A stretch of 59,429 nucleotides of DNA, filler included, from a bacterium (GTDB taxonomy: Bacteria; JAJRZV01), in assembly GCA_024275095.1 (NCBI GenBank). It is 3 parts of 3 records of this genome, joined end to end, with 100 filler letters (N's around TTAATTAATTAA, not from the genome) between each part and the next. Parts side by side here need not be neighbours in the genome. Positions count along the whole stretch, not along the records: positions 31,071 to 54,403 come from JAJRZV010000032.1; 2 more parts are not named here. One strand, written 5' to 3'. Shown here one piece after another: positions 1 to 59,429 of the stretch. A program made the translations under genes and the position numbers. Under the pieces are notes generated by a model. It saw only the letters and a program-made list of their open reading frames with translations, searched no databases and was not told the DNA's origin. Position 1 is the first letter of the stretch, and every line of letters starts with the position of its first letter.

Positions 1-39
1 AAAAAAACTATCCGCTGCGGCCATGTTTGGAACACCTAA

Positions 40-68
40 AATGTCCAATGTTGAGACCAGACCCCGAA
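40..68 (+). repeat. 29-bp dispersed repeat, copy 1 (AATGTCCAATGTTGAGACCAGACCCCGAA), REP-like
   Basis: Exact 29-nt match to 12318-12346 in the same orientation; both copies are intergenic. Confidence 0.9.
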
Positions 69-81
69 GGGTTCGTTGAGC

Positions 82-110
82 TTGCCTTAACGGCGTGTGA
101 GAAGTATGAT
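82..110 (+). promoter_or_regulatory. Putative sigma70 promoter of hisZ
   Basis: TTGCCT (82-87) - 17 bp - TATGAT (105-110), 11 nt before ATG at 122. Confidence 0.5.
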
Positions 111-112
111 GC

Positions 113-1201
113 TTGCTCAAAATGAACTCTATCATCAAAGACATACTTCCCGGACGCTCAGAAGCGTTAAGAGCGCTGGAGAGAAAAATAGTGGAGACAT
201 TTACCCTGTGGGGTTATCAAGAAGTTATACCTCCTCTATTTGAACGGCACGATGACTATTCTCGGGCAGCGGGGCGCACGGAAGGCCTTTACCGCTTTCT
301 TGACCATCGAACAGGTGAGGTAATGGTTTTTCGGTCGGATTTCACCCCTCAGGTGGTTCGAATTCTGGCACAGTGGTACGGGAATGTGAAAGATACCCTC
401 AGGCTTCATTATTCAGGACAGGTTTTACGCCACTCGGGTTCAGAGCTTGCCTTTTATCAAACAGGTTGTGAGATATTTTCCAGAAGTGCTTATCTCGCCA
501 CCTACGAACCTGTGCTGCTGTGCGGAGAAGTAATGAAAGCAGTGGGAGTGTCAGCTGCAACCGTAAGTATAAATAATTCCGAGATACTCTCCACCTTGAT
601 TGGAGACGGAGAGGTACCCATTGAAAACCTCAAAGAAGCACTTGCACGTAAAAACGAACAGGAAGTTAAAGAACTGCTCGGTCACGCTGTGTCTCGAAAA
701 ACGCGGGAGCTCGTGATTGTACTCTGCGAGTTGTACGGTGACGTTTCCGAGGTAAGAAAAAGAGCGCGGCCGCTTCTGGAAAGCAGTGCAGGCGTACACA
801 TGCGCGAGATATTGCGTGTGGCACATTTGCTGAGCACCAGCGGGGTATTTCACAACGTGTTTATTGACCTTGCTGATTTCCGGTATATGGCATATCACTC
901 CGGACTGGTCTTTTCCGTGTATACAGAAGGTGTTCACGCTCCGGTAGCATCAGGCGGGCGTTACGACAGGCTGCTCAGGCGCTGGGGATTGAACTACAAA
1001 GCTGGCGGATTTGGCGTAAACATGTCACTGCTCATGAAGGTGGCAAATGGCCAAACAGGAGAAAATGTAGAGGTGCTCACTTTTCATGGCATAAAAGACC
1101 TTATAACAAAATTGAAACAGGCAGCGAAACTGCGTAAGAAAAAGCGTATCGTTCGCCTGGAGCCTGCGTCATCATTCCGCAAACCCTCCAGGTCGTCCTG
1201 A
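113..1201 (+). CDS. hisZ: ATP phosphoribosyltransferase regulatory subunit (HisRS-like); start may be ATG 122
   Basis: HisRS-like motifs WGYQEVIPPLFE, FRSDFTPQV, FYQTGCE, YHSGLVF, GGRYD; 362 aa with a short C-terminus, as in HisZ. Confidence 0.85.
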   Translation: MLKMNSIIKDILPGRSEALRALERKIVETFTLWGYQEVIPPLFERHDDYSRAAGRTEGLYRFLDHRTGEVMVFRSDFTPQVVRILAQWYGNVKDTLRLHYSGQVLRHSGSELAFYQTGCEIFSRSAYLATYEPVLLCGEVMKAVGVSAATVSINNSEILSTLIGDGEVPIENLKEALARKNEQEVKELLGHAVSRKTRELVIVLCELYGDVSEVRKRARPLLESSAGVHMREILRVAHLLSTSGVFHNVFIDLADFRYMAYHSGLVFSVYTEGVHAPVASGGRYDRLLRRWGLNYKAGGFGVNMSLLMKVANGQTGENVEVLTFHGIKDLITKLKQAAKLRKKKRIVRLEPASSFRKPSRSS

Positions 1202-1208
1202 CAGCACG

Positions 1209-1970
1209 GTGCACAACGAACAACTGATATATACTCTGCTTTTATATCTGTGGTTCGCAGCAGCTGCCGGGGTATTCGTACTTCTGTTCTTCGTAACAGC
1301 ACCCTATGGAAGGCACATGCGAAAAGGTTGGGGACCCGTCATCTCAAACCGTACAGCCTGGCTGGTAATGGAGACCCCGGCTTTATACATCTTTTTATTT
1401 GTATATGTCCTAGGGGAAAACCGCCTTGAACCTGTCCCGCTTGTGCTTGCAGGGCTCTGGACCTTTCATTATTTTTACCGATCCATACTCTATCCTCTTG
1501 CAATGCCCGATGGAGAACGAAAAGTACCGCTATCCATCGTGGCGGGTGCCATCCTGTTCAATCTGATAAATGCATATCTCCAGGCTCGTTACCTGTCACA
1601 TTTTGCAAGCAGCCTTACATTCGAAAGGTTGACTCAACCGTGCTTTATCATCGGCGTTTTGCTGTTCTTTTGTGGCTTTTGTATTCATCGCTACGCGGAT
1701 AAACATCTGCACCAGCTGAAAAAACAAACGAGAAGGTACTCCATCCCTTATAAAGGGTTATTCCGATGGATTACTGCACCAAACTATCTTGGTGAAATCG
1801 TACAGTGGTCAGGCTGGGCTCTTGCAACCTGGAGTCTTCCGGGGCTTGTCTTCGCTGTCTGGACATTTGCAAATCTCTTTCCACGAGCGCTCGCTCATCA
1901 TCGCTGGTACAGAGAAAAATTTCCCGATTATCCCCAACATCGAAAAGCCATCATTCCGTTTATTGTGTAA
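1209..1970 (+). CDS. 3-oxo-5-alpha-steroid 4-dehydrogenase / steroid 5-alpha-reductase family membrane protein
   Basis: APYGRH, AWLVMETPA, HYFYRS, NYLGEIVQWSG, ANLFPRALAHHRWY and RKAIIPF motifs of the SRD5A family; multiple TM helices. Confidence 0.9.
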   Translation: MHNEQLIYTLLLYLWFAAAAGVFVLLFFVTAPYGRHMRKGWGPVISNRTAWLVMETPALYIFLFVYVLGENRLEPVPLVLAGLWTFHYFYRSILYPLAMPDGERKVPLSIVAGAILFNLINAYLQARYLSHFASSLTFERLTQPCFIIGVLLFFCGFCIHRYADKHLHQLKKQTRRYSIPYKGLFRWITAPNYLGEIVQWSGWALATWSLPGLVFAVWTFANLFPRALAHHRWYREKFPDYPQHRKAIIPFIV

Positions 1971-3780
1971 CGCCGGCAATTTCTCCGGTGAGAAAAAAAT
2001 GTGCAGCCTGCATCTGTGCAGCCTTCCAGGGTTCCGGGCTGTCCGGCATGAGCAAAAATCCGTGCGTGGCCCCGGGAAACTGATACAGTCCCCCCTCCAT
2101 GCCACTGACAGGTGGAGAAAGTACCGAAAGAAAGGGCACCTGTTCCTGAACCGGTTCGATCAAATGGACACCGGCTGCGCGGGCCAGGAAATAAGTGGCA
2201 TCTGAAGGCATGAGAATGTCGAGCATGGCCTTTTGAAGGAGCAGACCTGCAGGCTTGAGAGACCGGCTGTGAAGAATCTCTCCTGCATATGCAGCAGGAT
2301 CCACAGGGTCCATAAGCATCTGGACAAAGTTGATAATCAGGTACTTTTCATTCACATCATACGCGTTGAGATAGGCAGGGAAAAAAGGCGCAAGGTACAC
2401 AAAGTATTCAAACAGCCGCGAAATGCTCCCGCCCGCCACATTGAGTACCGCACTTTCCAGAGGACGCACAGTCCCGGAAAATACTGCCCCGGCCATGCCA
2501 CCCAGGGATTGGCCTATGTAGTAAATGCGTGACGAATCTACATCAGCGATGCCATCAAAGTCGAGGTCTCCGTTGTTTTTAGTGATTAAAGCGTGCAGGT
2601 GCATCTGGTCCACCACCGTCTGTATCATGTGGTCGCGAAGCGCAAGGATGTCCACCGTACCCTCGATACTATTAATGGCTGCGTAATCGAGGTGAACCTC
2701 TCCAACTCGCCTCTCACCATGGAAAACGTGGTCTATACCAACAGTGGCAAGTCCTGACACGGCAAATGTGTACGCGAGTTCACGAAACATCGCTTCTTTG
2801 CTGTCACTGAACCCGTGCTGAAAGATTACAACCGGCGGCAAGTCATCCGAAGGTGGAACTACAGCAACAAATGGCACCGAAAGCGGTCTCTCATAGGGCC
2901 TGGCATGTGAAGAGTCAGTGAACCGAATGTGTGCTGTGGGTACAAACGGATAGGCGTAATCGGTGGAAAGAAAATATCCGTGAATGATTTTTCCACCGCT
3001 AATTTCATCCCGACACCACTGGTGGGGAAGCCTTGGACCTGTACAATGTATCACGTAGTCCGTAAAGGCCTGTGGTGCAGAAGTAAGGCGTTGTGCTTCA
3101 TTCCACAAAAACCCTGTAATTTCTTCACGGGGCCTGACGGTAAAGCTGGTGGCCACCGCGACTTTTCCGTGTATGATACCCCGACTTTCAGCCTCGCCGA
3201 CCAGCACCGTAACATTACTGTCATTTTTATACTCAGGACTCTGACACAACTGTCCTTCTTCCTGAAGCAATCCGGCAATGTAAGTGACCGAAGATTCAAG
3301 GGGCACCAGCGGTCGCAACAGCACGGTAATTCCTGAGCGTGCAGGCATACCCAGCACATTTTTTCTGAACACCCGGACTTCTACGGGAACTCTTTCCCAG
3401 GAAACGCTCTCGATGAGAAAAACAGGGCTGTCCGCAAAAAGAGTCTCTTCGGGTGACAGTGCTTCTATGAATGAAAGGTCAACGGCGCCGTTTTCCAGTA
3501 AAAACACCGGCAGCACCATGGGACTGAAACCTGCTGCACGAACAGTAAACGGCTGTGGATACAGGGCACCTGCATTAACTGGAAGAGTCAACACCTGCGT
3601 GTTTTGCAGAAGTGAATCTGACGGAAAAGGAACCATGGAAGGTGCCTCTGGCCCGTAAACCGGGTGCAGACCCCTGCACGGTGTTTTACCGCAGGCGCTG
3701 GCGAGCAGAAGCACGCCTGCTGCAACTGTCACCAACAATGCACCCCTGAACGTCGTATTCAAAACTTTCCTCCACAACAA
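1960..3780 (-). CDS. Lipoprotein alpha/beta-hydrolase (lipase/esterase-like) with N-terminal Ig-like region; true start probably downstream of 3780
   Basis: Lipobox-like LLLASAC; PFPSD; VIFQHG; IDHVFHGER; nucleophile elbow GQSLGG; C-terminal THGFL His. Confidence 0.75.
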   Translation of the reverse strand: MLWRKVLNTTFRGALLVTVAAGVLLLASACGKTPCRGLHPVYGPEAPSMVPFPSDSLLQNTQVLTLPVNAGALYPQPFTVRAAGFSPMVLPVFLLENGAVDLSFIEALSPEETLFADSPVFLIESVSWERVPVEVRVFRKNVLGMPARSGITVLLRPLVPLESSVTYIAGLLQEEGQLCQSPEYKNDSNVTVLVGEAESRGIIHGKVAVATSFTVRPREEITGFLWNEAQRLTSAPQAFTDYVIHCTGPRLPHQWCRDEISGGKIIHGYFLSTDYAYPFVPTAHIRFTDSSHARPYERPLSVPFVAVVPPSDDLPPVVIFQHGFSDSKEAMFRELAYTFAVSGLATVGIDHVFHGERRVGEVHLDYAAINSIEGTVDILALRDHMIQTVVDQMHLHALITKNNGDLDFDGIADVDSSRIYYIGQSLGGMAGAVFSGTVRPLESAVLNVAGGSISRLFEYFVYLAPFFPAYLNAYDVNEKYLIINFVQMLMDPVDPAAYAGEILHSRSLKPAGLLLQKAMLDILMPSDATYFLARAAGVHLIEPVQEQVPFLSVLSPPVSGMEGGLYQFPGATHGFLLMPDSPEPWKAAQMQAAHFFLTGEIAGVTQ

Positions 3781-5050
3781 TTTTTACCATCTTACCTGGT
3801 GTCACGTCCCCTTTTACAAAAGTTCGTCCATCCACCTCAGGCGCCTGAAACCACACTCTTCCCTCGGAACTATCGCCCCGATCCTCTTCTGAAAGAAAAG
3901 AGAGAGTCGACCCTTTGAATGACGCAAGTATCCGGGAGGTAATGGACCTCTGAACCTCAAGTACTGCTTGCATGCGTGCTTCTTTTTCTTCCCTTGGAAT
4001 GGAATCCGACAGGCTGTATGCAGGAGAACCGGGTTCACGCGAGTAAAGAAACACTCCGAGATAGAGAAAACGTACTTCTTCTATAAAAGAGAGAAGATTC
4101 TTCAATGCCCGGGCATCCTCACCGGGAAAACCCACTATCACCGATGTTCGAAATACTGCTCCCGGAACTCTCGTCCTTATGTGTTCAAACAGTTTAATGA
4201 GCTCCTCCCGTGAAAGCCCTCTCTTCATCGCCCGCAGTATCCTGTCATCACCGTGCTGTACGGGAATGTCAAAATAGGGGAGCACCTTTCGAGAAGAAGA
4301 TATAAATTCCAGCAGCGCGTCGGAAAACGGTCGGGGGTAAAGATAAAGGAGGCGTATCCACTCGATACCCTTTACTTCTTCAAGTGCCTGGAGCAGGTGC
4401 AACAGCGCCTGAGCTTCACCCCTGTCTCTTCCGTAAGCGTTGGTATCCTGGCTGACGAGATTAATCTCTTTCACCCCCATTTCTGCAAGGACCTCGACCT
4501 CCTCCACAATACTTTCTATGGAACGGGAGCGCTGTAAGCCTTTAATGACGGGTATATTGCAGAATGTACATTCATTGGAACAACCATCAGCAATTTTTAC
4601 AAATGCCCAGCCGGATGTGGAAACCGCTCTCATGCCGGCTTTTTCATAAATAAAAGCAGGCTGTTTTGAGACCCGGAAACCCTTTTCCAGGTGTCCCGTT
4701 TGTCGGTATTTTTTAAGGATTTCTGGAAGAGCGAACATTTCATCTACACCCAGTACCAGATCAGCACCGGTAATGTTTTCCCTGCCGCATATTGCAAGTT
4801 TTTGTGGGTAACAGCCGCCAACTATGATTTTTACACCCGGCCTGGCTGATGCAGCCCTGCGAACAAACTGGATGAACTCTTCGGACTCGATCTCTGCATC
4901 GCGCAAAAAACCGCAGGTGTTGATGAATATTACATCTGCTTCTTCCGGTGCAGGCGTAAATTCAAAACCCTCGTCACTTAAAAGTCCTGCAAGGTATTCT
5001 CCATCTGCAACATTCTTTGCACAGCCCAGGTTAATAAGGCAGACTTTCAC
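3686..5050 (-). CDS. rimO: Ribosomal protein S12 methylthiotransferase
   Basis: LGCAKN, INTCGF, KIADGCSNECTFC radical SAM motif, WIRLLYLYP, QAPEVDG, C-terminal TRAM domain. Confidence 0.95.
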   Translation of the reverse strand: MKVCLINLGCAKNVADGEYLAGLLSDEGFEFTPAPEEADVIFINTCGFLRDAEIESEEFIQFVRRAASARPGVKIIVGGCYPQKLAICGRENITGADLVLGVDEMFALPEILKKYRQTGHLEKGFRVSKQPAFIYEKAGMRAVSTSGWAFVKIADGCSNECTFCNIPVIKGLQRSRSIESIVEEVEVLAEMGVKEINLVSQDTNAYGRDRGEAQALLHLLQALEEVKGIEWIRLLYLYPRPFSDALLEFISSSRKVLPYFDIPVQHGDDRILRAMKRGLSREELIKLFEHIRTRVPGAVFRTSVIVGFPGEDARALKNLLSFIEEVRFLYLGVFLYSREPGSPAYSLSDSIPREEKEARMQAVLEVQRSITSRILASFKGSTLSFLSEEDRGDSSEGRVWFQAPEVDGRTFVKGDVTPGKMVKIVVEESFEYDVQGCIVGDSCSRRASARQRLR

Positions 5051-5053
5051 CGC

Positions 5054-5716
5054 TCAGCGGTTAAGAACCTCGGAAGGCCGGATGATTTCCACTCCCTGAG
5101 GCGGAGTAAACGTGAATAGCTCATCTGGAAGGCCGATGTTGATCTTAATATCTGACAGCACTATGTGGGTCACGTTATCGAAATGGTCTACAACAAAGGT
5201 ATCCGTGATGATGTAGGAATTTTCATCTACCGCTATGTATATTTCCTTAACCTGTTTAATGGGTTCTTTGGGAATAAGCTGAAGAGTAATTCCATGGGCT
5301 TTGTCCTGAAATCGGTTTGTCTTTTTTATGTCGAAATACTTTCTCAAACGCGAGGCCCCGGACAGAAGTGACACGGGAGTTTTAGAACTGAATGCCCGCC
5401 TTGCATCCTCAACAAGTACCTGCCTGTCCGTCGGCATGTAAAACCAAACCTTTTTCGAATTGATGACAATTACCTGGCTTTTCGGTGGATCATATTCCCA
5501 GCGCATACGCCCGGGTTTTTTGAAAAAGACCACCCCCGTATCGGTCTGGCTCTTTCCCAGTGCAGTATACTCCACGGTTTGTGTGAATCTGGCTCTGTAG
5601 TCCCTTATGGTCCGGTAAACCTTCTCCACGTTCTTCACCAGCCTGCCTGCATCAGCGGTTGCCGATACTGAAAAGGTCATGGTCAGCAAAACAGTTAATG
5701 TCAATGTCTTTTTCAT
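5054..5716 (-). CDS. lolA: Outer-membrane lipoprotein carrier protein
   Basis: Signal peptide; ARFTQ, KKPGRMRWEY, LFTFTPPQGV; canonical ftsK-lolA order. Confidence 0.9.
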   Translation of the reverse strand: MKKTLTLTVLLTMTFSVSATADAGRLVKNVEKVYRTIRDYRARFTQTVEYTALGKSQTDTGVVFFKKPGRMRWEYDPPKSQVIVINSKKVWFYMPTDRQVLVEDARRAFSSKTPVSLLSGASRLRKYFDIKKTNRFQDKAHGITLQLIPKEPIKQVKEIYIAVDENSYIITDTFVVDHFDNVTHIVLSDIKINIGLPDELFTFTPPQGVEIIRPSEVLNR

Positions 5717-5736
5717 CGTTCCAACCTCCTGGTCTT

Positions 5737-7872
5737 CTAATCTCCTACGTATCTCCAGGGTTTACCCTGACCCTCTCCCCTGACGATAGCACCCCTTTTG
5801 GCCATCAACTCAATAATGCGCGCGGCACGGTTGAACCCGATTTTAAATTTCCTCTGCAGGTACGAAATAGAAATTTCGCCCTCACTGCGAGCCAGTTCCA
5901 CTGCCCTGGGGTACAGTTCGTCCTCTTCCTCGTCTTGAGCCCCGTCCGGGTCTCCTGCTGGAGCATTTACAATTTCTTCTATGTAGCTGGGACGCGACTG
6001 CTGTTTCAAAAACCTGCACACTCCTGAAACCTCCTCGTCTGACACATAAGCACCGTGGACGCGAATTGGACGGGAACTGCCCGGAGGTAAAAACAGCATG
6101 TCTCCATATCCAAGAAGTGACTCAGCCCCCATGGTATCCATAATTGTGCGGGAGTCATTTTTGGATGCAACGCGTAGGGCGATCCGCGCAGGAAAGTTCG
6201 CCTTGATAACGCCGGTAATTATGTCCACCGACGGCCTCTGGGTGGCCACCACCAAATGTATACCCGCCGCCCTGGCCATCTGTGAAAGGCGCATGATGGA
6301 CTCTTCTACCTGGCGCGACGCAACAACCATGAGGTCTGCCAGTTCATCAATAAAAATGACGATGTGGGGCAGTTTTTCCTCCGGTCGTTTTTGCTTCTCC
6401 ATCAGCCTGTTAAACCGCCTGATATCCCTTGCGTTTGCCTCCTTGAGAAGCGCATAGCGGTGTTCCATCTCCCTCACCGCCCACCTGAGGGCGTTGGCAG
6501 CTTCCTTTGCTTGGAAAATGACCTCGTGCAAAAGATGCGGAATATCGTTGTATTCGTTGAACTCGAGCATTTTGGGATCAATAAGCAACAGGCGTACATC
6601 TTCCGGTGTGGATTTAAAAAGGATGCTTAAAAGCATGCAATGCATGGTCACGGACTTGCCCGATCCTGTGGCACCCGCAACAAGAAGATGGGGCATTCGA
6701 GCGAGGTCAGTAACAAAAGGGTTACCAACGGTGTCCTTTCCCAGTGCCAGGGTCAGCGGAGAGGGAGAGTCGCGGAAATCACTGCTGTCTATAATTTCGC
6801 GAATGTAAACGTTTTGCCTGTCAGGATTTGCCACCTCAATCCCTATAGCGGATTTACCGGGAATGTGGCCGATGATGCGAACGGCCTGGGCACTCAACCC
6901 CATGGCAATATCCTGGGCTAGTCCGGCAATGCGATTGATTTTTATCCCCGGCGCAGGCTCGAATTCGTATACGGTGATGACAGGTCCTGGATTGATGTCC
7001 CTGATTTCTCCCTCGATACCGAAATCTTTCAGCTTCTTCAAAAGTTTTTTGGCCTGTTCTTCCACATTGCGTTTGTCCCTGTAAAGGAACGGTCTCGAGG
7101 GCTTCTTCAAAAGATTTACATCGGGTAGCACAAAACGTCCACGAAAACGTGTTTTATCAAACAAAGCCCCAGCTTCGGGAGTTTTTTTACGCGGGCTTTT
7201 TTTCTCCTGTTCCTGTTGCAGGAGCGCGGGCTCTTTCTTAATAATCTCCAGAATGGTTTCGGTCTCCCGCAAGGTTTCCTGGATGTACGCTCGTCTTTCC
7301 CTTCTGGATTTTAAAACATCAATGTAGTCGGCAATGCCCGTATAAATCCCTCGCACCAGGCGACGTACCACCGACGGAAATTCAAGGGGACCGGAACCAA
7401 CCGCCCTGGTGAAAGAAACGTACGCCAGCGGCAAAAACAAAACAAACATCCCAACAACTCCGATAAAGGGCGAAAACAGTGAAAACACATGAGCTCCAAC
7501 AACTCCACCGGCACTTACTCCTTTATAAGCAGTGAGTGAAGAAACAAGCACCAGTAACAACACCGAAGCAAAAAGTCTTACAGCACCTTCACGCAGTGAC
7601 CTTGAAAGAATAAAAAAAAGTGTTGCAAAGGGAATCGTAAAGATCGCGGCCGGGCCAAATGCGAGGACAAGGTACCCGGCAACGATGGCTCCCATGCGTC
7701 CCCCCCAGTTCGTTACATGCCGGGAAGACGCTGAAAATGCTCCGGGGTCTGCAGGATTGTAAGAAAAAAGTGACAGGCAGAGATAAAGCAGTAAGCCGGC
7801 CAGCAGGAAAAAGGCCACTTCTTCTTTCAGGCGAGGATTTGTATAAACTGTCTTTTTTTTCAAACGTGCCAC
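5737..7872 (-). CDS. ftsK: DNA translocase FtsK (start set at GTG 7872)
   Basis: N-terminal 4TM (NWGGRMGA), PHLLVAGATGSGKS Walker A, IDELADLM, TQRPSVD, gamma domain (SYLQRKFKIGFNRAARI). Confidence 0.97.
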   Translation of the reverse strand: MARLKKKTVYTNPRLKEEVAFFLLAGLLLYLCLSLFSYNPADPGAFSASSRHVTNWGGRMGAIVAGYLVLAFGPAAIFTIPFATLFFILSRSLREGAVRLFASVLLLVLVSSLTAYKGVSAGGVVGAHVFSLFSPFIGVVGMFVLFLPLAYVSFTRAVGSGPLEFPSVVRRLVRGIYTGIADYIDVLKSRRERRAYIQETLRETETILEIIKKEPALLQQEQEKKSPRKKTPEAGALFDKTRFRGRFVLPDVNLLKKPSRPFLYRDKRNVEEQAKKLLKKLKDFGIEGEIRDINPGPVITVYEFEPAPGIKINRIAGLAQDIAMGLSAQAVRIIGHIPGKSAIGIEVANPDRQNVYIREIIDSSDFRDSPSPLTLALGKDTVGNPFVTDLARMPHLLVAGATGSGKSVTMHCMLLSILFKSTPEDVRLLLIDPKMLEFNEYNDIPHLLHEVIFQAKEAANALRWAVREMEHRYALLKEANARDIRRFNRLMEKQKRPEEKLPHIVIFIDELADLMVVASRQVEESIMRLSQMARAAGIHLVVATQRPSVDIITGVIKANFPARIALRVASKNDSRTIMDTMGAESLLGYGDMLFLPPGSSRPIRVHGAYVSDEEVSGVCRFLKQQSRPSYIEEIVNAPAGDPDGAQDEEEDELYPRAVELARSEGEISISYLQRKFKIGFNRAARIIELMAKRGAIVRGEGQGKPWRYVGD

Positions 7873-8609
7873 AGAATCAGTCCTGCAAGAAAAAGTAAAT
7901 ATATTGAAAAATACCACATTTTCCTCTGAACCGTTAAGCGTTGCAGCAGAAGAAGAGAAAGGAAACCCCCAACCATGGCGACAAAAAACCCGGTAACCAC
8001 CGGCCCTGAGATAAAAGGCTGTGAAGGAGCTTTAATCTCCAGGATGGTCGCACCCACCACTGCCGGAATGAAAATGTAAAATGAAAATCTGAACGCTTCC
8101 TCAGGTTTCACACCTCCCAGCAATGCCGCAGCAATGGTCAATCCCGAGCGTGACAATCCAGGCATTACTGCAAAGCCCTGAACAAAGCCCACAATAGCTG
8201 CTTTAAAGGGCGTGATCCTGTTTTCTCCACCGACTCGCAGGGTACTCAAAAGCACCAGGCCGGTAACGGCAAAACATGCAGCCACTGTTTTCATATCTCC
8301 CAGAGCGAACTCTGCCAGACCTTTCAATGGAAAAGCAACGACCCCTGTACATAATGTGGCGATAGACACATTAAGTGCCGTTGTTTTGAAATTGAACTTC
8401 ACATCGTTGAGTATGGAACCCCTAAAATAAAACAGCACAGCCAGCAGTGTTGCCGCATGAAGCGCAATTTCCGCCGTCATGGTGATGCTCAGGCCGCCTG
8501 TCAAAAAAAAGTTAGCCACAGCCAGATGTCCGGAGCTGCTAACAGGGAGAAATTCGGTGATACCCTGTAAAAGCCCGAGGACAATATTAAGCAGCCACGG
8601 ATTGTCCAT
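7860..8609 (-). CDS. uppP: Undecaprenyl-diphosphate phosphatase
   Basis: QGITEFLPVSSSGH and PGLSRSG motifs. Confidence 0.95.
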   Translation of the reverse strand: MDNPWLLNIVLGLLQGITEFLPVSSSGHLAVANFFLTGGLSITMTAEIALHAATLLAVLFYFRGSILNDVKFNFKTTALNVSIATLCTGVVAFPLKGLAEFALGDMKTVAACFAVTGLVLLSTLRVGGENRITPFKAAIVGFVQGFAVMPGLSRSGLTIAAALLGGVKPEEAFRFSFYIFIPAVVGATILEIKAPSQPFISGPVVTGFFVAMVGGFLSLLLLQRLTVQRKMWYFSIYLLFLAGLILWHV

Positions 8610-9315
8610 ATGAGTTTTCCAGTTCTTCGATGCCCTGCCGTATAATGCTGTGAACCTTCTCTATAAGTGCATCTCGTTCCTCTTCATTGTACGCGGAAGT
8701 ATCTACCTGAGGATGAAACTTGATGTAAATGGTACCGGCACGGATTTTCCAGGTGGTCTTGGGGAGGATGTTAAAAGAATTGTATATAGAAACGGGGACA
8801 ATCGGTACTCCCGCCTTCAATGCCAGCATAAATCCTCCTTTCTTAAAAGGCTGAATTTTTCCGTCAGGGCTTCTTGTCCCTTCGGGAAAATATGCCACAG
8901 ATGTCCCCTTCCTGATTTTTTCAGCTGCTTTATCCAGCGAAATAATGGCCTTTTCACGATTGCTCCGATCAATAATCACGTGACCCATCAGCACCATTGC
9001 CCACCCAAAAACAGGCACACTTGCCAGTTCCTTTTTCGCCACGAATCTGACATTCCAGGGTAGAAGGTACAAAAGAGCCGCCACGTCAAAATGGCTTGCG
9101 TGATTGGTCATGTAAATTACAGGCCCCCGGGTGATATTCTCCTTTCCCTCAACAACAAGTTTTACACCCGAGGTCTTCAATATTAACCAGGCCCATATTT
9201 TAGAACATCCCACAGGAATGGTATGGGTGGGATCGAGAAACGAAAAAATGATTGCTATGGGGCCAAGAATCAATGTGTACACAGCAATAAAAAAGAGCTT
9301 TACAGCCGGTACCAT
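8587..9315 (-). CDS. plsC: 1-acyl-sn-glycerol-3-phosphate acyltransferase
   Basis: NHASHFD, FVAKKEL, FPEGTRS, PFKKG. Confidence 0.9.
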   Translation of the reverse strand: MVPAVKLFFIAVYTLILGPIAIIFSFLDPTHTIPVGCSKIWAWLILKTSGVKLVVEGKENITRGPVIYMTNHASHFDVAALLYLLPWNVRFVAKKELASVPVFGWAMVLMGHVIIDRSNREKAIISLDKAAEKIRKGTSVAYFPEGTRSPDGKIQPFKKGGFMLALKAGVPIVPVSIYNSFNILPKTTWKIRAGTIYIKFHPQVDTSAYNEEERDALIEKVHSIIRQGIEELENSYGQSVAA

Positions 9316-9376
9316 ACTTCAGCCTCCTGTGTGTTTAAACAAATATTATCTCATACTGAAACTGCAAATGCCGCCC

Positions 9377-10549
9377 CTACCCTGCCATCCTGAGTATTTC
9401 CCGGGCGATGATATTCTTGTGAATTTCCGTGGTGCCTTCCACAATACGCAAAGCACGCAAATCCCGCAGAAACCGCTCAATGGGAAAATCCTTCATGTAG
9501 CCCATTCCACCGTGAATTTGAAGTGCTATATCTGCTATGCGCCAGGCCCACTCGGTAGCCATGAACTTTACAATGCTCGCCTCTTTGTTGATGCGGGGCC
9601 GCTTTTCGTGCAGGAGCGCTGTGGAGTATACCGCCCACTGCATGTGGTAAATAAGTGCCGCGACCTCCGCCAGCATCCACTGTATACCCTGGAACTGGCA
9701 TATCGGCTGACCAAACTGTACACGCTCTGTGGAATAACGAACGGCCTCTTCAAAAAGCCGTTTCGACGTTCCCAGCGCCCGGGCCGCCATTCCCAGTCGT
9801 CCATCATTCAGTACCTTCTGGGCGGTTTTAAAACCCTTTCCTTCTTCCCCTATAAGATTCTCTTCAGGTACCTCTGCATCCTCAAACACGATCTCCGCCT
9901 GACCGACAACGTCTGAACCCATGGACTCGTGTCGCCTTGCCACCCGCACACCGGGAAAGTTTTTCTCCACAATAAATGCACTGATACCTCTGGCTCCTTT
10001 TGAGGGGTCTGTCACAGCCATAACGATGAAAATATCCGCGATGTCACCACGGGTAATGAAGTGTTTGGTTCCATTAAGAATGTATTTCGAACCTTCCTTA
10101 ACAGCCCGCGTTTTGATGGATGCTGCGTCAGAGCCTGCATTGGGTTCCGTGAGAGCAAATGATGCAAGCCACTCACCACTGGCGAGCCTGGGCAGGTATT
10201 TCTTCTTTTGCTCTTCCGTACCATCATAGAGAATTCCCAGTGAACCTATTCCATTATTGGCGCTGATAATTGCGTTAAAACACTCGTGCGTGCGTGCAAG
10301 CTCTTCCTGCACCAGCACGTAACCGGTGAAGCCTGCTCCGATACCACCATATTCCTGAGGTATGGTGATTCCAAAATACCCCAGCTCTTTAAACGTGTTC
10401 AAAAGGTCTTCCGGGATTTTCCCTGTTTCGTCTATTTCCCTTTCCCTAGGTATCAGCTTCTCGTTCACAAGCTTGCGTGTGGAATCACGCAACAACTTTA
10501 GCTCTTCTGGCATCTCGAAAATCTCAAAGACATCCGGAAAAAACTCCAT
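9377..10549 (-). CDS. Acyl-CoA dehydrogenase
   Basis: FALTEPNAGSD, LNGTKHFIT, RVQFGQPI, QIHGGMGY, IVEGTTEI. Confidence 0.95.
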   Translation of the reverse strand: MEFFPDVFEIFEMPEELKLLRDSTRKLVNEKLIPREREIDETGKIPEDLLNTFKELGYFGITIPQEYGGIGAGFTGYVLVQEELARTHECFNAIISANNGIGSLGILYDGTEEQKKKYLPRLASGEWLASFALTEPNAGSDAASIKTRAVKEGSKYILNGTKHFITRGDIADIFIVMAVTDPSKGARGISAFIVEKNFPGVRVARRHESMGSDVVGQAEIVFEDAEVPEENLIGEEGKGFKTAQKVLNDGRLGMAARALGTSKRLFEEAVRYSTERVQFGQPICQFQGIQWMLAEVAALIYHMQWAVYSTALLHEKRPRINKEASIVKFMATEWAWRIADIALQIHGGMGYMKDFPIERFLRDLRALRIVEGTTEIHKNIIAREILRMAG

Positions 10550-10568
10550 CGAGCACCCCCTTTAAAAA

Positions 10569-11096
10569 CTATCGTAAAAAGTTTTTTATTGTGCTCCAGA
10601 GAGAATGAAAAAATGCCACAGCTTCAGGGTCTTTAACTTTTCTTGTGAGCAGATATTTACCCACTCCCACCTGCGCAAGCACATACTTACCCGCAGCAAA
10701 CTGTCCGATAGCCACGAGTCCGATTGCAAATTGACCCACAGCAAAATACACGGCTCCTGCGAATTGAGCCACAACCAGCGTGCCGAGCATAAACTGACCA
10801 AACCCGAATACAATCCCTATTCCAAATTGGGCTACGGTGAAAACCCCGATGGCGAACTGACCAATAGCGATAACTCCCCTGGCAACCAGTAACTTTCCCG
10901 TTTGTTTATTCCTGCCTATGGCAATGTGAACCAGCGGAATCCCCCAAAACTCAATTTTGCTGCGTCGTTCAAATCCCCAGTATACACGCGATGCAGCAGG
11001 GGATTCTGAAGGTTGAGACAGGGGGGTCCTGCACACAGGACAAACAGTTACATCTTCACCTTCTACACGCCGTCCACATGCCGGACACGATTGCAT
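10569..11096 (-). CDS. Hypothetical membrane protein: N-terminal Zn ribbon plus Gly-rich [GA]QF repeats
   Basis: CPACG...CPVC, WGIPLVHIA, then about seven 10-11 aa units containing GQF/AQF/AQV. Confidence 0.7.
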   Translation of the reverse strand: MQSCPACGRRVEGEDVTVCPVCRTPLSQPSESPAASRVYWGFERRSKIEFWGIPLVHIAIGRNKQTGKLLVARGVIAIGQFAIGVFTVAQFGIGIVFGFGQFMLGTLVVAQFAGAVYFAVGQFAIGLVAIGQFAAGKYVLAQVGVGKYLLTRKVKDPEAVAFFHSLWSTIKNFLR

Positions 11097-11169
11097 GTGA
11101 AGATTTTATCTTTAGAGCACTACCTGTTGAATAAAAAAATCAGCTGCCGGGAGGAAGGCAAAAAACGTG

Positions 11170-11883
11170 TTAACGTTTATGCAAACCGCATTCTTTCTTT
11201 TCAGGTTCTTCCCACCACCATCTTCCCGCCCTGATATCCTCTCCTGGTTCCACAGCCCGCGTGCACGGGGCACAACCGATGGATGGATAGTTTTTATCGT
11301 GCAACCTGTTGTACGGTACTTCATTGGAACGAATGTACTTCCATACCTGTTCCGTAGTCCAGTCGGCAAGAGGGTTGACTTTTACGATTCTTCCGTTTGC
11401 TTCGTCTATTTCCACTTTTTCCACCCCGAGGCGGGTTACAGATTGCTCCCTTCTCAGTCCACAAATCCAGGCATCAAGTTCCCTGAGTTTTTCCTGCAGG
11501 GGTTCAACCTTTCTCACCTGGCAACACAGCTTCCTGAGTTCCACGCTTTTGTAGAACAGGTTAAAACCGTGCTGTTGCACCATCTCCCTCACTTTTTCTT
11601 TATCAGGAAAACACACTTCAATTTTTACACCATACTTTTCACGAATTTCGTCCATAACATCGTATGTCTCCTGGGGAAGTCTTCCGGTGTCGAGTGTGAA
11701 CACCCTCACGCGGGGGTTTATATTCACTGCCATGTGTATGAGCACCACATCTTCAGCACCAAAGCTGGATGCAACGGCAACCCGATCTTCATAGGTCTCA
11801 AGCGCCCACTGGATAACTTCTTGAGGAGATGCGGTTTCAAACCTCTTTTGAAGTTCGAGAATTTCTGCTCGTGGATCTTTCAT
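11170..11883 (-). CDS. cysH: APS/PAPS reductase, [4Fe-4S] APS-type (start set at ATG 11883 after GGAGG)
   Basis: SSFGAED, LDTGRL, LCCQVRKVEPL, GLRREQS, SIGCAPCT, RAGRW, C-terminal ECGLH. Confidence 0.95.
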   Translation of the reverse strand: MKDPRAEILELQKRFETASPQEVIQWALETYEDRVAVASSFGAEDVVLIHMAVNINPRVRVFTLDTGRLPQETYDVMDEIREKYGVKIEVCFPDKEKVREMVQQHGFNLFYKSVELRKLCCQVRKVEPLQEKLRELDAWICGLRREQSVTRLGVEKVEIDEANGRIVKVNPLADWTTEQVWKYIRSNEVPYNRLHDKNYPSIGCAPCTRAVEPGEDIRAGRWWWEEPEKKECGLHKR

Positions 11884-12153
11884 TGCAAACCTCCTGCACG
11901 TATTTGAACGGTTGTAAAGTTTAGCAAAAAAGTAAAGAATTTGGCAAGCCTGCAAAAAGTTCCTTAACGCATCAGGTTCAAAAAACTTTGTTTTTCAAGA
12001 AATTAAACCGCACAACACACTGTTTCCACAACTCTCGTAAAACAAGACCAGATCGTACACCCGCATTATAGTATAGTTGTTTACTAAAGAATTGTTCAAA
12101 TCTTTTCCTGCGGTAAACACGAAATCAAGTGTAAAAAAGGTTTTATGATACAC

Positions 12154-12230
12154 CCTGGCGCCGCATCTAACCCGCCACCTACGATGCCACCATCGGCGCT
12201 GGAGAGCTTAACGGCGATGGCCGCAACAGG
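12154..12230 (-). pseudogene. Degenerate 5S rRNA-like remnant with internal deletion
   Basis: Minus strand reads CCTGTTGCGGCCATC-GCCGTTAAGCTCTCCAGCGCCGATGGT-...-GCGGCGCCAGG. This resembles the 5' end, conserved central block and 3' end of 5S rRNA as recalled, but is only 77 nt; the CCCGTTCCCATTCCGAAC-type segment is absent. Confidence 0.6.
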
Positions 12231-12317
12231 AAAACCGGTATTACTCCTTCGCTGCGGGCACCGGTGGAATTCACTCCAACATACCCACCGCCCGTAAAGC
12301 CTCAGCATTGAACCCCG

Positions 12318-12346
12318 AATGTCCAATGTTGAGACCAGACCCCGAA
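12318..12346 (+). repeat. 29-bp dispersed repeat, copy 2, REP-like
   Basis: Exact match to 40-68. Confidence 0.9.
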
Positions 12347-12356
12347 ATTCTGAGCA

Positions 12357-13208
12357 ATGAACTTGATTTTCAGCCCGGGAGATATTTATGATGGGCGGGA
12401 CGTGAAGAAGGTGATGGTGGAAGAAATATTCTCCTGTGCTTCTTTTAAAATCTGGCGCGTAAAGGGCATATTTCAAAACACTTATATCGTGGGCAAAAAA
12501 CGTTTCTTCGTGGTTGATCCGGGAGTTCCCTCATCTGCGGGGCTCATCAAAAAATTTCTCGAGGATACGAAACTACCATTTGAGTCTCTTCACACTGTCA
12601 TAGCCACGCATTTTCACATGGATCATATCGGAGGAATTAAAACGTTATTTTCATTTTGTGATCCTCTCGTTGCGCTTCACACACAGGTCCGACGCTACAT
12701 CAACCACAACGAACCCCAGCAATTCCCACCACTGTCCGGATTTCTCAAATTATGGCCCCTTGTTCCCGCGCTTGAATGGCATCACATGGGAGTGAGAGAC
12801 CTGAGTATACTATTCATGCCCGGCAGTCCTTACAGGCCTGACAAGAGTAAAAATGCACTCGATTTCAACGTGGACGTATTTTTAAAAGATGGTGCTCGTG
12901 TACCTGGATTTAACAAATGGCAAATTATTCACACACCCGGCCATTCTTTCGACAGCCTGTGCGTGTACAATTCTGAACACGGCATACTTTTCACAGGCGA
13001 TACAATCCTCACCACATACCGCGGTGAGCCATTTGCCAACCCGTTCCACGTGGACGAAAGTGCATTGAAGAAATCCCTGGAAAGGTTAACAAGACTCAAG
13101 GTCAGCTTTCTGCTTCCGGGTCACAGCATCCCTGTAAAAAATCCAAATATGCTCCGGATTCTCAACGCATTCACACACGGGAATTTCAACAAGTTCGTCA
13201 GTGATTAA
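12357..13208 (+). CDS. Metallo-beta-lactamase-fold hydrolase
   Basis: VDPG, THFHMDHIGG (HxHxDH), HTPGHS, LFTGD, LPGH. Confidence 0.9.
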   Translation: MNLIFSPGDIYDGRDVKKVMVEEIFSCASFKIWRVKGIFQNTYIVGKKRFFVVDPGVPSSAGLIKKFLEDTKLPFESLHTVIATHFHMDHIGGIKTLFSFCDPLVALHTQVRRYINHNEPQQFPPLSGFLKLWPLVPALEWHHMGVRDLSILFMPGSPYRPDKSKNALDFNVDVFLKDGARVPGFNKWQIIHTPGHSFDSLCVYNSEHGILFTGDTILTTYRGEPFANPFHVDESALKKSLERLTRLKVSFLLPGHSIPVKNPNMLRILNAFTHGNFNKFVSD

Positions 13209-13218
13209 GGAGAAGCGT

Positions 13219-14417
13219 ATGGCTAAAGCCGGGACGAAAGAAATAATGCTCAATATCACCTCTGGTATTTGTATCCATATTCATTGTACTGTGTGTTTTA
13301 GAGGCTGGGCTTCGAATATTTCGATCAGAACCTCGAGCATGTACACTCAAATTCGAACCTGATCCCTGCTTATGAAATATGAAAAAGGCAGTACCCGGAA
13401 AATGCAGGGTGGACAGGCTGGGATTTCGCAACCGGGGAGTTCCCGCCCGGGCTGACATTGTCGTTATTGGAGACTCACAGTCCTTGGGGTGGGGAGTGCC
13501 ACTGGAAAAAAACTTTCCACAGGTGATCTCACACATCACCGGTTTATCCGTTTATTCCCTGGCCATGGCAGGATACGGTTCTGTCCATTACTACCATCTA
13601 TCTCTTAAAAAAACTGGAGTTCAACCCTAAGATTGTGGTGGTTTGCTTTTGCACGGGAAACGACCTGGTGGATGCTTACAGATTGGTCAAAAACATCCCT
13701 CAATGGCGGGATTTGTTCGGACTACATGAGCTTTCATACCCGGAATATGAAGCAAGCCGAAAGAACTTTCAGATTGTTTTAAGGCATTACGTTCCCAGAA
13801 CGTTTCAACGCAAGCTACTGTATGTGCTGAGTGCCCATTCAGCTCTTGTTCGATTTGTACGCTCAAAAATAGAGAGCCTGATCAAAGGAAAATTCACCCA
13901 TATAAACCGGCATTACTATAAAACCCTGAATCAAAAATTTGGAGAATTTGTTTTTGTACCTTATGAGGATGATAACGTCTGCACTGTTTTCACACCTGCC
14001 TACCGGCTGAGCACATTTAACCTGAACGAGCCGGCTATAAGGGAAGGCCTTCGCATTACCTTAACAGCGATCGAAGCAATGGCGCGCCTGGCCCGTTCAA
14101 ACGGGATTAAATTTTTGCTTGTCATTATTCCCACCAAGGAAGGTATTTATACCCCTTACGTAATACAGCACGACTCCTACGGGAAAGAGATCCTTATCAG
14201 AACATCCAACATGGAAGAAAGGGTGCGCAAAGCAGTCGTTGAAAAATGCCTTGCAAACGGGATTAACTGCGAAGACCTCACGCCTTACCCCAGGGCTCAG
14301 GCGGCAAAAGGGCTGCAATTATATCCTCCCAACACTGACGGGCATCCCAATGCCCTGGGCCACCGCATCATCGGTGAAAAAATCGCAGAAATAGTGAAGC
14401 GCCTGGTGAACCGATAA
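13219..14417 (+). pseudogene. SGNH/GDSL hydrolase (AlgJ/AlgX-like) pseudogene
   Basis: AAGGAG then ATG 13219. Reconstructed protein: TM anchor, LGFRN, IGDSQ, AGYG, GNDL, DGHPNALGH. Broken by a frameshift near 13260, TGA at 13373-13375 and a frameshift in the A7 run 13607-13613. Confidence 0.8.
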
Positions 14418-14429
14418 ACTCGTAGACCT

Positions 14430-15599
14430 TCAGAAATACCCCTTCACTTCCACGAAGGCGGTATCAAATGCATCTATGGCACCAAAAACCGTGGCTCTAT
14501 CACCATCAAACACCACAGTACCTGCAGAGAAAGAAATCGCATCAACAGGCCTGAATTCGAGTATCGGCATGACGAAAAGGCTGTATTTATCCACTCCTGC
14601 GTCCACTGTGGTTCTTATGCGAAGCATGTCAGAAAAAAGCCTCACGTCTCCCGTAAAAACAAGTCGGTGTTCCGGAAATACAAATGCAGGAGACGCTTCA
14701 TTCCAGTTCTTCCAGAAACGATACTGTAGAGAAAGTTTAGAGTTTTCGGTGAGCATCCAGGCGGCTTCTACTGCTGCATCCACACGATATGGATTGTTTC
14801 TGCCGAACCATTTATCCTGTTCCATCACCTGCGCCAGTAATTCCCACCGCAGTGACCACCTGCCGCTTACCCACACGCCGTCGGTGGTAAATGCCGCAAC
14901 CCGCCGGGTGTAATCAAAACCCATGCCCTCAGGTGAAAAAACAGGCAAGCCGTCCTTGTCATGAATGAGAAGAACCCCCGCTGAAAAATCCACGGTTTTC
15001 ACAGGCCACATCACTTTGAGGGCACCTTCCAGGGCCTTGGCTTCAGGTTCCACCTGCACGGCGGTCAACCCCGGCCCGTACCTGTTCCCTGCGGCGCTAT
15101 AAAAGCAAATTCCTTCCACGGTGACATCGCCCAAATAAAAATCAAGTTTTACTGCAGGTACAGATACGCGGTAATCCTCTATTTCCGGTCCCATTCCTGC
15201 AAAATTCCACGGGGCAAGCACGTCTGTCGGAGGAAGCCAGGATGTGGTTCCCCAGAAAACAAACTGCTTTCCCACACGAAGGTCCACCAGAGTTGTATAA
15301 AGGTCTACGTAAATTTCAAAGGGGTTAATAAAAAGAACATCTTTACTCAGCATACCAAAGTCATAATCAATATCCACAGCAAACTTCGCCCTGACCTGAT
15401 TGTAAGAAGCGTCGCCGTTTACCTGGAGACGCACTCCCAGACGTGAGAATTCACCTGCTTCATGTGTGCGCCCGGAAACTGTAAACCAGTATGCGCTGGT
15501 TTTGGCATAACCGGAAAGGGAAAGTTCCGCGAATGCAGGTGACACCGCAACCGGGAGCAGGCAAACCCCAGTAAAAATTGTTCTACCGAGCCGCCTCAT
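14430..15599 (-). CDS. Predicted outer-membrane beta-barrel protein
   Basis: Signal peptide; DLRVGKQFVFWG; alternating amphipathic strands; C-terminal VEVKGYF. Confidence 0.7.
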   Translation of the reverse strand: MRRLGRTIFTGVCLLPVAVSPAFAELSLSGYAKTSAYWFTVSGRTHEAGEFSRLGVRLQVNGDASYNQVRAKFAVDIDYDFGMLSKDVLFINPFEIYVDLYTTLVDLRVGKQFVFWGTTSWLPPTDVLAPWNFAGMGPEIEDYRVSVPAVKLDFYLGDVTVEGICFYSAAGNRYGPGLTAVQVEPEAKALEGALKVMWPVKTVDFSAGVLLIHDKDGLPVFSPEGMGFDYTRRVAAFTTDGVWVSGRWSLRWELLAQVMEQDKWFGRNNPYRVDAAVEAAWMLTENSKLSLQYRFWKNWNEASPAFVFPEHRLVFTGDVRLFSDMLRIRTTVDAGVDKYSLFVMPILEFRPVDAISFSAGTVVFDGDRATVFGAIDAFDTAFVEVKGYF

Positions 15600-16363
15600 C
15601 GCCTTCTCAGTGCCCGTACAGTAAGCAATTTATCCGGCACACCTGTGTTAACCTCGAGACCCACGAAGCGAATGCGACTGCGATGGGCAGTGACAAGATT
15701 CTTCATTTCAAAATCCACCGCAATAACTGAGCCATCATCAAGGCGGTGAAACTCGTTGAGTTTATATTCTTTGAATTTAACACCTGCACGATTGTAGTAA
15801 TACGCGTGCCAGATGAGAAATATGTCCTTACGTATTTCGTATTCAATCTTTGAATAACCGGTTTCTTTTTCCACTTTCCTGTTTGCCGGTAATGCTTCCA
15901 CGACATACACATCCTGTCCTTCTCGTTCTTCCTCTCCTTTAAGCTGAAACGTCCAGTCTCGAAGTTTTACGCCGCCAATGTCGTAATACGAAAAATCGGA
16001 CGACATAAAACTACCCCCTTTCCCACTCGCTTCTATCCGGCGAACGACGCGCATGGCTGGAAGATATAAATAACGCTCATCGTCACCTTCTTTTCTTTCT
16101 ATGAGGAGAAAGGCCATCCCTTTTACCTCTGGAGGAGCCTTGAGTATCATGATCATTCGTGATAGGTCTGCCTCATATCTTTTTGTGTAAAAATCCATTT
16201 CGCGTTTCTTGACCTCTCCGGACGAACTTACAAGTGTCAGTTCAATTGCTCCCTTAAGGTCGTGCCAGCGCCCGGCATTCACAACCCTTTCCATGATTTC
16301 ATATCCTGTCAGTTGTGTTGCGGCAGTAAAAATTACCACCATTGAAACAAACGCACTGTACAT
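15596..16363 (-). CDS. Outer-membrane lipoprotein-sorting (LolA-like) protein
   Basis: PPEVKGMAFL, YLYLPAMRVVRRI, FMSSDFSYYD signature. Confidence 0.85.
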   Translation of the reverse strand: MYSAFVSMVVIFTAATQLTGYEIMERVVNAGRWHDLKGAIELTLVSSSGEVKKREMDFYTKRYEADLSRMIMILKAPPEVKGMAFLLIERKEGDDERYLYLPAMRVVRRIEASGKGGSFMSSDFSYYDIGGVKLRDWTFQLKGEEEREGQDVYVVEALPANRKVEKETGYSKIEYEIRKDIFLIWHAYYYNRAGVKFKEYKLNEFHRLDDGSVIAVDFEMKNLVTAHRSRIRFVGLEVNTGVPDKLLTVRALRRR

Positions 16364-18679
16364 TTATTCACCTCCCTTCTGATTGATCAGGGGCAAGATG
16401 AGGAGGGCCCCTGTACACGTGGTGACCATGGCCAGTGCTATAAGAAATCCCATAATGGCGACACTGACAAACGTGGAAAAAACCATCACTGAAAAGCCGA
16501 GCCCCGTGGCAAGGGCATTCATTGAAATGGGTCTCGCCACGACCTCGAGGGTTTCTCTGACGGCGCTCTTATCATCGAGCTTCCAGGCACGAAGCGTTCG
16601 CAGGCGGAAGAGATAGTGGATGGCGTAGTCCACACCTACCCCAATGGCGATGTTGGTTGTAACCATCGTCATGAGATTGACGGGAATTTTCAGTACACCC
16701 ATCAAACCAAAATTGACAAACAGCGCAAAAATGAGCGGAACAATGCTCAGAAGGCCATACCGCAGCGATCGAAACAATATAAGATTGAGAATAAAAATGA
16801 TGCTCAGCGATGCCACCAGGGAAACCTTCTGGCCTCTCACAACGAGATCATTCACTGCCAGAACCACCTCTGACATTCCATCGAGCAGAAAGGTGAGCCC
16901 CTGCATGTGCCCTTCCAGGTAATTCAACACCTTCTTTCTCACGCCCGAAAGTACACTTCCTGCTTCTGTATCCAGGAACGCAATAATTCTGGCATTGGCA
17001 CGCCTGTAATCCAGGCTCGCCGCTACTTCCTCACCCCTTCCGGACATCTCGTAAAGCTCCAGGTATTGAGCGATCAGTTCTTTACCTTCTATTGAAACCT
17101 CCTTCCCGGTTGCTTCATCCACCACTTTTTCCACCTGCCGGGGTATCTCCTCCTTTCCTGTAAACACACGGTTCATTAAGGCAACAAGGTCAGCATAGGA
17201 AAACGCCTCGTTTACGTGTGGAATGCTTCTGAGAAATTTCTCAAATTCATAAATGCGCCTGACCACATCAGGCTCCAGCATCTGCCCGTCACTGCCTGAA
17301 ACCATTATGGACAGGGACACGCTGCCTGCAAAGATACGGTTTACCACCTCCATGGTCTGACGCACGTTAGAGCTCTTCCTGAAATTTTCCAGGGAATTAA
17401 ACTCTGCATGAATGCGCGTGTAACCCCACGCCAAGAACATCATGAACAATACGAAAAGTGCGATAGTATATTTTCTCCACCGGCTTACCGCCAGCCAGAC
17501 AAAAGAGTGCAGATTCTGACCAAGTCCGGCGGAAGCATCCTGCAATCTTCGCGGCCTGCCAAGAAGTACCAGTGCCGAAGGGAGGAGTGTAAGTGTAATA
17601 ATCAGGGCGTAAAAAACACCGAGAGACGTAAAAACCGCCAGCTCCCCCAGGGACCGTATCCCCGATGTAAGCAATGCGAGAAACCCTCCCATGGTGGTGA
17701 ACGAGGTGAAAATGACGGGCAAATTCAGCTCTTTCAATGAAAACCTCACAGCCTCGCCATTTTCCTTTCCCGTGCGCAAGGCCGAAAAGTATCGGCTCAA
17801 TAAATGTATGGAATCAGCAAGCCCGATGGAAAAAAGCAAAATGGGCATGATGTTCGTCGAGTGGGATATGGGATGGTGAATAGATGCCATTGTTCCCAGG
17901 GTCCACACGATGGTAAATGCAACGACTGCGAAAGGCAGGAATATGCCCCGCGGTGTCCGGAATGTGAGGTACAGAATAACAAACGCGATGATCACGGCCA
18001 CAGTGGTGAGAATTCCCATATCCCTGGCCATGCCCTTGCCCAGGTGGTAGTTAATTACAGGGCGTCCTGCTGCACCGAACCAGAACTTTCTATGAATTTC
18101 TTTTTCCACGGTATTGAGCACGGCCTCGGCTCCCTCTTCAGGCCGCACCCCCTTCCTGAGGAACACCATAATCCCGGCGTACATCTCGTCAGATGAAACA
18201 AGATTCTCTTTCAGCGGAATTTCCTGGTTGAAGACCCGCCGAAACTCCTGCATGTTATCCGGAACCGGAGGTACCACCTCCACCATGGGCTTTATTGAGA
18301 TAACTCCTTCACTTGACGAAATCACCCTGGCGTTCGCAGGACTCACGGCCGAGTAAACCTGGGGAAGCTCCTCGATGTGTTTTGTCAGTTTATCGAGTTC
18401 ATCAATGAAATCTGCTGAAAACACACCATCGGGACTCTTGATCACAACTAACATAAAATCTCTCGAGGGGAACAATTTTCCCATGAGGTCATAGGCTTTT
18501 TTCGCAGGTACCCATTTGGGAAGGGCCTCTGATATATCAGGCTCCATGTGGAGCAGGCGAAGCTGGAAGGCGAAAAGTGCCGTTACACCCAGAATAACAG
18601 CCGCCGTCAGCCGCGGATAATTCACAAATACCAACAGGAAGCGCTGCAGCAGGTTACCTGAATATTGCCCTGATTGCAT
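16364..18679 (-). CDS. MMPL/RND family transporter (start set at ATG 18679)
   Basis: Two TM repeats with GLADSIH and GVGVDYAIH, TSFTTMGGF; two periplasmic domains. Confidence 0.9.
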   Translation of the reverse strand: MQSGQYSGNLLQRFLLVFVNYPRLTAAVILGVTALFAFQLRLLHMEPDISEALPKWVPAKKAYDLMGKLFPSRDFMLVVIKSPDGVFSADFIDELDKLTKHIEELPQVYSAVSPANARVISSSEGVISIKPMVEVVPPVPDNMQEFRRVFNQEIPLKENLVSSDEMYAGIMVFLRKGVRPEEGAEAVLNTVEKEIHRKFWFGAAGRPVINYHLGKGMARDMGILTTVAVIIAFVILYLTFRTPRGIFLPFAVVAFTIVWTLGTMASIHHPISHSTNIMPILLFSIGLADSIHLLSRYFSALRTGKENGEAVRFSLKELNLPVIFTSFTTMGGFLALLTSGIRSLGELAVFTSLGVFYALIITLTLLPSALVLLGRPRRLQDASAGLGQNLHSFVWLAVSRWRKYTIALFVLFMMFLAWGYTRIHAEFNSLENFRKSSNVRQTMEVVNRIFAGSVSLSIMVSGSDGQMLEPDVVRRIYEFEKFLRSIPHVNEAFSYADLVALMNRVFTGKEEIPRQVEKVVDEATGKEVSIEGKELIAQYLELYEMSGRGEEVAASLDYRRANARIIAFLDTEAGSVLSGVRKKVLNYLEGHMQGLTFLLDGMSEVVLAVNDLVVRGQKVSLVASLSIIFILNLILFRSLRYGLLSIVPLIFALFVNFGLMGVLKIPVNLMTMVTTNIAIGVGVDYAIHYLFRLRTLRAWKLDDKSAVRETLEVVARPISMNALATGLGFSVMVFSTFVSVAIMGFLIALAMVTTCTGALLILPLINQKGGE

Positions 18680-19256
18680 TTTTACCTTTTTCCTCCAGGA
18701 GCTTAACTTCCTTCTTGTCTTTTCTCGTGAGATACGACATGCAGATCCCGAGAAAAATGCTCCACACCATAAACAGCATCCAGTAAACCTTTTCTTCCTC
18801 CCAGCCAACGGTTTCCTTCCACTTCTCCTGGTACCGGGTGTCAAAATAGCGATTAAGTTTCCTGGAAACCTTTGCTGGTGCACTACCAAACCTCAAAGGA
18901 AGGTATATTCGAAAGAAGTCAGGATTCCTCAGCAAAAAATCGCACGACTTTTCCAGAATGTAAGCCCCTGCCTCGGCCATTTTCATATCTTTAAGGTTCG
19001 TCCCGGAAAGAGTAGAGAAAAATTCTCCTACATGCTTTTCCAGCACACGCAGAAGTATTTCCTCCTTGTTCGCGAAATAATACAAAATTCCGGATTTCAC
19101 AAGCCCCACCTCTCTAGCTATGTCCTGGAGAGTAGTCCCCTCGTAGCCCTGCTTGCCAAACAAACGGTACGCTGCATCCAGAATGCGCTGCTCCACCTGT
19201 TCTTTTTTCACCCGGACACGCAGAGCAATTTTTCTATTGGAACCAGATTTTCTCAT
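18654..19256 (-). CDS. TetR/AcrR family regulator
   Basis: ILDAAYRLFGKQGYEGTTLQDIAREVGLVKSGILYYFANKEEI helix-turn-helix. Confidence 0.92.
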   Translation of the reverse strand: MRKSGSNRKIALRVRVKKEQVEQRILDAAYRLFGKQGYEGTTLQDIAREVGLVKSGILYYFANKEEILLRVLEKHVGEFFSTLSGTNLKDMKMAEAGAYILEKSCDFLLRNPDFFRIYLPLRFGSAPAKVSRKLNRYFDTRYQEKWKETVGWEEEKVYWMLFMVWSIFLGICMSYLTRKDKKEVKLLEEKGKNAIRAIFR

Positions 19257-19258
19257 TT

Positions 19259-19291
19259 TTGACCCATGTTCAATTTTTGACCCTTGTTCAA
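19259..19291. promoter_or_regulatory. Tandem quasi-palindromic operators, probably for the TetR protein
   Basis: TTGACCCATGTTCAA (19259-19273) and TTGACCCTTGTTCAA (19277-19291), each TTGA-N7-TCAA. They lie just upstream of the tetR ATG and next to a minus-strand TTGACA (19301-19296). Confidence 0.7.
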
Positions 19292-19315
19292 ATTATGTCA
19301 AGTGAAAATGGACGC

Positions 19316-19347
19316 TTGACATTTTACCCATACCATGGCTATGGTAA
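19316..19347 (+). promoter_or_regulatory. Copper-cluster promoter with overlapping palindrome (CsoR-like)
   Basis: TTGACA (19316-19321) - 18 bp - TATGGT (19340-19345), overlapped by TTACC-N4-CCATGG-N4-GGTAA (19324-19347). Confidence 0.55.
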
Positions 19348-19354
19348 TGTTTAG

Positions 19355-19768
19355 ATGAGGAAAAATTTAATCAGTAAAATAGCCAGGAAGTTTTATTTCT
19401 CAATTTTTGTATCAGCATTTATTTTCGTGGTTATTCCTTCCTCTCGTTTGTGCGCCCATTGTCAAAAGAGTGACACTGACATCATCAGACCGTGCTGCGG
19501 CACGCTTTCAAACACGGAAAACATCGGCACGGCATGTGAATGTATTCATTCATTTAGCAGCTTGTGTTCGCTGGTGAACGGTCCCGTCTGGAAGGTCTCT
19601 TCTTCGGAACGGCACAAATACGTCTCACCTGAAAGTGTTGGGAGCATACCCGAGAGCGGTTCGCTCTGGAAATCTTACACTTCCGGACCGGACCCGCCCT
19701 TTATAGACACTGGCCTTAAAACCACCAAAATCCCCGTACATATAATTATCCAGTCTTTCCTCTGTTAA
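19355..19768 (+). CDS. Small Cys-rich protein at the head of the copper operon (DUF2946-like leader)
   Basis: N-terminal TM segment, CAHC, CC, CECIH, GPDPP, C-terminal IPVHIIIQSFLC. Confidence 0.6.
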   Translation: MRKNLISKIARKFYFSIFVSAFIFVVIPSSRLCAHCQKSDTDIIRPCCGTLSNTENIGTACECIHSFSSLCSLVNGPVWKVSSSERHKYVSPESVGSIPESGSLWKSYTSGPDPPFIDTGLKTTKIPVHIIIQSFLC

Positions 19769-19812
19769 TTACTTAATCCCTTTTTTTCTCCAAAAAACCA
19801 AGGAGGTAGAGT

Positions 19813-21095
19813 ATGTATCGTACAGCAATTCTATGTCTCGTAATCGCAGCTGCGCCTTGCTTTACCGGTAATGCCGACGTAAAAGAACACCTTATTCTAT
19901 CCGAGTTGCTGAAAAGGCAGACGAAAACAACAATGAAATAAAAGCGGCGCGTGCAGCGTGGGAAGCGAAAGCCGCTTCTGTAAAGGTAGCTTCATCCATT
20001 CCCGATCTCAACGTGGGAATAAGCATAAAAAATGAGGGGTTCAACTCTCTGTCTATCCGTAACGAAATGATGAGTGCTGTGGGTGTGAGCGTTATGCAGA
20101 CAATTCCCTTTCCGTCCAAGCTCTTTGCCAGGGGGGACATTCAGAAACAACTGAAAAACAGCGAGTACTCGCGTTATGTGGCCGTAAGGCTTCGAGTACG
20201 AAGGCAGGTGCGAGAATACTTTTACGAGCTATGGTTCAGAAGCGAGGAACAGCAAATCATCCAGAACATGCTCAATGAACTGCAGCGCGCAAAGGAAGCA
20301 GCCGAGTCCCTTTACCGCGTGGGACGGGGCTTTCAGGAACACGTACTGAGGGCACAGCTGGAAATGTCACGCCTCAGGGAAAAACTGATACTTTCGCGTA
20401 TCAGAGAAAAAGATGCACGTTCAAACCTCGCCCACCTGCTCAACCTCTCCGGGGGAGAACTCACCGGAACACCACAAAAAGTCAAAATTTCAGGGACCAT
20501 CGCGAACCTTCCCCATGAAGAAATGTTGAAACTGCTGGAAGAAAAAAATCCTGAACTGCAGGCATTCGCTTACCTGCTGAGGGCACGCAAGGAGAACCTT
20601 CAGCTTGCACGGCTTCAATACTTTCCTGATTTCTCACTGGCCATGGGATGGTACGTCAGGGATGGATTCCCGGATATATGGGAGGCACGTGTAGGAGTAA
20701 CCGTACCCCTGTACTGGTGGCACAGACAAATTAATCAGGTACGTGAAGCTTCTTTTGAATTTGCCGAAACAGAAAAACGCTTTGAAGACCTGAAAATCCG
20801 GCTCGTTTCACAACTGACATATTACGTTCAAGCCTACGATGATAGCAGGAGACTCCTGCAACTCTACCAGGACGCCCTTATTCCCCAGGCATCTGCCGCC
20901 GTGGAATCAGCGATGCAGGCTTACCAGGTGGGAAAACTCGATTTCATCAATCTCATAGAAGATACTCTCACGCTTCTAAAATATCGCGTGGAATATGCCC
21001 GCGTGTACGCCGATGTACTGAAGCTGGAAGCAAAACTCCTGGAAATGCTGGGCGAGGACGCTGGAATATCTGGAGTGATTGGAGGTAAAAAATGA
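19813..21095 (+). CDS. TolC/CusC-like outer-membrane factor, frameshifted at 19912-19915
   Basis: AGGAGG + ATG 19813 gives a signal peptide; adding one A to the A4 run joins it to the 20013-21095 ORF (QYFPDFSL, VTVPLY, AYQVGKLDF). Confidence 0.85.
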
Positions 21096-22372
21096 AGCAG
21101 CGAAATCTCGGCGCCAGGGTCACCCTGTTAGCTACTGCCCTCATCGCAACAGTAGCCTCTACAACCCTGCTTTATTCATGCTCGCGAAACGTTCAAACCA
21201 GTGAAGTAAAAAAGGTGAAATACCACTGCCCCATGCATCCTACATATATATCTGATAGACCAGGAAAATGTCCCATATGTGGCATGAACCTTGTCCCCAT
21301 AGAAAAAGAAACGCCAGAAGAAAAATATCCTCCAGGAACTGTCGTCATCTCTCCTTACAAAGAACAACTTATCGGGGTGAGATATTCAAAAGTCCAATAC
21401 GTGGATTTAACCAAAGAAATACGCACCGTAGGAATTGTTAAGCCCGATGAACGCCGTACATATCACGTGCACGTCAAGGTCAGCGGATGGATAGAAAAGC
21501 TTTACGTAAACTACCGCGGTGCCATGGTTAAAAAAGGACAGCCATTGTTCACACTTTACAGCCCCGAACTTCTTTCTTCCCAGGAGGAGTATCTCATCGC
21601 GCTCAACACGTGGGAAAAGCTAAAAGACTCGCCAGTACCGGGGGTACGAGAAGATGCTCGCAGGCTCCTCGAAGCTGCCAGGGAAAGGTTGCTCTTGTGG
21701 GACATCACCCCGGGACAAATCCGGGCGCTCGAAAGAAAGAAGCAGCCCTTTGTAAAGGTACCCATATATTCCAAATACACAGGCTATGTGATCTGGAAAA
21801 ACGTAATCGAAGGAATGTTTATCAATGCGGGCACACATATTTACGAAATCGCAGACCTCTCGCGCGTATGGGTGATGGCAGACATTTACGAAAGCGAAAC
21901 GCCTTTCGTGAGCCTGGGAGATGAAGCGGTTATCACCTCGAGCTACGACCCTTCACTGAAACTTACCGGGACAGTCGATTATATTTATCCTTACCTTGAC
22001 GAAAAAACCCGCACGCAAAAAGTTCGACTGACCATCGTCAACGATGATGAGCTCACGTTACGACCGGAGATGTACGTAAACGTCATCCTCAAAATTCCTC
22101 TCGGCCAGCGTCTTGCTGTCCCTGTGGATGCAGTAATGCGTACCGGCAAGCGGAACATAGTATTTGTGAGAGCGAAGGAAGGAACTCTGGTACCGAGAGA
22201 AATCCGGGTTGGTCCTGAAGTAGGCGATTATCTCATCGTACTTGATGGTCTGGAAGAAGGAGATGAAATCGTCACATCTGCCAATTTCCTGATAGATTCA
22301 GAGAGCAAATTAAAGCTCGCCATCGAAAGCATGGGTGGAGAAAAGGGTGCTCATAAAACCCGTGGTCAGTGA
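21092..22372 (+). CDS. cusB: Heavy-metal RND periplasmic adaptor
   Basis: YHCPMHP...CPICGMNL metal-binding domain; GWIEKL, LYSPEL, IADLSRVWV, NFLIDSES. Confidence 0.9.
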   Translation: MKQRNLGARVTLLATALIATVASTTLLYSCSRNVQTSEVKKVKYHCPMHPTYISDRPGKCPICGMNLVPIEKETPEEKYPPGTVVISPYKEQLIGVRYSKVQYVDLTKEIRTVGIVKPDERRTYHVHVKVSGWIEKLYVNYRGAMVKKGQPLFTLYSPELLSSQEEYLIALNTWEKLKDSPVPGVREDARRLLEAARERLLLWDITPGQIRALERKKQPFVKVPIYSKYTGYVIWKNVIEGMFINAGTHIYEIADLSRVWVMADIYESETPFVSLGDEAVITSSYDPSLKLTGTVDYIYPYLDEKTRTQKVRLTIVNDDELTLRPEMYVNVILKIPLGQRLAVPVDAVMRTGKRNIVFVRAKEGTLVPREIRVGPEVGDYLIVLDGLEEGDEIVTSANFLIDSESKLKLAIESMGGEKGAHKTRGQ

Positions 22373-22407
22373 GAGTTTAAGCCTTAACCGACCTGCAGGA
22401 GGATGCG

Positions 22408-25400
22408 ATGCCTGAAAAGACTTCTCAAAGAGAAGGTTTTATAGAACGAATTATTGAATGGTCATCAAATAACAGGTTTATCGTTTTTGCATTTACCGCT
22501 TTCGGAATTTTTTACGGCATCTACACATTAAAACACATTCATCTCGATGCCATCCCTGATCTTTCAGATGTACAGGTAATTGTCTATTCTGAATGGCCCG
22601 GGCGTTCTCCGGACCTGGTCGAAGACCAGATTACGTATCCCATCGTAACAGCTCTTCTTGCAGCCCCGCGTGTAAAGGTGGTGCGAGGATACTCTTTCTT
22701 TGGGTACTCGTTTGTGTACGTTATATTTCAGGACGGCACCGACATGTACTGGGCGCGCTCACGTGTGCTTGAGTACATGCAAGAAGTACAGGGAGAACTC
22801 CCACCGGGCGTTACTCCTCAACTGGGACCCGATGCAACCGGCGTGGGCTGGGGGTTCCAGTACGTGCTCGTGGATCGGACAGGCAAGCACAACCTCGCCG
22901 AGTTGAGGTCTTTCCAGGATTGGTACCTGAGATACTGGCTCGAATCGGTCCCGGGAGTTGCGGAAGTCGCTGCAGTCGGAGGATTTGTCAAGCAGTACCA
23001 GGTAGAGCTGGACCCGAACAAACTGCTTGCTTACAAAATACCCATATCGAAGGTGGCCGAGGCCATCAGGCGTTCCAACAACGACGTTGGCGGGAGGGTT
23101 ATCGAAATTTCAGGCACTGAATATTTCGTCAGGGGCAGGGGATATATCCGATCAGTAAAAGATATAGAAAACATCCCTGTAGCACACACTCCTGACGGGA
23201 CGCCAGTACTTGTAAAAGATCTCGGTACTGTTCACCTTGGTCCCGACATACGCCGCGGTACAGCAGACTTTAACGGAGAAGGAAATGTGGTCGGTGGCAT
23301 TGTGGTCGTCCGTTTCGGCGAGAATGTTTACAAGGTAATACAAAACGTTAAAAAGAAAATCGAAGAAGTAAAGGATTCACTTCCCGAGGGCGTGGAGCTC
23401 ATCCCTGTATACGACCGATCAGAACTCATCGAAAGGGCCGTGGACACTCTCTACGAAAAGCTTATCGAAGAAAGCGTGATTGTGAGTCTCGTCTGCATTG
23501 GCTTTCTCTATCATCTCCCCTCGGCGCTCGTGGCCATCATCATGCTGCCACTGGCCATCCTGTTCTCGATGATCCTCATGCACACACTCAATATCACGGC
23601 AAATATCATGTCACTGGGCGGCATCGCCATAGCCATCGGGGCGATGGTTGACGCGGCCATAATAATGATTGAAAACGCACACAAGTATCTTGAACACGAT
23701 GCGGGAAAGAAACCTCGGCGGGAAATCATTACAGAGGCAGCAAAGCTGGTGGGAAGGCCGCTTTTCTTTTCCCTGCTGGTCATCACCGTCTCATTCCTGC
23801 CGGTATTCACACTGGAGGCTCAGGAAGGAAGGCTGTTCAAACCCCTGGCATATACCAAAACCTTTGCCATGTTCTTTGCGTCCCTGCTGTCCATTACGAT
23901 CGTGCCTGTACTCATGCACATTTTCATTCGGGGCAAAATTACACCCGAAGGAAAAAATCCCGTATCGCGTTTTCTCATAAGAATTTACGAGCCGCTGTGT
24001 GCCCTTTCCATTAAGTATCGCTGGTACTTCATAACCGCTGCAGTTGCCATTTTCGGAACATCCATGTTCCTGTTTAAATTCATCGGCTCGGAATTCATGC
24101 CCCCTCTCAACGAAGGTTCAATACTTTACATGCCTACAACGCTCCCGGGAATATCCATAACAGAAGCGGAGAGATTGCTAATTGTGCAGGACAGGCTTTT
24201 CAAAACCTTTCCTGAAGTTGACACTGTATTTGGAAAGGTGGGCCGCGCGGACACCGCCACAGATCCCGCCCCCCTTTCCATGATTGAAACAACGGTGGTG
24301 CTCAAGCCCGAAAGTGAGTGGCCGTGCAGGGTGAAAAAAAACTATCCCCACGCTCCTGGTTTTATGAAACCCCTGCTCAAAAAAGTCTTCGGCACCTGCC
24401 GCAAAATCACATGGGAAGAACTCATCAACGAAATGGACTCCAAGTTCAAATTCCCCGGAGTGACCAATGCGTGGACCATGCCCATCAAGGCACGAATCGA
24501 CATGCTTACAACAGGTATACGCACTCCCGTGGGCATCAAGATCTACGGGCCGGACCTTAAAACAATTCAGCAAATCGGAGAGCAAATAGAAACGGTCATC
24601 CGAAACGTACCCGGAACTCGAAGCGTGTACGCAGAGCGCGTTGTGGGAGGGTACTTCGTGGATTTTATAATTAACCGCCAGGAGGCGGCTCGATACGGAC
24701 TCACAATAGAAGATGTGGAAAACATCATAGAAACAGCTATTGGAGGCATGAAAATAGATTTTACGATCGAAGGGAGAGAGCGGTACTCCATAAACATCAG
24801 GTATCCGCGTGAACTGCGTGAAAACATAGAAGAACTCCAGCGCGTGCTCGTGCCCATACCTTCCGGAGCACAGATTCCTATCGGTCAGTTAGCGAAAATT
24901 GAAATCACAACCGGGCCACCCCTTATCAAGGACGAAAACGGTGCGCTCACCGGCTGGGTATATATAGACGTTGCGGGCAGAGACATCGGCTCCTTTGTAA
25001 AAGAAGCGAAAAAGCTCGTGAAAGAAAAGGTCAAGTTGCCCCCTGGCTATTACCTCGCCTGGTCCGGCCAGTATGAATACATGCTGAGAGCCAGGGAAAA
25101 GCTGAAACTCATTCTGCCGATAACATTACTCATCGTGTTCATGCTCCTCTACTTCAACAAGAAAAACATTACCGAAACTTTTATCGTGATGCTCGCTGTA
25201 CCATTCTCACTGGTAGGAGTAGCATTAATTCTATGGCTTCTCGACTACAACCTTTCAGTGGCTGTGTGGGTGGGAATCATTGCGCTTCTCGGCGTCGACG
25301 CGGAGACAGGAGTGATAATGCTGGTGTACCTGGACGAGGCTTACAGCAAACGCGAATCAGAAGGTCGTATGAATACCTTTGAGGACCTGAAAGAAGCGGT

Positions 25401-25653
25401 AATGTACGGTGCTGTACAGCGCATCAGGCCGAAAATTATGACCGTCAGTGCCATTGTCGCAGGGTTGTTGCCCATCATGTGGTCTCACGGAACAGGCGCG
25501 GATGTGATGAAAAGGATAGCAGCACCGATGATTGGAGGCATCATCACCTCTGCAATGATGGAACTTCTCGTCTATCCTGCCATCTATACCGTATGGAAAT
25601 ACAGAAGAATTAAAAAATTAAACAACTCTAAAACCACAGGAGGTGCGACATGA
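22408..25653 (+). CDS. cusA: CusA/SilA Cu(I)/Ag(I) RND efflux permease
   Basis: LDAIPDLSDVQVI, GPDATGVGW, GAMVDAAI; Met triad in LYMPT, PLSMIET and WTMPI; RIRPKIMT. Confidence 0.95.
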   Translation: MPEKTSQREGFIERIIEWSSNNRFIVFAFTAFGIFYGIYTLKHIHLDAIPDLSDVQVIVYSEWPGRSPDLVEDQITYPIVTALLAAPRVKVVRGYSFFGYSFVYVIFQDGTDMYWARSRVLEYMQEVQGELPPGVTPQLGPDATGVGWGFQYVLVDRTGKHNLAELRSFQDWYLRYWLESVPGVAEVAAVGGFVKQYQVELDPNKLLAYKIPISKVAEAIRRSNNDVGGRVIEISGTEYFVRGRGYIRSVKDIENIPVAHTPDGTPVLVKDLGTVHLGPDIRRGTADFNGEGNVVGGIVVVRFGENVYKVIQNVKKKIEEVKDSLPEGVELIPVYDRSELIERAVDTLYEKLIEESVIVSLVCIGFLYHLPSALVAIIMLPLAILFSMILMHTLNITANIMSLGGIAIAIGAMVDAAIIMIENAHKYLEHDAGKKPRREIITEAAKLVGRPLFFSLLVITVSFLPVFTLEAQEGRLFKPLAYTKTFAMFFASLLSITIVPVLMHIFIRGKITPEGKNPVSRFLIRIYEPLCALSIKYRWYFITAAVAIFGTSMFLFKFIGSEFMPPLNEGSILYMPTTLPGISITEAERLLIVQDRLFKTFPEVDTVFGKVGRADTATDPAPLSMIETTVVLKPESEWPCRVKKNYPHAPGFMKPLLKKVFGTCRKITWEELINEMDSKFKFPGVTNAWTMPIKARIDMLTTGIRTPVGIKIYGPDLKTIQQIGEQIETVIRNVPGTRSVYAERVVGGYFVDFIINRQEAARYGLTIEDVENIIETAIGGMKIDFTIEGRERYSINIRYPRELRENIEELQRVLVPIPSGAQIPIGQLAKIEITTGPPLIKDENGALTGWVYIDVAGRDIGSFVKEAKKLVKEKVKLPPGYYLAWSGQYEYMLRAREKLKLILPITLLIVFMLLYFNKKNITETFIVMLAVPFSLVGVALILWLLDYNLSVAVWVGIIALLGVDAETGVIMLVYLDEAYSKRESEGRMNTFEDLKEAVMYGAVQRIRPKIMTVSAIVAGLLPIMWSHGTGADVMKRIAAPMIGGIITSAMMELLVYPAIYTVWKYRRIKKLNNSKTTGGAT

Positions 25654-26366
25654 AATACGGAGCAAAGCACGCAGCAGTAACAGGCATTATTTTAAGTGCG
25701 GTTCTGTTTCTTTTTCCCCAGGGTGCAAAAGCCTGCGAACAATGCGGTCAATGCGGTGGTGCGAAGAAAGCAAAAGCAGAAGTCTCGGGCAGGGTCACTG
25801 ACCCGGTCTGCGGAATGAAGGTGGACCCGAAAACCGCGGAGAAAAAGGGACTGGTCGCAAAATACAGGGGCCGAAAATATTACTTCTGCATGAAAGCGGA
25901 CCTTGAAAAGTTCAAGAAGAACCCGGAAAAGTATCTCAAGAACCAAAAGGGAATGCAGCACGGCGGCATACATGAGCGCATGATGCAGAATTACGCGGAA
26001 GTTATCAAACTCGAAGGGTTGCTTTTACAGACAAAAAACGCTTCCAGGGGAGTCAAAATTGCTGATGCGTTCGTGAAAAAGGCTCTAGAATTCGTAAACA
26101 GGATGAACGAGATGACCAGAACCAATCCGGGCATGATGAAAAAGGACTCAATGATGGCACAACATTACAAGCAGTTGAAAAAACTCCTCAGGACATTGAC
26201 GGCTCTGAACACACAATTCAAAGCCGCACTTCAAAAACCCAGGCAGGAAAAACTCTTTGCACAGCTTAAAACAACTGCAGCGGAATTCGTGAAACACATG
26301 AAAAAGTGTCACGGGATGATGATGAAGCACATGGGCGCAGGCAAAGGGATGATGAAAGGGCACTGA
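25650..26366 (+). CDS. Exported YHS-domain protein with Met/His-rich helical C-terminus
   Basis: Signal peptide, CEQCGQC, DPVCGMKV...YYFC...FKKNPEKY, HMKKCHGMMMKHM. Confidence 0.8.
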   Translation: MKYGAKHAAVTGIILSAVLFLFPQGAKACEQCGQCGGAKKAKAEVSGRVTDPVCGMKVDPKTAEKKGLVAKYRGRKYYFCMKADLEKFKKNPEKYLKNQKGMQHGGIHERMMQNYAEVIKLEGLLLQTKNASRGVKIADAFVKKALEFVNRMNEMTRTNPGMMKKDSMMAQHYKQLKKLLRTLTALNTQFKAALQKPRQEKLFAQLKTTAAEFVKHMKKCHGMMMKHMGAGKGMMKGH

Positions 26367-26395
26367 ACATCTACAACTTACGGAGGAAGGAAGAA

Positions 26396-28612
26396 ATGAA
26401 AAACCACGACGACGAAAAAAAACACGCAGGTAATATCCACGAAGACCATACAAAAGAACACACGGACTCAGACAGTTGTTGTACAGGAGAGGAAAACGGA
26501 GGTGAAAAAGGCACCGGATCACATTCCCGTGAACACATGATGCACGGGCACCACGAACACCACGAACATCACATGCCGGAAGATACCGTTCATCATGCAG
26601 ACCATGTCCACAAGCATCCTGGACACGAGATGCCAGACCATCACATGAAACACGCTCACGGTGATCATCATGCCCACATGGTGCAGGATTTCAAGCGGCG
26701 GTTCTGGGTCTCTATCATACTCACAGTGCCTGTACTTCTTCTATCTACTATGATTCAGCGGTTCCTTGGACTTGGTAGTGCTCTCAGATTCACAGGAGAT
26801 GTCTATGTGCTGTTTGCCTTTTCATCCGCAGTCTTCTTCTACGGCGGTTACCCATTTCTCAAAGGCATATTTAATGAACTGAAAAAAGCGACTCCGGGAA
26901 TGATGACCCTTATCGCCGTGGCCATATCCACCGCGTATTTCTACAGCAGTGCTGTGGCATTCGGGCTTCCCGGTAAAATGTTTTTCTGGGAACTGGCGAC
27001 CCTTATAGACATTATGCTCCTGGGGCACTGGATCGAGATGAGATCCGTTATGGGTGCTTCACGTGCCCTTGAAGAGCTCGCGCGCCTCATGCCATCAGAC
27101 GCTCACAAGCTCATGCCTGACGGAAGCGTAAAAGATGTTCCGCTGAACGAACTTGCTACAGGAGATAAGGTGCTTGTTAAACCCGGTGAAAAGATTCCGG
27201 CTGATGGAGATGTGATTGAAGGCGAAACATCGGTGAACGAGGCAATGCTCACGGGCGAATCAAAACCCGTGTCCAAAAAGCCCGGGGCACAGGTTATCGG
27301 TGGATCTATTAATGGAGAAGGTTCCATCGTGGTCGCGGTAACCAAGACAGGTAAAGCCTCCTTCCTCTCTCAGGTCATTGAGCTGGTAAGGGAAGCGCAG
27401 GAAAGCAAATCAAGAACCCAGGATCTTGCCAACCGCGCGGCCATGTGGCTCACGCTCATCGCCCTCGGAGGCGGAGCCATAACACTTCTTGTATGGCTTA
27501 CCATCGGAGGAAAAGACTTTGCTTTTGCACTTGAGCGCACTGTCACGGTCATGGTCATTACGTGTCCCCATGCTCTTGGACTTGCGGTCCCGCTTGTTGT
27601 AGCAGTCTCAACAGCCCTCGCGGCAAAAAGGGGACTGCTCATACGTGACCGGGCTGCATTCGAACAGGCAAGAGGTGTTCAGGCCATTGTCTTCGACAAA
27701 ACAGGAACCCTTACGGAAGGCAACTTTGGTGTGACTGACGTCGTTGTCATGGCACCTGACATAAACGAAAAAGAACTGCTTCAATATGCAGCATCAGTAG
27801 AAGCACACTCCGAGCATCCCATTGCCCAGAGCATTGCTGCCTCAGCGGATGCGAAGCACCCTGTCGAAAACTTTCGAGCCATTCCAGGGAAAGGTGCCGA
27901 GGGACGTGTTCATGGCAAAGATGTAAAAGTTGTCAGTCCCGGGTATCTGAAAGAAAAAGGAATTCAGATCTCCGACGAACGAATCGAACCGCTCCTGTCC
28001 CAAGGCAAGACCGTGGTGTTCGTACTTATTGAAAACCAACTCGTGGGCGCCATTGCCCTTGCAGACATCATCAGGAAAGAATCCAAACAGGCCATCGCAA
28101 TGCTCAAGAACATGGGCATCAGATGCATGATGCTTACAGGCGACAACAAACAGGTCGCCCGATGGGTCGCTGAGGAAATCGGACTTGATGAATACTTTGC
28201 TGAAGTCCTTCCACATGAAAAAGCTGAGAAAATCAAAGAAGTACAGGCCCGGGGACTTGTTGTGGCCATGACAGGAGATGGAGTTAACGACGCTCCTGCT
28301 CTTGCCCAGGCCGACGTAGGCATTGCTATCGGCGCGGGTACGGATGTTGCGGTAGAGACTGCGGATATTGTACTTGTTCGGAGCAACCCACTTGACGTGG
28401 TCAGTATCGTGTTTCTGGCCAGGGCCACGTACCGCAAAATGGTGCAAAATCTTGCATGGGCAACGGGTTATAACGCTTTCGCAATACCTCTTGCCGCGGG
28501 AGTTCTTTTCAAATGGGGAGTATTGCTCAGTCCGGCCATGGGGGCAGTGCTCATGTCTCTCAGCACGGTCATCGTCGCTATCAATGCACGCTTTTTGAAA
28601 ATAAAAAACTGA
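26396..28612 (+). CDS. copB: Copper-translocating P1B-3 ATPase (start set at ATG 26396)
   Basis: His-rich N-terminus, TGES, CPH, DKTGT, SEHP, GDGVNDAP, GYN, MSLS. Confidence 0.95.
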   Translation: MKNHDDEKKHAGNIHEDHTKEHTDSDSCCTGEENGGEKGTGSHSREHMMHGHHEHHEHHMPEDTVHHADHVHKHPGHEMPDHHMKHAHGDHHAHMVQDFKRRFWVSIILTVPVLLLSTMIQRFLGLGSALRFTGDVYVLFAFSSAVFFYGGYPFLKGIFNELKKATPGMMTLIAVAISTAYFYSSAVAFGLPGKMFFWELATLIDIMLLGHWIEMRSVMGASRALEELARLMPSDAHKLMPDGSVKDVPLNELATGDKVLVKPGEKIPADGDVIEGETSVNEAMLTGESKPVSKKPGAQVIGGSINGEGSIVVAVTKTGKASFLSQVIELVREAQESKSRTQDLANRAAMWLTLIALGGGAITLLVWLTIGGKDFAFALERTVTVMVITCPHALGLAVPLVVAVSTALAAKRGLLIRDRAAFEQARGVQAIVFDKTGTLTEGNFGVTDVVVMAPDINEKELLQYAASVEAHSEHPIAQSIAASADAKHPVENFRAIPGKGAEGRVHGKDVKVVSPGYLKEKGIQISDERIEPLLSQGKTVVFVLIENQLVGAIALADIIRKESKQAIAMLKNMGIRCMMLTGDNKQVARWVAEEIGLDEYFAEVLPHEKAEKIKEVQARGLVVAMTGDGVNDAPALAQADVGIAIGAGTDVAVETADIVLVRSNPLDVVSIVFLARATYRKMVQNLAWATGYNAFAIPLAAGVLFKWGVLLSPAMGAVLMSLSTVIVAINARFLKIKN

Positions 28613-28668
28613 ATTTTGTCAGCACCTGAGTGCTCATACAGACAGAGGCTGCAAAAACGACAAATTTC

Positions 28669-28726
28669 TTGACAGGGGGTGGTAGTACAGCCAACAATTG
28701 TTTATATGAACATATATTCACATAAA
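28669..28726 (+). promoter_or_regulatory. Promoter plus ArsR/SmtB 12-2-12 operator
   Basis: TTGACA at 28669-28674; TTTATATGAACATATATTCACATAAA (28701-28726) is 22/26 self-complementary with a TGAA-N6-TTCA core, as in CzrA/SmtB operators. Confidence 0.8.
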
Positions 28727-28746
28727 TACATATAAGAGGAAAAAAC

Positions 28747-29097
28747 ATGCCGCGAAAAATGCTTAAAAAGCGAGCAGGCCCACATAACTCCACAAGGACC
28801 CTGAAAGGGGTTATAGATGAAGAGACCGCTTTGAAACTTTCTGAGCTTTTCAAAGCTCTGGCGGATCCCACACGCGTCCGCATACTCTCTGCCCTCAGAA
28901 ACGGAGAAGCCTGTGTTCACGAAATCACGGCCGCGGTGGGGATGAGCCAGTCCGCAATCTCACACCAGCTGCGTTATCTTCGAAATTTACGGTTAATCAA
29001 ACACCGCCGCCAGGGACGTCACGTCTACTACCAGCTTGACGATGCCCACATACGTGACCTGTTTAACCGCGGACTCGATCATGTGAAACACGGGTAA
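28747..29097 (+). CDS. ArsR/SmtB metalloregulator with alpha5-type site
   Basis: FKALADPTRVRIL, EACVHEI, SQSAISHQLRYL, DAHIRDLFNRGLDHVKH (D-x-H-x10-H-x2-H). Confidence 0.92.
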   Translation: MPRKMLKKRAGPHNSTRTLKGVIDEETALKLSELFKALADPTRVRILSALRNGEACVHEITAAVGMSQSAISHQLRYLRNLRLIKHRRQGRHVYYQLDDAHIRDLFNRGLDHVKHG

Positions 29098-29241
29098 CAT
29101 CATGCCTGAAAACAAACACTCAGTATTTCTATTTTTTCGAGTGGGAACTTTCTGTTCACATGGTGGTAACCTCACGCGTGCTCCATAAAATCTCGGGATT
29201 TTGACCCCTTGCGTGAGTAAATAAAAAACAGGAGGCAGACA

Positions 29242-29688
29242 ATGAACAAAGTTGAAAAAAGTGAGGGCAAAGGATGGAAACTGGTAAAACTTGGTAGCTT
29301 CAAAGACATGGCCGACAAAAAAGGGCAATCTGCACGGGGCAAATTTTACCTTGCGCCGCTTCTCCATATTGAACAGCTGGACGCTTCGGTCAATTCTCTC
29401 AAGCCTGGCTGGATTAATCCTTTTTTACACAGGCACAGGTCTCAAGTGGAACTGTACATTTTCATAAAAGGAAAGGGGGAAATGAAACTGGGAGACAAAA
29501 TTGTCTCGGTGGAAGAAGGTGACGCGGTATTTGTTGAGCCCGAGATAGAAAGGGGTGTGAGAAACAACCACGATACCGAATTGCAATTTATCTGCATCCG
29601 GGCAGCAGGAGATTCCAGAATTACATCACCGGAAGAAGACGGAATCCCTGTAAAAGAAAAGGGGTGGACACCTGAACAGCTATTGTAA
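29242..29688 (+). CDS. Cupin-domain protein
   Basis: PFLHRHRSQVELYIFIKGKG and EGDAVFVEP; GGAGG RBS. Confidence 0.85.
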   Translation: MNKVEKSEGKGWKLVKLGSFKDMADKKGQSARGKFYLAPLLHIEQLDASVNSLKPGWINPFLHRHRSQVELYIFIKGKGEMKLGDKIVSVEEGDAVFVEPEIERGVRNNHDTELQFICIRAAGDSRITSPEEDGIPVKEKGWTPEQLL

Positions 29689-29737
29689 TTGTTGAGTAAA
29701 AAGCAATCTTGTAAACGTAGCCAACAAGGAGGAGCCT

Positions 29738-30970
29738 GTGAATTCAAGAGCTAAAAAGCAGAGCTACGCGGAGTTCGCGGTTAAACATCACGAACTGATC
29801 GTATTCCTTTCTGTATTGCTAACAATGTTGTTCCTCATTCCCCTCGCACACCTCAAGCTATCCCCCAACTGGTGGGAGTTCTTACCTGAAAACTCCCCTG
29901 CTTACCGTGACTACCGTTCCCTTGTAAAAGAATTCGGAGCAGCCTCCGTCCCGGCTTACATCATCGTAGAAGGCGAAAACCGTTCTCTTGTATTAAAAGC
30001 AGCTGAAGCCATCGCGAGTGAACTTAAAAAATTTGACACTGTAAAAAGCGTGGGTCTGGCAGGCGCCGCGTCCTTTTTTAGAAAACACGCGTTGCTGTAC
30101 CTGTCCTTAAAAGACCTCAAAGCCTTAAGAAAAGCCGTGAAAGAAAACTTCCTGCAAGAGGCGCTGCAGAAACCTTACCCACTCGGGCTCATAAAAACCC
30201 TGAATGATTACGTAGAGGAAAAGCAAAAAACCGGCAGGCTCATGGATGTAAGAGAGCTGGAGAACCTGGAAAAAAGTGCCAGAAGTATCAACAAATTCCT
30301 TTCGATACTCGATGACGCATTTAAAGACAAACCTGTCTCCGACGATGAAATCAATGAATTCTTCGCCGGCTTCCTGTTGCCCGGGGAAAGACGAATGCCC
30401 GTGTCAGGACCAGGGTTCCTCACCACATCAGATGGGAAAGTGCTTCTGATGGGGGTTGAAGCCCATGGTGACCTCTACTCTTCCGTAAAAAAAGAAGAAA
30501 AATTTGTAAAGGAATTGCGTAAGGGAATAAGCAGTGTTTTCTCTGGCGATAAATATAAAGGGGTCAACGTGGAACTCACCGGTGGAGCTCCCCTTGACGT
30601 AGAAGGAATCGAAGTGATGAGAGAAACCCTCAACATCACAACCCCCATAGCACTCGCCGGGGTTGTCATCTTGTTTATCCTGGCTTTTAGGGGTCTCCTG
30701 CTTCCACTACTTTCCGGCATTGCACTCGCTCTTGGAATCGTATGGATACTTGGAATAACACAGGTTCTCTACGGTTCGCTCAATATGGTCAACAGCATGA
30801 TAGGTGCCATGCTTGTAGGGCTCGGCATTGACTTCGGCATTCATACACTCAACCGCTACCGTGAGGAAAGGAGTAAAGGTTCCTCTCCGGAATATTCACT
30901 TGTGACCGTATTCAAGGGCGTGGGGCCCAGCGCACTGACAGGAGCACTGACAACGTCGCTTTTCTTTTTT
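29738..30970 (+). CDS. MMPL/RND transporter (HpnN-like), truncated by the contig end
   Basis: FFRKHALLYL, VELTGG, GLGIDFGIH, GALTT; runs into Ns. Confidence 0.8.
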
Positions 30971-31070
30971 NNNNNNNNNNNNNNNNNNNNNNNNNNNNNN
31001 NNNNNNNNNNNNNNTTAATTAATTAANNNNNNNNNNNNNNNNNNNNNNNNNNNNNNNNNNNNNNNNNNNN
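30971..31070. other. Artificial contig spacer
   Basis: 100-nt N block with central TTAATTAATTAA (31015-31026), which gives stops in all six frames. Confidence 0.97.
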
Positions 31071-31160
31071 AATCAGGGATAGGGTGGGTGGGAAATATAA
31101 AGTATGATTAAATATTTATCCGTTCTATAATGATAAATTCATAAACCGTGAGTTTGCGAT

Positions 31161-32483
31161 ATGGATATAAGTGAGCTTTTTGAAAAAATAGCTTCTTTTG
31201 TATGGGGGGCTCCTCTTCAGATTGCCCTTGTAGGTACGGGAATATACCTCACTTTTGTGCTTTGTTTTATTCAGATCAGAGGATTCGGGCATTCGTGGAA
31301 ACTTCTGCTGAAGGGTAAGTGGGATGATGAAGCTGAAGGCGAGATTACCCCTTTCCAGGCTCTTACCACTGCTCTTTCAGCGACCATAGGTACCGGAAAT
31401 ATTGCGGGAGTGGCGACAGCTATTGCCGCTGGAGGACCTGGAGCCCTTTTATGGATGTGGGTCACGGCTCTTGTGGGTATGGCCACCAAATATACTGAAG
31501 CCATACTTGCAGTGGCTTTTCGCAAAAAAGACGGAGGAGTCTTCAGGGGCGGCCCCATGTATTATCTGGAGAGGGGACTTGGATGGAAACGTGCAGCGTG
31601 GGCATTCGCATTGTTCGGTACGATAGCTGCTTTTGGTATCGGCAATATGGTTCAGTCAAATTCCATTGCTGTGGTGGTGCACAAATATACAAGTACCCCA
31701 CCGTGGATAACAGGCCTTGTCCTCGCGATAATGGCGGGTTTGGTGATCGTTGGTGGTTTGAAGCGTATTGCAGCTGTGGCTGAACGTCTGGTTCCCTTTA
31801 TGTGTATCGGATACGTTGGTGGAGGTCTCATTATTATATTCAAGCACTTTCACTTGTTGCCGGTTGTACTTGGTGAAGTGGTACGTGAAGCCCTTACCCC
31901 TGAGGCAGGGAAGGGGTTTATTGCAGGTTTGATTGTAAAAGAGGCCGTCAGGTTCGGCATTGCCAGAGGGCTTTTTTCCAATGAATCAGGCCTTGGTTCA
32001 GCTCCTATTGCTCATGCAGCTTCCCAGGTAAAGCATCCGAAAGAGATGGCTCTTATTGCAATGATGGGACCTTTTATTGATACACTGGTCGTGTGCTCAG
32101 TCACAGGATTGGTAATTCTCATGACGCAGCCAGATATTATCAATCTCAAAAGTGCAGCGATAACAGCGGAAGCATTTAGACTCGGAATGGGTGGTGCAGG
32201 AGAAGCTGTGGTTGCAATGGGTCTTACCCTTTTTGCATATTCAACTATACTGGGATGGTTTTATTATGGCCAGCAGTGTTTTACTTACATTTTTGGTACC
32301 CGCGGGGATTTCCTCTACAGGTTATTATTTGTTATTCTTGTATGGATAGGGGCTTTTGTGAGAGTAGAACTGGTATGGAATTTGAGTGACGTAATGAATG
32401 GCCTGATGGCTGTCCCCAATCTTGCAGGACTTATTGGGCTATCACTTTTAGCCAGGAGGCTTTCGCGTGAAACATCTTATTGA
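31161..32483 (+). CDS. alsT: Sodium:alanine/glycine symporter (AGCS family)
   Basis: TIGTGNIAGVA, GGPGA, GGPMYY, RGLFSNESGLGS, FIDTLVVC. Confidence 0.92.
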   Translation: MDISELFEKIASFVWGAPLQIALVGTGIYLTFVLCFIQIRGFGHSWKLLLKGKWDDEAEGEITPFQALTTALSATIGTGNIAGVATAIAAGGPGALLWMWVTALVGMATKYTEAILAVAFRKKDGGVFRGGPMYYLERGLGWKRAAWAFALFGTIAAFGIGNMVQSNSIAVVVHKYTSTPPWITGLVLAIMAGLVIVGGLKRIAAVAERLVPFMCIGYVGGGLIIIFKHFHLLPVVLGEVVREALTPEAGKGFIAGLIVKEAVRFGIARGLFSNESGLGSAPIAHAASQVKHPKEMALIAMMGPFIDTLVVCSVTGLVILMTQPDIINLKSAAITAEAFRLGMGGAGEAVVAMGLTLFAYSTILGWFYYGQQCFTYIFGTRGDFLYRLLFVILVWIGAFVRVELVWNLSDVMNGLMAVPNLAGLIGLSLLARRLSRETSY

Positions 32484-33111
32484 GTTTATTATGCGAGGCG
32501 GTCCATTTATGTACCCCATCATTGCGTGCTCTGTATTCGCGCTGGCTATTTTCATGGAGAGATTGTGGGCTACTCGTCGAGCTGCAACAATTCCTATGGA
32601 ATCTATCAAGGAAATAGAAGAAATGGTAAAAAAGGGAAGTATTTCTGAAGCCCACGCTGTTGCAAAAAGAGAAAATTCAGTGGCCGGGAGACTTATCGCT
32701 CATCTTCTGGCCCGTACTGGTGAAAATCTGGATATGGATAATCTGAGAAGAAGTGTTGAAACCATAGGTAAGACTGAAACAGCTTTTCTTTACCGAAGAG
32801 TTGAAACACTGGGAACACTTGCCAGTGTAGCCACTCTCCTCGGATTGCTGGGAACCATCTCAGGTATGATCAAAATGTTTGCCACAATTTCACAGAAACA
32901 ATTTGTTAACCCAGCGGATCTTGCAGGTGGTATATCGGAAGCTCTTTATACGACTGCTGCAGGGTTATCAGTGGCCATTCCAACGCTTTTAGCTTACAGA
33001 TACATCTCCTCAAGAATTGAAAATATTGTCGTAACTCTTGAGGAAATGGCGCAGTCCTTTGTTGAGAATATTCAAAATACGCAGCATTTAGAAAAAATTC
33101 AAAAAGAGTAG
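32467..33111 (+). CDS. MotA/TolQ/ExbB proton-channel protein
   Basis: GGPFMYPI, LLGLLGTISGMI, LAGGISEALYTTAAGLSVAIP. Confidence 0.9.
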   Translation: MKHLIEFIMRGGPFMYPIIACSVFALAIFMERLWATRRAATIPMESIKEIEEMVKKGSISEAHAVAKRENSVAGRLIAHLLARTGENLDMDNLRRSVETIGKTETAFLYRRVETLGTLASVATLLGLLGTISGMIKMFATISQKQFVNPADLAGGISEALYTTAAGLSVAIPTLLAYRYISSRIENIVVTLEEMAQSFVENIQNTQHLEKIQKE

Positions 33112-33131
33112 AATGGAATATACTGTCTATC

Positions 33132-34142
33132 ATGGAATATGAGGTCGAAAATCTTGTAACAGGTGGTACAGGTTTTATCGGATCACATCTGGTACGTCTT
33201 CTTCTTTCGAAGGGTGAAGAAGTTGCTGTAGTATCTCGCCGTGGTGATAAAGGTCTGAATCTTGCCGATGTTAATGATGCGAATCTTAAACTGGTTAAAG
33301 CAGATCTCCTGAACTCAGAGTCCTTGGAGCACAACCTCCCCAAAGCACGGTATGTGTATCACCTGGCAGGTCTTGTCCGAACAGGTCAGGCATATCGAAA
33401 AAAAGTGTTCGATATTAACTACCATGCAACGTGCAACCTGTTCAGGATTTTGAAGGATAAGAAACCCGAAAGAATTGTTTACCTCGCTTCTATTTTTGCC
33501 CTTGGGAAGGGTACGGAGACTCGTCCTGCCACTGAGGACACGCCCTATAATCTGGAAAATTATGCGAAGGTGATTCCCTATTTCGCCGCCAAACGGGAGG
33601 CTCAAATTTTCGTGGAAGAACATGTAAAGAAAGGTATGCCCGTGGTATTTGTGTATCCGTGTTTTTGCTTGGGGCCAGGAGATATTTATTTATCATCTTC
33701 AGCGCTGGTGTACTTTTTTATAAAGGGCCTCGTTAAGGTGTGGTGGGAAGGCGGTATTAATGTAATGGATGCACGTGATGCTGCTGTAGGACTTTACCTG
33801 GGGATGAAGAATGGTGAGGTGGGAGAGAAATATATTATTGGCGGAAAGAATGTGACTTTTCGGGACCTTTTCAGAGAACTTTCGCAGCTTACTGGAAAGC
33901 GTGAGCCGCGTTTAAAAATTCCAAAGTCACTTATACGAGGAGGTGGCACTGTCCTTGAGAATATCCTGGGCATAAGAACACCTCTGGACAGGGGTACTGC
34001 CCTTGTGATGACCGACTACTGGTATTATTCCTGGGAGAAAGCCAGAAAAAATTTGGGTTATCAACCGCGACCGATCGAGGAGACTCTGAGGGACAGCGTT
34101 CAATGGTTCAGGGAACATGAAAAAGACGTCGTAAGGAGGTGA
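33132..34142 (+). CDS. NAD-dependent epimerase/dehydratase (HpnA/DFR-like)
   Basis: LVTGGTGFIG, YHLAG, YFAAK (YxxxK), GPGD, LGYQPRP. Confidence 0.88.
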   Translation: MEYEVENLVTGGTGFIGSHLVRLLLSKGEEVAVVSRRGDKGLNLADVNDANLKLVKADLLNSESLEHNLPKARYVYHLAGLVRTGQAYRKKVFDINYHATCNLFRILKDKKPERIVYLASIFALGKGTETRPATEDTPYNLENYAKVIPYFAAKREAQIFVEEHVKKGMPVVFVYPCFCLGPGDIYLSSSALVYFFIKGLVKVWWEGGINVMDARDAAVGLYLGMKNGEVGEKYIIGGKNVTFRDLFRELSQLTGKREPRLKIPKSLIRGGGTVLENILGIRTPLDRGTALVMTDYWYYSWEKARKNLGYQPRPIEETLRDSVQWFREHEKDVVRR

Positions 34143-34146
34143 ACTG

Positions 34147-35517
34147 ATGCTTTTTGCCCGGCAGATTTCTCGTACCTTTCGTATTCGAAATATCAATCAA
34201 CCAGGTGTTCTTGCAAGAGCTCTGCGGGTTGTTGCAGATAAAGGCGCTATTGTTGGAGACATAAGAGTTGTTCATTTCGGTTCACATTATGTTATCCGAG
34301 ACATAGATGTTTTCAGTGATACTGAGAATATATTTGATGAGATTTCTACAGCACTTGAGGAAATGGAGGGCGTGGAACTTTTAGAAATTCGCGACGAAAT
34401 TCTTGCTGCACATCTTGATGGCAAACTGGAAGTGCGTTCCCGAATGAGTGTGCGGTCTCAATCGGATTTGAGAAAGGTGTATACCCCCGGCGTGGCTAAC
34501 GTCTGCAGGGTGCTGCTAAAAAATCCTGAACTGGCAGATGTTTATACCTGGAGAAGGAAGGTGGTGGCAATTATTACCAATGGCACAAGAGTTCTCGGCC
34601 TTGGAAATATTGGAATCGTGGCGTCACTGCCTGTGATGGAAGGCAAGGCGGCCTTATTAAATCAACTTGTCGGGCTTTACGGAATACCCATTCTTGTCAA
34701 TACGCGTGATGTAGACGAGTTCGTTGAGCTCGTTGTAAAGATTTCCGAAAGTTTTGGAGCCATTCATCTGGAAGATATTGAGACTCCCGCATGTTTCGAA
34801 ATTGAAGCTAAACTGGTGGAGCGCCTGGAAAAACCGGTAATGCATGATGACCAGCATGGAACGGCTGTGGCTGCTCTTGCTGCAGCCATTAACGCATGCG
34901 GTAAGGCCAAGGTGAATATCAATCGAATTTCATTCGGTATTGTGGGCCTTGGAGCAGCGGGCTTTGCTATTGCCAGGCTTCTGATGGAATACACGGGCCG
35001 AAGTGTCCTGGGATATGACATTAAAGAAGATGCTGCAAGAAGGCTTGAAGCAGCAGGTGGTAAAGCTGCTGAAGGAATACGGGAGATATTTGCTGAAGCT
35101 GACTTTGTTGTTCTTACCACAGGTGTGTCCAACCTGGTAAACGAAGAGTGGATAAAAGAGGGTCAGATCGTATTTTCTTTGACCAATCCTGAACCGGAAA
35201 TTTCCCCGGAAAAAGCAGTTGCTGCTGGAGCCGCCTTTGCTGCTGATGGGAAGATGATAAACAACATTCTTGCATATCCAGGTGTGTTCAAAGGGGCTAT
35301 TAAGGCACGTGCTACCCGGATTACGTCAGATATGCTTATTGCTGCGGCGGAGACCATTGCACGATGTACTCCCGCCGATGACCTTTTACCTGATCCGCTT
35401 AATATCGAAGTCCACCGGCGTGTTTCTCAGGCCGTGGCAATGAGCGCTCAAAGGTGCGGTGTTGCCCGCGTGGATCTCGACGAAGAGATCCCCGGTGGAG
35501 GGCGCGCGCACACATGA
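34147..35517 (+). CDS. NAD(P)-dependent malic enzyme with N-terminal ACT domain
   Basis: YTPGVA, TNGTRVLGLG, VMEGKA, IHLEDI, HDDQHGTA, GLGAAG, INNILAYPG. Confidence 0.93.
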   Translation: MLFARQISRTFRIRNINQPGVLARALRVVADKGAIVGDIRVVHFGSHYVIRDIDVFSDTENIFDEISTALEEMEGVELLEIRDEILAAHLDGKLEVRSRMSVRSQSDLRKVYTPGVANVCRVLLKNPELADVYTWRRKVVAIITNGTRVLGLGNIGIVASLPVMEGKAALLNQLVGLYGIPILVNTRDVDEFVELVVKISESFGAIHLEDIETPACFEIEAKLVERLEKPVMHDDQHGTAVAALAAAINACGKAKVNINRISFGIVGLGAAGFAIARLLMEYTGRSVLGYDIKEDAARRLEAAGGKAAEGIREIFAEADFVVLTTGVSNLVNEEWIKEGQIVFSLTNPEPEISPEKAVAAGAAFAADGKMINNILAYPGVFKGAIKARATRITSDMLIAAAETIARCTPADDLLPDPLNIEVHRRVSQAVAMSAQRCGVARVDLDEEIPGGGRAHT

Positions 35518-36815
35518 AAAGAGCTCTATTGGTGAATCCTCCTGTATATGACTTCGCCGCGTATGATTTCTGGATGAAACCTTACGGGTTGTTAAAGTTA
35601 GCCAGAAGATTTTTATCGTCGGGATGGAAGGTATATTTTTTTGACTTTACTGATCGGTTCAACCCGAGATTTACGGATACTGGAACAGCACGCTCGGACA
35701 GGTGGGGCAGAGGACATTACGAAAAGAAAATTGTAACCAAACCTGCACCTGTTGGATACGTGCCGCGTTTTTTTAAAAGGTACGGAATTGATGAGAGAAT
35801 GTTCTTGAAATACCTCCAGCATGTAGACACACCCGATGTCATTCTTATTTCTGTAACCATGACTTACTGGTATCCCGGAGCAGATGAGGTGACAGGTTGT
35901 TTAAAATACCACTTTCCCGGGTCAGATATCATAATCGGTGGGAGTTATGTAAAGCTTTTTGGTGAACATGCACACAGCAGATACAATGATGAAAGAGTGT
36001 ATCTTGACGAAAACTTTGAAGTGCTCGAGGCGATTACGGGTATAGATTTTACAGACGTGGATCTGGAAGTGGCGGCCTGGGAACTCTATGATACACTCCG
36101 GTACGGAGTTGTCAGAACAACAGTGGGTTGTCCATTTAGTTGTACTTATTGTGCATCCGCTAAACTTCACGGGGCATTCAGGAAGATTCCTGTGGATGTG
36201 GTTGCAGAAGAGCTCAGGCTGATTTATTCAAAAGGCGGAAGAGATCTGGCTTTTTATGACGATGCTTTGATGTTTAATATGGAAGGGCTAAAAGAGATCA
36301 TGGAAATATTGAAAAAGCACCGCATAGGTTTTAATTTTCACACACCTAATGCTATTCATGCGAGCACTGTAACCGACGATGTGGCAGTTTTTCTGAGAAA
36401 GAACGGATTCAGGACTATTTTTGTCGGTTTCGAATTCGGGAGAGAAGAGGTGCTTCAGAAGACAGGAGGGAAGGTCAGGCTTCAGGATACGACTCGATGC
36501 GTCGAAAACCTGCTTCGGGCGGGATTTAACCCTAATGATATTGTGTTTTATGTAATGTTTGGTCACCCGGATCAGGAGTTTTGCGAAGCAGAGGAAGATG
36601 TAAACGCAGCCTCGAAGTCAGGTGTTAGGATCATGTTGAGCGAGTTTTCTCCCGTTAAAGGAACGCCAGACGGGGATAGAGCAATAGAGGAATATCGAAT
36701 TGAGGACCCTATTGAGACCAATAAAACAGCATTTTCGATCAAAAAATTCGGGTTTGAAAAGGTGAATGCGCTTAAAAATAAAGTTAAAGAGCTGAACAAA
36801 AGGCTCGCAGCATAA
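35514..36815 (+). CDS. B12-binding radical SAM protein (start set at ATG 35514)
   Basis: LLVNPPVYDFAAYDFW, MTYWYPG, GCPFSCTYC, FYDDAL, TPNAIH. Confidence 0.88.
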   Translation: MKRALLVNPPVYDFAAYDFWMKPYGLLKLARRFLSSGWKVYFFDFTDRFNPRFTDTGTARSDRWGRGHYEKKIVTKPAPVGYVPRFFKRYGIDERMFLKYLQHVDTPDVILISVTMTYWYPGADEVTGCLKYHFPGSDIIIGGSYVKLFGEHAHSRYNDERVYLDENFEVLEAITGIDFTDVDLEVAAWELYDTLRYGVVRTTVGCPFSCTYCASAKLHGAFRKIPVDVVAEELRLIYSKGGRDLAFYDDALMFNMEGLKEIMEILKKHRIGFNFHTPNAIHASTVTDDVAVFLRKNGFRTIFVGFEFGREEVLQKTGGKVRLQDTTRCVENLLRAGFNPNDIVFYVMFGHPDQEFCEAEEDVNAASKSGVRIMLSEFSPVKGTPDGDRAIEEYRIEDPIETNKTAFSIKKFGFEKVNALKNKVKELNKRLAA

Positions 36816-36833
36816 TTCAGTCAGGAGGCTTAC

Positions 36834-37973
36834 ATGTTAAAAACCTTCCCCTTTCACGCGCTCATTGTCACGGTTGTTACAATATCTTTTGTTTCCTGCT
36901 CTGAAAGCACGGACAATGGAATGAGCATTGAACCTTTTGTAGGATTCAGTGCAGGGTCCGGTGTATCATTCCCACATCAGATCAGCGGGAACTCTTTGTA
37001 TGAAAAGGCGACCTTGTATGCAAGGCTTATAAAAGAACTTGGAGGTAATACACTCAGAATAGCAATTCCATGGGTTGATATTGAACCCCAGTACATTGCA
37101 GATTTTCCAGAGGATACAACCACGGATGTCAATGACCTTGTATCCGCTTACACAGTTCACCCCGGAGTTCAGTGGGACGCTTTCGACGAGGTCATCGAGG
37201 CTTATAAAGAGGCTGGTATCAGGATTATTGCGACTGTTGGTGTTGGATACTCGGGCGAACTTCCGTATTACAAAAATAATCATCTTTCACCCGATGATGT
37301 AGATGAAGAGGAGTATTTAAACAGAATAGAAATATACACAAGAGCTGTTGTCCGCAGGTACGGCAATTACATAAAAATCTGGCAGCTTGAAAACGAACTC
37401 AATGTGGCATGTGAAACGGTTTTGTGGGGCTGGAGAAGGGGGGCGAGATGGTGTGATTTTGATTTTTTGACGGAGTTGATAAAAAGGCTTTACAGAGCGG
37501 TTAAAACAGAAGACAGTGATGCGCTTACCACCCATAATTTTCATACAGATTTGCACTGGTTGAAAGATGTATATGAATGGTACGATTATGTGGACATAAT
37601 CGGCCTCGATGCGTACCCCAATTATTTAAGCGGGCGTGTTCCCAGAGGACACTGGGTGGGAGAGAGGGTAAAAAAGACACGGACTCTCTTTCCTGAGAAA
37701 CCGGTTGCTGTAATTGAATCCGGATATCCCACACAACCGGAAAAAAAGGGGTTTTCAGAGTCGGGTCAGGCGGAGTTCATCAAAGAAGCGATTGAATCCA
37801 CATTTGAAAATGGAGGAGTGGGGTTTTTGTATTTTACTCTTGTGACTTCTGAACAGGGCGGTGCCGGGCTTCAGGATGTAGAACCTTACTGGGGATTGTT
37901 CCGCAAAGATGGTACCAGAAAGAAGGGATGGTATGCATATGCAGAAACAGTATCCCTGCTGAATTTCAGGTAA
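36834..37973 (+). CDS. Lipoprotein glycoside hydrolase, clan GH-A
   Basis: Lipobox FVSC; WQLENE acid/base; IESGYP nucleophile; WGLFRKDG. Confidence 0.75.
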   Translation: MLKTFPFHALIVTVVTISFVSCSESTDNGMSIEPFVGFSAGSGVSFPHQISGNSLYEKATLYARLIKELGGNTLRIAIPWVDIEPQYIADFPEDTTTDVNDLVSAYTVHPGVQWDAFDEVIEAYKEAGIRIIATVGVGYSGELPYYKNNHLSPDDVDEEEYLNRIEIYTRAVVRRYGNYIKIWQLENELNVACETVLWGWRRGARWCDFDFLTELIKRLYRAVKTEDSDALTTHNFHTDLHWLKDVYEWYDYVDIIGLDAYPNYLSGRVPRGHWVGERVKKTRTLFPEKPVAVIESGYPTQPEKKGFSESGQAEFIKEAIESTFENGGVGFLYFTLVTSEQGGAGLQDVEPYWGLFRKDGTRKKGWYAYAETVSLLNFR

Positions 37974-37977
37974 AGTT

Positions 37978-39147
37978 ATGTCAGTAATAAATAAATTAAA
38001 ATCTTCAATTCCGTATTCAGCAAGATGGTGGTTGATAAAAAAATTTTTTGCTTCTCTTAATGATGCAACGAGACATGAAGTGCAACTTTTGACCAATAAG
38101 ATTGAGAAAGACCGTGTTTTCGTGTTTACACCGTATGACGACTGGAATTCCATAAAGCAAAGACATCACCATATGGCCGTGGAAATTTCCCGAAAAGGCG
38201 AGCTGGTGCTGTTTGGATCACGAAAAAAGAAAGATAGGTTTAAAGGTTGTATTAATAAGGTGAGCGACAACCTTTATCTTTATTGTTGCGATCCTGTTGA
38301 ATTGGTTTTGTTTCTGTCCACGAAAAAGCGGGTTTATGTGATCAGTTACTACCCATACTGGGGAAAGGTGTTTGCAGAGCTGGCTGATGGTGAAAAAATA
38401 ATAAGCGTTTTTGACGCAATAGATCATCCTCTTATCTATAAAATTGATGCAGGATGGAAAAGAGCGGTTGAAGATTTCGATTATGCATTAGAAAAAAGCA
38501 CTCACGTTTTTTGTGCATCTCAGGCTCTTTCCGATTATGTCAGTTCCAGAAGGGAAGAGAGATGGGTTGTGATAGAAAACGGTGTTACCGAAAATTTTTT
38601 CATAAATCCGGAAAAAGCATTTGATATAAAGTCCCTGGTTAAAAATAACAGGAAGAATGTAATGTTCCACGGTGTGTTCAGCAGGTGGATTGACTTCAGG
38701 CTATTGGAAAGTGTCGTAACAGGCATAAAGAATGTTAATTTTGTTTTCATGGGATACGACATGTACGGTCAGTTTAAAAATTACATTCTCAGTAAAAATT
38801 TAAAAAATGTTTTTTTTCTCGGTTTTATAAATTATGAAGATTTGCCTTCATATATCAGAAGTGCCGATGCTGGGCTTTTACCATTTAAAATGGACGAGGT
38901 CGGTAGATGCGCTTCTCCTGTCAAACTTCTCGAGTATTACGCAGCAGGCGTGCCCGTAATATCCACACCGCTTCCCTATAGCATATCGAAGCAGGCTTTT
39001 ATAGCTTCAAATCCAGAAGATTTCATAAAAAAAATAAAAGAAGCGCTGAACGAAAAGGCTCGACTGAGCGAGGTGCTTAGAAGTATTGCTTTGGATCATC
39101 TGTGGAGCAAAAAGGCTGAAGAAATGATTGCATATTTGTTAAATTAA
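37978..39147 (+). CDS. GT-B glycosyltransferase (GT4/TuaH-like)
   Basis: QRHHH, IENGV, WIDFRL, SPVKLLEYYAAGVPVIST. Confidence 0.85.
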   Translation: MSVINKLKSSIPYSARWWLIKKFFASLNDATRHEVQLLTNKIEKDRVFVFTPYDDWNSIKQRHHHMAVEISRKGELVLFGSRKKKDRFKGCINKVSDNLYLYCCDPVELVLFLSTKKRVYVISYYPYWGKVFAELADGEKIISVFDAIDHPLIYKIDAGWKRAVEDFDYALEKSTHVFCASQALSDYVSSRREERWVVIENGVTENFFINPEKAFDIKSLVKNNRKNVMFHGVFSRWIDFRLLESVVTGIKNVNFVFMGYDMYGQFKNYILSKNLKNVFFLGFINYEDLPSYIRSADAGLLPFKMDEVGRCASPVKLLEYYAAGVPVISTPLPYSISKQAFIASNPEDFIKKIKEALNEKARLSEVLRSIALDHLWSKKAEEMIAYLLN

Positions 39148-40547
39148 TGAGAGATGTTGAAAACATGGAAAAGAATGTAGTAAAAGCGCTTGAAAGCGAG
39201 GTGGTAGAGGCTAAGAATGAACTTAATACTCTTTATACATCAAAAGCTTTTTTAATCTCTAAAATTGGAGAAAACATTTTATCTGTATTAACCAGTAGTA
39301 AAAAAAAGATAGAATGGGAGCACATCAATTGCAAACCATCTAATGCTGTTTTCTTTATTGGAGCAGAGAATTATCCTGCTTTTATAGACAGAGTAAGATC
39401 AGTAGCAAAGAAATTTTCCACTATTTTGTTCTTTATAGTAGAGTATAAAACTTCTTTGAATTGTGAATGTAAAATAACAAAAAACGATAACATTATATAC
39501 TTGTTCTGGCACAGGAATTCTATAAAGAATAATGATCTCGTGAAGCAAATTTTTTCTCATGTAGAAAATAATTTTATATGTAACGCAGTGGTAGTAGATT
39601 TATCTCGCAATGGTGAAAATGATATTTCTCAGCTCGTTGCTTCTTGCTTTTCTGCTTCAATTCTTCGGCTTAATGAAAAGACTATAAAAGACTTGTTGCG
39701 TGCAGAGAATGAAATGGATTTTTTGAAATATTTTTTCCCCAGTGCAAGTATTATCGTTGTTAATCACAATAAAATAGCTTTTACAAAGATGTGTATAGAC
39801 AGCATTATAAACAATACAGTGTATCCATTTTATGAAATACTTCTTGTAGATAATGCTTCTAACGATGGCTCCAAAGAGTATTTTTCTATGCTTGAAGCCG
39901 ATATTCCTGCATTAAAGTTTATATCAAGAAATGTTAATGACGGCTTTTCGGGAGGTGTTAATGAGGGTCTACGGAGTGCCAAGGGAGACTTCATTGTTAT
40001 ATTGAACAATGACGTGATTGTGAGCCGGGGATGGCTTTCAGGGCTTATAAAGCATGCGATAAAAGAAAATGCAGGCATCGTGGGACCGGTTACAAATCTT
40101 TGCGGAACAGAAGCAATGATTAAAGTGAGATATAGAACCGTGGAGGAAATGGCCGCTTTTATGAACTGGTATAATTTCAACCATAAAGATGTTAAAGCAT
40201 TTAAAGTTAAAACGTTAAACCTGTTTTGTGCTGTTATGCGCAGAGACGTTTTCGAAAAGGTGGGATTTCTGGACGAAAGATTTTCTGTGGGAATGTTTGA
40301 AGATGATGATTATTGCATGAGGATTAAGGAGGAAGGATTTGAAGTGATATGTGCTCCGAACGTTTTTGTGCATCATTTTGGCAGGGTTTCCCTTCTATCA
40401 TTGTTAGACAGGAAGAATTACAGAAAGATTTTTAAAGAAAACAGAAAAAAGTTTGAAGAGAAATGGCGGTTGAACTGGTGGGTTACTCGAGGATTATCGT
40501 TACGGTTAAAAAGGATAAAGCTTTTACTTTTCGATAGATATTACTGA
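39147..40547 (+). CDS. GT2 glycosyltransferase with N-terminal extension
   Basis: SIIVVNHN, VDNASNDGS, ILNND, VGPVTN, FEDDDYC, FVHHFG. Confidence 0.9.
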   Translation: MRDVENMEKNVVKALESEVVEAKNELNTLYTSKAFLISKIGENILSVLTSSKKKIEWEHINCKPSNAVFFIGAENYPAFIDRVRSVAKKFSTILFFIVEYKTSLNCECKITKNDNIIYLFWHRNSIKNNDLVKQIFSHVENNFICNAVVVDLSRNGENDISQLVASCFSASILRLNEKTIKDLLRAENEMDFLKYFFPSASIIVVNHNKIAFTKMCIDSIINNTVYPFYEILLVDNASNDGSKEYFSMLEADIPALKFISRNVNDGFSGGVNEGLRSAKGDFIVILNNDVIVSRGWLSGLIKHAIKENAGIVGPVTNLCGTEAMIKVRYRTVEEMAAFMNWYNFNHKDVKAFKVKTLNLFCAVMRRDVFEKVGFLDERFSVGMFEDDDYCMRIKEEGFEVICAPNVFVHHFGRVSLLSLLDRKNYRKIFKENRKKFEEKWRLNWWVTRGLSLRLKRIKLLLFDRYY

Positions 40548-40556
40548 AACAGATTA

Positions 40557-41354
40557 TCAGAGATAAGGAAGCATGTGGTTTTCCAATTTGATGAATATCC
40601 AGAAGCCGAAAAGGAATATTATTATGGATGCAATGCCTCCGATTAAGTAGTATTCAAGCGGCGCAAGGGTGTTAAGTAATAACGGCCTTCTAAATCCTTC
40701 GAGCAGATAGTAGAGTGGATTACCGAGAACAACAAATCGATACTTTGCGGGTATTATGTTTTCTGGGTAAAATACAGGCGTTGCATAAAAAAGGGCAAGT
40801 AGCAGCAGGTTGTAAATATAAATTACGTCTCTGAAAAATACGGCAAGGGCAGAGAGGGTAAAAGCCACACCTATTGAAAATATAGTGAGGGATACTATGG
40901 CGATAATTGAATATAGTGCTTTTACTCCAGGATATGTTCCTGTAAAGAGATAAATGGCCAGTAAAGGTATCAGGTCAAGAGCAAAGTTGACAAGAGCTGA
41001 TATCACGGATGTTATTGGAAGGATTATTTTGGGAATATAGATTTTTTTTAGCAGCTCGCCGTGACCTACCACTGATTGCGTGCCGTCATTAGTGGCTTCA
41101 GAAAACAGGTTAAAAAATAAAATTCCTGTAAGAGCGAATGCACTGTACGAGACATTGGGAAGGTTCGGCCTGAAAAGCACTGAGAACACCGCCGTGAGGA
41201 TAAGCATCATCAATAGAGGGTTTAACATGGTCCATAGAAAACCCAGGACAGACCGTCTGTACCGGACTTTTATGTTGCGTTCTACCTTGTTTTTTATAAA
41301 TTCTCTGTATCGGTACAGTTGCTTGAACTGATTTAACATGTCTTCAATAAACAT
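40557..41354 (-). CDS. wzm: Wzm-type ABC-2 polysaccharide export permease
   Basis: RYRRSVLGFLWTMLNPLL, LLKKIYIP, VFFRDV, FYATPVFY, NPLYY. Confidence 0.88.
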   Translation of the reverse strand: MFIEDMLNQFKQLYRYREFIKNKVERNIKVRYRRSVLGFLWTMLNPLLMMLILTAVFSVLFRPNLPNVSYSAFALTGILFFNLFSEATNDGTQSVVGHGELLKKIYIPKIILPITSVISALVNFALDLIPLLAIYLFTGTYPGVKALYSIIAIVSLTIFSIGVAFTLSALAVFFRDVIYIYNLLLLALFYATPVFYPENIIPAKYRFVVLGNPLYYLLEGFRRPLLLNTLAPLEYYLIGGIASIIIFLFGFWIFIKLENHMLPYL

Positions 41355-41386
41355 GGCGGCTATTATGAATGATTTTTACGTTACTG

Positions 41387-43078
41387 TCATTCCCATTTAA
41401 ACCTTGTTTCTGCTAACCGATACATTTGCCTCCAAACAAGCCGGTTGAACAATACCACAACCGCGGCCATTGTAAATGTAGAAAGAAGTACCCCTGCTAC
41501 ATCCCCCTTGAGAGTGGCTTCAGTAATCATTGCCCCCAGTCCCTGAACCTTCAGCGTTGTGTTTCTGAATACAAAATATTCAGCCACAATGGTGGCATTC
41601 CAGGCTCCTCCCGCGGCCGTAATAAGTCCTGTGGTAAGATCCTTAAAGACAAAGGGAATGGTTATTTTTCCCCATCGATGGAGGCCTGATATTTTGTACA
41701 TTTTTACAAATTCTTTTAATTATGTGGGGATTGTAGAAGCCCCTGCAAGCACATTGAATAAAATATACCACTGGCTGGAAAGAACAAGAAGTACGAGAGC
41801 ATTGAACTCATGGGGCAGGTGCAGACGATGAGAGAACATAATAATGATAGGGAAAAAGGCTGTTGCGGGGATGGATGCGAGGATTTGTATAACCGGTTGT
41901 ATTCGGCGTGAGAGGCGCTTGCGCATTCCAGCGTATATTCCAAGTGGCAGGGCCAGAGCCAGGGAGATGAACAGTGCTCCCAGCACTCTTGCCAGGCTTG
42001 AGAGTGCTGCTCCAGGCAACTGTAAAACGAGAGAAATATTGACCCCTCTCAGCAGTTCAAAGGAATAGTAGAGCACTGCAAACAACATCCCCGCCAGAGA
42101 GATGATGAATATCCAGGGGATGGAACCGCTCTCTCGAGGCATGCTTTTAAAACGTGTACTTTGTTCTATAATCCACTGGCTCAGCCACCCAGCTGCATCG
42201 CGTGCAAGTGAAAAGAGTCTCGAGTGTTGAACAGCGTCCAGAATGAACGATTCACTTTTTTCTTCTTCGCCGTGCGTGAGGTCAGGTTTGAATTTAGAAA
42301 CCCATGCAAAAACGGGTCGCCACACGATCGCGTCCGTTAATACAATAACGATAAGAATGAAGAGCACACCACATGCAACTTCTACCATTTTACCCTGTTG
42401 GGATGCAGTATAAATGTAGGCTCCTATGCCCGGCATGATGTAACTTCGATCGCCGATGACAAGCATCTCGCAGGCCATGAGGAAGAACCAGCCTCCTGCA
42501 ACAGATAGCATGGCGTTCCAGGCGAGTGAGGGGACGGCAAAAGGAAGTTCTATTTTGAGAAATTTCATGAAAGCATTGAGTTTAAATGCGTCGGATGCCT
42601 CGCAAAGATATTCTGGTACGCTTTTAATGGAAGAATAAAAAGCGAAGATAAGGTTCCATACTTGGCCTGTAACAATCAACACTATGGACGAAAGTTCAAG
42701 GGCCAGGCGTGAACCTCCAAAAAAGGATGTGAAGGATACCACAACCGCCGGCATGAAGCTGAGTACAGGAATGGATTGGAGCACGTCCAGTAAGGGTACA
42801 AGAACCCGTTCCATGATCCTGGAGTGGGCTGCTGCATACCCGTATGTAAGCGCTATCCCCAGACTGATGAAAAGGGCGATAAATATTCGTGATATAGAAT
42901 AAAGCCCGTATAGAGGAATGTATTTGAAGTCCAGTGAAATAAAAGGTTCGTGCCGGGCTTCTCCCCATCCTCCTGAAGCACTGAACAGTAGGGCCACGAG
43001 AGAAACAATCAGAAATATAACAGCGGCATCTACAGTGATACCGGTTAAAATTTTTGCTGATTGGCGTTTGCCAGGCAT
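41387..43078 (-). pseudogene. NitT/TauT-family double-domain ABC permease with a premature in-frame TAA
   Basis: LDVLQSIPVLSF, AGGWFFLMACE, QWYILFNV; reads GASTIPT*LKEFVKMYKI in one frame (TAA at 41722-41720) and continues to AAGGAWNATIVAEY. Confidence 0.8.
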
Positions 43079-43152
43079 GGAGTAAATATGCCACTTATGG
43101 AGCAGGATTTCAAAGATGCTTGTTTATTATATTACTATCTGCCGATGAAAAC

Positions 43153-43833
43153 TCAGGAAATTACGTCACTACTTCTGGACTTTGCTAATGCTTCCTTCCA
43201 CTCGTAAAAGTCAATTAACTGCTGCAGCTTTTTGGGCCGCAATATGAAGATCATCCTCTCTTTCACCTGAATGTACCCGAGAGTATGGAGTCTGTACAGT
43301 ATAGATTTGATAAGTGGTGCATCTGCTGCCACACGTGACTCCAGTTCATCCAGGTCAAGATGAACCTTGACACCAGGAGCCTCTCCGCCTGCTTCCCGTG
43401 CAAGCTGTAAAATTACATTGATGATCTGGCTTTCACGGTCTCCCAGCAAAAGATTTTCCAGTATTTGGTCGGTACGCCATAACCGATGAGCCATTTTTCG
43501 AAGAATTTCTATCGCCACGTGGGGGTAACTGCGAATCACGTTTTCAAATTGATCCTGGCTGATTTCAATTAAAATAGATTCCGACCTTGTTACAGCTGTT
43601 GCACTCCTGGGTTTCCCGGTAAGCATGGCCATTTCGCCAAAAAATTCTCCCTTTGTGAGAATGGCGATATTCTTTTCTTTTCGTCCGGAGCGTTTTTTTA
43701 TTTCTATCTCACCTTCATGAATGATGAACATGGTGTTACCTTTTTCTCCTTCTTTGAACACGAGAGTTTGTGGAGGGTAAATTTTACCGTGCCGTTCAAT
43801 AAGCTCTTCGATATTCCTTTTACGAACACTCAT
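43153..43833 (-). CDS. Crp/Fnr-like cyclic-nucleotide-binding regulator
   Basis: FKEGEKG, GEFFGEMAML, PRSATA; C-terminal winged-helix-like segment. Confidence 0.85.
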   Translation of the reverse strand: MSVRKRNIEELIERHGKIYPPQTLVFKEGEKGNTMFIIHEGEIEIKKRSGRKEKNIAILTKGEFFGEMAMLTGKPRSATAVTRSESILIEISQDQFENVIRSYPHVAIEILRKMAHRLWRTDQILENLLLGDRESQIINVILQLAREAGGEAPGVKVHLDLDELESRVAADAPLIKSILYRLHTLGYIQVKERMIFILRPKKLQQLIDFYEWKEALAKSRSSDVIS

Positions 43834-43840
43834 TTAATCT

Positions 43841-43869
43841 ATTATATGTAGTATATCGTTCGAGTTCAA
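43841..43869 (-). promoter_or_regulatory. Sigma70 promoter of the Crp-like gene, probably leaderless
   Basis: TTGAAC - 17 bp - TATAAT, ending 7 nt before ATG 43833. Confidence 0.65.
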
Positions 43870-43875
43870 TGTTCT

Positions 43876-44676
43876 TTATGTATATATCAGTGTGCCTACA
43901 TTTTTGTTTTCAAGGGCCAGCGTAAGATTCCCCCTCACCAATCCGTTTACGATTCGAATGCTTTTAATATGAATTGCATTTTTCATTAACTCCAGGACCT
44001 TTCTTTCCACCACAAGGTCTGGCAGGTTCATTTTTACAAGTTCATCCACACTGATTCGAGGTATAAATGTAGCTGCAGGATTTTTTTTGGGGTCATCGGT
44101 ATAAAGTCCATCTTCGTCTTTTACAAATATGACATTTTTTGCCCCCAGCACTTCACCTATAAGGAATGTGCCCACATCAGTGCGACACTCTGGAATTTGC
44201 CCTTTTGTAGGAGGTTCCTCCCAGTATTCATACGGTGGCATTCCGGAGATTATGGGGGTGCAGCCGGTGTTAAGATACAGGCCTATAATGTCAAATGTCT
44301 CTTTGGGAATGTAAACGCCGCCGTGGGGTGCTAAAAGTAACTGCAACATGCGGGCGTTTTGCCGTGAAACCGAAGTTCCCAACTTTGCGAGTACACCGGG
44401 TGGCATTCCGAGTTCTACTGCCAGGGCATAGGCATGTCTTGAACGAGTGCCTCCGCCTACTGTAATGATAAGCCTCCTTTTTTTCATAAGCCGGGCCAGC
44501 TCTTCCACCAGTGGATAAACCGCGGCACGTCCCCTGTCCATAATGGACTGTCCACCGATTTTCACCACTGTTACATCCGGGAATATCTTTACAGTATTTT
44601 TACGATGCAGAAACTGAAGCAGTGCATCGCTTTTTCGCGCGTTGGTGTGAATGCTTTTTTTTCTATTTTCAGCCAT
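43876..44676 (-). CDS. mosB: Mo/W storage protein beta subunit (amino-acid-kinase fold)
   Basis: KIGGQSIMDRGRAAVYPLV, GTRSRH, SGMPPY, RTD, IFVKDEDGLYT, ATFIPRISVDE, VNGLVRGNLT; these closely match A. vinelandii MosB as recalled. Confidence 0.88.
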   Translation of the reverse strand: MAENRKKSIHTNARKSDALLQFLHRKNTVKIFPDVTVVKIGGQSIMDRGRAAVYPLVEELARLMKKRRLIITVGGGTRSRHAYALAVELGMPPGVLAKLGTSVSRQNARMLQLLLAPHGGVYIPKETFDIIGLYLNTGCTPIISGMPPYEYWEEPPTKGQIPECRTDVGTFLIGEVLGAKNVIFVKDEDGLYTDDPKKNPAATFIPRISVDELVKMNLPDLVVERKVLELMKNAIHIKSIRIVNGLVRGNLTLALENKNVGTLIYT

Positions 44677-45523
44677 GGGCGGTGATCACTGTTCCCGCAT
44701 TTTTCCCCTGAAGCACACGCTCAAGCATTTGAGGCTTAAGTCCGTTGATAATGTACACTTTTTTACAGTTTCTTGCTTTGAGCAGAACCTGAAGCATCTG
44801 GCGTTCAACAGGAAGTTCATCGTCGCTCCAGGAAAGCATTTCTTTTGCTGTGATTTTTTTGACAGGTTTTTGGGGCGCCCCCGAAACGTGATCTGGCCTG
44901 TATACGCCGTCAATGTCTTTGATCAGAATGCAACGCTTCATTCCGAACGTTTCAGCAATAGTAAGTGCACCGGTATCAGACCCATGCAAAGGTTCCTTTT
45001 GTGAGGGATATTCCCAGTAATGATAAGGCGGCATTGCTACTATTACGGGTATCGCCTTGGATGCCAGAAAGAAGGGGAGTTTTTCAAATTCGTCTTTGGT
45101 TACTCTTATACCGCCGTACGGAGCGAGTAAGCATTGGATGAGCAGGGCATTTTGTTCATGGGCGGCTTCTGCAATGGCTGCAAGTGCACCTGTAGGGAGA
45201 CCCAGATCCATTCCAACTGCGTAAGTATGACGCTCACGGATGCCCCCGCCTGTTGCCACAATTATGCGGTGCCTTGTTGCAAGCCGTCCGATGGTTTTGA
45301 TCAGCGGCAATATTGCATTTTTCCCCCGGTCTATAACGCTGCCCCCCCCAATTTTCAGCAAGTTTGCATCAGGTAAAATGCGTCTTTCACGGGGTTGGTG
45401 AGTCTTTTGCTGAACGGTTTTACTCACCAGAGATTCCTTCATGAGTGTACTGGCAATATGGAACCGGGACGGTGTTTTTTCTATTTCGATGGTGCCTGGT
45501 GATTGTTTTTTCAAAGAGCACAC
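44669..45523 (-). CDS. mosA: Mo/W storage protein alpha subunit
   Basis: HIASTLMKESL, KIGG..IDRG..AILPL, GMDLGLPTGALA, EQNA, PPYHYWEYP, HGSDTGA; its stop overlaps the mosB start (ATGGCTGA). Confidence 0.85.
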   Translation of the reverse strand: MCSLKKQSPGTIEIEKTPSRFHIASTLMKESLVSKTVQQKTHQPRERRILPDANLLKIGGGSVIDRGKNAILPLIKTIGRLATRHRIIVATGGGIRERHTYAVGMDLGLPTGALAAIAEAAHEQNALLIQCLLAPYGGIRVTKDEFEKLPFFLASKAIPVIVAMPPYHYWEYPSQKEPLHGSDTGALTIAETFGMKRCILIKDIDGVYRPDHVSGAPQKPVKKITAKEMLSWSDDELPVERQMLQVLLKARNCKKVYIINGLKPQMLERVLQGKNAGTVITAHG

Positions 45524-45532
45524 GGGGAGATT

Positions 45533-46648
45533 TTACGAAATCGTCGAATAAGGAGCTACTTTTATATCAGTTTTAACGTTATCACCAATGTACTCGAAAA
45601 CACCCAGAGTATTTCCGTCTTTTTGAGGCACCACATGTACAAATCGAGGGTCTATGCTGATTTCGACACGTTGTCCAGTGTTTACCGTTTTATTCCCCAT
45701 CCACGACTCCTTTGATACAAGTGCCGTGTGAGCAAGCCGATACACAATTCTTGTATATCCGGGACATTCTGCTACCTCTTCAACCACAGCTTCTGTGCCT
45801 TTTCCGGTGATGCGGTATATACCTTCGGGGCGGATGAATACGATAGCCGGACCTTCGGGTATATCTGTATTGACGGGGATGTTAATATCTCCTGAACAGA
45901 ACACACCTGTTTCACCAGAGCGCTTTACATAACCAGAGATGATGTTTGAGTATCCTACCAGTCGTGCCACTTCCCACGTGGCTGGTTTTTGGAGAATATC
46001 TCCGGGAGAGCCCTCCTGGACGATCTGGCCGTTTATCAATACACCAATCCTGTCGGAGAGAACCGCTGCTTCCTCGAAGTCATGTGTTACAAATATAGTG
46101 GTAACATCAAGCTGTTTCTGGATGCGTCTGAGTTCTCCTCTCAGCTCCTCTCTGGCGGTACGATCCAAAGCATTGAACGGCTCGTCCAGCAGAAGAAGCA
46201 CCGGGTCCGTCACCAGGGCTCGAGCGAGGGCAATGCGCTGGCTCTCTCCACCGCTGAGGCCGTGGACGCTTCTGTAGAGCAGGTGTGAAATCCCGGTGAG
46301 TTCAGCGATTTTTTTTATTTTCTGGCGCACAAGTGACTCGGGGAGCTTTTTTACCCTCAACCCAAAGGCAATGTTGTCGAATACGGTGAGGTGAGGGAAC
46401 AGCAGATTTTTTTGAAACACCATTCCAACCCGCCGGCGTTCAGGTGGGAGATTTGACGAGTCCGCACCAGCGATAATGACAGTTCCCTGTTTTTCCCTGC
46501 GCAGACCGCTGATGAGTTCGAGGAGTACGCTTTTACCTGCACCCGAGGGTCCCATTATGGTGTAAAATTCGCCTTTTTTCAGCTCGAGACTTAACGGTCC
46601 AAGTTGAAAAGAATCTACCCGGTATACGAGTTTTTCAATGCGGAACAT
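45533..46648 (-). CDS. wtpC: Tungstate/molybdate ABC transporter ATPase
   Basis: GPSGAGKS, LFPHLTV, LSGGESQR, LLLDEP, VTHD; C-terminal TOBE-like region. Confidence 0.85.
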   Translation of the reverse strand: MFRIEKLVYRVDSFQLGPLSLELKKGEFYTIMGPSGAGKSVLLELISGLRREKQGTVIIAGADSSNLPPERRRVGMVFQKNLLFPHLTVFDNIAFGLRVKKLPESLVRQKIKKIAELTGISHLLYRSVHGLSGGESQRIALARALVTDPVLLLLDEPFNALDRTAREELRGELRRIQKQLDVTTIFVTHDFEEAAVLSDRIGVLINGQIVQEGSPGDILQKPATWEVARLVGYSNIISGYVKRSGETGVFCSGDINIPVNTDIPEGPAIVFIRPEGIYRITGKGTEAVVEEVAECPGYTRIVYRLAHTALVSKESWMGNKTVNTGQRVEISIDPRFVHVVPQKDGNTLGVFEYIGDNVKTDIKVAPYSTIS

Positions 46649-47468
46649 TCTTTTTTTCCCTCCATACTATTATTCTCATTCCGATAAACACCACCAGCGT
46701 AAGCAGTATCAGCACCGTGGCCACTGGTCGAGCATATGCAAGGCCATACGATTCAAATCTCTCGTACACAAGCACAGGTGCTGTCATGGGATGATATGCG
46801 AGCACCACCACTGCACCAAACTCGCTGATGCCTCTTGCCCACATCATGAGCATGCCTGATGCAATATGCCTTTTGACCAGCGGTAGCGAGACTTTCCAGA
46901 AGACCTGCCATGGTGATGCTCCCAATATTCGGGCTGCCTTTTCCAGATTTGGATCGAGCAAAGAAAAGCCTTCTCTTACCTGGTTTATGAGAAAAGGAGC
47001 ACTGACGAACAGCATGGCAATTACGATACCTGGAACGTCTCCTACAAAGTGAATGCCCAGGCTGCTGAAGAAACGCCCGGCGAAAAAGCGCTTGCCAAAC
47101 ACAAAAAGCAGAGCGACTCCAGCAGCAGTGTGGGGGATGATCATGGGTAGGTCTACAAATGCACTGATAACGCTTTTGCCTGGAAAGTGACGCCGTGCGA
47201 GCAGATATGCCAGTGGCACGCCGGTTAATGTTGCTATAAGGGTCGCGTAAAGAGCCGCGCGGAATGTGAGCCCGATAGACTGCATCACTTCTTTTTCGCG
47301 TGCGGTTTCCAACAGTACCTGTGGAGTGTTTGCTGCTACAAGCTTGGCCAGTGGAATTACCAGAAATATGACAATAAGTGCACCAACTCCGGCAAAAATG
47401 CCCGTAAGTAATTTTTCTCGTGATAATAAAGAGACGCCGACAACCCCGTTTTTGCTGGTCAGGCTCAC
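46635..47468 (-). CDS. wtpB: Tungstate/molybdate ABC transporter permease
   Basis: VDLPMIIPHTAAGVALL, FVSAPF, MMWARGISEFGAV, YHP. Confidence 0.88.
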   Translation of the reverse strand: MSLTSKNGVVGVSLLSREKLLTGIFAGVGALIVIFLVIPLAKLVAANTPQVLLETAREKEVMQSIGLTFRAALYATLIATLTGVPLAYLLARRHFPGKSVISAFVDLPMIIPHTAAGVALLFVFGKRFFAGRFFSSLGIHFVGDVPGIVIAMLFVSAPFLINQVREGFSLLDPNLEKAARILGASPWQVFWKVSLPLVKRHIASGMLMMWARGISEFGAVVVLAYHPMTAPVLVYERFESYGLAYARPVATVLILLTLVVFIGMRIIVWREKKNVPH

Positions 47469-48406
47469 TGGGATATCACATGAATTCGTAGTGCTTCTGG
47501 CATGAAGTCACGGTCTGGAGATACCGGAGGCACGAGAGGTTCTTGAAAACTGTCTTTTAAAATTTCCTGCCCCTTACTACCGATAAGGAGTTTGATGAAC
47601 TCCACAGCGGTCTGATAATGGGGGGCACCTTTTACGATGGTAATTCCGTAAACAATAGGTTTGCCTCGGACTTTCAGGGTTTGTTTGCCGTCTGTAAGTT
47701 CCAGTACAGCTTCACTGTAAATGTTTTTTAGCGAAGGGTTGCCCAGGTCTATTTCTTCCGGGAGGGTTACATACTGGAAACCGTGTTGTCTGGCCAGTGA
47801 AAGGTAGGTAAAGTGGTAATCCAGGTCACCTGATTGTGCGAGCGGGAGCAGATCTGTTTCTTTTGGCCTCAAGTTGCGCAGTGACATTCCGTCCAGAAGT
47901 TTCCGGTAGAGCCCTTTGAGGCCGTAGTACCTTTCTGCCAGCTTCCATACGAGCAACGTTCTGTATCCACAGGGATCGAGAAAAGGGTCTGACCGCCCGT
48001 ATTCAACACTTTTTTTCAGTAGAATTTTGTACCAGTTGTTCCCGTTGATTTCGCTCGCATATCGGGCTCCTTTGCTAATGGCGATAACCATGCGGTTTCG
48101 TGCAAAGTAAAGATTCCACACTGCGTATTCGGGCTTTAATATTTCGTCTATGACGGTATAGTCAGACACGGCTACGATATCAGCCTGTTTCGCCAGTTCT
48201 GCTACTTTTCTGGCGGCCAGACGGCTGCCTGATGCCTCCCGTAGAACTTCGCAGCCCGGGTGCTTCTCCTCGAAAACCTTTTCCAGCCGTGAGAATGGTA
48301 CTGTCAGACTACCGGCATGAAATATAATAAGTTTGCATTTGTCTCCTGCGTAAGCGAAAAAATTTGCGAGCAGGAAAATCAGAAAGACAGATAGATTGTG
48401 CTTCAT
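47465..48406 (-). CDS. wtpA: WtpA-type tungstate/molybdate-binding protein (start set at ATG 48406; ORF track extends to 48457)
   Basis: Signal peptide; IFHAGSL, EASGS, SDPFLDPCGYR (Asp ligand), RPKETDL (Glu ligand), YLSLARQHG, GKPIVYGITI. Confidence 0.9.
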   Translation of the reverse strand: MKHNLSVFLIFLLANFFAYAGDKCKLIIFHAGSLTVPFSRLEKVFEEKHPGCEVLREASGSRLAARKVAELAKQADIVAVSDYTVIDEILKPEYAVWNLYFARNRMVIAISKGARYASEINGNNWYKILLKKSVEYGRSDPFLDPCGYRTLLVWKLAERYYGLKGLYRKLLDGMSLRNLRPKETDLLPLAQSGDLDYHFTYLSLARQHGFQYVTLPEEIDLGNPSLKNIYSEAVLELTDGKQTLKVRGKPIVYGITIVKGAPHYQTAVEFIKLLIGSKGQEILKDSFQEPLVPPVSPDRDFMPEALRIHVISQ

Positions 48407-48419
48407 GAGGCAGAACTCT

Positions 48420-48479
48420 ATCATAGGGTTCTTCTCAGGGGAAGGTAAAATTGACAAATAATGAGCATATGCTTATAAT
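48420..48479. promoter_or_regulatory. Back-to-back promoters with a palindromic operator
   Basis: Plus strand: perfect TTGACA (48451-48456) - 17 bp - TATAAT (48474-48479), overlapped by ATGAGCATATGCTTAT (48461-48476, 14/16 palindromic). Minus strand: TTTACC (48449-48444) - 18 bp - TATGAT (48425-48420). Confidence 0.75.
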
Positions 48480-48500
48480 GAGTACCAGGGAGGAGAAAAA

Positions 48501-49031
48501 ATGCCCAGACCGAGAGTCCCACGCTGTGTTGAGGAGGAGCCTCCGGCCAAGGCTTTCAAACCGGCTGGTATTCCTGCTATTGCCCTTGAGCGCGTAATTC
48601 TTGAGCTGGACGAATTTGAGGCATTGAGGCTTGCTGATTTGGAGGGCCTTTATCAGGAAGACGCGGCTCAACTGATGGGAGTATCCCGCCAGACGTTTGG
48701 TCGTATCCTGGAATCGGCACGACATAAGGTGGCCGAGGCTCTTGTTGAAGGCAAAATGTTAATTATGAAAGGAGGGTCAGCCATGGGTGAGGTCAAAAGA
48801 GTATTTCAGTGCAGTGATTGCGGTCATGAGTGGGAAGTTCCGTTTGGTACGCCACGGCCGGGTCGATGTCCTGAATGTGGCGGTGTAAACCTTCATCGTG
48901 CAGGTGCACCGGGCTGGTGTCGTGGTCACGGCGGCAGGTTCCGTCGGCGCTGGCGCTGGCGGGGTGGCGGACACGGATGGCATCACGGTGGAGGAGGGTG
49001 GCGCCACGGACACGGTCATGGCGGTGCGTAG
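48501..49031 (+). CDS. DUF134 putative DNA-binding protein with Zn ribbon and Gly/His/Arg-rich tail
   Basis: MPRP..FKPAG, EFEALRLAD, QEDAA..MGVSRQTF..IL..AR.KVA.AL; CSDC..CPEC; GGHGWHHGG tail. Confidence 0.9.
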   Translation: MPRPRVPRCVEEEPPAKAFKPAGIPAIALERVILELDEFEALRLADLEGLYQEDAAQLMGVSRQTFGRILESARHKVAEALVEGKMLIMKGGSAMGEVKRVFQCSDCGHEWEVPFGTPRPGRCPECGGVNLHRAGAPGWCRGHGGRFRRRWRWRGGGHGWHHGGGGWRHGHGHGGA

Positions 49032-49043
49032 GGTATAACTAAA

Positions 49044-49841
49044 CTAATATAATGTGAGTCCTGCGATTAGGCTCTGTACCAGTTTGCCTGTAAGAGGCCA
49101 CAGGAGTATATAAGAGACCGCTCCTGCTGCGAGAAAGGGTCCAAACGGCACTTCGCCTCTTATGTTGCCCTTGCGCCACAGGAGGAAAGGCACGCTTGCG
49201 GCGGCTCCCAGTAGAGAACCCAGAAAGAGGGTGAAACATGTCCCCTGAATGCCGAGAAATGCCCCTATTCCTGCAATGAGTTTCACGTCTCCCATTCCCA
49301 GCGCCTCCCGGCGCAGCAGAAGCGTCATCAGGAGTCCAAGGATAAAAAGTCCACCCGCACATACCACAGCCGCAATGAAGTTGTGAAAGAGTACGTGAGA
49401 CCCTTTCAGCGCTGCAAAAAAGAGTCCGATTAAAATAAGAGGAAGTGAAATAACATCTGGAATGATGTAGTGGAACATGTCAATGAAAAATACAGGCACA
49501 AGCGCCCATGCCAGTATCATGTATTGTACGGTTGCCCAGGAGAACCCGTATACCAGGTATACCCCAACAGTGAGAGCGCAGGTGGTAACTTCCACAAAGG
49601 GGTATAGAGGAGAGATCCGGGTTCCGCAATTTCTGCACCTGCCTCTCAGGATCAAATAGCTGAGGAGGGGTATGTTGTCGTACCATCGAATACGCACGCC
49701 ACAATCGGGACATCGCGAAGCAGGCCGTACAATCGACTCTTTCCGGGGCAGACGGTATATAAGTACATTGTTGAAACTTCCCATGGCAAGCCCGAATATG
49801 ATGGAAGCAGCGAGTCCCAGGTAAAAAAGTCCTCCATCCAT
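49044..49841 (-). CDS. pilD: Prepilin peptidase / N-methyltransferase
   Basis: GSFNNVLIYRLP, SRCPDC, GRCRNC, FIDM, MGDVKL, PFGPFL. Confidence 0.93.
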   Translation of the reverse strand: MDGGLFYLGLAASIIFGLAMGSFNNVLIYRLPRKESIVRPASRCPDCGVRIRWYDNIPLLSYLILRGRCRNCGTRISPLYPFVEVTTCALTVGVYLVYGFSWATVQYMILAWALVPVFFIDMFHYIIPDVISLPLILIGLFFAALKGSHVLFHNFIAAVVCAGGLFILGLLMTLLLRREALGMGDVKLIAGIGAFLGIQGTCFTLFLGSLLGAAASVPFLLWRKGNIRGEVPFGPFLAAGAVSYILLWPLTGKLVQSLIAGLTLY

Positions 49842-49936
49842 GATGGGCCATTTTAATGGATATTTTCATTAAGCGCATCTTATGCACCAGGGCTGATGGT
49901 AATGTAAAGATTCTAAAATGTAGAATAAACAATATT

Positions 49937-50860
49937 ATGAAGAAAATTTCTACTTCGATGAAAGTTTCCTCTTCAGGTGTACGACTGGATGTATTTGTCA
50001 GAGATTCAGTACCCGGCCTTTCCCGGAGCATCATTAAGAAAGCAATAGAGAAAGGCCTTATTACCGTGAACGGAAAGAAAGTGCCAAAGGGATTTATTCT
50101 GAATAGAGGCGATGTTGTTGAGATAAATGATCTCCCACTTCCTGAGACTATTACGCCAGAACCCGACGAGACACTGAATCTCAAAGTGTATTTCCAGGAT
50201 CACTATTTTGTTGCTGTAGAGAAACCCTGTGGTGTGCCCACCCTTCCGCTCCGCTGGGATGAAAAGGGAACGGTGGCCAATTACCTGGCCAGACATTACC
50301 CGGAAGTGATGGAAGTGGGACGCAAGGGCCTGGAGGGGGGCATACTGCATCGTCTTGATGTTGATACGTCAGGTTTTATTCTTGTTGCCCGCAGGGAGGA
50401 AGCGTTTCAGAAATTTCATAAATGGCAGAGAGAAGGAAAGGTAAGGAAGAAATTTCTGGCCCTTGTAAAAGGCGACCTGAATGATGAAGTAACAATTCGT
50501 GTGCCTGTTATGTTTTTACACGGAAGAGAGAAAAAAGTTTACACATCTGTACCGTCGAGTTTTTCAGCGAAACCTCGCAAGGTATATCCAGCGGTCACAC
50601 ATGTAATCCCGCTGGAAAGAAAGGGAGAAAACACGCTTGTTATTGCAGAGGTTTGCAGGGCCGTACGTCATCAAATTAGAACGCATCTTGCTAATATCGG
50701 ACATCCGGTTGTTGGTGATTCGATTTACGGTGTGAGCCAGAAAAGCCGAGAAGAAAGAATGTTTCACCTTCATCTTCTGGAGATGCAGGTGCCCTCGGCA
50801 GGTGATCCCGCTGAGACCATTATCATAAGAAGCGATGTTCCTGGATGGGCTGGGACATGA
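49937..50860 (+). CDS. RluA/RluD-family pseudouridine synthase with S4 domain (start set at ATG 49937)
   Basis: RLDVF, VEKPCG, catalytic HRLDVDTSG, HQIRTHL, GHPVVGDSIYG. Confidence 0.88.
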   Translation: MKKISTSMKVSSSGVRLDVFVRDSVPGLSRSIIKKAIEKGLITVNGKKVPKGFILNRGDVVEINDLPLPETITPEPDETLNLKVYFQDHYFVAVEKPCGVPTLPLRWDEKGTVANYLARHYPEVMEVGRKGLEGGILHRLDVDTSGFILVARREEAFQKFHKWQREGKVRKKFLALVKGDLNDEVTIRVPVMFLHGREKKVYTSVPSSFSAKPRKVYPAVTHVIPLERKGENTLVIAEVCRAVRHQIRTHLANIGHPVVGDSIYGVSQKSREERMFHLHLLEMQVPSAGDPAETIIIRSDVPGWAGT

Positions 50861-50864
50861 GAAA

Positions 50865-51983
50865 TTATTTGCATTTCTCAAGTGCTTCCAGGATGCCGGA
50901 GGTCTCGATCATAAAGCTCAAATCAATGTTTTGCAGGGCTTTACCTGTCACCTCGAAAACCCTATTGATTTCAGGAGATCGCAGAATCTTCAGAACGTCT
51001 GAGTAGGTGAGTTTTACCTTTTGTGCTTTTCTCAGCTTCTCCGGGAACACTTTCCATACGAGGGCATACAGCGAATGTGCGAGTTTGTGTGAGGTCCTGG
51101 CTTTGATCCGTACCATTGAAGCGATGTTGCGGTAGATCTGTTTCGGTGCATATTCAAAAGCAGATGAAAGCATACTTTCGTCAATACCGGACATTTCACG
51201 GAACATGCGATACATCACTGTAACCTCGTATGCAGAGTGAAAATTTTTTGTAACCCGCTCTGTTCCTTTGACAGGTGATGCAAGTTTGATAAACCTCCAC
51301 CACGTCTGTTCGGTGTGCATGGGTTGGGCAATATCTTCAACATAATGAATTGCACGCGCCAGCATTCTGGCACCTTCGTAAATGCGGCATTCTCTAAAAC
51401 TTCGTTGTGCGATATTGAAGAACATTTGGGCTCTGTCTGGAGCCTCCCCCTGCGGAAAGACAATAAAGGGGACCATAAGAAATGGAAACGGGTAATACAG
51501 GTGTTTTACTCCCTGTGCCCCGCCCATCAACGTTTTCAATATTCCCCCCTTTCCGTCTCTATCCATTCCCCAGTCAGGCTCATCCGAGAACGTGCTCAGT
51601 ATCTCTGATAATGTGGCGGATTCTCCGGGTGTCAGTAATTTCTGTATCCGCGGGCATAAGTCAGGATTGAGCCCTTTTTGCTCCATGGATTCAGGTGGGT
51701 TGGAGCAGGGCGCATCCGCCTTGATTCCGTTTTTTAGTGGATCGTAGTGTGGTGTGAGCTCAATCACTTCCCTGCTTAATTGCTGTACGGGTACCACTAT
51801 GGTGCTAAATTGCGGATAGTGACTTTCAAGATACTTACGCGTAATGAGGTAATGGTGAGACCAGCCGAGGGCCTTTTCCTGAGAAACAATTGCAGCAAAA
51901 GCTGCAAACAGCAGGTGCGAGAAACGGACTTTCAGAAATGCCTGGCGTTTTTCCACTGATGATCTCGCAAGCTGAATGTGCAA
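50865..51983 (-). CDS. Secreted Zn-dependent phospholipase C / S1-P1 nuclease family protein (start uncertain)
   Basis: Signal peptide ending ALG then WSHH; DEPD; HYVEDIAQPMH; HSAYE Zn-ligand pattern. Confidence 0.7.
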   Translation of the reverse strand: MHIQLARSSVEKRQAFLKVRFSHLLFAAFAAIVSQEKALGWSHHYLITRKYLESHYPQFSTIVVPVQQLSREVIELTPHYDPLKNGIKADAPCSNPPESMEQKGLNPDLCPRIQKLLTPGESATLSEILSTFSDEPDWGMDRDGKGGILKTLMGGAQGVKHLYYPFPFLMVPFIVFPQGEAPDRAQMFFNIAQRSFRECRIYEGARMLARAIHYVEDIAQPMHTEQTWWRFIKLASPVKGTERVTKNFHSAYEVTVMYRMFREMSGIDESMLSSAFEYAPKQIYRNIASMVRIKARTSHKLAHSLYALVWKVFPEKLRKAQKVKLTYSDVLKILRSPEINRVFEVTGKALQNIDLSFMIETSGILEALEKCK

Positions 51984-52498
51984 CCGCAGTAGTTCTGGCG
52001 GTAAATTCCCAGCTCTCGTGATATGTAGAGGCTTTTTTCATACCATCCGTGTTTCTTGAAATTTACAGGTAGAAATCTGATCCCAGTGCGTTTTGCAATT
52101 TCGGAACCGATTTGAAAAATCATTTCCGCATTCTTACGGGGGCTGTTGGTAAGTACGGTTGTAAAAGTCCCCGCGTTGATTTTCCGTGCAAAATGAGCCG
52201 TCTCCTCCAGCCTCATGTAAATGCACATCTTGCAGCGTTTTCCCCCCTCTGGTTCCTCCTCAAGTCCTTTAACACATGCAAGCCATTTCTTTGGGTTGTA
52301 TGGTCCTTCTTCCCATTGCACGTGAAAGCGTTTGTCGATTTTTTCCATCTGGTACAGGCGCTTCAGGTATTCCTGGTGCGGTTGTATACAGGGATTGTAA
52401 AAATATCCTACTACATCGTACGCGTAAGCGAGAAATGGCAGTGCAAACGCACTGTCAGGAGCACAGCATATATGGACAGCCAGTTTTAGTGACCTCAT
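51932..52498 (-). CDS. queH: Epoxyqueuosine reductase
   Basis: HICCAPD, FYNPCIQP..EY..R, EPEGGKRCKMC, YRQNYCGC. Confidence 0.92.
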   Translation of the reverse strand: MRSLKLAVHICCAPDSAFALPFLAYAYDVVGYFYNPCIQPHQEYLKRLYQMEKIDKRFHVQWEEGPYNPKKWLACVKGLEEEPEGGKRCKMCIYMRLEETAHFARKINAGTFTTVLTNSPRKNAEMIFQIGSEIAKRTGIRFLPVNFKKHGWYEKSLYISRELGIYRQNYCGCTFSLRDHQWKNARHF

Positions 52499-52761
52499 GA
52501 ATATTAGAATAAAAGCGGTTCCTTAGTGTAATCAATAGGAAAGGAGTCCCTTCAGAATCCGACCGGCTGTAAAGCGGGTTTGAAGCTCCCGCTGGATTTC
52601 AAAAATCTATGATGCGCATTGTCTACACGTGAATATAATTTTTCGCAGAATTCACGGGTTCTTTACTTTGATAAAATTTGCAAAATATTTGGGTATTTGA
52701 TATATACCCCCTGTTATTTTTATGAGAAAGGGATGGAAAACCTTAAATTCAGGAGGAATCA

Positions 52762-53496
52762 ATGACATTATCAGCAGATGATCTCAAACGTTACAACCGG
52801 CAGATGATGATGGCAGGGTGGGGCGAGCAAATTCAAGAAAAACTTAAAAATTCAAAAGTATTTATCGCAGGAGCAGGTGGACTTGGTAGCCCTGTGTCCA
52901 TCTATCTGGCTGTGGCAGGTATTGGTTCCATCACAATTGTGGATGCAGATAAAATTGAGCTCTCGAACCTCAACAGGCAGATTCTTCATCCCAATGAGCG
53001 TATAGGAGTTGAAAAAGCACGCTCTGCGGAACAGACCCTGAAAGCGATCAATCCTGATGTGGAGATAAAGGGAATTGTCGCGTACATTGACGAAAATAGT
53101 GTTGCTGACCTTATCGGTGATGCTGACCTCATAATGGATTGTCTGGACAATATGGATACGCGGCACATTATAAATAAATACGCAGTTAAAGCTGGGATAC
53201 CTCTGGTACACGGAGCCATCTGGGGTTTGACAGGGCAGGTGACTTTTATCAAGCCGGGAGAGACCCCGTGCCTCAAATGTCTTTTCCCGGAATCTCCACC
53301 GAGAGAAACATTTCCGGTTGTGGGAGCAACACCTGGTGTGATTGGCTGTATTCAGGCCATGGAAGCCATTAAGTATCTCACGGGTATAGGGGAAAACCTC
53401 TGCGGCACATTGCTCGTTATGGATGGAGAAACCATGCGTTTCGATCATCTGAAGATAAGACGAGTGCCTGACTGCCCACACTGTGGAAATTCATAG
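52762..53496 (+). CDS. MoeB/ThiF/HesA adenylyltransferase
   Basis: RYNRQ, GAGGLG, SNLNRQ, DCLDN, PCLKC, QAMEAIK, CPHC; AGGAGG RBS. Confidence 0.92.
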   Translation: MTLSADDLKRYNRQMMMAGWGEQIQEKLKNSKVFIAGAGGLGSPVSIYLAVAGIGSITIVDADKIELSNLNRQILHPNERIGVEKARSAEQTLKAINPDVEIKGIVAYIDENSVADLIGDADLIMDCLDNMDTRHIINKYAVKAGIPLVHGAIWGLTGQVTFIKPGETPCLKCLFPESPPRETFPVVGATPGVIGCIQAMEAIKYLTGIGENLCGTLLVMDGETMRFDHLKIRRVPDCPHCGNS

Positions 53497-53626
53497 CGAG
53501 TTCGAAAAGTCACTGACAGAGTTTAATTTCCGTCTGTATTTATCGTACACACGCGCCACATGCTTAATACCACGGGCAAGCTCCATTGATGAGAGATTAT
53601 TTTGGGTTGATGGTTGAATTATTAAG

Positions 53627-54403
53627 CTTGTCCACCCCCAGTTTTTAAGCACGGTTAGAAATAAATGGATTTAAGAAGGGTGCTTTTATCAAATCAGGGG
53701 GATTAAGAAACCAGGAGGGTTTGTAGGGTCGCCTTCCCGGGTGAAGATTATAAAAATGATTTACTTTCATAAGAAGTGTTAAGCGGTGCGTGATGAAGTA
53801 AAAGGAGGAGGTTTGTTTTGGGTAATTTTTCTGTAATAGACAGGAGTACAAGGTATGCTTTATATCTCCAGCGGGGATGTGCCAACATATTCATAGCGAG
53901 GGTAAGCACACTTAAAGTTCTTGTGGTGCCATGTCTGGGTTTTCTGCGAGGGATTTCAAAATAATCTCTCGCTTTTCGGCTTCCTGAGAGGCACCCAATA
54001 TGAGAGCCAGTGTATAGGCTAAGGAAGTTCTCTCATCTTTATTCGCTCGCCATTCACCTCTACTATGGTGTTAGACCGCCCACGAATAATGTACAGCCTT
54101 TTCTCACGCAAGAGCGCCTTAATAAACTTGCCCTCGCATAGCCCCTATCTCCTATAAAAACAGGAATAACCCCCTCAGGTAAAGAAATCTCTATATCCAG
54201 AAGAAATATGTGCTCAAGCTGATTCTGACTGTCCAGTCTGCTCTCCACCCACGGGTATTCAAAGGTATATACGGAGATAGGTAAAATTCGCCCCCTGTAG
54301 GGAACACCAGCAAATAAAACCAGAACTGTTCCAATTTTGGTCTGGTCAAATATTACAGGCCAGAACCTTCCGCCTTTCAATCTCACAACTAAATCCACAA
54401 GCC
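53627..54403 (-). mobile_element. Degraded IS4-like (DDE) transposase remnant at a contig end
   Basis: IFDQT, YRGRILP, SQNQLE, IGDRGY, then stops and frameshifts with a C-terminal fragment (RTLSVLTLAM). The catalytic-Glu region is not recognisable. Candidate terminal repeat CTTGTCCACCCCCAGTTTT starts at 53627. Confidence 0.7.
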
Positions 54404-54503
54404 NNNNNNNNNNNNNNNNNNNNNNNNNNNNNNNNNNNNNNNNNNNNTTAATTAATTAANNNNNNNNNNNNNNNNNNNNNNNNNNNNNNNNNNNNNNNNN
54501 NNN
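54404..54503. other. Artificial contig spacer
   Basis: 100-nt N block with TTAATTAATTAA at 54448-54459. Confidence 0.97.
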
Positions 54504-54740
54504 ATTATCAACACGGACGGAACAGGCTACACCGTGCTCACCGACGGTACAGGAAGCAACGAGTGGCCAGAATGGTCGCCTGACGGTCGGTATATACTAT
54601 TCTCCGGGCGTCGGGAGACAGACGACTACGACCTCTATCTGCTTAATGTGGACACGGGACGCATCCAGCGGTTGTTTCACACACCAGCAAATGAGAAGTG
54701 TCCTTCGTGGTCCCGTACTTATCTTACGCCGGAGAACTGA
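54504..54740 (+). CDS. C-terminal fragment of a TolB-like PD40 beta-propeller protein
   Basis: Open from the gap; PEWSPDGRYILFS and CPSWS repeats. Confidence 0.75.
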   Translation: MINTDGTGYTVLTDGTGSNEWPEWSPDGRYILFSGRRETDDYDLYLLNVDTGRIQRLFHTPANEKCPSWSRTYLTPEN

Positions 54741-54741
54741 G

Positions 54742-55818
54742 ATGGGTCTTAAATGCGGTATTGTAGGTTTACCCAACTCGGGGAAATCCACGCTGTTCAA
54801 TGCACTCACAGGTGCAGGGGTGAGGATGGACACTTTTCCTTTCACCACTGTTGATCCAAACGTGGGAGTGGTGGAAGTGCCGGATCAGCGATTGAAAAAA
54901 ATCGCCGAGCTTGTACGAACGCCAAAAGTAACCCCAGCGACTGTACACTTTGTTGACATCGCAGGTCTGGTGAAAGGCGCGAGCGAGGGTGAAGGTTTGG
55001 GTAACGCCTTTCTCTCACATATCCGCGGAACAGACCTGATAGTGCATGTGGTGCGATGCTTCGCAGATGAGGACATACCGCACCTGATGGGGCAACCCAA
55101 TCCCCACAGAGACATCGAGGTGATAGAGCTGGAGCTGTTTTCTTCAGACCTTGAGGTAGTGGAAAGGCGATTGGAGAAGGTAGAAGTGCTGGTGAGGAAA
55201 GGGGTAAAGGATGTATCACACGAGGTAGATGTTCTACGCGCCCTTCGAGACCACCTCAGTCGAGGAGAGCGCCCGCCACAGGAAGTAATAAGAGAATTGC
55301 CTTCGGACCTCCACATTATCACAGCACTTCCTGTGATATTTGTGGCCAATGTTTCAGGAAAAGACGAAGAAGCTCAATGGGTGGAGTCTCTCAGCGATGA
55401 GGCTCAACGTCGCGATGCGCCGCTTGTCACCATCAATGCCAAATTGGAGTGGGAACTGTCGGATATGGAACCGGAAGAGAGAAAAGAATTTATGGCCGCT
55501 TACGAAATACCATTCTCAGGCGTGGAAGAACTTTCGGGCGCCGCTTACAAGTTACTGGACCTTATAACCTTTTACACTCACGCCGGCGGAAAGGAGCTAA
55601 GGGCCTGGCCCGTTAAAAGAGGCACCACGGCTGTAAAAGGAGCGGGAATGATCCATTCGGATTTTGAAAAGGGCTTCATTCGAGCAGAGGTCATCGCATA
55701 CAATGATTTCATTTCTGCAGGTGGGGAGCACGGCGCTCGCGAGAAAGGATTCGTGAAAACTGTTGGACGCGATTACCTGATTCAGGATGGCGATATTATC
55801 ACATTCAAGACGAGGTGA
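54742..55818 (+). CDS. ychF: Ribosome-binding ATPase YchF (start set at ATG 54742)
   Basis: GIVGLPNSGKST, FVDIAGLVKGASEGEGLGN, IHSDFEKGFIRAE, QDGDII. Confidence 0.96.
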   Translation: MGLKCGIVGLPNSGKSTLFNALTGAGVRMDTFPFTTVDPNVGVVEVPDQRLKKIAELVRTPKVTPATVHFVDIAGLVKGASEGEGLGNAFLSHIRGTDLIVHVVRCFADEDIPHLMGQPNPHRDIEVIELELFSSDLEVVERRLEKVEVLVRKGVKDVSHEVDVLRALRDHLSRGERPPQEVIRELPSDLHIITALPVIFVANVSGKDEEAQWVESLSDEAQRRDAPLVTINAKLEWELSDMEPEERKEFMAAYEIPFSGVEELSGAAYKLLDLITFYTHAGGKELRAWPVKRGTTAVKGAGMIHSDFEKGFIRAEVIAYNDFISAGGEHGAREKGFVKTVGRDYLIQDGDIITFKTR

Positions 55819-55821
55819 ATC

Positions 55822-56679
55822 CTGATTACCGGAAGGACCAAGGTGGTGGGTATTCTCGGGTACCCGGTTGACCATTCGCTTTCACCACCCATGCACAACG
55901 CAGCCTTTCAGGCTCTTGGTCTTGACTGGGTGTATGTGCCATTTCCTGTAAGACCCGAGGCTCTCGAGAGCGCGGTGCACGGGCTTGTTGCCTGCGGCGT
56001 CCGAGGATTCAATGTGACTGTGCCTCATAAAGTCGCTGTGATGAAACACCTGGATGAGATAGATAACACAGCCCGTATAATCGGTGCCGTCAACACCGTG
56101 GTGATTAACAGCGACGGGCGAACAAGAGGCTACAATACAGATGCAGACGGATTTATCAGGTCATTATATGAAGAAAGTGTCAATGTAAAAGGAACGGCTG
56201 TACTGATTATAGGCGCGGGGGGTGCAGCACGAGCAATCGCCTGCGGGATGCTTCGTGAAGGAGCACGGGAAATCGTCATCGGTAACAGAACCCAGGAAAA
56301 GGCACGAAACCTGGCCGAACACCTGAAAAAATCTTATTCTCAGGTTGATATAAAATGGGTTCCATTAACCAACGTGCCAGCACTCATACCTCACTGTGAC
56401 ATTATCGTAAATGCGACTTCACTTGGAATGAAAGGTCAGCCACCTCTGGAAATCGACCTTTCCAGCGCAAAGCCTGATGCCGTTATTTGTGATATTGTAT
56501 ATTCCCCCATACATACAGAGTTTCTTTCCCGCGCACGGGAAAAAGGACTGAAGATTATCACAGGTGATGGAATGCTACTCCATCAGGGGACCAAAGCATT
56601 TGAGCTCTGGACCGGACACGATGCACCTGTTGATGTAATGCGCAGGGCGCTGAACGATCTTTTGAATTCCGGTAGTTAA
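55822..56679 (+). CDS. aroE: Shikimate dehydrogenase (probable CTG start at 55822; ORF track starts at 55843)
   Basis: HSLSPPMHN, NVTVPHK, GAVNT, NTD, GAGGAA, NATSLGM, DIVY, MLLHQG. Confidence 0.95.
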   Translation: MITGRTKVVGILGYPVDHSLSPPMHNAAFQALGLDWVYVPFPVRPEALESAVHGLVACGVRGFNVTVPHKVAVMKHLDEIDNTARIIGAVNTVVINSDGRTRGYNTDADGFIRSLYEESVNVKGTAVLIIGAGGAARAIACGMLREGAREIVIGNRTQEKARNLAEHLKKSYSQVDIKWVPLTNVPALIPHCDIIVNATSLGMKGQPPLEIDLSSAKPDAVICDIVYSPIHTEFLSRAREKGLKIITGDGMLLHQGTKAFELWTGHDAPVDVMRRALNDLLNSGS

Positions 56680-56702
56680 CCTGTACGGTGTATCCTTGTT
56701 GT

Positions 56703-57431
56703 TCACGATTCTCTGTCGGAAGGTTCACGGGTCGCGGCTTTTGCGGCCTTTTCTTCTTTAAGCTGTTTTTCCATTTCGCTTGCCATGGCTTTGAGAATTT
56801 CTTCTCGAGTTGCGGGCCTTCTCTTTCCCAGTATGTCCACCAGTTGGTATGCCTGAACCGCGGCAAACAGAGCTGCAGACATAAGGACAAACACGGGCTG
56901 GAGCACACCGAACCCCACGGAGACGCTGAACAAGGCACCAAAAACAGAAGAGAGCATTACAGTGAATAATGTTTTGAGGAACTTGAAGGCGGAGGCAGCT
57001 ATCAAACCCGCGATAAAAAACGGGATAAGATGGTAAGGGTTGGACTGGACCAGAGTGAATGAAGATTTGAGAAGCACATCGAGCGACGCAATGGCACCGT
57101 CATTTACAATAACGACCAGAAACAAATAGGAAAATCCCCCGGCAGCAAATACAATCGCTCCCACCACCGCAGCCGTCAGTTTCACGAGCACAAAAGCAGT
57201 CACCGCACCTACCAGAAGAATAAACACGTAAGCGAGAACCTGACTGTGAAATACCTGAGCTATGGTTTCACTGTAGGAAGGCGGAAATGCAGCAAGGGCG
57301 ATCAAGGCTCCCGCACAACCTACCGTAAGGAAAGGATGGCGCATGTACAGGCGTGTGCCTCTCAGGCCAACAAGCAAACCGGTAACAACAGCGGCGATGC
57401 GGTACATGTAAGAACATACAATGTTTTCCAT
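56703..57431 (-). CDS. Hypothetical polytopic membrane protein
   Basis: About 7 hydrophobic segments and a charged C-terminal tail; coupled to the upstream RDD gene by TAATG. Confidence 0.7.
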   Translation of the reverse strand: MENIVCSYMYRIAAVVTGLLVGLRGTRLYMRHPFLTVGCAGALIALAAFPPSYSETIAQVFHSQVLAYVFILLVGAVTAFVLVKLTAAVVGAIVFAAGGFSYLFLVVIVNDGAIASLDVLLKSSFTLVQSNPYHLIPFFIAGLIAASAFKFLKTLFTVMLSSVFGALFSVSVGFGVLQPVFVLMSAALFAAVQAYQLVDILGKRRPATREEILKAMASEMEKQLKEEKAAKAATREPSDRES

Positions 57432-58222
57432 TATACCCTTACAACCTCCGTACTGCTCAAACGATCGTGAAGAGCCTGGCGTGTACTGGAAAATAAAATC
57501 ATTATGAAACCAGCAAGTAAAGGTGCTGTTGACAGGGCATAACAGAAAAAACGGAACGCAGCTTTTTCAATGCCCGGAGGGTCGCCCATGCGGTCCACCA
57601 CCATAATTTCAAAAATCATTTTCCCGGGTGTCTGCCCGCACAAACCGTGAAATATCGTGAAGTAAAAAAAAGCCATCACTCCGAAAAAGAATGCAAACAC
57701 TCCTTCTATCAATTTGAGCATCTCAGGATAAGAAATGGCGGAAAGAGTGGATAAAGCACCTGATATGTAAAGTGCGAGCACTTCTGCTCCTGCACTGAGA
57801 ACGACGAGCAAAGCGAGGTCGAACCCAAAGGCAAGCACGCGTTCCCCCAAGGACGCATAATTCCGCATCCGCTGTGCCCGTTGAATGCGCTGGGCACCAG
57901 ATGTGATACGGGTTGTCTTGCGTGTCTCCGGCGCAGGCGCTCTGCGCAGCGGTGCCTTCTCCTTCACAGGAACACGCGGCTTTTGTTGTTGAGGTCGCTC
58001 CGGGGGCGGCGATGGTTCAGGTGAAGTTTTTTCTACCACAGGCGGCTCCTCCATTTTTACTGTTGCCGCATCGTTGTACTCCGAAGTTGACGTTGCAGGG
58101 ACAGTGGTGAGAGTGGTGGTTTCCTCAAACTCCACCATGGGTGTGTTGCAGAGTGGACACGTATCCACATTTTCCTCGAGAGGGAAAAAACCGCATGAAG
58201 GACATTTTTTTAAAGGGCTCAT
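57431..58222 (-). CDS. RDD family protein with N-terminal Zn ribbon and Pro/Thr linker
   Basis: CPSC..CPLC; RVLAFGFD, GQTPGK, QALHD. Confidence 0.88.
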   Translation of the reverse strand: MSPLKKCPSCGFFPLEENVDTCPLCNTPMVEFEETTTLTTVPATSTSEYNDAATVKMEEPPVVEKTSPEPSPPPERPQQQKPRVPVKEKAPLRRAPAPETRKTTRITSGAQRIQRAQRMRNYASLGERVLAFGFDLALLVVLSAGAEVLALYISGALSTLSAISYPEMLKLIEGVFAFFFGVMAFFYFTIFHGLCGQTPGKMIFEIMVVDRMGDPPGIEKAAFRFFCYALSTAPLLAGFIMILFSSTRQALHDRLSSTEVVRV

Positions 58223-58962
58223 TTTTCCCCGAATCCCTTCAGAACACCAGCCACGAACACCGGTATCAACTCAGTTTTGATGACATTATCCCAAACTTTT
58301 ACAATAGGATAACCCTTTTCGCACCATTGCTGTATCTCTTTTTTTTCCCAACCTCCTTCCGGCCCAACAACAAAGCAGAAGATTCTTTCCGATGCCGGAA
58401 TTTTCTTCAATGCACCTGAAATGTCTTCCTCCGCATCGGGATGCAATACGAGAACATGCGCGTCAGAGGGAATTGAAAAATCACGCGATGTGTGAACCTT
58501 AACAGCCGGAAGAAACGGGTTGTGTGCCTGTTTGCACCCTTCCACAGCACATTGAAGAAGTTTCTCTTCGCTGATCTTTCTGCTATGGCTCCTCTGCCCT
58601 GGGAATATCACAACGGATGCGGCACCCATGGCCGCCGCGTTTCTTACAAAATCCCGGATTTCACCGTGCCAGGCCACCGCAAAGGAAAATTCTGGAAGGG
58701 TGCGTAGTGCTTTGTGTACTTCTTTTACGTGGCATACGACACAGTGCTGCCGCACTTCTTTTACCACAGCCTGAGCCACAGTTCCCTTACCGTTAAAGAG
58801 AACCACAGTTTCGTCTCTGCGCACGCGTCGAACTTCAGCATGTTTCCGCTCTCTACCCTCCAGCAATATGGCCTCACATGTTGAAAAAGGAGCATCTACA
58901 AAGAACCAGAGACCTTTCTTCCCACAAAAGCCCACCACTCCTCCTTGCAGTAGACATCGCAA
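58219..58962 (-). CDS. rsmE: 16S rRNA m3U1498 methyltransferase, divergent (start probably GTG near 58938)
   Basis: HAEVRRVR, LFNGKG, EGCKQA, VVGPEGG; follows prmA as is typical. Confidence 0.8.
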   Translation of the reverse strand: MRCLLQGGVVGFCGKKGLWFFVDAPFSTCEAILLEGRERKHAEVRRVRRDETVVLFNGKGTVAQAVVKEVRQHCVVCHVKEVHKALRTLPEFSFAVAWHGEIRDFVRNAAAMGAASVVIFPGQRSHSRKISEEKLLQCAVEGCKQAHNPFLPAVKVHTSRDFSIPSDAHVLVLHPDAEEDISGALKKIPASERIFCFVVGPEGGWEKKEIQQWCEKGYPIVKVWDNVIKTELIPVFVAGVLKGFGEK

Positions 58963-59429
58963 ATTTGAAAACCTTCTCCTGCCAGAGCATCCTTTACCGG
59001 CTCCGGTGCATCATATACGCCTGAAAGTATGAGCACATCCTGCGAAAGGCGTGCATAATGTGACATCAATCGAATGTGAACATCTGATGTTATATTGGCA
59101 ATAACGGTGGAGAAACGTCCTTTCAGACATTCCGGTTCTCCACATATCACTTTTACATTCGCACTGATGTGATTGGCTTCAAGGTTTACTCGTGTCACCT
59201 CACATGCCAAAGGATCATTATCCAGGGTCACTGCGGTCTTAATCCCCTTTTTCACGGCATATATTGCAAGTATGCCGGTGCCTGCTCCTATGTCAAGAAA
59301 TGGGGCCCCGAGCCATCCTCTCTGCTGGACTCTTCGCAGAGCTTTAATGGCAAGTTCTGTAGAAGGATGCTTCCCCGTGCCAAATGCCATTGTTGAAACG
59401 AGGAAAATCGGCGTTTTCTCTTTACACTC
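58896..59429 (-). CDS. prmA: Ribosomal protein L11 methyltransferase, 5'-truncated by the window edge
   Basis: MAFGTGKHPST, LDIGAGTGILAI, DND, IANI, ILSG. Confidence 0.92.
   Translation of the reverse strand, partial: ECKEKTPIFLVSTMAFGTGKHPSTELAIKALRRVQQRGWLGAPFLDIGAGTGILAIYAVKKGIKTAVTLDNDPLACEVTRVNLEANHISANVKVICGEPECLKGRFSTVIANITSDVHIRLMSHYARLSQDVLILSGVYDAPEPVKDALAGEGFQICDVYCKEEWWAFVGRKVSGSL

Follow-up and report, generated by a model that had tools for sequence, protein, structure and literature searches.

The analysed stretch of DNA (59,429 nucleotides; hereafter the window) comes from a bacterium of the lineage JAJRZV01 (assembly GCA_024275095.1) and contains five tightly packed ORFs on the minus strand (positions 43876–48406). 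These encode, in order, a periplasmic tungstate/molybdate-binding protein (wtpA, 47465–48406), an ABC permease (wtpB, 46635–47468), an ABC ATPase (wtpC, 45533–46648), a partner subunit of the MoSto family with 284 residues (gene 4, 44669–45523) and a MoSto β-like subunit with 266 residues (gene 5, 43876–44676). The wtpA and wtpB genes overlap by 4 nt (GTGA, common to the GTG start of wtpB and the stop of wtpA) and wtpB and wtpC by 14 nt, with a GGAGGG preceding the wtpC ATG. A 9-nt gap separates wtpC from gene 4, which starts with GTG with no ribosome-binding site visible upstream, and genes 4 and 5 share ATGGCTGA, an 8-nt overlap. All of these distances reproduce those of the initial annotation, which had proposed a tight coupling of a WtpABC-type oxyanion importer to two-subunit MoSto-family genes in one gene string; this coupling is borne out. 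A gene for a CRP/FNR-family regulator (43153–43833, minus strand; Pfam cNMP_binding, 7e-24; 78.5 bits against the CRP model NF008732, below its cut-off) lies 42 nt downstream of gene 5. There is no terminator-like site in the interval and the ATG is preceded, at a distance of 7 nt, by a promoter-like TTGAAC-17-TATAAT, so that the regulator gene may be the sixth of the operon or may be transcribed separately as a leaderless message. The five genes, possibly six, quite probably form a single transcription unit that combines an importer with a MoSto-type store.

Counted from a TTG at 48457, the wtpA ORF (47465–48457) encodes 330 residues; the ATG at 48406 is residue 18 of this frame and is where a plausible signal peptide begins. 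The product scores 302.8 bits against the NCBIfam model TIGR03730, above the cut-off of 242.75, and 343.4 bits against NF003196, slightly under the cut-off of 355, and it matches the Archaeoglobus fulgidus WtpA/ModA chain 2onk_E with an E value of 1.8e-79. The WtpA-type Asp and Glu ligands named in the initial annotation are present in the motifs DPCGYR (residues 161–166) and PKE (residues 198–200, both in the 330-residue frame), with D161 and E200 aligned with the Asp of DPCGYR and the Glu of SME in 2onk_E. Octahedral oxyanion coordination is characteristic of the WtpABC class and is reportedly completed in WtpA/ModA by these Asp and Glu carboxylates. Homologues of WtpA number 2124 at E ≤ 1e-30 and are common across many bacterial phyla, and many of them carry the WtpA name in bacterial MAGs. 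The best NCBIfam matches of the other two importer proteins are the WtpB model NF040839 (294.5 bits, under the cut-off of 340; Pfam BPD_transp_1) and the WtpC model NF040840 (302.2 bits, under the cut-off of 440, for residues 1–282 only; Pfam ABC_tran). No TOBE model of Pfam or NCBIfam matches the C-terminal extension of WtpC, unlike the WtpC of a related Nitrospirota locus (L003, see below). The importer thus has the A-B-C gene order of the Pyrococcus furiosus and A. fulgidus WtpABC systems (PDB entries 2onk, 3cij and 3cg1), from which it differs in that the host is a bacterium, WtpB and WtpC fall under the NCBIfam equivalog cut-offs and the operon runs on into storage genes.

The best solved relatives of the products of genes 4 and 5 are the Azotobacter vinelandii MoSto subunits. 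The family hallmark is an (αβ)3 cage into which, using ATP, over 100 atoms of Mo or W are loaded. Among PDB chains, gene 4 matches MoSto α at 4.9e-50, MoSto β at 2.1e-46 and UMP kinase at 2.5e-5, and gene 5 matches MoSto β at 1e-75 (257.7 bits), MoSto α at 3.8e-50 and UMP kinase at 9e-7. The comparison with MosA, MosB and PyrH that had been called for therefore places both proteins with MoSto (about 1e-50 and 1e-75; UMP kinases, 1e-5 to 1e-7). A fold model of gene 4 (pLDDT 79) leads to the same relatives in Foldseek, where E values are 1e-22 to 1e-23 for MoSto chains but 1e-11 for UMP kinases. Gene 4 has a conserved N-terminal arm, a KIGG lysine (K57) and a PPYH motif whose histidine (His168) occupies the position of A. 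vinelandii α H156 and is nearly invariant in its own clade. In A. vinelandii α, the cluster-binding residues are reportedly His156, Glu129 and His140; of these three ligands gene 4 keeps one (His156 as His168) and loses two (Glu129 is replaced by Thr142 and His140 by Phe152). In gene 5, the β-site Lys and Met are conserved: K39 aligns with Lys-β42 and M146 with Met-β149, reportedly the proposed gate, and both are invariant among 28 homologues. PDB entry titles name K-β42S and H-α156A variants of the A. vinelandii protein, and that of 6h6w confirms that H156 has been studied.

A heterodimer of the products of genes 4 and 5 is predicted with a score of 0.83 (best of three controls, 0.00), a mark attained by 58 of 80 solved complexes and two of 110 mismatched pairs, although the pass may reflect likeness only because a like complex has already been solved. 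At least 83% of the contacts are common to the runs, the partner has a pLDDT of 87 or more and the predicted interface takes in the N-terminal arm of gene 4 (residues 19–49).

MoSto-like pairs fall into two lineages, and by profile scores the A. vinelandii protein belongs to the one termed type II. From its sequence, the window pair is assigned to a separate branch, type I, distinct from this characterised protein. Gene 5 is clearly the β-like member, which agrees with the α and β signatures originally ascribed to the pair; the α half of that description fares less well. The profile of the clade of gene 4 (type I-a) scores A. vinelandii β higher than α (297 against 225 bits) and in trees this clade joins the β-like clade (SH-aLRT 97), which would place gene 4 outside the A. 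vinelandii α clade, although an AU test, for a group defined with the tree already known, does not reject a single α clade (p = 0.261). Genes 4 and 5 each group with their counterparts from the same two loci (L001 and L065) in their respective clades, indicating that the pair travels as a unit. Type I pairs are uncharacterised; it is from homology to the type II protein that cage assembly, ATP-driven loading with metal and its storage would be expected of the window pair.

To place the locus among its relatives, 8000 candidates were scored, of which 7352 are MoSto-like at E ≤ 1e-20. Two MoSto-like genes stand side by side in 107 of 160 related loci. Part of a Mo/W ABC transporter is present in 71 of the 160 (34 of the 47 loci flanked by 4 kb or more on each side), mostly ModA, which occurs in 46; when 25 ORFs lying upstream of a ModB-like gene were tested, 20 exceeded the ModA cut-off (TIGR01256). 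The coupling of an importer to MoSto is consequently not special to the window. A survey for wtpABC–mosAB synteny found WtpA in none of the 160 loci; the WtpA version of a MoSto-linked importer is rare and the ModA version is common. One Nitrospirota contig has WtpC upstream of MoSto-like genes (L003, in the order WtpC, X, CbiQ-like, pair), and TupA-like genes occur in five loci. In one of these (L065, in the order pair, CbiQ-like, TupA-like) the TupA-like protein scores 217.5 bits against NF041772 (E 2e-64, under the 400-bit cut-off). The modABC-linked pairs, seen in Myxococcota, Bacteroidota, Gammaproteobacteria and others, follow the same principle as the window, an oxyanion ABC importer and a pair in one cluster, and no description of them was found in the literature searched. 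They use ModA, mostly with a CbiQ-like membrane gene, whereas the window uses WtpA without one. This CbiQ-like polytopic membrane protein adjoins the pair in 63 of the 160 loci, and in one protein (P0251, 732 residues) a CbiQ-like membrane domain, 34% identical to the L065 protein (E 6e-42), is fused to a MoSto-like domain (residues 464–730). A gene of this type is absent from the window, and the system encoded here may accordingly work unlike most of its kin.

The host genomes of the relatives bear out the proposed non-nitrogenase setting: the nitrogenase family (PF00148 above cut-off) is found in three of 50 and not in the other 47, and tungsten-type AOR genes are found in 19 and not in 31. 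The L001 genome has six AOR-family matches, and the L065 genome has an AOR gene, with the TupA-like protein as the sole Mo/W binding protein found in it. As to gene names, the expectation that pipelines would mislabel the pair as uridylate kinase is right only in part: three NCBI-sourced homologues are called 'uridine kinase', whereas JGI calls many homologues 'molybdenum storage protein'. In the window itself, a Pfam scan of 52 ORFs (9 + 43) found none of the nitrogenase, AOR and molybdopterin-oxidoreductase families, in accord with the earlier statement that no nif genes are present.

Like A. vinelandii MoSto (MosA/MosB; PDB entries 2ogx, 4f6t and 6gu5), the window pair thus consists of two neighbouring paralogues of this fold and family, with the β-type subunit retaining both the ATP-site Lys and the Met and the partner subunit retaining the arm and the PPYH His; a heterodimer of the two is predicted. 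The window pair differs in being of type I, in the α ligands, and in being joined to an importer operon in a window free of nif genes. In its proposed role, a cytoplasmic store of Mo or W oxyanion, the pair resembles Mop and Tub, the Eubacterium limosum tungsten storage protein, described in PMC11980592 as a TOBE-domain Mo/W oxyanion reserve for pterin enzymes. Their fold is unrelated, and Tub holds eight tungstates per hexamer without ATP, unlike a MoSto-type cage, which condenses polyoxometalates with ATP.

We regard the coupling of oxyanion uptake to a MoSto-type store, as read from the gene content, as well founded. In the proposed working, WtpA would capture the oxyanion in the periplasm at its Asp/Glu-completed octahedral site, and WtpB and WtpC would carry it into the cell. 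There, a cytoplasmic MoSto-like hetero-oligomer would spend ATP at the β-like subunit to load the oxyanion into a protein cage. Condensation to polyoxometalate clusters inside the cage would hold down the level of free oxyanion and set up a store on which pterin-cofactor enzymes could draw. That genes 4 and 5 are instead ordinary enzymes of the amino-acid-kinase family (UMP kinase or related) with transporter genes as chance neighbours is very improbable. The archaeal-type UMP kinase PyrH does have the amino-acid-kinase fold and nucleotide-site motifs in common with both, Pfam sees AA_kinase only and the name 'uridine kinase' is in use; however, genes 4 and 5 score far under both pyrH cut-offs in NCBIfam (48.8 and 62.9 bits against 158.05 for TIGR02076; 16.1 and 36.7 bits against 243.9 for TIGR02075), UMP kinases in the PDB match 40 to 70 orders of magnitude more weakly than MoSto, and neither the pairing nor the recurrent Mo/W transporter neighbours suit a nucleotide kinase. 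Alternatively, rather than being a long-term store, the pair might act together with a membrane component as a cytoplasmic acceptor driven by ATP, which takes the oxyanion off the transporter or passes it to cofactor synthesis. The frequent CbiQ-like neighbour, the P0251 fusion and the position of the window pair directly after the transporter genes are consistent with such a role, which the absence of the CbiQ-like gene from the window and the retention of the β-site residues used in pumping into the cage make improbable. None of the analyses made counts against a cage.

For the store itself, the metal is not readable from sequence, W and Mo being indistinguishable at both the WtpA site and the cage. 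The initial preference for tungsten over molybdenum is not supported as stated, since PMC11980592 describes WtpABC as carrying both tungstate and molybdate. That the store supplies molybdenum to common molybdoenzymes such as nitrate reductase and Mo-FDH, with WtpABC taking the place of ModABC as in many organisms, is a sizeable possibility, though short of an even chance: ModA is the usual neighbour of the family, WtpA homologues are widespread in bacteria and Mo is what the sole characterised member holds in vivo (PMC6448029). Against it, the closest relatives of the pair lean to Tup/Wtp neighbours over ModA. A tungsten store, in which WtpA would import tungstate preferentially and the cage would hold polyoxotungstate for AOR, W-FDH and BamB in a non-diazotroph, is possible but somewhat unlikely. 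The binding protein is of the WtpA and not the ModA type, the nearest relatives of the pair adjoin tungstate-type parts (TupA-like in L065, WtpC in L003), the AOR and nitrogenase counts and the L001 and L065 genomes given above fit this reading, and crystal structures of A. vinelandii MoSto with polyoxotungstates exist (titles of 2ogx and 7zse; PMC6294228). It is weakened by the dual specificity stated for WtpABC, by ModA being the most frequent partner of MoSto loci and by the host genomes in which AOR was not found; no tungstoenzyme gene lies within the 59-kb window, which offers the molybdenum reading no enzyme context either. The tungsten reading is doubtful in its full form, that of a dedicated ATP-driven tungsten store in which a deeply branching non-diazotroph would express a type I MoSto-like cage together with a WtpABC tungstate pump and would supply its tungstoenzymes from polyoxotungstate condensed in the cage. 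If true, this would be the first cage-type system to store tungsten physiologically, and the entire MoSto family would serve anaerobes and soil bacteria as a general Mo/W reserve rather than being a nitrogenase accessory.

The literature searched presents MoSto as a peculiarity of a small number of nitrogen fixers. The present survey suggests that this type of metal store serves far more organisms: MoSto-like pairs are numerous, mostly outside diazotrophs and usually wired to Mo/W importers, and one of their two lineages alone has been studied so far. The five-gene cassette is a compact means of testing W against Mo loading by the unstudied lineage, and MoSto-type cages are also of interest to chemists as templates for polyoxometalate synthesis.

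The surroundings of the operon contain further genes of possible relevance. A MoeB/ThiF-family gene (52762–53496, plus strand) lies 4.3 kb away, close to the 4 kb at which a moeB homologue had been placed; its best NCBIfam matches are MoeB models, all under cut-off. At gathering score, no Rfam family, the Moco riboswitch included, is found anywhere in the window. Between wtpA and the neighbouring DUF134 gene, the divergent control region (48407–48500) contains a 10-bp perfect palindrome, AGCATATGCT, and a sigma-70-like promoter (12/12) directed at the DUF134 gene; the promoter scan found 13 sites where 11.6 are expected, so that the scan alone is no evidence. The DUF134 gene (48501–49031, plus strand), transcribed divergently from wtpA, encodes a DNA-binding-type protein (PF02001, 1.3e-27) with a zinc ribbon (Zn_ribbon_8, 7e-6) and a Gly/His/Arg/Trp-rich tail, and is a candidate regulator. 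Homologues of it are found near MoSto-like genes in two of the 160 loci, adjoining them in L080 and 5 kb off in L071.

The five genes lie in one direction on the minus strand (43876–48457 in the ORF listing of the window) and are tightly packed. The wtpA and wtpB genes overlap by 4 nt (GTGA common to both) and wtpB and wtpC by 14 nt; the wtpC ATG is preceded by a ribosome-binding site, GGAGGG. A gap of 9 nt separates wtpC from gene 4 (44669–45523), which starts with GTG, and gene 4 overlaps gene 5 (43876–44676) by 8 nt (ATGGCTGA common to both). Gene 5 ends with its stop at position 43876. The longest wtpA frame has an ATG as its codon 18, at position 48406, where a signal-peptide-like sequence starts. 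The junctions and ends proposed in the initial annotation are thus borne out exactly by the ORF coordinates and the sequence, and the five-gene feature is real and coherent. The operon probably serves the uptake and storage of tungstate or molybdate through an uncharacterised lineage of the family of the Azotobacter vinelandii molybdenum storage protein (MoSto; α subunit MosA, β subunit MosB), and a specificity for tungsten is possible, if rather unlikely.

Gene 1 scores 302.8 bits against the WtpA model TIGR03730 (cut-off 242.75), and the best NCBIfam matches of genes 2 and 3 are WtpB (294.5 bits, under the curated cut-off of 340) and WtpC (302.2 bits, under the curated cut-off of 440). In a search of solved structures, WtpA/ModA of A. 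fulgidus (2onk_E) matches gene 1 with an E value of 1.8e-79; Asp161 (in DPCGYR) and Glu200 (in PKE) are aligned with an Asp and a Glu of 2onk_E, and a single offset of 28 yields both published ligand residue numbers. According to Hollenstein and co-workers, it is reportedly this Asp and Glu of WtpA/ModA that make the coordination of the oxyanion fully octahedral. WtpA is not rare among bacteria, with 2124 homologues at E ≤ 1e-30 under NCBI names that include Chloroflexota, Nitrospirota, Desulfobacterota and others. Two of the homologues (P0475 and P0477, 449–456 aa) have, by their precomputed Pfam annotation, an extra domain, PF00174 (Oxidored_molyb), and would be binding proteins fused to a molybdoenzyme-type domain.

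The only Pfam match of genes 4 and 5 is to the amino-acid-kinase family, and the NCBIfam pyrH models score far under their cut-offs for both. Against PDB sequences, gene 5 matches MoSto β at 1e-75 (257.7 bits), MoSto α at 4e-50 and UMP kinase at 9e-7, and gene 4 matches α at 4.9e-50, β at 2.1e-46 and UMP kinase at 2.5e-5. The AlphaFold model of gene 4 (pLDDT 79.1, with low confidence for the 34 N-terminal residues and loop 166–178) matches MoSto α and β chains alike (Foldseek E values of 1e-22 to 1e-23, TM scores of 0.75–0.88) and UMP kinases at 1e-11. In gene 5, Lys39 aligns with Lysβ42 and Met146 with Metβ149, and both are invariant in 28 homologues; Lysβ42 and Hisα156 are among the residues mutated by the MoSto laboratory, as read from PDB entry titles. 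Brunle et al. in 2019 are said to have described the β-ATP as the working site, the Met as a gate and the N-terminal arm of α as a lid. Gene 4 retains the lysine of the KIGG motif (Lys57), a conserved N-terminal arm and a histidine (His168) at the position of Hisα156, and lacks equivalents of Gluα129 and Hisα140, with which Thr142 and Phe152 are aligned. Ligand roles for Hisα156, Gluα129 and Hisα140 were reportedly assigned by Kowalewski et al. in 2012. A heterodimer model of genes 4 and 5 scored 0.83 (best of three controls 0.00). Of 80 solved complexes 58 attain this mark, as do two of 110 mismatched pairs; because the A. vinelandii complex is already solved, the high score may show likeness only. 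The runs have at least 83% of contacts in common, with a partner pLDDT of at least 87, and residues 19–49 of gene 4, its N-terminal arm, fall within the predicted interface. The model supports binding of the two predicted subunits to each other.

Among 8000 candidates scored, 7352 homologues of gene 5 were found at E ≤ 1e-20, many labelled 'molybdenum storage protein' (JGI) and three, NCBI-sourced, 'uridine kinase'. With clustering at 50%, the homologues of gene 4 number 43 clusters at E ≤ 1e-30 and 309 clusters at E ≤ 1e-10, and the closest is 51% identical. Loci were sampled as 80 among the listed species-representative matches and 80 among the listed metagenome matches, of which more exist. 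In high-GC loci, ORF calling produced false long frames and was dismissed (an apparent fusion in one locus, L015, was an artefact); the trees were therefore built on segments cut by tblastn, 258 MoSto-like segments in the 160 loci, with nine dropped for internal stops. The FastTree rows comprised 141 segments of the 80 genome loci and the two window proteins, and 49 rows hand-picked from the FastTree clades entered an IQ-TREE mixture-model tree. A. vinelandii MoSto was typed by clade profiles.

The same four clades appear in both trees. In the lineage that we call type I, one clade of first-gene partners holds gene 4 with its counterparts in L001 (the closest relative) and L065, and a β-like clade holds gene 5 with those of the same two loci and the single-gene forms of Bacillota; the first and second genes of a lineage that we call type II form the two remaining clades. 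The single-gene loci (L017, L028, L030, L033, L037, L042 and other Bacillota), with no partner nearby, are a clade inside the β-like group, and their proteins may form homomeric cages. Single-sequence bit scores against PDB chains were misleading, a type II second-gene protein scoring higher against β (238) than α (191) where its clade profile prefers α, and subunit typing was therefore moved to clade profiles. The type II first-gene profile scores 416 against β and 234 against α, and the second-gene profile 328 against α and 307 against β, which places A. vinelandii MoSto in type II.

The 'α signature' attributed to gene 4 in the initial annotation proved too strong. The profile of its clade scores higher against β (297) than α (225), and in the trees both type I clades group together (SH-aLRT 97), so that the type I partner subunit would have arisen separately from MosA. 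A single α clade was not rejected by the AU test (ΔlnL 9.5, p = 0.261, for a group named after the tree had been seen), and gene 4 may therefore yet be an orthologue of MosA; 'MoSto-family partner subunit' is a safe label for gene 4.

The window holds the sole complete wtpABC-pair string among 161 places examined. A tblastn search with the window proteins found no WtpA in the 160 listed loci (a weak match in L060 was dismissed as ModA by NCBIfam), and among the 80 species-representative and 80 metagenome loci listed no relative of the string exceeds 62% identity or has WtpA. Part of a Mo/W ABC transporter is present in 71 of the 160; among the 47 loci that have 4 kb or more on each side, 34 have such a part. 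ModA occurs in 46 and a TupA-like protein in five of the 160. Upstream ORFs were found for 25 of thirty ModB-like matches, with ModA above the cut-off in 20 of the 25. Two close relatives are instructive. On a Nitrospirota contig (L003) the order is WtpC, a 192-residue unknown protein, a CbiQ-like membrane protein, partner subunit and β-like subunit. Of its WtpC the contig has the C-terminal half, which includes TOBE domains and scores 243 bits against NF040840, and the same MAG carries WtpA at the end of a different contig; L003 is probably a second Wtp–MoSto string broken by assembly. In L065 the order is β-like subunit, partner, CbiQ-like protein and TupA-like protein (217.5 bits, under the 400-bit cut-off). 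As a principle, the coupling of an importer to a MoSto-like pair is general. In L001, a gene for a '23S rRNA-intervening sequence protein' (PF05635; 9540–9908) lies between the two MoSto-like genes.

The CbiQ-like protein, a polytopic membrane protein of about 400–460 aa, adjoins the MoSto-like pair in 63 of the 160 listed loci (L003, 1251–2639; L065, 1523–2707; 61 further loci) and is absent from the window. It matches CbiQ weakly (PF02361 at 4e-7; TIGR02454 at about 33 bits, cut-off 112), and in P0251 (732 aa) it is fused with a MoSto-like domain. It seems to be a third component of type I systems that has gone undescribed.

Host genomes were searched for 50 of the 80 listed genome loci, chosen for lineage spread and not at random. 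The nitrogenase family PF00148 was above its cut-off in three and the AOR family PF01314 was present in 19 of the 50, absences being soft because these are mostly MAGs; all eight Bacillota-named genomes among them have AOR-family genes. In the five genomes nearest to the window, PF00148 was found in none and AOR in three (six matches in the genome of L001), with WtpA in one, a TupA-like protein in two and ModA in two. The survey favours the earlier suggestion of a store for enzymes other than nitrogenase; for the sub-branch of the window it leans mildly to tungsten, and the host data do not decide the metal. We found no literature description of MoSto homologues tied to Wtp, Tup or Mod genes, or spread outside diazotrophs, in a search that key structural papers in subscription journals and supplements lay beyond, so that one may possibly have been published.

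An Rfam scan of the window gave no family and hence no Moco riboswitch. Divergent from wtpA is a gene for a DUF134 protein (48501–49031, plus strand) that has a zinc ribbon and ends in an unusual tail rich in Gly, His, Arg and Trp. The 94-nt spacer between them contains a 12-of-12 σ70-like promoter facing the DUF134 gene, and a promoter-like site ends 7 nt ahead of the ATG of a CRP/FNR-family gene that lies 42 nt after gene 5; the promoter/terminator scan was at chance level (13 versus 11.6 and 8 versus 8.3) and these sites are descriptive only. In the part of the spacer at 48440–48500, a perfect 10-bp palindrome, AGCATATGCT, with CATTAT repeats on its flanks, overlaps the σ70-like promoter and is a candidate operator. 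Homologues of the DUF134 protein are near MoSto genes in two of the 160 listed loci, adjoining in L080 and 5 kb away in L071.

Elsewhere in the window, an ABC permease with two BPD_transp_1 stretches (41720–43078, minus strand) is followed by a separate 104-residue ORF (41387–41701) with the C-terminal part of another BPD_transp_1; a fused double permease with a broken reading frame may account for the split over 41387–43078. The YchF GTPase (54646–55818, plus strand) shares no more than 57% identity with any other protein in a collection of 5.8 billion, about 50% with those of many phyla and 36–50% with those of five candidate genomes, a divergence indicating that the window stems from a poorly sampled lineage. 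A heavy-metal efflux cluster (20013–28612, plus strand) comprises an outer-membrane factor, a CusB/HlyD-type adaptor with a heavy-metal-binding domain, an RND pump of 1081 aa, a YHS-domain protein and a P-type ATPase.
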